From assembly GCA_963514005.1 (NCBI GenBank), contig OY740788.1, positions 9,114,001 to 9,178,000 of the forward strand: a stretch of 64,000 nucleotides of DNA. The letters are read 5' to 3'. Position 1 is the stretch's first letter. Each line of letters begins with the position of its first letter. Shown piece by piece: positions 1 through 64,000 of this stretch. A model generated the notes under the pieces. That model had not been told where the DNA came from, searched no databases, and saw only the letters and a list, made by a program, of their open reading frames with translations. The stretch is from Raja brachyura. Its lineage: Eukaryota. The position numbers and the translations under genes are program-made.

Positions 1-249
1 GGGCCGAATGGCCTACTCCTGCACCTATTTTCTATGTTTCTAATAATAGGAAAGTAACAGAAGGAAGAAAAAGAGAAATAGAGAAAGTTAGATAAGATAG
101 TGAGTACGAGAGAAAGTGAAAAGAAAGAGCCCGTAGAGACGTAGAGTGCGAGGAAGAATAAAAGAAAGAAAAAGAAAAATAAAAAAAGGAAAATATAAGG
201 AAATAAGATAAGATAATAGGGATGAACCTACTTCATATCTTTACACACC

Positions 250-1190
250 CCTCACCAGGTCCTGAAGCTGTTTATTTCCAAAGTTATATTGCACCCTATG
301 CTTGTAATAAGTCGATAAATGGAGACCAAATCTTTAAGAATTGGTCTGATTTGCCTGCTGGATGAATCTCAAGTCTTCGAGATGTAACATTTCGGACATA
401 TTTGAAATCCACATTTTTACCGTTGGTGTGGGTGCATTTTTCCAAAATTTAAGTATGAGTCTTTTTGCCGTTATTAAGCCATAATTAAGGAAACTCTTTT
501 GGAACTAAGTCAGCTCAAAGCCGACTTCCATTGTTCCAAAAAATAATCAATTCTGCGTTAGGTTCCAATTGTATTTTAAATAATTTTGTAAATATTTCAA
601 AGATTTAATTCCAAAAGTTTTGGATTTTTATGCAAAAAACAAAGGAATGTGCTATACTGTTGTTGCTTCTTGAGATAAACATTTATCACAAATGGGGGAA
701 ACATTTGGAAAGATTTTACTTAGTTTAGTTTTCGAATAGTATAATCTATGAAGGATTTTGAATTGGATTAGAATATGTCTTTCATTGATCGAGCATTTAT
801 ATACATATAGCAAGTATTTATCCCAATCTCTCTCGAGATGTTTACAGATAGTTCTTGTTCCAAATCTCTTCTAATTCTATCGGATGATGGTATTTCTATA
901 TTTGGGATGATATTATACAAGTATGATATTAAGTTAGTTGAGTCCGCCTTTCTATTCGTAGCTTCATCTATTAGTCTGGAGTCAAAGTTTGGTATTCTTG
1001 TGTATGTTTTTTCAAATAATCATGGATTTGAAGATATTTAAAATATTGATTACTTCTCAGATTGTATTTAAGTTGTAGTTGTTGGAATGATTAAAAAAAA
1101 TCCAGTTTTATATTTGTCTTCAATTGTTTTAATTCATATTCTTTCCCAATGTGTAAATGATTTATTTCCCAATGTGTAAATGATGTGCCG
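250..1190 (-). mobile_element. L1/Tx1-clade LINE 3' fragment (ORF2 C-terminal Cys-rich region), degenerate
   Basis: Minus-strand translation QFKILHRLYYSKTKLSKIFPNVSPICDKC...HSFVFC...NFW...KIWSPFIDLL with stops/frameshifts. Confidence 0.7.
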
Positions 1191-1269
1191 CCCAACATTT
1201 GACATGAATACAACATTTGTTTGCTTTCCTTGTTTCAGCCCAGGGTCATTGCCCCAAATACCCAACGTT

Positions 1270-1281
1270 CTATGATGTTTG
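1270..1281 (-). CDS. Candidate TM2 cytoplasmic exon (QTS*)
   Basis: Long pyrimidine tract ending GATACAG|CAA ACA TCA TAG in the short unique island between a CR1 and an L1; AATAAA at 1161-1166. Confidence 0.35.
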   Translation of the reverse strand, partial: QTS

Positions 1282-1349
1282 CTGTATCAAGGCCAGAGGA
1301 CAGGAGTAAAGAGGAATGGTTCAAAGACAAGGGGGATGTGAAGGGTCCC

Positions 1350-4300
1350 ATAGAAACATAGAAAATAGGTGCAGGGGCCCTTCGAGCAAGCACCGCCATT
1401 CACCAAATGGTGGACGAGGTCTGATTGACCTGGACGATGACACGTTGGCCTGGCTCACATTAACGGAGCTGCAGGTCTAAAAGATACGGCAGAAAAAGAA
1501 GAAGATGGATGATCATCCTCAATCAATAACCTGTGCCTGCCTTCACCCCATATTCCTTGATTTCACTAGCCCCTAGAGCTCTATCTAACTCTCTCTTAAA
1601 TCCATCCAGTGATTTGGCCTCCACTGCCCTCTGTGGCAGGGAATTCCACAAATTCACAACTCTCTGGGTGAAAAAGTTTTTTCCCACCTCAGTCTTAAAT
1701 GGCCTTTCCTTTATTCTAAGACTGTGGCCCCTGGTTCTGGACTCGCCCAACATTGGGAACATTTTTCCTGCATCTAGCTTGTCCAGTCCTTTTATAATTT
1801 TATATGTTTCTATAAGATTGCCCCTCATCAATCTAAACCCCAGTGAATACAAGCCTAGTCTTTTCAATCTTTCCTCATATGACTGTCCCACCATCTCAGG
1901 GATCAATCACGTGAACCGATGCTGCACTGCCTTAATCACAAGGATGTCCTTCCTCAAATTAGGAGACCAAAACTGTACACAATACTCCAGATGTGACCTT
2001 ACCAGAGCCCTATACAACTGCAGAAGAACCTCTTTACTCCTATACTGAAATCCTCTTGTTATGAAGGCTAACATTCCATTAGCTTTCTTCACTGCCTGCT
2101 GTACCTGCACACCAACTTTCAGTGACTGGTGTACAAGCACACCCAGGTCTCGCTGTACTTCCCCCTTACCTAACCTAACCCCATTGAGACAATAATCTGC
2201 CCCCTTGTGTTTGCCGCCAAAGTGGATAACCTCACATTTATCTATATTATACTGTATCTGCCACGCATCTGCCACGCATCTGCCCACTCACTCAACCTGT
2301 CCAGGTCACCCTGCAACCTCCTAACATCCTCTTCACAGTTCACACTGCCACCCAGCTTTGTGTCATCTGCAAACTTGCTAGTGTTGCTCCTAATCCCTCT
2401 TCCAAATCATTAATATATATGGTAAACAGTTGCGGCCCCAACACCGAGCCTTGCGGCACTCCACTCGCCACTACCTGCCATTCTGAAAATGACCCATTCA
2501 CTCCTACTCTTTGCTTCCTGTCTGCCAACTAATTTACTATCCATGTCAACACCCGACCCCCAATACCATGTCCTCTAATTTTAGTCACCAGTCTCCCGTA
2601 CAGGATCTTAACAAAGGCTTTCTGAAAGTCTAGATACACTACATCCACTGGCTCCCCTTCATCCATTTTACTTGTCACATCCTCAAAAAATTCCAGAAGA
2701 TTAGTCAAGCATGATTTCCCTTTCATAAATCCATGTTGACTTGGACTAATCCTTTTACTGCTATCCAAATGCTCCATTATTACCTCTTTAATAATTGACT
2801 CCAGCATCTTTCCCACCGCCGAAGTCAGGCTAACTGGTCTGTAATTCCCCGTTTTCTCTCTCGCTCCTTTCTTGAAAAGTGGGATAACATTAGCTATCCT
2901 CCAATCCACAGGAACTGATCCTGAATCTACTGAACATTGGAAAATGATCACCAATGCGCCCACTATTTCTAGAGCCACCTCGCTGATGCAGACCATCAGG
3001 CCCAGGGGATTCATCATCCTTCAGTCCCATTAGCCTACCCAATACTATTTCTCACCTAATGAAAATTTATTTCAGTTCCTCTTCCCCTCCTTAGATCCTC
3101 TGTCCTCCAGTACATCTGGGAGATTGTTTGTGTCTTCCTTAGTGAAGACAGATCCGAAGTTCAACTCTTCTGCCATTTCCTTATTACCCATAATAATTTC
3201 ACCCGTGTCTGCCTTAACATTTGACTTTTCTACTTTTTTACCCTTAACATATCTGAAGAAGCTTTTACTGTCCTTCTTAATATTCCTGGCCAGCTTCCTC
3301 TCGTACTTCATCTTTTCAGCCCATATTGCCCGTTTTGTTTCCTTCTGTTGTCCTAAGAAAGTTTCCCAATCCTCTGCCTTCCGGCTACTCTTTGCTCTGT
3401 TATACATCTTTTCTTTAGTTTTATTCTATCCCTAACTTCCCTTGTCAGCCACGGTTGTGTCCTACTCCCCTTAGAATCTTTCTTCCTTTTTGGAATGAAA
3501 TGATCCTGCGACTTCTGGATTATGCCCAGAAATTCCTGCCATTGCTGTTCCACCATCATTCCTGCTAGGATCCCTTTCCAGTCTACCTTGGCCAGCTCCT
3601 CTCTCATGGCTTCATAGTCCCCTTTGTTCAACTGCATCACTGACACTTCCGATGTAACCTTCTCCTCAAATTGCAGATTAAAACTAATCAGATTATGATC
3701 ACTACCTCCAAGCGGTTCCTTTACCTCGAGTTCTCTTTATCAAATCTGGTTCATTGGACAACACTAAATCCAGAATTGCCCTTTCTTTGGTCGGCTCCAT
3801 TACAAGCTGCTCTAAGAATCCATCTCGGAGGCATTCTACAAACTATTTTTCTTGGGGTCCTGAACCAACCTGATTTTCCCAGTCTACCTGCATATTGAAA
3901 TCCCCCATCACCACGGTGGCATTACCTTTGTTACATGCCAGTTCTAACTCCTGCTGCAACTTACACCCTACATCCGGGCTTCTATATGGGGGTCTGTAGA
4001 TAACACCAATTAGTGTCTTCTTGCATTTGCAATTCCTCAACTCAATCCAGAGTGACTCTACCTCGTCAGTCCGTATGTCTTCCCTCGCAAGGGATTGAAT
4101 TCCATTCCTCCCGAGAAGAGCTACCCCCCTCCTCTGCCCACCTGCCTGTCCTTTCTATAGGATGTATTACCCTGAATATTAAGTTCCCAGGCCCGATCCT
4201 CCTGCAGCCACGTCTCAGTAATCCCCACAATGTCATATCTACCAACCTGTGACTGAGCCTCAAGCTCATCTACTTTACTTCCTATACTTCCCGCATTCAT

Positions 4301-4480
4301 AAACAATATTTTTAATTCCTTACGCATCTCACCTTTCACATCGATCCCTATTACACTTGTCCATACTCTCCTATCCCTTTGTGAGCTTTCTTTCCCGTTA
4401 ATTCTGGGATCATTAACTATCCCCTTACTCCCTTTTCCTTTAACTCCATCCCATTTGACAACCCCCCCCCCTCCCCCCCC
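1350..4480 (-). mobile_element. CR1 LINE ORF2 (APE endonuclease + RT), broken frame, within the TM1-TM2 intron
   Basis: ORF pieces [53 protein letters not shown]; CR1 3' tail (CTATGTTT). Confidence 0.92.
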
Positions 4481-4616
4481 CCGTTATTGTCACAGATTGC
4501 ATCATCTGTTGGCCGTGGTGTGGTGAGGATTGGAGAATCAGAGAACACAGTGTAGTGAGGAATGGACGGTCACAGTGTGGGGGTCACAAAGTATCTCTGT
4601 CGTTGGTCATCGTTAC

Positions 4617-4756
4617 CTTGACAACGGTGACAAAGGTACTGTAGAGGAAACTGATAATGAACAGGGTGGCGAAGGCAGCAACTGCAGGCACATTGTCATC
4701 TTCATCCAAGTACCCCGGCTCCTCCTTCCCTTCCTCTCCTGTCAAGTCTGTGCCGG
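4617..4756 (-). CDS. IgW: IgW transmembrane exon TM1 (AGTDLTGEEGKEEPGYLDEDDNVPAVAAFATLFIISFLYSTFVTVVK)
   Basis: Not in the ORF track; branch point ACTAAC + pyrimidine tract + GAAG|; acidic spacer then CART motif (F..LF..S..YST.VT..K); donor AAG|GTAAC. Confidence 0.92.
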
Positions 4757-5972
4757 CTTCAGGACAAATGAGAAGGTGAGACAGTTAGTTTGCCGCGGAT
4801 GTTTTGTGAAGATCAACATCATGTGAATAAAATGAAGACAACAGGAGGACAGGAACACAGGAAGCTCGGGTCAGTTCCACCGTTCAATGATATTGTGGAG
4901 ATCTATCACCAGCTCCACTGAGCTGACTTTTCCCCCACATCCATTAACATCTCGTGTAGTCAAACTCTGCAATCTCAGATTTTAAATCACCTTCAGACCT
5001 GGAACCAAATGCTAACTGTGGAAGGCAATTCCAAACTTCCATGAGCCTCTGATAGACACAAAAAGCTGGTGTAACTCAGCGGGACAGGCAGCATCTCTTG
5101 AGAGAAGGAATGGTTGACGCTTCGGGTCGAGATCCTTCTTCAGACGCCATGATCCTCTTCCGTGCAGCATGGCTGCCTCTAACTTTTAGACCCTGTACTT
5201 TGTATAAAGTTGGATTTCCATAGATCAGGGAGATCATTTGTAACCCAGAGAGCACTGTACACAAGTAAAAAATAATTCCTCCTATCTAGTTAGTTTGGTT
5301 TATTGTCACGTGTACCGAGGTACAGTGAAAAGCTTTTGTTGCGTGCTAACCAGTCAGCGGAAAGACAATACATGATTACAAATGAGTAATTTACAGTGGA
5401 TACATACATGATAAGGGAATAACGTTTAGTGCAAGGTAAAACCAATAAAGTCCGATCAAAGATAGTCCGAGGGTCTCCAGTGAGGTAGATAGTAGTTCAG
5501 GGCCGCTCGTTGGTTGTGGTAGGATTATTCAGTTGCCTGATAACAGCTGGGAAGACACTGTCCCTGAATGTGGAGATGTGTAAATAGATCATCCCAGGAT
5601 AATCTATTCTGTTAGCTCCCATTAACTTTGTGAAAACATCAAACAAATCTTCCTCGAGCCTTCTAAATTACAACCTACTCAGCATCATGAAAGTAAGCAT
5701 ACAGGTAGGTACAACAGGCAGTGAAGAAAGTGAATGGCATGTTGGCCTTCCTAACAAGAGGAGTTGAGTATAGGAGCAAAGAGGTCCTGCTGCAGTTGTA
5801 CTGGGCCCTAGTGAGACCACACCCTGAGTATTGTGTGCAGTTTTAGTCACCTAATTTGAGGAAGGGCATTCTTGCTATTGAGGGTGTGCCGCCTAGGTTT
5901 ACAAGGTTAATTCCCAGGATGGTGGGACTGTCATATGCTGAGCGGCTGGGCTTGTATACTCTGGAGTTTAGA

Positions 5973-6512
5973 AGGCCACCAAATTCAAGTGCAGTTTCAT
6001 ACCACTTCAAGCAGGGTGCAAGGCCAAAGAATTCAAGTGCAGTGGTATGAAACTGCACTTGAATTCTTTGGCCTTGCACCCTGCTTGAAGTGGTAGGAAA
6101 CCGCACTTGAATTCGGTGGCCTTGCACCCTGCTTGAAGTGGTAGGAAACCGCACTTGAATTCGGTGGCCTTGCACCCTGCTTGAAGTGGTAGGAAACTGC
6201 ACTTGAATTTGGTGACCTTGCACCCTGCTCAAAGTGGTAAGAAACTGCATTTGAATTTGGCGGCCTTGCACCCTGCTTGAAATGGAATATCAAGGAATAG
6301 CCATGAGTCAACTGCCAGCCCACCAGCCATGAATCAACTGCCAGCACATCAGGCTTGAGGAACTGAGCTGCCACCCCAAGAACCCATACCAGCGCTCCAG
6401 AAAGCCCCTCCACTGGCCACCAATATTAGAATTGGTGGAGAGGAGGAATATTGCGTCGGGGGACCAGCCCTCCCGTGTGAACATGGGACCCAACAGGTCC
6501 CACTTAGTCTAG
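5973..6512 (+). mobile_element. Non-autonomous Helitron 3' part with 48-bp minisatellite
   Basis: Ends in hairpin GGGACC-caaca-GGTCCC, then ACTTAGT-CTAG|T; internal 48-bp tandem repeats. Confidence 0.7.
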
Positions 6513-6526
6513 TATATATATATATA

Positions 6527-8269
6527 CTAGACTAAGTGGGACCAGTTGGGTCCCAGCATCACACGGGAGGGCCGGTCCCCCAACGCAATATTCCACCTCT
6601 CCACCAAATCCAATATTGGTGGCCAGTGGGGGGAGGGGGGGGGGGGGCGGCTATTTTGAGCGCTAGTATGGATGATTTGGGCCGAAGGGACTGGTTTCCA
6701 GAGAACTAATATGGACATTGTGTGCCGAATGGATTCTTGGGCTGGCACCTCAGTCACTCAAGCCTGTTGTGTTGGCAGCTCACTCACTCACGGCTGGTGG
6801 GCTGGCAGTTGACTCACAGCTATTCCTTGAAATTCAATTTCAAGCAGGGTGCAAGACCACCAAATTCAAGTGCCGTTTCAATAGACAATAGACAATAGGT
6901 GCAAGAGTATGCCATTCGACCCTTCGAGTCAGCACCGCCATTAAATCTGATCATGGCTGATTATCCCCATATCCCCTGACTCCGCTATTTTTAAGAGCAC
7001 TATCTAGCTCTCTCTTGAAAGCATCCCGAGAACCTGCCACCACCGCCCTCTGAGGCAGAGAATTCCACAGACTCACCACTCTCTGTGAGAAAAAGTGTTT
7101 CCTCGTCTCCGTTCTAAATGGCTTACTCCTTATTCTTAAACTGTGGCCCCTGGTTCTGGACTTCCCCAACATCGAGAATATGTTTCCTGCCTGTGTCCAA
7201 GCCCTTAACAATGTTTCAATGAGATCCCCTCTCATCCTTCTAAACTCCAGAGTGTACAAGCCCAGCTGCTCAATTCTCTCAGCAAATGACAGTCCCGCCA
7301 TCCCGGGAATTAACCTTGTAAACCTACGCTGCACTCCCTGAATAACAAGAATGTCCTTCCTCAAATTAGGGGACCAAATTCTTACCACTTCAAGCAGGGT
7401 GCAACACCACCAAATTCAAGTGCAGTTTCATACCATTTCAAGCAGGGTGCAAGGCCACTAAAGACAGCGAGTCATGACCTCTCCCTCCTCCATCTTGCAG
7501 CGACTGAGCCACGTCCACACTTCTGGGTTTTATAGTCCCTTCCCTCCCACCAGAAGTGGTGTGGCCTTCATGGCGTGATTGACAGGAGAAAGAATCTCAA
7601 ACTTTTTAAAACACTAATAACTTTTTTTTCATTGATGCGAAAAATCCTCAGCACCTGATGGGCGAAGGGGGACTCTGAGTAAGATGGCCTCAAATCACAG
7701 CCGTACGTGGTAGTTTTGTTTCTAAAATCAATATAAAGCGCAAACAGGAAGTGGTCAAGATTAGACTTTTAATTATATAGAAGGCAAGGCAACTTTAATT
7801 AGGCAAGGCAACTTTAATTAGGCAAGACAGCTTTAGCATTTCCAAACCAAAGGCAACACAGCTTTAGCATTTCCAAACTATATTTTCAAACCACAATAAG
7901 GCCACTGACAGGTCAGTAAAACCACTCACAGTTTAGTAGACATGCGTTTAGTGTTATTCACAGCTCAGACTGAGAGACGTGACCCCCTAGCTCCCCCATC
8001 TTGCAGAGACTGACTGAGGCACTCAACACTTCCGGGTTTTATAGTCCTTCCGGAAGGGGCGTGCCTTCAGGAGGGAGTGTCTCAACATTTTTTAAACACT
8101 AATAACTCTTTTATTTTTTATTGATGGGATTATTTTTATTGTCCTGCGCAGCGGAAGAAGACTGAGCAAGATGGCCAAAAATCACAGCCGTTAAGTGGCA
8201 GTGTTTTTTTCTAAAATCAATGTACAGAACAACAGGAAGTGGTCAAGATCAGACTTTTAGTAATATAGA
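6527..8269 (-). mobile_element. Non-autonomous Helitron (A|TCTATATTACTAAAAG ... hairpin-CTAG|T) interrupted by a CR1 fragment (6882-7380)
   Basis: 5' TC and 3' CTAG termini, AT target, no TSD, subterminal hairpin; second 5'-end copy at ~7781. Confidence 0.78.
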
Positions 8270-8610
8270 TACACAATAAATAAACAGATAAAGTGCAATA
8301 GGCTGTTATTGTTCAGAGTTTGTTTGATGGCCTGATGGCTGTGGGGAAGAAGCTGTTCTTGAACCTGGATGTTCCTGATTTGAAGCTCCTGTATCTTCTT
8401 CCCGATGGCAACGGAGAGATGAGTGTGTGGCCAGGATGGTGTGGGTTTTTGATGATGTTGGCAGCCTTTTTGAGGCAGCAACTGCGATAAATCCCTTCGA
8501 TGGTGGGGAGGTCAGAGCCGATGATGGACTGGGCAGTGGTCACAACTTTCTGCATTCTTTTCCGCTCCTGGACGTTCAAGTTGCCGAACCAAGCCACAAT
8601 GCAACCAGTT
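8270..8610 (-). mobile_element. Rex1/Babar LINE 3' fragment
   Basis: TGCIVAWFGN...IIKNPHHPGH...PSGRRYRS...RFKNSFFP. Confidence 0.8.
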
Positions 8611-9837
8611 ATGTTTAACCAAAAAGTTATGTTTGATATGAATTTGGTCTGGAATCCATTTTCATTCTCAGTTGACGTTCTCTCCCTGGCTAAGTAATGT
8701 CCACCGATGTGCACGAGACACTTGAATAGCAGTGGCTTTCTGGAGAGACATTCCCTTTCCTCAAGAGTACCAACTGCTCAACTAACCACAACATGGTCTT
8801 GTTATTATCAGCACAATATCACATGAGGAGATAATCACATTTGACAGAGTGCAGGAGATGGTTAGACACGCAGATGTACAGGCTCTTTCACCCAGAGTAG
8901 GGCAATCAAGAACCAGAGGACATGGGTTTAAGGATTGGGGGGACAGATTTAATGGGAATCTGAGGGGCAACTTTTTCACACAGAGGGCACTGCGACATGG
9001 AATGTGCTGAGCGAGGAGGTAGTTGAGGCAGAAACTATAGCATTGTTTAAAAGTTATTTGGACAGGTACATGGATGGGACCAATAGTGAAAGGCCTGGAT
9101 AGAGTGGATGTAGAGAGGATGATTCCACTCATGGAAGAGTATAGGACCACAGCCTCAGAATTCCTCTAGGAAGATGAGGAGGAATTTCTTTAGTCACAGG
9201 GTAGTGAATCTGAGGAATTCATTGCCACAGAAGGCTGTGGAGGCCCATTCAATGGGTATTTTTATAGCAGAGATAGATAGATTCTTGATTAGTATTGGTG
9301 TCAGGGGGAGAATGCGATTAGGAAGGAGAGATAAATCAGCCATGATTCAATGGCGGAGTAGACTTGATGGGCCGAATGGCCTAATTCTGCATCTCTCACT
9401 TATGAACATGAGATGATTAGTGATTTGGGCCAAACAAGGGGAGGCGTGACTAGTATCGATCGGGCACCTTGGTTGGCAAAGACAAGCTGAGCTGAAGGGC
9501 CTGTTACCGTACTGTATAAATCTATGACCCATGATCACTCCAATGCCAACGCGCTTGTACCCAGCTCCTTCCACACAATGGACTTTTGATGGACCTCTTT
9601 TCCAGTGTTGACAAACAATTGTACAAGTACAAATACTCGACCCCACTCTTCAAATTAGCAGCAAGACAACTAGTCTGAGATGCCACACACAGAGGGCCCT
9701 CAACAATGAGTGGGTTGACCCTGTGACACTAATGTTGAAGAACAGCAGGCTTGGTCTTCTCAGTGTCCTGGCCACTGAGGTGGTTTGGAATAAACTGAAG
9801 TTGTGAAAGCACAGAAGTATGTTGCATTGTGTCCTAG

Positions 9838-10325
9838 TCCTGGTTGCATCGTGGCCTGGTTCGGCAACTTGAACGTCCAGGAGCGAAAAAGACAACAAAA
9901 AGTTGTGACCATTGCCCAGTCCATCGCCGGCTTTGACCTCCCCACCGTCGGAGGGATCTATCGTAGTCGCCGCCTCAAAAAGGCAGCCAACATCATCAAG
10001 GACCCACACCATCCTGGCCACCCACTCATTTCACCATTGCCATCAGGAAGAAGTTACAGGAGCCTGAATACTGTAACTTCCAGGTCCAGGAACAGCTACT
10101 TCCCCACAGCCATCAGGCTATTAAACACAACAATAAATAAGCTCTGAGCTCTGAACAGCAAAAGACTATATTATTATTTGTTATTTGCACTATTTGTTAT
10201 TTATTGAACTTTTTCTTTTTTTCTCTTCCCCCGTTATGTACGATGTTTACATATTCTGTTGTGCTGCAGCATGTAAGAATTTCAGTGTCCCGTCCGGGAC
10301 ATATGACAATAAAACACTCTTGACT
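9838..10325 (+). mobile_element. Rex1/Babar LINE 3' fragment
   Basis: GCIVAWFGN...DPHHPGH...PSGRSYRS; GACAATAAA tail. Confidence 0.8.
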
Positions 10326-10468
10326 CTTCTTCACCCTAGTTTAGGCCTCTTGGTTATCACTCACTCACTCACACACTGCAACACCTGTCCTTCAGTGCTA
10401 AACTTGCCTGGCCCTATTTTGTGACGGGGCAAAAGATGTGATGATTGGAGTGAATCCCAGCACCGTAC

Positions 10469-10786
10469 CTTGAAAGCTTTTCACTTCCCGGCCGATACTG
10501 GTGTTCGAGGGGGGATGAGACACTGTGCAGCCGAAGACTGAGCCTTTCTTCCAATCCTCTGAACTCACAGTCAGGAAGTGGCTGGCACTGAAAGTCCCCC
10601 CCTGCTCCAGAGCAGTCGGTGTCGCGCTGGTGGTGGAGGAGATCGGGGCTCCGTCTTTCTCCCAAGTGACGTTTATGAGGTCCGGGTAGAAACCAGAGAG
10701 CACACACTCGAGGGTGGATGTGTGGCTGCGCTTGGCCTCTTCGTGAGCTGGAGGCAGCAGTCTGACCTTGGGTCTTTTTGTTTCAA
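10469..10786 (-). CDS. IgW: IgW constant exon C8 (C4 paralog; VETKRPKVRLLPP...LECVLSGFYPD...SFQ)
   Basis: CTGTTCCAG| acceptor, G|GTACG donor, 318 nt like C4; about 73% aa identity to C4 by hand count. Confidence 0.9.
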
Positions 10787-10828
10787 CTGGAACAGAGGAG
10801 CAAAGTAGATGTGAGACCCTCTTCCTCA

Positions 10829-11171
10829 AGGGCCTGTCCCACTTACGCAACTTTTTCAGTGACTGCCCGCACCCGTCATCGGTCGTTACAGGTCGCCGAA
10901 AAATTTCAACATGTTGAAAATTCCGCGGCGACCAGAACAAGGTACGACTCTTTGGGCGACTACTCTCGACCATACAGGCTTCACCCCGCGACATGTCGCC
11001 AGGGTGTCGCCTGTATGGTCGTGAGTCGTCTCCTCAGTCGCCCAAAGAGTCGTAGCGTCTTTCTGGTTGCCGCTGGATTTTCAACATGTTGAAAATTTTC
11101 GCTGACCTGCAACGACCTATGACGGGTGCCGGCAGTCACCGAAAAAGTCGCGTAAAAGTGGGACAGGCCCT
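10829..11171. mobile_element. PIF/Harbinger-like foldback MITE in the C7-C8 intron
   Basis: TIR AGGGCCTGTCCCACT ... AGTGGGACAGGCCCT, 3-bp TSD TCA on both sides, long internal inverted repeat. Confidence 0.8.
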
Positions 11172-11217
11172 TCATGGTAACTAATGTTGGCCATATCATT
11201 GCCGATCTCTCGCCCAC

Positions 11218-11520
11218 CTTTGGCACTTTCTGTCCGTGCAGACACTGGTGAGGATGATGGAGATCGTTGGGCAGAGCACACAACCTCCACCCCGCTGGTC
11301 CATTCCTCCACACTGCTCCAGAGTTTACTGCTCACTCTGTCTTGGGTCCTTTCCCCTCTCGGTTGGCGGGTCACAGCCCCTGTAGTTCTCTCCCTTCCGC
11401 TCACTTGCCAGTGGATTTGGACCTGGCTCAAATCAGCACCCATTACCACGCACACCACAGTCGCAGTCTTGTTGATCCAAATCTCTTCAGTGGAGGGGTT
11501 TTGGATAAAGACAGACAATT
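11218..11520 (-). CDS. IgW: IgW constant exon C7 (C3 paralog; ELSVFIQNPSTEEIWINKTATVVC...)
   Basis: CATCTGCAG| acceptor, G|GTGGG donor, 303 nt, open; about 60% aa identity to C3 by hand alignment. Confidence 0.9.
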
Positions 11521-11624
11521 CTGCAGATGAGAAATAGGAAGCTTACAAACCAGACAAAGTCTGGTGTTATCGTCACCGATCAACTGGACTCTGACGACTT
11601 GCATTCATTTTCCAGACTCACTTT

Positions 11625-12515
11625 ATTATGTGCACAAGGAACAACCTCTCTCTCAATGTCAGCGAAACTAAAGAGATGATCGTGGACTACAGGAGACACC
11701 AGGGAAGTGGACACCTCCCATCCACATCGGTGAGGCTGAGGTTGAAAGGGTCAGCAGCTTCAAGTTCCTCACTGCACACGGACACAATAACAAAGAAAGC
11801 CCGCCAGCGGCTCTTGTTCCTGAGATGACTGAGGAAGTTTGGCATGAACGCCAGCATCCTCACAAACTTCTACAGGTGCACCATGGAGAGCCTGCATCAC
11901 AGTCTGGTACGGGAACTGTTCTGCCCACAGCCGCAAATCACTACAGAGTGTGGTGAAGGCAGCACAGCACATCACTGGCAACTGTTCCTGCGGAAGGTAC
12001 ACAGCATCATCAAGGACCACAGCCACCCAGCACGCACACTGTTCTCCACGAAATGGCAGCGAATTGTGGTTGCAGCCCAGACCATCACACAAACTAACCT
12101 CCCTTCCACTGACTCCATTTACATCTCACGCTGCCTTGGCAAGGCCAGCAGCATAATCAAGGACCGTCGCACCCTGGCCACTCCTTTATCTCCCCTCTCC
12201 CATCAGGCAAAAGGTATAGAAGTGTGAAAACGCACACCTCCAGATTCAGGGACAGTTTCTTCCCAGCTGTTATCAAGCAACTGAACCAACCCCTCACCAA
12301 CTAGAACGCAGTCCTGAGCTATCATCTACCTCACTGGAGACCCTTGGACTATGTTTAATCGGACATTACCTTGCACAAAACGTTATTCCCTTTATCATGT
12401 ATCTGTATACTGTGGATGGCTTGATTGTAATTACATAGTCTTTCCGCTGACTGGTTAGCATGCAACAAAAAGCATTTTCACTGTACCTCAGTCTACGTGA
12501 CAATAAACTAAACCA
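11625..12515 (+). mobile_element. Rex1-like LINE fragments plus SINE-type 3' tail
   Basis: NNLSLNVSETKEMIVDYR, KKARQRLLFLR, NFYRCT; GTGACAATAAACTAAAC tail. Confidence 0.7.
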
Positions 12516-13449
12516 AACAAGCCTCGGCCCACACAATGGGCATTGCATCCCCCACCCTAGACCATTACTCCTTCCACCATCGACACTTCACGCTGCCTCA
12601 GGAAAGCAGCCAACATCATCGAGGAACCCTCATCCCAGTCATTGTCTCTACTCCCCTCTCCAGAAGATATAAGAAGCTTGAAACTACGTAGCAGCAGATT
12701 CAAGAACAGATTTACTTAAGCACCGACTGGCAGATGTTTAATTGTAACATTGGAATAGAAGAGTTACCAATGATGAGCTGTCTCTTTTATTCAACATCAT
12801 TCGTACACCCCCGCTGAGGACAGAGACTCCTCAAACAACCATCCCCCTTGTTAGACACAGATGTCATGTGTGGCTCAGGGGTGAGCAATGTCATCTCATG
12901 AAAGCTGCTGTCTTCGGGATGAGGCTTTAAGGAGGTGCTTCTCAGGTAGATGTCAGTAACGCCACGACATGACCACGAAAGTTCTGCTCGGAGCCCTGAA
13001 CTAATATTTATCCTGGAACCAAACAGGTAAACTCAGATGGGCTGTGAGAGAGCTGGGAAGGGGAAAGAGGGAGAAAACAAGGACTACCTGACGCAGGAGA
13101 TCTGGCCAGATTTGGTTTGCCGTGTGGGAGCTTGCATCAGGTACATTGTCACAGCTGGGCTGGGAAAGACCATGGTCCAATGAGTTCACCTTGTGTCACC
13201 CTGACGGCCGCATGGCACAGTGATAATGGAGTTAACGACCACAATCAATCTCTGTCTTCAACTGGTCCAGGCGTGGGTGTGAGAACACCCAAGGGTGGAA
13301 GGTTTTGGACACATTGATCCAACAACACCTATTTCTCCCAGAATGTGCTTCTCCTAGAATGTGCACACCTCACATCCCAAGCTACCCATGTACTGCCACC
13401 CAAAACACACCAGTCACAGACACGCACACAAAACCTTTTTCACATCACA

Positions 13450-13455
13450 TTTATT
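13450..13455 (-). terminator. Polyadenylation signal, long secretory form
   Basis: AATAAA about 285 nt after the stop, followed by a GT-rich downstream element (GGTTTTGTGTGCGTGTCTGTG). Confidence 0.7.
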
Positions 13456-13739
13456 AAACTTGTATTGGTACATTGACACATACATAGATGTAATACCTCG
13501 TGTGTTCCCATACAGGGTTAAAATCTGTTCAAGCATGGAAGAAAACGTTCTGTAAATGTATCCAGAAGCTCAGACATTTGTGGTGAATCATGGCTGTGGC
13601 TTAATTACTTTCTCGTGTGGAATTATGTTTTTAATGATTTACACATTTTGATGATGTATTAGGGAACTAACCCAACATCCTCTGGGTCAGTTAATAAATC
13701 CAGAAATGAACAAAACAAGTGTTTGAGAAATGAATCATG

Positions 13740-14125
13740 TTACACACAAGATTTAAAGCTATCCGTCAGAACAAGGGAGACATTGACCAGGGTGGGTTTG
13801 CTGTGAGATTTATTGATGCTTCTGAATAGGCTGGTTGTGATGGACCCGTGTCCCACAACACAGGAGAAGGTGGTGCCACTGTTCCACTCCTCTGGCGAAA
13901 CCTTCAACTGACTGGTCATGGTGTTCCACCCATTCCTGGTGTCCTTGGTCACGGGCTGGTTCACGATCCCTGTCTTCAGAAGGGTATCGTTGGCCATCCA
14001 GGCCACATAGATGTCTGCAGGAGAGAATCTGGTGACCAGGCACGTCAAGGTGGCCGTCTCATCCGTCTCCACCTCATCCAATGAAGGGGGAAGGAGGTAG
14101 ACTTGAGGACGACTCTCAACTCCAT
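13740..14125 (-). CDS. IgW: IgW constant exon C6 with secretory tailpiece (...KPTLVNVSLVLTDSFKSCV*)
   Basis: CTGTTCCCAG| acceptor; C-mu4-like domain (PQVYLLPP, LTCLV, FSCVVGH); tailpiece with NVS sequon and penultimate Cys. Confidence 0.95.
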
Positions 14126-14320
14126 CTGGGAACAGAGAGAACCTGAGTTAGACTGCATCTGTCGGTAATTCTGTACTTACCCAATACATTCCAATCTTAT
14201 ACTGACATTAACACCGTTTACATCCTGAGGGACCTCAGTTCACCTGAAACTAAAGGCTTTTCCTTTCTGCTCATTGTAGGGATGTGTGGAATAGAAATCA
14301 GGCCTCTGGTGCATTTTACA

Positions 14321-15082
14321 GGACGGCATGGTGGCACAGCGGTAGAATTGCTGCCTGACAATGCCAGAGACATGGGTTTGATCCCGACTATGGGTGGTGC
14401 CTGTATGGAGTTTGTACGTGACCGCGTGGGTTTTCTCCGGGTGCTCAGGTTTCCTCCCACACTCCAAAAATGAACATGTTCTCTGTATGGCGGGACTGTC
14501 ATATGCTGAGAGAATGGAGCGTCTGGGCTTGTATATTCTGGAATTTAGAAGGATGAGAGGGAATCTGATTGAAACATAAGATTATTAAGGGTTTGGACAC
14601 GTTAGAGGCAGGAAACGTGTTCCCGATGTTCAGGGAGTCCAGAACCAGGGGCCACAGTTTAAGAATAAGGGGTAAGCCATTTTGAACAGAGATGAGGAAA
14701 CACTTTTTCACACAGAGAGTTGTGAGTCTGTAGAACTCTCTGCCTCAGAGCGCGGCGGAGGCCAATTCTCTGGATACTTTCAAGAGAGAGCTAGATAGGG
14801 CTCTTAAAGATAGCGGAGTCAGGGGATATGGGGAGAAGGCAGGATCGGGGTACTGATTGGGGATGATCAGCCACGATCACATTGAATGGCGGTGCTTGCT
14901 CGCAGGGCCGAATGGCCTACTCCTGCACCTATTGTCTATTGTCTATTGTTTGTAGGCTAATTGTCTTGGTTTAATTGTAAATTGTCCTTGGTGTGTGCTG
15001 GGTAGTGTTAGTACGCGGGGATCGCTGGTCGGCCCGGACTTGATGGGCCGAAGGGCGCTGTATCTCCAAACTAAACTGAACT
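14321..15082 (+). mobile_element. tRNA-derived V-SINE (HE1-like) split by a CR1 3' fragment (~14480-14948)
   Basis: A/B-box-like head GGTGGCACAGCGG...GGTTTGATCCC, V-domain GGAGTTTG...GGTTTCCTCCCACA, resumes after the CR1 tail. Confidence 0.75.
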
Positions 15083-15534
15083 ATAGCTTCCAGTGAGTTT
15101 AAACTGGTTAGTTAATCAACAGGAACCACTGAATGCTGAGACTCTACAGAAAGTGGAACTCAGTCCTTGGACCTGCCTTGTCCTGCGCTGTCTGTTCCAT
15201 CTCCCCTTCTGCTTAAATGATCTGCTGGTCTTTGCCTCAAGTTCCCTGCCCTTCCAGTCCTGACTCAGTCTGTATCTCGCCTTGTGAAAGCTGCGAATCC
15301 CTCTCCCTCTCCCTTGACTCTCTGCAGCTCACGCTGTGGGAACAAGTGTGGTTTTGGACGAGGCTGTCGTGGTGACTTGGGATTTTAATGATGTGGTTAA
15401 TCAACTGAGTTTAATCTTCTTTTGCTCCCTCACACTCTCTGACCAGCTGTAAGTCCCAATATCCATTAGATATCCACTGGAGATCAGAAAAATCCAAAGG
15501 AATCTGAGAAAAACTATCAAATTCTTAACCGGAT

Positions 15535-16752
15535 TGATGAAGGGGAGCCAGTGGATGTAGTGTGTCTAGACTTTCAGAAAGCCTTTGATAAGGTCCCGCA
15601 CGGGGGACTGGTGACTAAAATTAGAGCACATGGTATTGGGTAGGGTGTTGACGTGGATAGAAAATTGGATGGCAGACCGGAAGCAAAGAGTAGGAGTGAA
15701 CGGGTCCTTTTCAGAATGGCAGGCAGTGGCGAGTGGAGTGCCGCAAGGCTCGGTGTTGGGGCCGCAACTGTTTACCATATATATTAATGATTTGGAAGAA
15801 GGAATTAGGAGCAACACTAGCAAGTTTGCGGATGACACAAATCTGGATGGCAGTGTGAACAGTGAAGAGTATGTTAGGAGGTTGCAAGGTGTCCTGGACA
15901 GGTTGAGTAAGTGGGCAGATGTGTGGCAGATGCAGTACAATATAGATAAATGCGAGGTTATCGACTTTGGTGGCAAAAACAAGGGGGCAGATTATTATCT
16001 CAATGGGGTTAGGTTAGGTAAGGGGGAAGTACGGCGAGACCTGGGTGTACTTGTACACCGGTCACTGAAAGTTGGCGTGCAGGTACAGCAGGCAGTGAAG
16101 AAAGCTAATGGAATGTTGGCCTTCATAACAAGAGGATTTCAGTATAGGAGTAGAGAAGTTCTTCTGTATAGGGCTCTGGTAAGACCATATCTGGACAGTT
16201 TTGGTCTCCTAATTTGTGGAAGGACATCCTTGTGATTGAGGCAGTGCAGCGTAGGTTCACGAGATTGATCCCTGGGATGGCGGGAATGTCAAATAAGGAA
16301 AGATTGAAAAGACCAGGCATGTATTCACTGGAGATTAGAAGGATGAGGGGGGTGGGGCATCTTATAGAAACATATAAAATTATAAAAGGACTGGACAAGC
16401 TAGATGCAGGAAAAATGTTCCCAATGTTGGGCGAGTCCAGAACCAGGGGCCACAGACTTAGAATAAAGGGGAGGCCATTTAAGACTGAGGTGAGAAAAAA
16501 CTTTCATCCAGAGAGTTGTGAACTTGTGGAATTCCCTGCCACAGAGGGCAGTGGAGGCCAAATCACTGGATGAATTTAAGATAGAGTTAGATAGAGCTCT
16601 AGGGTCTAGTGGAATCAAGGGATATTAGGAGAAGGCAGACACGGGTTATTGATTGGGGACGATCAGCCATGATCACAATGAATGGCGGTGCTGGCTCAAA
16701 GGGCTGAATGGCCTCCTCCTGCACCTATTTACTATGTTTCTATGTTTCTATG
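15535..16752 (+). mobile_element. CR1 LINE 3' portion (RT)
   Basis: [16 protein letters not shown]; CR1 3' UTR and (CTATGTTT)n tail. Confidence 0.9.
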
Positions 16753-17145
16753 AACAGGTGAGGTAGAGGAAAAATGCTTCAGATATTGGGGAATCCAGGC
16801 CAGGACAATCTGAGGTGAAGGTGTGTAGGTGTGAGAGGGGGAGAAATGCCTTCACACAGGCAGTGGTGAACCTGGGCATTCTCTGCCACAGACAGTACTG
16901 AAGCCCAATTATTAGATATATGCAAGAATGAGTTGGATCCAGTTCTTAGGATAAAGGGATCAGGGGATATGGAGAGAATGCAGGAAGCGAGTACTGAATA
17001 TGGATGATCAGCCGTGCTCATATTGAATGTCTGTGCAGGATTGAAGGGCCGAATGGCCTGCGCCTGCAATTATTTTCTATGCTGGATGTGATAAGTCTGT
17101 CCATTTGCTCAGATCAGACTCGCACCAACCTCTGTCCACACGTAC

Positions 17146-17466
17146 CTGTCGGCTTCTCCAAGGATCTGCTCTCCGGTGTTGGCAAACTCTTGTCCTCCAC
17201 CACACAGGTGTACAGAGCCCCACTCTCCCACTCTGCAGCGGGGACCGTCAGTCCGCTGGTGATGGTGTCCGCACCTCCGATCCTCTCTGCACCACGAGTT
17301 GTCACCCCGTCTTCTCTCTTCATTCCATTCACTTGCCAGGTTACCCTGAATCCCTCTAAATCACTGTGAACCACCTTGCACAGAATGGTGGCTGTCTTGT
17401 TGATCCAGATCTCTTCGAAGGAAGGTTTGCTTAAAGTGACCGAGGGTCGGGTATCTGAACATTCAT
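17146..17466 (-). CDS. IgW: IgW constant exon C5 (DECSDTRPSVTLSKPSFEEIWINKTATILC...YTCVVEDKSLPTP...)
   Basis: TTCTCCCAG| acceptor, G|GTACG donor, 321 nt. Confidence 0.92.
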
Positions 17467-18134
17467 CTGGGAGAAATCACAATTATTATGTCATCGTTCC
17501 CTGATGGAGCAGCTTGCCACTGAAGTATTTTGTGCTCATCTCCACCGAATGATATGCCGGTCCCATCAACATCAGGGAGATTTATCCACCTTGGTGTCGG
17601 AATGAAGCTTCCTATTGATCCCACAAGGAAACCTTGCTAAAGAATGTGAATTAACAAGTTGACTTTTACATTAGTTGACAGTTTTGTGATCACTGAACCT
17701 GTTACCAGCTATTTACTGAAACAAATGTATAAAATTCCCTCTGAGGAGAGTCAAATCGAGCTAATGTTTGAGGTAAAAATGTGCAGTTCCGTTTAGTTTA
17801 TTGTTATGTGTAGCGAGGTGCAGTGAAATGCTTTTGTTGCGTGCTAACCAGTCAGCGGAAAGTTCTTCACTTTATATTATAAAATAGAAGCAGTGGCATT
17901 ATTTTATTTAGTCGCGAGGGGTCCGGAGTAGGATGAAGAAAGGTCTCGACCCGAAACCTCACCTCCCCATGTCCTCCAGGGATGCTGCCCGACCGGCTGA
18001 GTTACTCCAGCACTTTGTGTCCTTTCATTTAGTCACAACTGTTTAAAAGCAGTTTGGACCCATGAGGTGTAACTAAACTCTCCTGCTGCTTTGTCACAAT
18101 GTTGTGTCTTGCATCCGGCCTGTCCCAGAGGCTG

Positions 18135-18220
18135 CTACACATTGCCCAGACTGGCTGTTGCCACGCTGGGGCAGGGAGAGAGCTGCTCTGCTGGACACTC
18201 TGTCACAGCTGAGGCACCCG
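18135..18220 (-). CDS. Candidate second secretory tail exon after C4 (AGASAVTECPAEQLSPCPSVATASLGNV*)
   Basis: Pyrimidine-rich acceptor CTTTCCCTCTGCCTTTGTACTCAATGCCAG|, phase 1, 2 Cys, TAG; AATAAA at 17903-17908; no transcript evidence. Confidence 0.4.
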
Positions 18221-18463
18221 CTGGCATTGAGTACAAAGGCAGAGGGAAAGTCCGCTTTGAAGAAGAGTATCGTGGATCTCCACCGTCTGGCCTGTCGACT
18301 GGCTTGGATTGCCCTCAAGTTACTAAAGCAATGTCAAATATACAATTATGTCTGTGGCCACACTCACTTACAAGCCCACAACAGGACTGCACCCGTGTTA
18401 CAGTGCTGCCCATGTGTGGCACAGTTTACAATGTGGAGAATGGAATGAATCCCAGGAGCCTAC

Positions 18464-18781
18464 CTTGGATGTTCTTCGCATCCTTCGTGATGATGGTGTT
18501 GGAGGCACAATGATGCACTGTACAATTGAAGCGTGAGCCAGACTTCCAATCCTCGGCACTCATGGTCAGGAAGTGGCTGGCACTGAAAGTGCCCCCCTGC
18601 TCCAGGGCAGTTGGTGCAGCGCTGGTGTTGTTGGAGATCAGGGCACCGTCTTTACTCCAAGTGACGTTGATGAGGTCTGGGTAGAATCCAGAGACCACAC
18701 ACTCCAGGGTGACCTTGTGGCTACGCTCGGTCTCTTCGTGTGCTGGAAGCAGCAGTCTGACTGCAGGCTTTTTTGGCTCAA
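18464..18781 (-). CDS. IgW: IgW constant exon C4 (VEPKKPAVRLLLP...LECVVSGFYPD...FNCTVHH...NIQ)
   Basis: CTGTTCCAG| acceptor, G|GTAGG donor, 318 nt. Confidence 0.92.
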
Positions 18782-19325
18782 CTGGAACAGAGGAAAATAA
18801 ATGTTGAACTCTCTCATAGAGTCATAGAGTGATACAGTTTGGAAACAGGACCTTCAGCCCAACTTGCCCACCCGGCCAACATGTCCCAGCTCCATTAGTC
18901 TCACCTGCCGTATCTGGTCCACATCCCTCCAAACCTGTCCCTGTCTGTTTTTCTAATGTTAGGATAGTCCCTGCCTCAACTACCTCCTCTGGCAGCTTGT
19001 TTCATACATCACCACCCTTTGCGTGAAAATGTTACCCCTCAGATTCCTATTAAATCTTTCCCCCTTCACCTTAAACCCATGTCCTCTGGTACTCAATTCA
19101 CCTACTCTGGGCAAGAGACTCAGTGCATCTATCAATCTATTTCTCTCATGATTTTATACACCTCAATAAGATATTCCCTCATCCTCCTATGCTCCAAGGA
19201 ATAGAGTCCCAGCCCACTCAACCTCTCCCTATAGCTCTCTAGCCCTGGCAACATCCTTGTAAATCCTCTCTGTACCCCCTCTCTCTCTCTCTGTCACGGC
19301 CATTTAATCACTGATCAGTGCCCAC

Positions 19326-19622
19326 CTATGTTATGGTTGGCCCGCGCTGACACTGGTGAGGATGATGGAGGTCGTCGGGCGGAGCACACAAACTCCACCC
19401 CGCTGGTCCACTCCTCCACACTGGTCCGCAGTTCACTGATCATTGGGTCTCGGGTGCCTTCATGGGTACGGGTCATAACTCCTTCGCTTCTCTCCTTTCC
19501 TCCCACCTTCCAGGAGAGATGGACCTGGCTCGGATCACTACAGATCACTGAACACACCAGCGTAGCAGTCTTGTTGATCCAAATCTCTTCCATGCCGGGA
19601 GTTTGAATGAAGACGGACAATA
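19326..19622 (-). CDS. IgW: IgW constant exon C3 (VLSVFIQTPGMEEIWINKTATLVC...EEWTSGVEFVC...)
   Basis: CCACAG| acceptor, G|GTGGG donor, 297 nt, open frame, C1-set motifs. Confidence 0.92.
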
Positions 19623-19677
19623 CTGTGGATCAGAAGTGGAAAAGTTCAGAATTTTAGTTGAGACTCATCTGTACCAA

Positions 19678-19860
19678 AGGGCCTGCCCCACTTACAGGAC
19701 ATGTTGAAAATCCAGCGGCGACTCACGACCATACAGGCTTCTCCCCGCGACATGTCGTCAGGGTGTCGCCTGTATGGCCGTGAGTGGTCTCATCAGTCGC
19801 CCAGAGTCGTAACGTCTTTCTGGTCGCCGAAAAATATTGCGTAAGTGGCTCAGGCTCTTT
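19678..19860. mobile_element. Degenerate copy of the Harbinger-like MITE just 5' of exon C3
   Basis: AGGGCCTGCCCCACTTAC ... GTAAGTGGCTCAGGCTCT; shares the internal CCCCGCGACATGTCG core with 10829-11171. Confidence 0.7.
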
Positions 19861-21559
19861 ATGAAAAGCCGGGGCAGAAATCCAAACAGGTGTCTTATAA
19901 AAGAACTTTAACATGTTTATGTCATCACATAAAAGACTGATCAATGGCAGATCAAAGTATACACTGGTTAGATTTATTGCAAACAGAATAGCAGAAAAAC
20001 TCGTATTAAATAGCAGGTTGGGTGTTTTGACTGAAAAAACAGAACAAAGGAGCCGTCAACTGGGATTTGATTCTCTTTCCCATCACCATGATCAGCTGGT
20101 ACATTACAGGGGCACAATTTGATATGTGCTTTGCTTGGAACCCCTGCAGCATCGATTAGTAATACTGAGCAACATGAATGAGAAAAGCTGCTCTTCTCCC
20201 TGTGGGGCCAAGCCTGGGATTCCCTCAGTTTAAGAATGTCACATGCTGATATCGCAGTCTTACTCTGACCATGTGTCTCACCATCTCTGAAACCTTCACC
20301 ACAAACACAACCTTCAGTAAAGGTGGCATTCTTCCAACTCTGGGCACTCGTAAGCCTGCACTCCTTTCACCTTTGTACCACTTGCTGTGTCACATTGCAG
20401 TGTTGCTCACAAGCACCAAAGCTCGCTCAGCAGATACCCCCCCCCCCCCCCCCCCCCCCACCATCACTCCTCCTTGATACGAAGACTGACGGTAAATGTC
20501 AATCCAGAAGTTGTCGATCTGGTGACATGAGCTCAAAATTCCAACCCGTGATCTGGGAATTTCAATTTATAAATGCATTCTGACGTAAAACACGTCCGTT
20601 GGTGGTGACGCATGTCGATAGTTCACTGCCGCACTTCACGGAAGGGAATGTGTCATCATATCTGTTCTGGCCAGTATGCAACTCCACGCCTGTTGCAAAA
20701 TGGCTGCTGGCTAGTGTCAGTTTAGTGTGACTGTGCTCTAGTGAAGACCTTGAGGCATTTCAGTAATTGATAGAAACTATCTGAAATAAATTAGTGGCTG
20801 ACTCTCCAGCGACAGCAGAGCAAATCATAAATGGTTAGAAGTATCATGGTCCCCCTCCTGCTGCAGATTGGGATGAAATTCTGCATTAGATGTATTTTCC
20901 CATTTCACTTCAGAATCATTGGGCGAGGAAGAGAATGATTTATTCATTCATTGCCCCCGACTGACCTGCACTGGCACTTGTCTTCTGAAGCAGCATCATG
21001 CATCTAGTTCCACTCAGCTCACTCTCGTGTGTGCACTGTTTACACACTCAGTCACTTGTGCCACATGAGCTGTTTTTGCTCTCAAACACTTATTGTGGAG
21101 GGTGATTACATTTGTGTCAGAATTGAAACTTTCAGTGAGCCTGGAGATCAAAGCCTTCAGCTGCATAGAAAGCGAGTCAAAGGAAGGGTCTCAACCTGAA
21201 ACGTTGGTTATTTCATTTGCTCCATAGATGCTGCCTCACCCGCTGAGTTTCTACAGCATTTTTGTCTACCTTTGATTTTCCAGCATCTGCAGTTCCTTCT
21301 TAAACAAGAGTCATATACACTGTGTCTGTCTGACAGAGGACTTAACATTTGTTAATGTACGATGTTGTCTATTTCACAATCCCTCCTTCTTTGAGCAAAA
21401 TGGCGAGCAAATTCCTTGTTGCAGTTGTTGCAGTGTCATCAGAAATTTGTAAGCCTCGTGTAACAGTGTACAATGTTCTTGCTTTGTGGATCTTGTTTTA
21501 ATCAGCAATGTGATATTGTTAAACATGTGGTTTTGCAAGATGCTCAATCCCGTCCCATA

Positions 21560-22108
21560 TCAGTACAGTTCTGGTCTCCAAATCTGAGGAAGGTCATTAT
21601 TGCCATAGAGGGAGTGCAGAGAAGGTTCACCAGACTGATTCCTGGGATGTCAGGACTGTCTTATGAACAAAGACTGCATAGACTCGGTTTATACTCTCTG
21701 GAATTTAGGAGATTGAGAAGCGATCTTATAGAAACTTACAAAATTCTTAAGGGGTTGTACAGGCTAGATGCAGGAAGATTGTTCCCGATGTTGGGGAGGT
21801 CCAGGACAAGGGGTCACAGCTTAAGGATAAGGGGGAAATCCTTTAGGACCGAGATGAGAAGGACTTTTTTCACACAGAGAGTGGTGGGTCTCTGGAACTC
21901 TCTGCCACAGAGGGTAGTTGAGGCCAGTTCATTGGCTATATTTAAGAGGGAGTTAGATGTGGCCCTTGTAGCTAAGGGGATCAGAGGGTATGGAGAGAAG
22001 GCAGGTACGGGATACTGAGTTGGATGATCAGCCATGATCATATTGAATGGCGGTGCATGCTCGAAGGGCCGAATGGCCTACTCCTGCACCTAATTTCTAT
22101 GTTTCTAT
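21560..22108 (+). mobile_element. CR1 LINE 3' fragment
   Basis: VQFWSPNLRK...RTRGHSL...GYGEKAGTGY plus CR1 tail. Confidence 0.9.
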
Positions 22109-22439
22109 CAGTGACAGTCGTGTAGTTCCACCATCACAGTGTCGGGGGGAAATCGCCTCATATGAAACCTGGCTGAGTGTGGATACTCTCCATGCTGTCA
22201 AATATTGGTATCTTCCACAAGAGACATTTTGTATTGCTCATCCTTGGATGATTACAACCAAACACATCCATTCCTTGCAACATTCCTTGCATTCCCTGAG
22301 TTTCTCCTTTGGACTGAGGTCTGTGTCCGGGAGGTGGGTTAATAAATCTGTGGCAATTTGTGCTAACCACAGTTTTCACCCAAAGCCAGTATGGGACAGG
22401 AGACTGGTTAGAGCCCTGGATCTTGCTCACCAGTTTGCC

Positions 22440-22445
22440 TTTATT
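22440..22445 (-). terminator. Candidate polyadenylation signal, short secretory form
   Basis: AATAAA about 320 nt 3' of the tail stop codon. Confidence 0.5.
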
Positions 22446-22768
22446 AAAGGGTCACCCAATTTTTTACTGAGCCACTTTGACATTTCACACCGTTCACCTT
22501 AAACATCTCCTGCCTTGCGATCGCTGAGCGGTCCATGCTGACTAGAGTCTGAGCATGAAGAAATCTGGCCAGTGGCACTGGGATGTGAAGCAGCAATGTC
22601 TGCAAATGAATGAGTATACAGGCGACGAGTGGAGGGGAGAGGGAAGCAGCTTGAATTGGGTATTTTCCCAACCTCTGGTACACTTTGATCCCAATGGATA
22701 CCAGGGGTTGGATTTGAGTCGTATAAATGGGTTGTAATAATAGAATGACAAATTCCATACGCAGCCAA

Positions 22769-22896
22769 TTACTTTATTTCACACTTTCCTGCCCAACAAT
22801 GATACTGCCGGGTAGAACCATCTGTGAATGTCACATTGAGATTACTCTGGTAGAAGAACTTCGGCAGACACTTCGAACAGCCGGGACATTCTCCAC
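22769..22896 (-). CDS. IgW: Cys-rich secretory tail exon of short IgW (GGECPGCSKCLPKFFYQSNLNVTFTDGSTRQYHCWAGKCEIK*)
   Basis: Acceptor TCTTCCATTTCCAG|, phase 1 in frame with C2, 5 Cys, stop TAA; fits the known Cys-rich tail of two-C-domain IgX/IgW. Confidence 0.88.
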
Positions 22897-23504
22897 CTGG
22901 AAATGGAAGATTAATTGGTTTAAATGTTAAGAGATTTTCACCTCCTGTGTTGAGAAAACAGGAGATCCACATATTCCCCGTCTGTGTCCTCAGTATTTAT
23001 CAGCATGAGATTATGCCGACCACGATAAACTGCTTCACTTTGTCCAGGATCAGACAACACTTTCAAGAGGGTGGAGATGAGTTCAACAATAATCCTGTGC
23101 ACCGACATTTCAATGAAAGGGAAATCAACAGAACAGACTCTCAGAAAACAGTGGAAAAAGGTGGATTTGGAGAAACTAACACAAATAAGACAGTGAGAAG
23201 GGAAGAGAGATTTTCTCCAGATATCGGATGGGACCTGTGGTTTTTTTCACTGTCCCATTTTTCTTACCACTGGACACAAAGGCTACTAGACTAGAGGAGT
23301 GAGAGTAAACACACTGGTGACCTTCCTCTCTACATGTCCTGCAGAATGAGTTAGAATTACTGATAGAAAACATTGCCTTAAATTGCAAAAGCCAAATCTG
23401 AACATAATACATCGCTCAACAGGGCTGATCTCAGGGACAGGAATTTGGTGGAAATGTCAGTAAGATTGTTTAATATTGTAAGTAAATTAACAGACACCAC
23501 TCAC

Positions 23505-23804
23505 CCCCTTGGTATCTCATGTTGATCCTGCCGTTGAAGTTGGAAGGTGCGTGAGTCACTTCACAACTATATTCCTGTTTGTTGGTCCATTCCTCCACAG
23601 GCAACAGCAGGTAAGCAACTGTTTCAAATCCACCGTTAGTTCCCGGGGTGGACGGGAGAACGCTGCCCGCTTGAATAATTCCAGATTTTTTCCAGGAAAC
23701 TTTAATATTGTCCGGGGAGAATCCAGATATCATGCAGCCCAGCACAGCAGTTGTTTGATTGTGGAGACCCTCCGGGGATGGAACAAGGGGGATGAGCTGT
23801 GGAG
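23505..23804 (-). CDS. IgW: IgW constant exon C2 (APQLIPLVPS...LGCMISGFSPD...YSCEVTH...RYQG)
   Basis: TTACAG| acceptor, G|GTGAGT donor, 300 nt; C1-set motifs. Confidence 0.93.
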
Positions 23805-24768
23805 CTGTAACATATTTAATATCTGTTATTACATGATTCCTTCAGCCACAGTGTAGGACTCCACTCTCCCAGCATCGGGGACAGGTGCCCCAGTACCAGC
23901 CCTCCCAACAATGCTGGTGATATGCCGGTGATGTGTTGATACGGTGGGTCCCACAGTCAGATGCTGGTCAGAGCTGTGAATGGGAGACTGGGTTAGAACC
24001 CAGGCCTCCCCAGCAGTGTGGGCCACTCTGCAGTGGTACGGGTGGAGGTGGGTAAGTGGCGTACAGACCATCCGTGATCTCAGTGTGTGCTGGAGCAGAC
24101 ACAGGAACAGCATGGCCATCGCTGGTTCCAGTGAGCAGGAACAGATGAGACAACTGTTTCTACTGGCAGGAGGTTTGGGAATCACAACTTTAAGTTGTCT
24201 TCACCTCTACTTTGTCTGTAACTCGTTTTCACCTAGCCCACAGCTAACAATGGCCTGTTTCCTTTATCTGCATTACTGTTTTGCATATCTTTCGTTCATT
24301 AGTTCTAAATCTCTCTATATCACTGTCTATTCCTCTCTTTTCCCTTTCAACGACTCAGTCTGAAGAAGGGTCTCATCCCGAAACGTCACCTACTCCTTTT
24401 CTCCAGAGATGCTGTCTGACCAGCTGAATTACTCCAGCTTTTACTGTCTATCTTCGCTTTAAACCAGCATCTGCAGTTCCTTCTGACACAACTTTCAGTT
24501 TAATGGGAAAGGAGGTCAGATGGACAAGAGGAAAGTGCAGGAAAAGTGAGGAAGGTGTAAACCTCCACACTGTGCACGGGCACAATAGGTGTGGCTCTCC
24601 TTCCACATAAATTCTCACCGTCTCTTTCCTCGAGCAGCAGCACTCTGGCTGACAGGAGGAGAATGAATGAGCAAAATAATTAATTGGCTTCCTCCTACAT
24701 TGTTCGACAAAGGCTTCCATTTCAGTTCTATCATCAGCTTTAAATAGACAACAAAATCTCATACTAAC

Positions 24769-25077
24769 CTTGAGTCTTCGGGAACTTCTCTATAACCAGG
24801 TTGTCCGGCTTGTATCCTGCCTTGCAGTAGTAGACGTCGTTCCTGTTCCAATTTGCCACAGGGACTCGCAGCAAGCTGCTCATTGTGTACTTGTTGTTTT
24901 GTCCCAACACTGGTGGGTACATTGTGATTCCAGTGGTGATGTCCCTACTGCTGGTGGACCATGTCTGACTGATGATCTGAGGCTGGTAGTCCTTGACCAG
25001 ACAGAGGATGCTGATCTCTTGGCCAGATTCTGTGTTGCAGGAAGAGGTGATGTGGACTGAAGGCAAGGCCTCAACCT
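24769..25077 (-). CDS. IgW: IgW constant exon C1 (EVEALPSVHITSSC...ILCLVKDY...W...YYCKAG...KTQ)
   Basis: TTTCAG| acceptor, G|GTTAG donor, 309 nt; C1-set Cys/Trp/Cys; early extra Cys (likely light-chain bond). Confidence 0.93.
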
Positions 25078-25553
25078 CTGAAATGTAAATAAATTAACAG
25101 TTGGTTCTGTAGTAAGTGGATTATTACCAGCACGCGCAACAGGTTCATGCTGATTCCTGAGTAAATGCAGGTGATTCAGGCTGAGAGAAGGGCAGGCACA
25201 GCAGAGAAATGGTTCCTCTCCCAATCCCTTTCACACTGTGCATGATCAAACAGTGAAATGCTGATCTCACACCGGCCACTGGGGAGGCAACTTCTGCCAA
25301 CCAGAGGGACAAACCGGCCTGTGCTGTGGGTGATGTGTCTCAGGTCAGGAAGCACATGGTACGGTGCCAGATGGACCATATCAACAACTACCGGGCCAAA
25401 TGGTGCTGGATCTGGCCTGTTGCGGACCTTCCTCACACTGGGCCCTGGAGAGTGTTGTACAACTTGGCGTACAGGTACGCAGATCCCAGGAAGCGTTGTC
25501 ACTGGTAAATAGGTTGGTAATAAAAGCACTTCATGAATCAGGGAATTGATATA

Positions 25554-26433
25554 CAGTAACCCCTCATTATAGACCCCTTTATAACAGATTTAGGATACAG
25601 CGGACAAAGCTGCTGATACCACCCTGCCACGCATGGCTCCTGACCGCTTGGAGCCCTGGCTTCCAACTCCACCCCGACCCGCAAGCGAGCTCTTCTTCAC
25701 CCACCACCGTATGGTCCGTGATGTTGTGGTGCACAGAGCCCCGGAGATGAGCGCTTTCTTTAAGCTGCCGTCCTCGACAGGACGTGCTTGGTCACCATGA
25801 GGCTCCCTCCCCTCCCACCTGCTGCTGCTTCAACCTGTTGGCTCTTCACTTTGTCCACTCCCCCCTCCACCGCCATCTCCCCCTTGTCCTCCCCTCACTC
25901 TGTCCACTCGGCCTCTTCCCCCCTCCCCCCTCCACCGCCATCTCCTCCTCCTTCTCCCTGGTGTCACCAACATACTGCACCTTGAGAGGAGAGGGTGCCC
26001 CATGGTGAGCGTGCACCCTGTCAGTGGCAGCGGCCTGAAGAAAGCACTGCCAGCCAGAGGCTACAATGTGAGCCACAACTACAGCCGTGTCACCGGACCG
26101 TGCGCTGGATGAAGAAGGACTCGCTGGTACAGAGCAGAGGCATTGGCGCCTGGTTTTAAGATGAAACAACACAAAGTGCTTGAGTAACCCAGCTGACTGA
26201 ATCCGTCTGAAGAAGAGTCCGCACCTCACCTATCGATCTTCTCCAGAGATGCTCCCTGACCAGTTGAGTTACTCCAATACTTTGTGTCATTTAGTGTATT
26301 ATCCAGCATCTGCATTCTTTCTTTCAACTGCATACATGGATAAAACCTTACTCGTTTAAAGCGGACATTCGGCAATAACGGATACTATCCCCCCCCCCCC
26401 CACATCGTGGTCCGTTAAAATGAGGGTTTACTG
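25554..26433. mobile_element. Tigger/pogo-like non-autonomous DNA element
   Basis: Imperfect TIRs TA|CAGTAACCCCTCATT ... AATGAGGGTTTACTG. Confidence 0.5.
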
Positions 26434-27369
26434 TTCAGAAGTTTGATGTTATGCTAGAGTGTTACAAGAAATTGGTGAGGCTGAATCTGGAATCCAATGT
26501 TGAGTTTTCATCAAGCTACTTCTAGGAAAGATATCATTAGGCTGGAAGAGTGCTGAGAAGATTTACAAGAATATTGCCAGGACTGGAGGGCCTGAGCTGG
26601 AGGGAAAAGTAGGGCAGGCTCGGACTTTACTCCTTTGTACCTCTAGAAGGCAGAAGAGTGATCCTATAAAGGTGTACAAAACCACGAGGGGAATAGATAG
26701 GGTGAATGCACAGTCTGTTACACAGGATTGGGGGATCAATATATAGGTGTAAGATGAGAGGAACAAGATTTAATGGGAATGTGGGAAATTTCTCACTCAC
26801 AGGGTGGTGGGTATATGGAACAGGCTTCCAGAGGAAACAGTTGAGGCAGGTACGATAACAGCATTTAAAAGACACTTGGACAGATACATGGATAGGAAAG
26901 GATTAGAGGACATGAGGTAAACATGGGCAAGTGGGACTAGCATACATGGGACATCAGGGCTGCCTTGCACGAGCTGAGCTGAAGGGCCTGTTTCTGTGCA
27001 GTATGACTCAATGTCTCTGAGTTATTAATGGGCTGGGAAATGCTTTGAGATGTCCTGGGGTTGTGGAAACCTTCAACAAAATAAAAAAACATCAAATAAA
27101 AGTGGAAATAGCGTGGTTGTCAGAAACTGTACTGAAAGAGTTTGATGAAAGAGCACTGAAATGAAAGAGTGGCTCTGCTTCTTTCCCCACAGATGCTGCC
27201 CGAGCTGCCGAGTGTTTCGTGCAGGAGGCTCAACAATGTCAGGCGGCGAGATTTGCAGCTCACAGTGTTTTCCATCCCGGGATCAGCAGGTGGTGAGTGC
27301 AGTTTAATTTGGATCAATGTTCCGAATGTGGTCAGGAGGTGGGTCAGGGACTGGAAAACACATCATACT

Positions 27370-27712
27370 GGCAGCAGGGTGCTGGGGTGAGGAGCTGGGA
27401 GCTGGGGTGAGGAGCTGGGTGCAGCAACAGGGTGCTGGGGAGAGGAGCTGGGAGCTGGGGTGAGGAGCTGGGTGCAGCAGCAGGGTGCTGGGGTGAGGAG
27501 CTGGGAGCTGGGGTGGGCAGCTGGGTGCTGGGGTGGGGAGCTGGGTGCAGCAGCAGGGTGCTGGGGTTAGGAGCTGGGAGCTGGGGTGAGGAGCTGGGTG
27601 CAGCAGCAGGGTGCTGGGGTGAGGAGCTGGGAGCTGGGGTGAGGAGCTGGGTGCAGCAACAGGGTGCTGGGGAGAGGAGCTGGGGTGAGCAGCTGGGTGC
27701 TGGGGTGAGGAG
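27370..27712 (+). repeat. G-rich tandem array (~53-bp unit, ~6 copies) built from GAGCT/GGGGT motifs in the J-C intron
   Basis: Unit gcagcagcagggtgctggggtgaggagctgggagctggggtgaggagctgggt; 18 AGCT sites counted by eye. Confidence 0.9.
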
Positions 27713-28414
27713 GGGCAATAAACTGTCCATCTGGGTTGCCTTCCTGGGGGCATTTAGTGCCAATTGCGTTGCTGGGTCAGGGGTCAGAAATAGACTCGAC
27801 TGGGTAAGGACAACAGATCTCCTCCACTGAGGGACAGCAGGGAAACTGAGAGGTCATCGTTACTGTGGATCAGTGCACAAAATCCAGGTAACTAACAAAA
27901 GGAAATCTGACACAGGTCCAATCTGTCCCAGATTATGAACAGAGCTTAAATTCCACAGTTGTTGTGGAATTAAACTGAGGTATGATTGCAGCCTGATGCC
28001 CGCCCATTGGATCAGTGTATCTGTGGAGTCTCGGACAACATTTCCCCCTCACCAGCGGTTTGCCGATTCTGCTGTGAGCAGAGTGGATCCACAGTCCCTC
28101 CTTTACAACACGGCTCTACTGTGAACATGCCTCACTGCCTGTGAAGGGCTCGGGGGCACCATGAAAGGTGCTCTGTGAATGACCACTGAGATTCACTGAG
28201 ACACCAGCAGCCCTGGTTAATGGAGCAAAGCACTTGTTGGACAAAGCCAGTCGGCTGGTGGAGGAGGGCAGCAAATTAGAGCCGTTCCTCCATCTGTGAA
28301 CTGGGAAAAAGCAGTACATTTGTGCAGCAAAACTCATGTCAAAAACACTAAGCAACTTGACTCAGAATCTAAACTACGAGCATCAGTGAATTCACAATGA
28401 AGATTAAAAGTTAT

Positions 28415-31120
28415 TAGAAACATAGAAAATAGGTGCAGGAGTAGGCTATTCGGCCCTTCGAGCCTGCACCGCCATTCAATATGACCATGGCTGATCATCC
28501 AACTCAGTAGCCTGAACCTGCCTTCTCTCCATACCCCCTGATCCCTTTAGCCGCAAGGACCACATCTAACTCCCTCTTAAATATAGCCAATGAACTGGCC
28601 TTAACTACCTTCTGTGGCAGAGAATTCCAGAGACCCACCACTCTCTGTGTGAAAAATGTTTTTTTCATCTCGGTCCTAAAAGATTTCCCCCTTATCCTTA
28701 AACTGTGACCCCTTGTCCTGGACTTCCCCAACATCGGGAACAATCTTCCTGCATCTAGCCTGTCCAACCCCTTAAGAATTTTGTAAGTTTCTATAAGATC
28801 CCCCCTCAATCTTCTAAATTCTAGCGAGTACAAGCCGAGTCTATCCAGTCTTTCTTCATATGAAAGTCCTGCCATCCCAGGAATCAGTGTGGTGAACCTT
28901 CTCTGTATTCCCTCTATGGCAAGAATGTCTTTCCTCAGATTTGGAGACCAAAACTGTACGCAAGACTCCAGGTGTGGTCTCACCAAGACCCTGTACAATA
29001 ATAATAATAATACATTTTATTTGCTGGCGCCTTTCTGGACACCCAAGGACACCTTACAGGACATAAAATCACAATACATTATCAATATTAAAATCAAGTT
29101 GATTAAAAACAAAAACAAAAAAAACAAAAAAATACACAAAACATTTTAAGTCATTAAAAGTCATTAAGAGGGTGAACATGGTGGAAGTTATGTCCAGTAT
29201 GCTAATCTAAACAGGTGTGTTTTGAGTTGCGATTTGAATTGATCGATAGTGTCCAGGTGACGGATGGGAGGTGGGAGAGTGTTTCAGAGACATGGGGCAG
29301 AGCAGCTGAAGGCTCTGGCACCCATGGTGCTGAGTCTAAATGTGGGGACAGTTAAAATTGCAGCTGAGGAGGAACGAAGTGACCGGGAAGGAGTGTATGA
29401 TAGCAGCAGGTCAGAGAGGTATTGGGGGGCAAGGTGGTGTAGGGCTTTGAAGGTCAGCAGTAAAATCTTGTAGTTAATCCGGTGGTGCACAAGGAGCCGG
29501 CGGAGCTGAGTGAGGATGGGTGTGATGTTGTGCGATGATCTGGTGCGGGTGATGATCCGGGCTGCAGAGTTCTGGATGCATTGGAGGCGATGAAGAAGTG
29601 TATTGGAGGTGCAAGTGAGGAGGGCATTGCAGTAATCGATGCGGGATGTGACCAGAGCGTGGATGAGGACTTTTGTATTGTCTTTGGAGAGGGAGGGGTG
29701 GAGTCTGGAGATGTTGCGGAGATGAAAGTATGCAGAGCGTGTGATATTGCTGATGCGAGGGCCAAAGGAAAGTGTACTGTCCAGAATGACGCTGAGACTT
29801 TTGACATGGGAGGAGGTGGGTATGGGTGAGCCATCACCTCAAATGGTGAACAGGTGGGTTTTGGAGAGTGTGGACTTTGAGCCAATTAGCATGATTCCTG
29901 TTTCATTTCCATTGAGTTTTAGAAGGTTGAGTGACATCCAGTTGCTGATAGCTTGAAGACAGATGGTGAGGGCAGTTGGGGGAAGGGAGGTGTTTGGTTT
30001 TGTGGAGAGGTAAAGTTGTGTATCATCGGTGTAGCAGTGAAAATTGATTCCAAAAGGACGGAGAATATTGCCAAGAGGTTGAATATAGATGATAAAAAGC
30101 AGTGGCCCCAGCACCGATCCCTGAGGAACACCATGGGTGACTGTGGCAGTTGTGGATGTGACTTTATTTCCCTGGATGAACTGTTTTCTGTCGTGTAGAT
30201 AGGACCTGAACCAAAGTAGTGCATTGTTGTTGATGCCGGTGGCAGATATACGTTCCAGAGGAATTGGGTGGGAGATGGTATCAAAGGCTGCTGTGAGGTT
30301 GAGGAGGATCAGGTTGGATAAGTGGCCGGTGTCAGCTGCGAGAAGGAGATCATTTGTAATTTTTACCATGGCTGTTTCAGTGCTGTGATTGAGGCGAAAA
30401 CCGGACTGAAATGGTTCATAGAGGTTATTGTTTTGAAGGTGAAGTTGTGTCGCTACGGTCCTTTCCAGAGGTTTAGTGATGAATGGGAGGTTGGCGATGG
30501 GGCGGTAGTTATTTGGATTGTTTGGATCAGAACCTGTTTTTTTTAGAATCGGGGTGACAGAAGCTGTATTGCGAGATGTTGGGACAGTAGCAGTTAATAG
30601 GGAGGAGTTAATTATGGACGTTATGATGGGTGAGATAGAGGGCAGACAGGATTTAACCAGGGCAGTAGGGATGGGATCAAGCAAGCAGGAGGAGATCTTG
30701 GACTTGGTGACGAGTTTAGTTATTTCTTCGACTGTTGGAAGCTGGAAAGTAGATAGGGTGGAGAGTGGGGAGTCCAGGGTGGAAGTCCAGGGTGGGCTGT
30801 TGTGAGCAGAAGCTGAGAAAGAGCTCAACTGCAGTAGAACCTCCCTGCTCCGATACTCAAATGAATGCTAACATACCATTTGCTTTCTTCACTGCCTGCT
30901 GCACTTGCATGCCTACTTTCAATGACTGGTGTACCATGACACCCAGGTCTCGTTGCATCTCCCCTTTTCCCCAATCGGCCACCATTCAGATAATAGTCTA
31001 CTTTCCTGTTTTTGCCACCAAAGTGGATAACCTCACATTTATCACATTATACTGCATTTGCCCACTCACCCAGCCTATCCAAGTCACCTTGCAGCCTCCT
31101 AGCATCCTCCTCACAGCTAA
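28415..31120 (-). mobile_element. CR1 3' fragment split by an inserted L2 element
   Basis: CR1 sequence stops at ...ccctgtacaa (~28998) and resumes at caactgcagtagaacc (~30826). Confidence 0.85.
28997..30828 (-). mobile_element. L2-clade LINE (RT, 5'-truncated)
   Basis: [46 protein letters not shown]; AATAAA + (TAT)n 3' tail. Confidence 0.88.
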
Positions 31121-31329
31121 GTATTGACTTACTAAGGATCTCCAAATATTGAAATTCAATACAAGATGCAAAGAAAACCCAGTGTACTAAAACCCACATC
31201 TAGAACCATGTACAACATTTTCTCATTATGTTCAAATCATTCATTATTGTGAACTTTGTTGTTGAACCAAACAGCATCAATTTGTTTTACAATCTGGAGA
31301 ACGTTCTGTGTTCTGAAGCATTTACACAC

Positions 31330-31640
31330 GGAGTGTTTGACAGAGCAATGTAGAGGGAGCTTGACTCTGTGTCAAACACTCTGTCCCTGCACTGGGAGTA
31401 TGTAACAGTGTAGAGGGAACTTCACTCAGTGACTAACCCGTACCCTGGGTGTGTGTGTGTGGACAGGTTGGAGGGAGCCTCACTCAGTGACTAACCTGTG
31501 CTGTCCCTTCCCTGGGAGCGTTGGGACAGGACAGATGGATCTTTGTATCTAATCTGTAGCTGACAACACAGTGACACGGGGAGATTTATTCTACATTTGA
31601 CTCGTGCTCTGTCTGCCCTGGATGTGTTTGATGGGATCTC
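31330..31640 (+). repeat. Degenerate tandem repeat (GTAGAGGGAGCTT...CTAACC...CCCTGGGAG)
   Basis: Recurrent 60-70 bp unit, about 4-5 diverged copies. Confidence 0.6.
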
Positions 31641-32933
31641 TTTGCGGGAGTCATAGAGCCATAGATGAATACAGCGTGGAAACAGGCAGGTTAATCTCCA
31701 AAAGACTGGAGGGTGGCTGATACGGAAGCATAATTGAAGAAGGACATTAGGGCCAAGCCAGGGATCTACACCAGTGAGCCTGACCGGTGGGAATATCCTT
31801 AGGAACAGGAACTACCAGTATTTGGATAGGCACGGGCTGATTAGGAATAGTCCTAAATTTACAAGAAGATCTGGATCACTTGGGAGGGTGGGCCAAGGAT
31901 TAGGGACAGCATGGCTTGTGTTTGGGAAATTCTGCCTCATGAACATGATAGGGTTCAACAAGGTCTGGCATGGTGGGCTGGCGTGGAAGGGCAGATCACA
32001 TGAAACCCAACATGAGCTAAATTAGCTTGGAGGAAGTGGACTGCTGCAGGGGTCAGTGCTGAGACCACTGTTGTTGGTTATCCACGTTAACAGTTTGCCA
32101 TACAATATAGTGGACATTGATAGAAAGTTTGCAGATGACACCAAAATCAGTGCATGAGCGGACAGTGAGAAGGATAAGTTTACAAGAAGATCTAGATCAG
32201 TTGGGAAGGGGAGCCAAGGAATGGCAAATGGAATTTAACTCTGCAAGTGAGGGGGCGTTGAACTTTGGTAGATCAAACCAGGGCTGGACCTACACAGTAA
32301 ATGGTGGAGCCTGGAGAGTGTTGTAGAACAGACAGATGGGGAAATACAGGGGCATGGTTCACAGAGAGTGGCGAGTTGGGTGGACAGGGAGCTGAGGTGG
32401 CATTCGGCAGACTGCCTTCAATGGGAATGGTACTGTGCACGCTCACAGTCTTTTTCCCAGGATATAGGTTCCTAAAACAAGAGGGCACAGGAGTAAGGCG
32501 AGTGGGGGGAGATTTAAAAGGGGACTTAAGGGGCATTTTTATTCACATTGGGTAGGCAGTATCTGGAATGAGTTGCCAGAGGAAACTATAAAAGTAGACA
32601 GAATTCCGATTATCAAACACATCCGGTATATGGATGAGAAGGATATGTGGCCAATGGGACGCCCAGAAAGCCAGCTTGGTCGGCATGCACAAGATGGACT
32701 GAAGGCAGATGATGGCGAGACTCAGGGAAAGAACAGCCTGTGGGGCAGTTCAACGTGGTGGGAAATGCACTGTTGCTGGGTAGATTCTAACTCTGGAGAA
32801 ACCAGCCTGTCTCCGGGAAATCCGTGCAATTGTTCCAAATATCTCACCGAGTTCAGGTCAATGACAGAATTCGCAAAGACCATACATTAATAGAACACAA
32901 CTGGGTAAAATGGAATTGAGGAATTGGTCTTAC

Positions 32934-32976
32934 CTGAAGTCACTGTCAGTGAGGTTCCTGCACCCCAGTAGTTAAG
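32934..32976 (-). CDS. IGHJ: JH segment (LNYWGAGTSLTVTS)
   Basis: WGxG and TVTS motifs; splice donor TCAG|GTAAG. Confidence 0.95.
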
Positions 32977-33015
32977 CACACTGTTCCATCTTCCCACTCA
33001 GTCAGTACAATAACT
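32977..33015 (-). promoter_or_regulatory. JH recombination signal sequence, 23-bp spacer
   Basis: Plus strand CACACTG + 23 nt + ACAATAACT abutting the J coding end. Confidence 0.88.
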
Positions 33016-33342
33016 CCACTCGCCCTCCACATCCAATAATCTCAGCAAAGTGTCAACGTGAACTTTGCCCGGACCAGGAGCAGCCGCTTCCTGCATTTCC
33101 ATCCCAATCTCCGTCCTTGTCTCAACCTCTGGTGTGAATAAAAGAGGCATTTTTGCCGTCTGCTGCCACCGGCTCTGGCCGCCCCTCACAAACACAATCG
33201 CCTCCTTTCGGGCTTTTAACCGGCCAGAAATGGAATTTCTTCCCCGCAGTGCGAGCCAGGCTTCAGGGATTTGACTCTGGCAAGCAGCAATGCACAATGG
33301 GTGGAGGCAGACTGCGCTGCGGACGCTCATTTGTCGGGGGGC

Positions 33343-33407
33343 AGTTTTGGTTCAGCTCTCCGCTGCCGTGGGCCAGTATCACGGTGATTCACCGCCGCTC
33401 ACAAACT
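33343..33407 (-). other. D segment (ATACTGGCC, 33371-33379) flanked by two 12-bp-spacer RSSs (D2 type)
   Basis: Minus strand: AGTTTGTGA-12nt-CACCGTG [ATACTGGCC] CACGGCA-12nt-ACCAAAACT; lies midway between V and J. Confidence 0.88.
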
Positions 33408-33740
33408 GCGCTGCCACATCCAGCCCGAAATCCACCGGTGGCCAGAGTGGGCAGCGGCTTAATTAAAGCCCCATCCATCTGTGTCCGTGTGTCCCACACA
33501 GGAGCGTCCAGTCTCGGCCATTGCAGCCCTGGAGTGGACAGGAGATAACCCACCGCGACTGTCACCGTGCCTCGACCCACAGCGGCTCCTCGCTGCTTGT
33601 GTCCCCACATCTCCAGTGGAACTTGTTCCCTGTGCCAGATGATGCACACGGGATCTGGTTTATATCCACGGGTCCCGGGGAAAGGCGGCGGCGGGGGCAG
33701 CAGCGCCCAGAGACGCTAGTTAAAGCGTTTGGCTGCGGCA

Positions 33741-33778
33741 GGTTATTGTATGGAGGAAGTCCCATCTCTCACACTGTG
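33741..33778 (-). promoter_or_regulatory. Recombination signal sequence 3' of VH, 22-bp spacer
   Basis: CACAGTG + TGAGAGATGGGACTTCCTCCAT (22 nt) + ACAATAACC. Confidence 0.92.
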
Positions 33779-34083
33779 CCACCCAAGTCTCGCACAGTAA
33801 TAAGTGGCCGTGTCGCTCAGAGTCAGGTCGTTCATTTGGAGATAGACGTTGCTGCTGTCCTTCGAAACCTCGGATCGGCCGCTTACGGCAGGCGCGTAAA
33901 ATTTGTCACCATCACCCTCTATCTCCGCTACCCACTCCAGCCCTTTCCCGGAGACCTGTTTCAGCCAGGTCATGTCGTTGCGGCTGAGGTCCAACCCGCT
34001 GGTTGCACAGGTCAGTTTGAGGGACCCTCCGGGCTTTGCCACCGCGGTCGAGGTCTGATTCAGCACGACCGCGGATCGAACGC
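33779..34083 (-). CDS. IGHV: IgW VH exon (GVRSAVVLNQ...LTC...W LKQ...DTATYYCAR-LGW), probably pre-joined to D1
   Basis: Acceptor TTTTATTGGCAG|; Ig V-set hallmarks (LTC, W36, GKGLEWV, DTATYYCAR); no stops; followed directly by CACAGTG; AVVLNQ N-terminus is typical of skate IgX/IgW V as I recall it. Confidence 0.95.
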
Positions 34084-34197
34084 CTGCCAATAAAATAGAA
34101 AACAGGTTGAATAAACAGTTGAAGAGGCAGAGGGTGAAAGACTGCCCGAGAAGCAGCCCGGCCCCGAGTGGGGGGGGGGGGGGACACACACACCCAC

Positions 34198-34243
34198 CTG
34201 GCAGACAGGACAGAAGGAGACAGAGATAAGCAGCGACCCCCAT
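34198..34243 (-). CDS. IGHV: IgW heavy chain leader exon (MGVAAYLCLLLSCLP-G)
   Basis: ATG at 34243; 46-nt hydrophobic signal-peptide exon ending CCAG|GTGGGT (phase 1); 114-nt intron to the V exon. Confidence 0.92.
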
Positions 34244-34338
34244 CACTCTGAGCACTGACACACACACACACTTGGACACTCCAGGAATGGGCGGCTTCAG
34301 CTCAAGCCGGCTTTGTCGGGAGCCGCAGTCAGCGCTGC

Positions 34339-34353
34339 TTAAATAGGGAAGTG
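34339..34353 (-). promoter_or_regulatory. Putative VH promoter: TATA-like TATTTAA next to an Ets/PU.1-like site
   Basis: Minus strand CACTTCCCTATTTAA about 95 nt upstream of the leader ATG; no octamer seen nearby. Confidence 0.45.
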
Positions 34354-36277
34354 AGCTGTGAGTGAGAGAGAGGGGGAGCTGCAGCTTGAATACGTTCCCA
34401 CCCACCGAAACCACAGGCGCGGCTTCCTGTCCCTGCCCCCAGCACAGATTCAATTCCCCAAAAGGTGTTTGTCTCCACAACAGGCGGCGGGTGGAGGGGC
34501 AATGATGAGATCCGGAGTAAAGATTGATCCCACTCTGCTCTATCCACTCATTACAATGCTGAACACTTTGTGGAGCAAGAGGTCACTCAGATACCCCAGT
34601 GAGGGGCCGAGTTAAAAGTCGGTGTACAGATATCCCCCCCTGGGAGAGAGGGACACCTGTCAATGTAGATATCCCCTTGGGAGAGAGGGGCTAAGGTTCA
34701 CCGGTCAGTGTACAGAAATCCCCCTGAGAGAGACCGGTGAGTGTACAGATGTCCTGGTGAGAGAGAGGACCGAGAGACACCGGTCAGTTTGAGCTGTGTT
34801 TATTGTCACGTGTACCGAGGTACAGTGAAAAGCTTTGGTTGCGAGTTAACCAGACAACAGACAGACAATACATGATTCCAATCGAGCCGTCCACAGTGAG
34901 CAGAAACGTGATGAAGGGAATAATGTGAATAATGTTCAGTGCAAGATAAAACCAGTAAATTCCGACCAAAGATAGTCCGAGGGTCTCCAATGAGGTAGAT
35001 AGAGCACAGAAGTCAAGCTACGCGTATATCGGCGGCAATCTACAACAATAGAGCTCTCGGGGCTAGTGGAGTCAAGGCATATGGGGAGAAGGCAGGCACG
35101 GGTTATTGATAGCAGACGATCAGTCATGAGCACAAAGAATGGCGGTGCTGGCTAGAAAGGCCGAATGGCCTCCTCCTGCACCTATTTTCTCTGTTTCTAT
35201 GTTTCTAATGTATGACCATACTGGCGACAACCTACGACAGCTGGCGACCATCGGCGACCATCAGTTGACGCGACTGGCTACACCAGGCTACGACAGTGGC
35301 TCTTTTTTTCTCCAGGAGAGGGTCCACCCAGTATCTTCAGCTCCTGAAACAGCTCAGGGGGAAGCCTGGTGAAGTTTCTGAAGGCAGTCTCATCTTCTTG
35401 CTGGAGCTCAGTCATCAGGTTGTCATACTGGCCCAACCTGGGTCTCTACAAGGGCAAGGGCTTCAACTACACACGCCTCTCCTTGGGCTTCCTCTTCCCC
35501 TTCCCCATCCTTCTTGTCCTTCTGTCTTGCTGAGGGTTGCTGCAAGCAGCAGGGCTTCTTCTTGTGAGAGCAATGTCCTCAGATGTTGGAAACAATACAT
35601 CCCCTTTTATAATTGGGTTATTCCATTGTTTTGGATGCCAAAATGACATGAATTGTCTTCAGTTGTCTCCGATAGTCGTAACTTGTTGTGACCTGTGGAC
35701 ATAGGTTGACTTCGGTTGTCGCCTGTGTGGTCGTAGATTGTCATAGGTGGACGTCCTATGTCGCGGCGATTGGGTCATCGGTTGTCGGTAGCTTGCCGTA
35801 GAAACTGTGGTAGGGGACCTGCTATGACTCTGACAGTCGCAGGCAGTCGCCTAAGTGGAACAGGCCCTTAAATGGCTTGATTGTAATCACGCATTGTCCT
35901 TCTGCTGACTAACACCCAACAAAAGCTTTTCACTGTGTCTCGGTACACATGAGAATAAACCAAACTGAACTGAACTGAAGTCAATGATGCAGTTGCAGAG
36001 GTTCCTGACTCCAAGTTCCTCGAGTTTGGTGATGATCTTGGTTGGTATGATGGTGTCAGACTGGAGATATCCCATGAAAGAGTGTACAGATATACCCCTG
36101 ACAGTGGGACACTGGTCAGTGTAGATGTCCCAAGAGAGAGGGAATGAGGGAGACTGATCCGTTTACAAAAGGGAGATGGGGAGAGGGAGAGAGGGAGGGG
36201 AAGAGGGAGCCATTTGGCCCTTCTGATCATGGCTGATCATCTAAAATCAGTACCCCATTCCTGCTTTTTCCCCATAT

Positions 36278-49299: not shown

Positions 49300-50300
49300 C
49301 TAAAAAATAAAGTGCTGGAGTAGCAATGGGTCAGGAAGCATCTCTGGAGAACATGGTCATGATGTTTCAGGTTGGGATTCTTCATCATTGATTGTGTGGT
49401 GGTGCTGGTGGGGAGGAGGGGGGGGTTGGATAAAGTCTGCCAAGTGATAGGGGGATAGAGGTGAGGGGGAGTATTGATAGGAATTGCAGATGCTAGTTGA
49501 CACCAAAATAGGCATAAACTGCTGGTGTAACACAGTGGGTCAAACAGCATCTCTGGAGAAAAGGAATAGATGACATTTCGGGTCAAGACCCTTCTTCAGA
49601 CTGAGTCAGGGGAACGGGAAACTAGAGGTACAAAAAGGTACAGAACTAATGAGAGCCATCATCGATGACTCAGGAAAGGTGGAGCCCACAATGGTCCATT
49701 GTTGGCTGTGGATGATGTGATAACAAAGGGATACAAACTGTGAAACTAGCAAGTTGACTAGGGTGGTGGAGGGATGGAGAGAAAGGGATTGCAAGGGACC
49801 CCGGCAGTCCTCTTCGGTGAGGCAGAGGTTCACTTGCACCTCCTCCAACCTCATCTGCTGTATCTGTTGTTCTATGTGTAGACCCCAATGTATCGGCGAG
49901 TCTAAGCACAGACTGGGAGATCATTTTGCTGGCACACCATTGCTCAGTCTGCCTTGGCCTACGAGACCTACCAGTGGCCAAACATTTTAACTCCCCTTCC
50001 CATTCCCACACTGACCTTTCCATTCTGGGCCTCCTCCACTGTCAGACTGAGGCCACTTGCAAATTGCAGAACTAGCACCTCATATTTTGCTTGTGAGCTT
50101 ACAACCCAGTGGTATGAATATTAATTTCTCCAACTTCAAGTAACCCTTGCATTCCCTCTCTCGCCTCTCTCCTCAGACTGAAGAAGGGTCCAGAGCTGAA
50201 ACGTCCCCTACCCATTTTCTCCAGAGATGCTGCCTGACCTGCAGAGTTACTCCAGCATTTTGTGTCGATCTTTGATACAAACCAGCATCTGCAGATCTTT
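49300..50300. mobile_element. Penelope-like retroelement remnants (GIY-YIG endonuclease region on +, pLTR-like pieces in both orientations)
   Basis: RQRFTCTSSNLICCICCSMC...CIGESKHRLGDHF resembles the PLE GIY-YIG (NLIY.I.C..C..YIGET). Confidence 0.7.
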
Positions 50301-52321
50301 TTTTATTATATTCTATAATACAATATCATGACTGCTAATGGCAGACAAATTGAACCTGCAGAAACCAAATTGTACAAATCAACAACTCACAATACCACCC
50401 ATGGGCCGCAGACTGCCACATGTTTCTCTGGGCTTTAAGAGGAGGGAGATACACTTCATTATATTAACCTGCATTACATTTCATTGCATTAACATTTGCA
50501 TTAACGTGGATGGAAACTTCATGAGGCATCAAAGACAGCCATTGATTTACTTGAATCGAAGCAACCATTTGTTATTAATAACTGCCAGATGTCTGAAACT
50601 CTGAGAACATCTCGACCCAGTCCTTCTCCATACACTTCCTCTCAGGGTGCACAGGCAGGTTTAATTTGAGCAGGGGGGCCCTCCCAGCAGAGTTGTGTTA
50701 CTAAAAAGAATAAACAAGCTGCTTTACATATTGAAATACAATTCTGATGCTGTGTTTTGTACCAACGGGTTCATGCTTACCACACAAAATGGGGCTGAAA
50801 GAATCAAAACCAATGGGCATGAAGACCCTCTCTGCATTTCTGTAAATTTACCACATTTAGAAACAGGCTCAAAGTACTGGTGACTGTCACTGATCATGAT
50901 TAGGTGATGGGAACGAGCTGTCCAGATGTACGTACACCTGCATTTTAGGTTCTGATGCAGCTGAGAGACTCCCACCAGCAACTTATTCTGTGTTTGCTCG
51001 AGCTGATCATAGAGATGCACCCTGATGACTGTAGTTGAAGTGATCGGGTAGATGGAAATTGGCAGCATCAAAGCAATAAACTAAGGACAAACTAAAAAGT
51101 TGCACAAGCTGCCTTTGAAACATTACCGTGGGCAGAATCCCTGTATAACGTGTTTGACCTGATGTTTGCTGATGAGAACCAAGGCTGCTCAGTGAATCAG
51201 GTTAAATGCTGAACCTGCAGCCTGGGCCACAATCAATAGACAATAAACATTAGACAATAGACAATAGGTGCAAGAGTAGGCCATTCGGCCCTTCGAGCCA
51301 GCACCGCCATTTAACGTGATCATGGCTGATCATCGGCAATCAGTACCCTGTTCCTCCCTTCTCCCCATATCCCCTGACTCCGCTATCTTTAAGAGCCCTA
51401 TCTAACTCTCTCTTGAAAATATCCAGAGAACTGGCCTCCACCGCCCTCTGAGGCAGAGAATTCCACAGACAATTCACAATTCTTTGTCCCTTGGTTCTGG
51501 ACTGAATCAGGTCTGAATCACTGTGGAAACTGGGATTTTGATTGGCTCTGAAGATGGACCATAAATATGGGTATTTACAGAGAATCAATAGTCTGCTGAT
51601 CCAGTGTAGATGAAGGGTTGCCATGTGATGAGGTCTCCAAGTGTATCCCTGGGACTGGGGAGCATACATATGAAGACAATCAGGAGGGCAAAAAGGAGGA
51701 AGGAGATATCTGGCAGATGAGAATCCAAAGAGATTTCATAAGAACATTAAAGGAAAAGTAACAAGAGAGAATAAACATGAAATATAGCCCCTCAGAAAGC
51801 AAGGGGTCATCTATGTGTGGAGCCACAGGAGATGGGGAAGGTCCTCAATGAGTCTCTCGTGTGTGTTTTTAGTTTGTTGAAAGACATGAAGGCGAGGGAA
51901 CTTGGGAATGTTAATGGAGATGTTTTCAGGACAGTCCATATTATACAGCTAAGGTGCTGCATGTGCTGAGGCACATGAAGGTAGATATATCCCCTGGGCA
52001 TGATCAGATATATCCGAGGAAATTGTGGAACGCTAGAGAAAATTGTAGGAGCCCTGGCTGATGTATAAATCATCATTAGGCACAAGTGAGGTGCTGGATA
52101 ACATGAGGGTGGCTAATCTTGTGCTTCTACTTAGGAAGGGCCTTAGGAAGGAAAAACCTGGAAACTATAGACCAGCGAGCCTAACATCCATGGCTGTGAA
52201 AGTTACAGGAGAGTAGTCTGAGGGATAAGACATATATGCGTTTGGATGGACAGGGCAGATTAGGGATAGTCAGCATGGATTTGTATTTGGATGATCATGT
52301 CTTATGAATATATATTGTCTA

Positions 52322-53810
52322 CTAGACTAAGTGGGACCCATTGTTCACATGTGAGGGCTGGTCCCCCAGTGCAATATTCCACCACTCCACCAATTCCAAT
52401 ATTGGTGGCCAATGAGGGGGGGGGGGGACTTTCTGGGGCACTCGTATGGGTGTTGTGGGCTGAAGGGACTGGTTTCCAGAAGGATAGTATGGACATTGTG
52501 GGCCGAATGGACTCTTGGGCTGACAGCTCAGTCACTCAGGCCTGGTGCGCTGGCAGCTCAGTCACTCAGGCCCGGTGGGCTGGCAGCTCAGTCACTCAGG
52601 CCTGGTGGGCTGGCAGCTCAGTCACTCAGGCCCGGTGGGCTGGCAGCTCAGTCACTCAGGCCTGGTGGGCTGGCAGCTCAGTCACTCATGCCTGGTGGGC
52701 TGGCAGCTCAGTCACTCATGCCTGGTGGGCTGGCAGCTCGGTCACTCAGGGCTGGTGGGCCGGCAGCTCAGTAACTCAGGGCTGTTTGGCTGGCAGATCA
52801 GTCACTCAGGGCTGGTGGGCTGGCAGCTCAGAAACCGCCAGAAATTCTGCCCAAAACAGGCGAGAGACTGTGAGAGAGAAGGGGGAGAGGGTGGAGAATC
52901 AATTTTAGACATTTTTCATCTTTTTCTGCAGATTGCAGCAATGAAGGAGGAAAGTATATCCTGGCCTGGATCTCACAGGGAGCCAATTAATGGTCAGGGA
53001 AAAAAATACTGGGGTGAGTTTTAATACTTGCAGGAGGAATACTTAATGATGGGCCGAAGAGACTCCTCCAGGGCTAGTACATGCGTAAAAAAAAAGAGAT
53101 AAATCTCAGTGAAAGGCCCTTTTCCGGACTATTCCTGGCCTGGCAAGGGCCTTTTAGGCCAAAATGCTCTCTGGGCTAATAAGGGCATTTGGGTCAAAAG
53201 GGATTCTGGACTCTGGGCCGAAATGAGTGGTTTCAGGTAGGCCAAACAAGCCATTTCATTTCCATTTCAAGAACAGTGCAGGCCAACAACTAATTTCATT
53301 TGCATTTCAAGCACAGTGCAGGCCAACAACTCATTTAATTTCCATTTCAAGCACAGTGCAGGCCGACAACTCATTTCATTTCCATTTTGAGCACAGTGCA
53401 GGCCGACAACTCATTTAATTTCATTTCAAGCACAGTTCAGATAAACAATTCAATTCAATTCAAGCACAGTGGAGGCTAACAATTCATTTCAAGCACAGTG
53501 CAGACTCACAGTTCAGTTCACTCACGGCATAGATTCACAGTTCTGGACTCAACTCTCACTCACGTTCTTCCAGAGTGACTGAGTCACGTCCGGCCTCGGG
53601 GGCTTTATTCTCCTGGGCCCCCGGAAGGGGCATGACCTTCATCATGGTGACATACAGGCGAGAAGACCAATCAGCTGATCTCATGATTTTTTAAACATTC
53701 ATAACTTTTTTATTATTTCACCGATCAGGAAACACCTTGGGGCGGCTGGAGGAGAGGAGGACGGTGAGTAAGATGGCAAAAAAATCATAGCGATATAGGG
53801 TAGCGTTATT
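52322..53810 (-). mobile_element. Non-autonomous Helitron of the same family as 6527-8269, 5' end cut by CR1
   Basis: Same CTAGACTAAGTGGGACC terminus and shared internal blocks; carries a 30-bp minisatellite and a second repeat. Confidence 0.7.
52521..52830 (+). repeat. 30-bp minisatellite (TGGCAGCTCAGTCACTCAGGCCTGGTGGGC), ~10 copies
   Basis: Direct tandem repeats; 10-aa periodicity in the ORF track. Confidence 0.92.
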
Positions 53811-55615
53811 TCCCTAGCCCCTAGAGCTCTATCCAACTCTCTCTTAAATCCATCCAGTGCTTTGACCTCCACTGGCCTATGTGGCATGGAATTCCACAAA
53901 TTCACTACTCTCTGGGTGAAAATGTTTTTTCTCCACGCAGTCTTAAATGGCCTCCCCTTTATTCTAAGACTGTGGCCCCTGGTTGTGGACTAGCACAACA
54001 TTGGGAACACTTTTCCTGCATCTAGCTTGTCCAGTCCTTTTATAATTTTATATGTCTCTATAAGATCCCCCCCTCATCCTTCGAAACTCCAGTGAATACA
54101 AGCCTAGTCCTTTCAAATTTTCCTCATATGCCAGTCCCGCCATCCCAGGGGTCAATCTCGTGAACCTATGCTGCACTGCCTCAATCACAAGGATGTCCTT
54201 CCTCAAATTAGGAGACCAAAACTGTACACAATACTCCAAATGTGGTCTTACCAGAGCCCTATACAACTGCAGAAGAACCTCTTTACTCCTATACTGAAAT
54301 CCTCTTGTTATGAAGGCCAACATTCCATTATCTTTCTTCACTGCCTGCTGTACCTGCACACCAATGACTGGTGTACAAGGACACCCAGGTCTCGCTGCAC
54401 CTCCCCCTTACCTAACCTAACCCCATTGAAATAATAATCTGTCCCATTCTTTTTGCCGCCAAAGTGGATAACCTCAAATTTGTCTATATTATACTGCATC
54501 TGCCACGCATCTGCCCACTCACTCAACCTGTCCAGGTCACCCTGCAACCTTCTAACATACTCTTCACAGTTCACACTGCCACCCAGCTTTGTGTCATCCG
54601 CAAACTTGCTAGTGTTGCTCCCAATTCCCTCTTCCAAATCATTAATATATATGGTAAACAGTTGCGGCCCCAACACCGAGCCTTGCGGCACTCCACTCGC
54701 CACTGCCTGCCATTCTGAAAAGGACCCGTTCACTCCTACTCTTTGCTTCCTGTCTGCCAACCAATTTTCTATCCATGTCAACACCCTACCCCCAATACCA
54801 TGTGCTCTAATCTTACTCACCGGTCTCCCGTGCGGGACCTTATCAAAGGCTTTCTGAAAGTCTAGATACACTACATCCACTGACTCCCCTCCATCCATTT
54901 TACTTGTCACATCCTCAAAAAATTCCAGAAGATTAGTCAAGCATGATTTCCCTTTCATAAATCCATGCTGACTTGGACTAATCATTTTACTGCTATCCAA
55001 ATACCCCATTACTACCTTTAATAATTGACTCCAGCATCTTTTCCACCACCGAAGTCAGGCTAACTGGTCTGTAATTCCCTGTTTTCTCTCTCGCTCCTTT
55101 CTTGAAAAGTGGGATAACATTAACTATCCTCCACTCCACAGGAACTGATCCTGAATCTACTGAACATTGGAAAATGATCACCAATGCGTCCACTATTTCT
55201 AGAGCTACCTCCTTGAGGACCCTGGGATGCAGACCATCAGGCCCAGGGCTTTTAACATCCTACAGTCCCATTAGCCTACCCAATACTATTTCTCGCCTAA
55301 TGAAAATTTCTTTCAGTTCCTCTAACCCCCTTAGATCCTCTGTCCTCCAGTACATCTGGGAGATTGTTAGTGTCTTTCTTAGTGAAGACAGATCCGAAGT
55401 AGCTGTTCAACCCTTCTGTCATTTCCTTGTTACCCACAATAATTTCAACGTGTCTGCCTTCAAGGGACCCACATTTGACTTTGCTATTCTTCTTCCCTGA
55501 AGAAGCTTTTACTGTCCTTTATATTCCTGGCCAGCTTCCCCTCGTACTTCATCTTTTCAGCCCGTATTGCCCATTTTGTTTCCTTCTGCTGTCCTATGAA
55601 AGTTTCCCAATCCCC
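53810..55615 (-). mobile_element. CR1 LINE ORF2 (RT) fragment
   Basis: [38 protein letters not shown]. Confidence 0.9.
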
Positions 55616-55619
55616 TGAC

Positions 55620-57191
55620 TCCCTTTCCCTTTAGATGTGGGAAGATTTCATTCCAAAGAGAAAGAAAGATTCTAAGGGTAGAAAGAGGCGACCTTGGCTG
55701 ACGAGAAGTCAAGGACAGTATAAACTTAAAAGAGAAGACGTATAACATAGCAAAGATTAGTGGGAAGCCAGAGGATTGGGAAGTTTTTCAGGAACCACAG
55801 AAGGTAACTAGAAAGGCAATATGGAGAGAAAAGATGAAATAGGATGGTAAGCTACCGAATAATATAAAAGAGGATAGCAAGAGCATCTTCAGTTATATAA
55901 AGAACAAGAAAGAGGCAATAGTGGACATTGGACCGCTGGAGAATTATGCAGGAGAAGTGATAATGGGGAATAAAGAAATGCCAGAGGGGTTGAATAGATG
56001 GCCGGGCGATGTACCTCAGGTCGGGGCTAGTGGTACGTCATGTGGATTTGGAGCTTCCCGACTCAACCTCTCCCGAGACCGCGAGCTACTTGATGTTAAA
56101 GTCCGCAGGCCACGGTTGGAGCAACGATCCTAGGCAAGGAATCGGCTCCGATGGCAAGTCCACACACCGCGGTGGGGCTCAAAGTCAGTCCCGAGCAAGG
56201 CCTCCAGCTCCACGATGTTAGGCCGCAGAGCGACTGGAGATACGATCTGAAAAACAATCGCATCTCTGGTAAAAGATTGAAAAAAAGTTTCCCCCGCCCC
56301 CCCCCCCCCACCCCCCACAAAAAACAAACCGTAAAACATGAACACAAACTTTTTAAGTACATTAAAAATAAAAATTAAAATTAAAAAGACAAAAAGGACA
56401 GACAGACTGTAAGCGAGGCTGCCATCGAAGCGCCACCCGGTGAAGGTGGAAAAGTCACCTGGCCGGATGGACTGTGTTCGAAGGTTCTGACAGAGGTGGC
56501 TTTGGTGATAGTGAGATTTCAACAATCACTGGAGTCAGGAGTGGTCCCAGATGATTGGAAAATTGCCAATATTACACCACTGCACAATAAGGGAGCAAAG
56601 CAGAATAGTGGGAACTCGAGGCTTGTTAGTCTGACTTGGGTGATTGGTAAGATTTTAGAGTCAATTATGAAGGATGAGGTTACAGAGTACTTAGAAGTTC
56701 ACGATAAAATAGGTTAAAGTCAGCATAGATTTGTGAATGGGAGGTCTTGCTTGACAAATTTGCTGGATTTCTTTGAAGAAGTAAATAGCAGGACAGACAA
56801 AGGAGAGTCAGTAGATGTTGTTTATTTTGATTTTCAGAAAGCCTTTGATAAGGTGCCACATGTTAGGCTTCTAAGGAAGATGAGAGCCCACGGTATCAAA
56901 GGGCAGATACTAACTAGCATGGATAGCAGGTTGGCTGGATGGCAGAAGACAAAGAGTGGCAATAAAGGGTTTTTTTCTGGTTGGCTGCCAGTGAGTAGTG
57001 GTGTTCCACAAGGGTCGGTGCTGGGGCCATTGCTCTTCACGTTGTATATTCATTATTTGGACGAGGGGATTGAAGGTTTTGTGGCCAAGTTTGCGGATGA
57101 TACAGAAATAGGTGGAGGGGCAGGTAGTGTAGAGAAAGCAGGGACTCTGCAGAAGGACTTGAACAGGTTTGGAGAATGGGCAGAGAAGTGG
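55620..57191 (+). mobile_element. Older CR1 ORF2 fragment with an unclassified insert (~55998-56440)
   Basis: [40 protein letters not shown]. Confidence 0.8.
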
Positions 57192-60100
57192 CTGAGGCCA
57201 CAAGAGGCCCAGGAGCCGTTGATGAGGGAGGAGGAACCGAAATCCGTAACATTCTAAATCCGTAACGTTCCATTCAATTAACTGGGCTTGAGGAAGCCGC
57301 TCATTGGTGGACTGAGTACGCAGCTGATTGGCAGTCAGATTCCAGCAGTTTGTAGTGTACTGTACTTTGTATTTGGTATTGTATATTTGTATTGTATATT
57401 GTATTTTGTGTTGTATCTAGGGTAAGGGAAGTATGAGTGCCAGGGCAGCTTACTGTTCTGGATGTCAGATGTGGGAGGTCATGGAGTCGGGTAGCCCTCC
57501 AGACGTCCACATCTGCGTCAGGTGCATCGAGATGGGGCTCCTAAAGGAGTGTGTTAGGAACCTGGAGCAGCAGCTCGATGACCTCCGTCTGGTCAGGGAG
57601 AGTGAGGAGGTCATAGAGAGGAGTTACAGGGAGGTAGTCTCTCCAAAACCACAGGAGGCAGACACGTGGGTCACGGTTAGGAGAGGCAAAGGGCAGAGGC
57701 GGGCACTAGAGAGTACACCAGTGGCTGTACACCTTGGAAATAAGTACTCCTGTTTGAATGCTGTTCAGGGGGACAGCCTACCTGGGGGTAGCAACAGCGA
57801 CCTGACCTGCGGTACAGACACCAGCCCTGTTGCTCAGAAGGGTAAGGAAAAGAAGAGGAGGGCATTAGTAATAGGGGACTCTATAGTTAGGGGGTCAGAT
57901 TGGCAATTCTGTGGATGCAGTTCGGAGACCCGGACGGGTAGTTTGCCTCCCTGGTGCCAGGGTCCGGGATGTGTCTGAACGTGCTGAAGATATCCTGAAA
58001 AGGGAGGGAGAGGAGCCTGAGGTCGTGGTACATATTGGTACCAATGACATAGGTAAAAAAAAGAGAAGAGATCCTGAAAGGAGAATTTAGGGAGTTAGGA
58101 AGAGAGTTAAGGAAAAGAACCGCAAACATAACATTCTCAGGATTACTTCCTGTGCCACGCGACAGTGAGAGTAGGAATGGAGCAAGGTGGAGGATAAATG
58201 CCTGGCTGAAGGACTGGTGAAGAGGGCAGGGATTCAAGTTTCTGGATCAATGGAACCTCTTTTGGGGAAGGAGTGACCTGTATAAAAAGGACAGGTTGCA
58301 CTTGAACCCGAGGGGGACCAGTATCCTGGCAGGGAAATTTGCAAAGGCTACCGGGGGGACTTTAAACTAGAATGGTTGGGGGGAGGGACTCAAATAGAGA
58401 AAGCCAGTAGACAGGGTCTGAGGAAGGAGGCAGAGGGGAAGCACTCGGACCCAACATGTAGGGGGAAAAGAAGAAAAATAATAAACAGAGAATAAGAGAT
58501 GGTGAGTTTCCAGGGCAAAATTCAAAAGGGGCCACTTGCCAACATAATTGTATAAGGAGTAAGAGTGTTGTAAAAACAAGCCTGAAGGCTTTGTGTCTCA
58601 ATGCAAGGAGCATTCGTAATAAGATGGACGAGTTGAATGTGCAGATAGCTATTAATGACTATGCTATAGTTGGGATCACGGAGACATGACTCCAGGGGGA
58701 CCAAGGCTGGCAGCTGAACATCCAGGGATATTCAATATTCAGGAGGGATAGACAGAAAAGAAAGGGAGGTGGGGTAGAGTTGCTGGTGAGAGACGAGATT
58801 AATGCAATTGAAAGGAAGGACATTAGCTTGGAGGATGTGGAATCGATATGGGTAGAGCTGCGAAACTCTAAGGGGCATAAAACGCTAGTGGGAGTTGTGT
58901 ACAGGCCACCTAACAGTAGTAGTGGAGTTGGGGATGGCATCAAACAGGAAATTAGAAATGCGTGCAACAAGGGTAAAAGAGTTATAATGGGTGACTTCAA
59001 TCTACATATAGATTGGGTGAATCAAATTGGCAGGGGTGCTGAGGAAGAGGATTTCTTGGAATGTATGTGGGATAGTTTTCTAAACCAACACGTAGAGGAA
59101 CCAACGAGAGAGCAGGCCATTCTAGACTGGGTATTGAGTAATGAGGAAGGGTTAGTTAGCAGTCTTGTTGTGCGTGACCCATTGGGCAAGAGTGACCATA
59201 ATATGGTTGAGTTCTTGTAGGATAGACAGTGACATAATTAAGTCAGAAACAAAGGTTCTGAACTTAAACAATGGTAACTTTGAAGGTGTGAGACGTGAAT
59301 TGGCCAAGATAGATTGGCAAGTGATTCTTAAAGGGTTGACAGTGGATGTGCAATGGAAGGTATTTAAAGACTGCATGGATGAACTACAACAATTGTTCAT
59401 CCCAGTTTGGCAAAATAATAAATCAGGGAAGGTAGTGCATCCATGGATAACAAGGGAAATCAGAGATAGTATAAAAACAAAAGATGAAGCATACAAATTA
59501 GCCAGAAAAAGCAGCCTACCAGAGGACTGGGAGAAATTCAGTCCAGCAGAGGAGGACAAAGGGCTTAATTAGGAAAGGGAAAATAGATTATGAAAGAAAA
59601 CTGGCAGGGAACATAAAAACTGACTGCAAAAGTTTTTATAGATATGTGAAGAGAAAGAGATTAGTTAAAACAAATGTAGGTCCCTTGCAGTCAGAAACAG
59701 GTGAATTGATCATGGGGAACAAGGACATGGCAGACCAATTGAATAAGTACTTTGGTTCTGTCTTCACTAAGGAAGACATAAATAATCTGCCGGAAATAGC
59801 AGGGGACCGGGGGTCAAATAAGGTGGTGGAACTGAGTGAAATCCAGGTTAGCCAGGAAGTGGTGTTGGGTAAACTGAATGGATTAAAGGCCGATAAATCC
59901 CCAGGGCCAGATAGTCTGCATATCAGAGTACTCAAGGAAGTAGCCACAGAAATAGTGGATGCATTAGTGATAATTTTTCCAAACTCCTTAGATTCTGGAG
60001 TAGTTCCTGAGGAATGGAGGGTAGCTAACATAACCCCACTTTTAAAAAAAGGAGGGAGAGAGAAAACGGGGAATTACAGACCAGTTAGTCTAACATCGGT

Positions 60101-61258
60101 AGTGGGGAAACTGCTAGAGTCAGTTATTAAAGATGGGATAGCAGTACATTTGGAAAGTGGTGAAATCATTAGACAATGTCAGCATGGATTTACGAAAGGT
60201 AAATCATGTCTGACTAATCTTGTAGAATTTTTCGAGGATGTAACTAGCAGAGTGGATAAGGGAGAACCAGTGGATGTGTTATATCTAGACTTTCAGAAGG
60301 CTTTCGACAAGGTCCCACATAAGAGATTAGGTTACAAACTTAAAGCACACGGGGGTTCAGTATTGATGTGGATAGAGAACTGGCTGGCAGACAGGAAGCA
60401 AAGGGTAGGAGTAAACGGGTCCTTTTCAGAATGGCAGGCAGTGACTGCTTGGGTACCGCAAGGCTCAGTGCTGGGACCCCAGCTATTTACAATATATATT
60501 AATGATTTGGACGACGGAATTGAAGGCAACATCTCCAAGTTTGTGGATGACACTAAGCTGGGGGGTGGTGTTAGGTGTGAGGAGGATGCTAGGAGGCTGC
60601 AAGGTGACTTGGATAGGCTGGGTAAGTGGGCAAATGCATGGCAGATGCAGTATTATGTGGATAAATGTGAGCTTATCCACTTTGGTGGCAAAAACAGGAG
60701 GGTAGACTTTTATCTGAATGTTGGCAAATTAGGAAAAGGGGAGATGTAACGAGACCTGGGTGTCATGGTACACCAGTCATTGAAAGTAGGCATGCAGGTG
60801 CAGCAGGCAGTGAAGAAAGCAAATGGTATGTTAGCATTCATAGCGAAAGGATTTGAATATAGGAGCAGGGAGGTTCTACTGCAGTTGTACAGGGTTTTGG
60901 TGAGACCACACCTGGAATATTGCATATAGTTTTGGTCTCCAAATCTGAGAAAAGACATTCTTGCCATAGAGTGTACAGAGAAGGTTCACCAGACTGATTC
61001 CTGGGATGTCAGGACTTTCATATGAGGAAAGACTGGATAGACTTGGCTTGTACTCGCTAGAATTTAGAAGACTGAGGGGGGACCTTATAGAAACTTACAA
61101 AATTCTTAAGGGGTTGGGTAGGCTAGATGCAGGAAAATTTGTTCCTGATGTTGGGGAGGTCCAGAACAAGGGGTCACCATCTAAGGATAAGGGGAAATTC
61201 CTTTAGGACCAAGATGAGGAAAACATTTTTCACACAGAGAGTGGTGAGTCTCTGGAAT
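57192..61258 (+). mobile_element. Near full-length CR1 LINE: 5'UTR, ORF1 (Zn-finger + SGNH esterase), ORF2 (APE + RT); inactivated, 3' end interrupted by DIRS
   Basis: ORF1 CSGC...CVRC, VIGDSIVRG, VHIGTND, LHLN; ORF2 LCLNARSIRNK, VGITET, IMGDFN, RT motifs in 59646-60749; several stops/frameshifts. Confidence 0.9.
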
Positions 61259-64000
61259 TTTACTTCGGAGTCACGTGAGTGACTACGTGAAGAAGCCCCG
61301 CCTGGCGCTGGATCGGCATTACGTCGACGCTATCGGTAGAGGAAGAGCTGCAGAGCGCAGCTCCAACACAGCGGTAGGGAAACGGCCCGCAGGTAAGTAA
61401 AATTATTTTACTTCCAGGGCGTTTTCTAAAACTCCGTAGGCTGGTGGGTAAACCAGGAGGAGTTAAACTAAAATTTAAAAAATTAAAAAATCGCGGGTAA
61501 AACGTGCGTCCCGGGGTGTAGGAGAGTCGGGACAGCAGAATATTGCGGAGTGGGTTCCGATACCGGTGGCCGTTGAAATACCCATTAGTGAGCCTTTGGT
61601 TGCTCCACAAACAAAAACTTTGAAAACCCAGTGCCTAAAAATGTAAAAGAAAAGCTTGAAAGGCCTGAGGTTTCTGATGAATTCAAAAGGTCCTGAAAGG
61701 AAAGCCTTTTGGCTCAGAATGGATCAAATGGAGAAAATACTCCAAACAATAATCAACCAAGGGTCTAAGAACCCAGAATATTCCCAAGCAGCCCCTGAGG
61801 GGGTTCCATATCATGAATATGGTGCCAGTTTGAATTGGGAATTGAAACTCCAGTGCCCGGGATTGGGCAGGAAGAAGTCTCCTTGAACAAGTTTCAGGAG
61901 TACCAGGGCTGTATGAGACTGACCCTGAAAGTGGTGTTTGCGGTCAGAAGTACCCACCACAATACAAATATGTTGATCCAGGTTTGTCTGATGTGGCACA
62001 AAGTTTGCTATACCTGGAGGAGGCGGTGAGGCCATGGAAGGAAACCTGGCGGCCAATATTAATTATATGGTCTCTCACCTGCCTCACGAAGCTGTTATGG
62101 TTGAGACAGCAGATTTGGATTAAAACACCTATTAATTGTACCTCACTGAAGGTACCTATGGTGAATCCGGCTATTTGGGCGCCAATGTCATCAATGATGC
62201 GGGCGCAGGAATTACGATTCAAAGAATCCTCAAGCTAATTTCGGCTGGCATCACTGTCTTTTGGAAGACAAGCTGGAAGGTTGTGGAATGACCAAAGTTC
62301 AGAACCATATGTTGGTTTTATTCTGCAACTCATTTTTTGAGATAAATTATGAGGAAGATTGCCATTCGGCCTCTATTACATCCAAGATTTGCAGGGTTGT
62401 GCAGGGCAAGCAATGTTCAAGCTCTTGGTTATTTGTTCAGAGAAAATCTGTCTAAACAAATTAAAGAAATTGATGAAGAGGCAAAAACTATTGGCCTTAT
62501 GAACCCCTTCAATGTTGGCCAGAGAAGGGCTGGTCAAATGAGAAGGGGATTTGATTTTGGAGCTGGAACAAGCCGAGGCAGGAGTATAAGGAAAAATTAC
62601 CAGCCAGCACAGCGAATGTACACCCATTATTGGGGGAAGGAGATCACTTCGTCCGGTTGGAGAGGTACAAAAACTTTATCCTATTAAAGAAGAATGTTGG
62701 ATGAACCTCAGTTTGGTGGTAGACTCCGAATGTTTTATAATGAATAGTATAACAGCTGATCGTGCTGTATTAGATACTGTGTTAGGATCTACCATTGATT
62801 TTGTAGAAGGTATGGATCCATTGGGACAGAATTAGCCTAATCATTCTTTGATGTTTTCTGTGCTTGAAAAAATTCAAATTGACAAAGAGGTTAAGAATTT
62901 GTGTGAGAAAGGAGTTATTGAGAAAATAAGAGAGGATCCACAACAATTTGTGTCAAATATTTTCCCCAGACTAAAGAGATGGGGGTTGTAGAATCATTTA
63001 GATCTCACACAATTGAATACATTTGTCCAGTATAAACATTTTAAAATGGACACATTCAACACTGCGATGCAGCTGGTATCAACAGGTTGTTATATGGCTG
63101 CAATAGATTTGAAGATGCATATTATTCAGTTCCAATTCATCAGCGCTTTCGCAGGTATTTAAAGTTTAAATGGATGGGACAGCTGTGGCAATACAAAGCA
63201 TTACATAATGGATTAAGCTCAGCACCTAGATTGTTCACTAAATTGTTGAAGCCAGCACTTGCACTGCTAAGGGCACAAAAACACATCGTTATGGCTTATC
63301 TAGATGACATTTTAATTGTCAATGCTAATCAGGAGTCAGCTGAAAAATCAGTCTCAGCAACTACAAGCTTGTTTGAAAAGCTGGGGTTCCTGATTCATCC
63401 AACAAAATCTAAGTTACAGCCATCCCAAACCATTGAATATCTGGGGTTTGTGATTAATTCAGTTACCATGTTGGTAACTTTACCAATGGAAAAGGTGATT
63501 GATTTGACAAATTTGTGTCAGAGCCTGATTAACAAACCTTATCCCTCCATCCGACAAGTTGCTAAGGTTATTGGGAAGTTGGTAGCAGCATTTCCAGAAG
63601 TAGAATTTGGTCCACTACATTACCAAAATCTTCAAAGGGCAAAAACTCAAGCGCTTATACAGCGAGCAGGCCATTTTGATAGGCCTATGCAATTGCCAAA
63701 GGAAGCCTTGTCAGAATTGCATTGGTGGATTGAGAATGTTCCACAAGCTGCTTAGAACATTTTAGTTCAGCAGCCAGTGGTGTTTGCAAACTGACGCAAG
63801 TTCTCTCGGATGGGGGGCTGCGGATAATGAGACCAGCTGTGGGGGCAGATGGACTGTCCAAGAGGATTTATTGCTCCAAACATATGGTATTAAGTATTTG
63901 GAGCTACTGGGAGCATTTTATGGATTAAAAGCTTATTGTTCTACTTTAAAGTATTTGCATGTCCAAATTCAAATAGACACTACCACAGCTGTGGCTTATA
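61259..64000 (+). mobile_element. DIRS1-like tyrosine-recombinase retrotransposon (gag-like ORF, RT, RNase H), degenerate, runs off the window
   Basis: DAYYSVPIH, GLSSAPRLFTKLLKP, MAYLDDILI, PSQTIEYLG; RNase H QTDASSLGWGA, YLELLGA, IDTTTAVAY; starts with TTT inside a CR1. Confidence 0.85.

Follow-up and report, generated by a model that had tools for sequence, protein, structure and literature searches.

Introduction

Most antibody genes make a membrane form that differs from the secreted one in its tail or is a shortened version of it. For IgM and IgNAR, the switch between the two forms depends on the choice of a polyA site, which competes with splicing to the transmembrane (TM) exons. In IgM, a donor inside the last C exon feeds TM. 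As for IgW, nurse-shark clusters are said to carry the tailpiece exon as their 3'-most C exon; this does not hold for the skate cluster analysed here, in which two more C exons, C7 and C8, lie 3' of it.

According to the available passages of PMC4279169 and PMC5192425, IgW occurs in TM forms of either two or four C domains and in several secreted forms, which arise by splicing. The shark loci described there consist of a V-D-J-C minicluster with 6-8 C exons, with a short Cys-rich secretory form past C2 and a long form ending in C6 plus tailpiece, and their TM forms omit C5-C6. The skate cluster resembles them in this organization, and its proposed membrane form would likewise omit C5-C6. However, neither a C7-type domain nor a post-tailpiece C exon was found in the retrieved shark sequences, whereas the skate has a separate pair there. 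A precedent is provided by coelacanth IgW1, in which, as given in the review passage, seven secreted-IgW exons come ahead of four tandem Cw3-Cw4-Cw5 duplicates and, after these, the TM exons (PMC5192425). The skate cluster similarly has duplicated C exons between the secretory end and TM, but the batoids have one or two pairs instead of four triplets and form a separate lineage. In lungfish, IgW1 and IgW2 derive from one gene and comprise either the first seven domains or the first five plus the last two (10.1101/2022.05.20.492783). A duplicated terminal exon pair is thus used alternatively there as well, although the preprint passage does not tie the choice to the membrane versus the secreted form. 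Channel catfish IgD, as outlined in the review passage, also uses different constant exons for its membrane and secreted forms; there, two separate genes are involved instead of a single transcript (PMC5192425). A literature search covering sources other than the primary skate and shark IgW papers gave no account of post-tailpiece C exons in a skate or ray, and the available passages of PMC12227049, PMC6795676 and PMC13007054 contain nothing on such exons.

Organization of the skate IgW cluster

The window, that is, the whole 64-kb stretch of skate DNA analysed here, contains one immunoglobulin heavy-chain cluster, which lies on the minus strand and has the exon order V-D-J-C1-C2-Sec(short)-C3-C4-C5-C6/tailpiece-polyA-C7-C8-TM1 (Table 1). 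As in elasmobranch IgW, one V, D segments, J and the C exons are gathered in a single minicluster, six C domains end with a canonical tailpiece, a Cys-rich short secretory exon follows C2, and the TM exon is of the IgW type. Compared domain by domain, C1-C6 match skate proteins at 78-99%. The short secretory exon is 71% identical to the end of stingray model P0046, named IgW short secretory form, and TM1 is 87% identical to sawfish model P0048, named IgW transmembrane form. From these matches we class the cluster as a skate-type IgW (IgX) heavy-chain cluster. Within the 64 kb, a relaxed tblastn search gave no additional C, V or secretory exon, and an Atlas search returned generic Ig constant clusters only. 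TM2 was not found within the window and probably lies beyond its end. TM1 itself has two in-frame acceptors 18 nt apart (4738 and 4756), of which the Rhinoraja model takes the upstream one, 4756.

Table 1. Features of the IgW cluster, in positions of the window
Feature	Position	Strand	Remarks
Leader exon of IgW V gene	34198..34243	-	ATG, 15 hydrophobic codons, GT donor
VH exon, unrearranged	33779..34083	-	V domain open; RSS at 33778, heptamer/22/nonamer
D region, approximate, two D-like segments	33340..33610	-	one 12-spacer RSS, at 33380; remaining nonamers degenerate
JH segment	32934..32976	-	WGxG motif, RSS at 32977, GT donor
C1 exon	24769..25077	-	
C2 exon	23505..23804	-	joined to C3 in RNA contig X1 record 6
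Short secretory exon, Cys-rich, IgW-short type	22769..22896	-	AATAAA at 22778
C3 exon	19326..19622	-	extra Cys four residues past B-strand Cys
C4 exon	18464..18781	-	likely secreted/membrane fork point, judged from Mobula isoform models
C5 exon	17146..17466	-	junction with C6 in contigs X1 record 3, X6 record 18
C6 exon + secretory tailpiece + stop	13740..14125	-	without GT donor at domain/tailpiece border
AATAAA then GT-rich tract	13450..13455	-	putative polyA signal of long secreted form
C7 exon, C3 paralogue	11218..11520	-	303 nt; batoid-wide clade without extra Cys
C8 exon, C4 paralogue	10469..10786	-	318 nt
TM1 exon	4617..4756	-	second possible acceptor at 4738

The recombination signals of V and J are near consensus. 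Those flanking the D segments, the V-side ones included, look partly degenerate, with only the one at 33380 scoring well in a relaxed scan, and the cluster may therefore rearrange poorly. Upstream of V (36245-63755) there is no other Ig segment; judged by eye, long open frames in this part resemble fragments of LINE reverse transcriptase and endonuclease, with one other reverse-transcriptase-like frame at 63045-63755. Two tandem repeats lie in introns: five copies of a 48-nt unit at 6041-6285 (C8-TM1), and about 340 nt of G-rich, AGCT-containing 20/53-nt units at 27371-27712 (J-C1), the latter superficially resembling a switch region.

C7 and C8 are intact duplicates of C3 and C4

Both C7 and C8 are located 3' of C6 with its tailpiece and AATAAA (13455), and 5' of TM1. 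C7 shares 61 of 98 residues (62%) and 227 of 297 nt (76%) with C3 (blastn E = 3e-58), and C8 shares 76 of 105 residues (72%) and 250 of 318 nt (79%) with C4 (E = 5e-87), while the remaining pairs of C exons show 19-38% amino-acid identity. C4 and C8 are equal in length, and the intron starts of C7/C8 are homologous to those of C3/C4. The original prediction, which had placed two intact C exons behind the secretory end and its polyA signal and before TM1, was borne out on each of these points, including the shared length of 318 nt.

The frames of both exons are open, divisible by 3, bounded by AG/GT and in phase 1. Their splice sites are as good as those of C3/C4, with 14 of 17 polypyrimidine and 7 of 9 donor positions matching the consensus, and both domains score above the Pfam C1-set cut-off. 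The comparison of substitution rates suggested with the prediction, in which C3/C4 were set against C7/C8 over 203 aligned codons (Nei-Gojobori), gave dS 0.47, dN 0.23 and dN/dS 0.48, with a bootstrap range of 0.32-0.73 and no value of 1 or more in 1000 replicates. In neutral simulations at half the dS, both frames and all splice dinucleotides survived in only 16 of 5000 runs. The figures reveal purifying selection on the C7/C8 sequence and say nothing about the site at which it operates. Taken with the quality of the splice sites, the dN/dS value and the simulations rule out that C7 and C8 are pseudo-exons. That C7-C8-TM1 is the remnant of a second cluster was also ruled out, given that a second V, C1, C2 or tailpiece is missing from the window. 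A 117-nt repeat element occurs in the C7-C8 intron (10956-11072) and in the C2-C3 intron (19715-19829); the copies are 90% identical and represent independent insertions outside the duplication of C3/C4 into C7/C8.

The layout is conserved in batoids

The same exon order is present in other species, as the prediction had proposed to check: Rhinoraja model P0051 reads C1-C2-C3-C4-C5-C6-tail-C7-C8-TM, and in sawfish model P0002 the tail is separated from TM by two C7/C8-type pairs. The tailpiece is read through in both, so these models report exon order, not splicing or a real mRNA. Against P0051, the window shows 92% identity in C7 and 87% in C8, and 79% in C3 and 87% in C4. When 75 distinct C3-type domains were placed in a tree (99 columns, 8 identical rows dropped), the C7 of the window fell into a clade of 18 rows with a support of 100/97, comprising skate, electric ray, sawfish and manta, which represent four batoid orders, and no shark row. 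As part of our main reading, the duplication is probably older than the divergence of skates, electric rays, sawfish and stingray relatives. Given that the C7 clade is nested within batoids, the layout likely arose independently of that in the coelacanth.

Sequence comparison also revealed a residue that marks the clade. A Cys four residues past the B-strand Cys (codon 27 of C3 in the window, around 19542) is absent from all 18 C7-clade domains versus present in 52 of the 55 other C3-type domains. It occurs in 37 of the 40 other batoid domains, one of the three misses being an incomplete row, and in all 15 shark IgW domains, and is absent from two IgNAR rows. For C8 the picture is narrower: the C8 domains of the window and of Rhinoraja group together (97/92) apart from skate C4 (100/100), with no batoid-wide C8 clade in the C4/C8-type tree.

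In sharks, none of the nine IgW TM sequences retrieved contains a C7-type domain; these are models, and the genomes could still carry one. Two TM proteins that grouped in the C3-type tree raised the idea that long shark TM forms possess private exons of their own. This was ruled out, as a pair within a secreted catshark model matches TM protein P0039 at 93-94%, and in all six TM models tested (of the nine) the whole part before TM occurs verbatim in an isoform containing C5.

Across the family, domains of the C7 type are not confined to membrane chains. Among 14 secreted batoid sequences, two (Rhinoraja P0023 and sawfish P0012) carry C7-type pairs upstream of C5-C6, and such pairs occur three times before C5 in sawfish P0002. 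The upstream C7/C8 copy of Rhinoraja is 99%/97% identical to its post-tail copy, and the pre-tail and post-tail copies of sawfish are intermixed in both the C3-type and the C4-type tree. Copying between the two positions could help to keep the post-tail pair intact. These observations would also fit a different interpretation, in which the pair is a little-used spare that is kept intact by copying or conversion from the upstream C7/C8-type exons of other clusters, used there in secreted chains, and in which, as in sharks, C2 or C4 supplies TM1. Models P0056, P0005 and P0049, which reach TM without C7, fit such a supply. The dN/dS value does not separate this interpretation from our main reading, but the post-tail position is conserved in two skates and sawfish, the splice sites of C7/C8 are strong, and in manta models C7/C8 occur only next to TM. 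We consider a spare pair quite improbable.

Exon usage in membrane transcripts

In place of the GT donor that would feed TM in IgM, C6 has GC ahead of the tailpiece, so a membrane transcript most likely departs from an earlier exon; splicing of C6 onto C7 is unlikely for the same reason. IgNAR differs from the skate cluster in this respect, as model P0041 keeps the last domain beside TM. C7 and C8 lie past the polyA signal with no secretory exon behind them, and are hence usable only through a bypass of the C6 end. Past C8, neither a tailpiece-like nor a Cys-rich secretory exon was found within the window, which leaves TM1 as the sole evident destination. Stingray P0046 shows a Cys-rich short secretory tail after a C4-type domain, and the window is without such a second exon.

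The possibility that C7/C8 end a further secreted form was considered at this point. Reading through into the intron past C8 gives an open tail of 23 codons, with an AATAAA at 10205 as candidate polyA signal, and two Narcine models finish in an unrelated tail past C8. However, the 23-residue tail has no Cys, no secretory exon of either type follows, and the AATAAA falls in a repeat-rich bin; with 40 AATAAA/ATTAAA hexamers in 25 kb, one past C8 is expected by chance. We regard this form as very unlikely.

Our main reading, to which we assign a probability of about 0.6, is that C7 and C8, as intact duplicates of C3 and C4 behind the secretory end, likely take the place of C5-C6-tailpiece and form the final two domains of the membrane chain. 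Cutting at the C6 polyA site would produce the long secreted chain V-C1-C2-C3-C4-C5-C6-tail. Once this site is bypassed, the C4 donor would skip C5-C6 to reach the C7 acceptor and C8 would join TM1, resulting in V-C1-C2-C3-C4-C7-C8-TM. The mutually exclusive cassettes would then be C5-C6 and C7-C8, with C3/C4 common to both forms. Joins of C2 or C4 directly to TM, and of C2 to C7, also keep the frame, and such shorter membrane forms may occur alongside.

The main reading is supported by gene models from other batoids. We classified 43 batoid sequences, mostly predicted models, of which 19 end in TM; 13 of these end C7-C8-TM, and the six without C7 comprise three TM-only fragments, one C2-TM and two C4-type-TM. 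In Mobula birostris, C7/C8 stand directly before TM in 10 of 11 TM models and C7 appears in none of the three secreted models. Three TM/secreted pairs of this species are identical for 1170 aa and then split after a C4-type domain, one branch continuing with C7 and the other with C5. These isoforms are predicted gene models, and judged by accession runs the 10 manta models apparently stem from about three loci, nearly identical, in a single species. C7 is also placed behind a C4-type domain in M. hypostoma P0065 and in Narcine P0030 and P0074. Given these models, the best reading of the skate cluster is V-C1-C2-C3-C4 followed by either C5-C6-tail or C7-C8-TM.

The original prediction had instead proposed V-C1-C2-C7-C8-TM as the receptor chain, with C7/C8 and C3/C4 as the mutually exclusive cassettes. 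All C exons are in phase 1, so that the C2-C7 join is in frame just as the C4-C7 join is, and the product would retain the four C domains of the long TM form (in the available passage of PMC4279169). Skipping of a pair is seen in models, as two manta isoforms (P0061 and P0062) omit the last C3/C4-type pair on their way into C7, and P0039 joins C2 to a pair that is 93-94% like the last pair of the three-pair catshark model. Against this, C2-C7-C8-TM occurs in none of the 43 batoid sequences, mostly predicted models that leave room for a minor isoform, and each of the 11 spliced Mobula models with C7 retains four or five pairs upstream of it, the manta isoforms forking after these pairs. The route would also demand a skip of 12.0 kb, compared with 6.9 kb from C4 over C5-C6; C8 to TM1 spans 5.7 kb. 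We therefore find this receptor rather unlikely as the main form, and C5-C6 is, from the sequences compared, more likely than C3-C4 to be the exclusive partner of C7-C8. What is supported of the prediction is a membrane-only use of the window's copy; C3/C4 as the alternative cassette is not. Such membrane-only use of this copy, based on the anatomy and on the gene models of other batoids, is likely when the main reading and the C2-to-C7 route are taken together.

RNA reads and protein searches

Four of 24 RNA runs were aligned to positions 3851-23850, and the resulting tables are dominated by intronic repeats. In contigs of related runs, C2 is joined to C3 and C5 to C6, as expected of the long secreted chain. 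One contig, record 11 of run X2, agrees with C7 in 161 of 166 bases and ends exactly at the acceptor at 11520, with 68 nt unplaced. A spliced C7 would be expected to look like this, and the contig could derive from another cluster. Among the joints listed for the four repeat-swamped runs there is no C4-C7, C2-C7 or C8-TM1 junction, and the joints listed are repeat artefacts. The stranded depth in the C7 bin is 3.09 versus 1.77, figures inseparable from repeat reads. A protein search returned no short C7-containing proteins, and the 12 and 3 proteins obtained with TM1 did not include a skate junction fragment.

Implications

The C7/C8 layout is real and conserved. As a variant of IgW processing it has a coelacanth precedent, and seen alongside IgW1 of that species it suggests more than one origin of such a layout in the IgW/D lineage. 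With a conserved exon pair set aside for the receptor, the constant domains of receptor and antibody could evolve separately, with no class switching. Going further, we tentatively propose, with somewhat less than even confidence, that batoids evolved a receptor-only IgW module, in which splicing swaps C5-C6-tailpiece for C7-C8 and the pair has been kept since the batoid ancestor, with C7 minus the Cys. The B-cell receptor would then equal the antibody in length and differ in its membrane-proximal domains, which might be specialised for assembly of the signalling complex over effector binding. This bears on the question of the role of IgW/IgD, as IgW B-cell receptors could be labelled with C7/C8-specific probes and the secreted antibody with C5/C6 probes.

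For ray IgW genes, automatic annotation is unreliable, given tailpiece read-through and names such as titin-like. Batoid IgW models P0001-P0005 and P0065 (sawfish and manta rays) contain up to seven tandem C3/C4-type pairs in 1074-1791 aa; some of the long models are annotated as titin-like, and they extend far beyond the 2-8 C domains given in the available passages of reviews.
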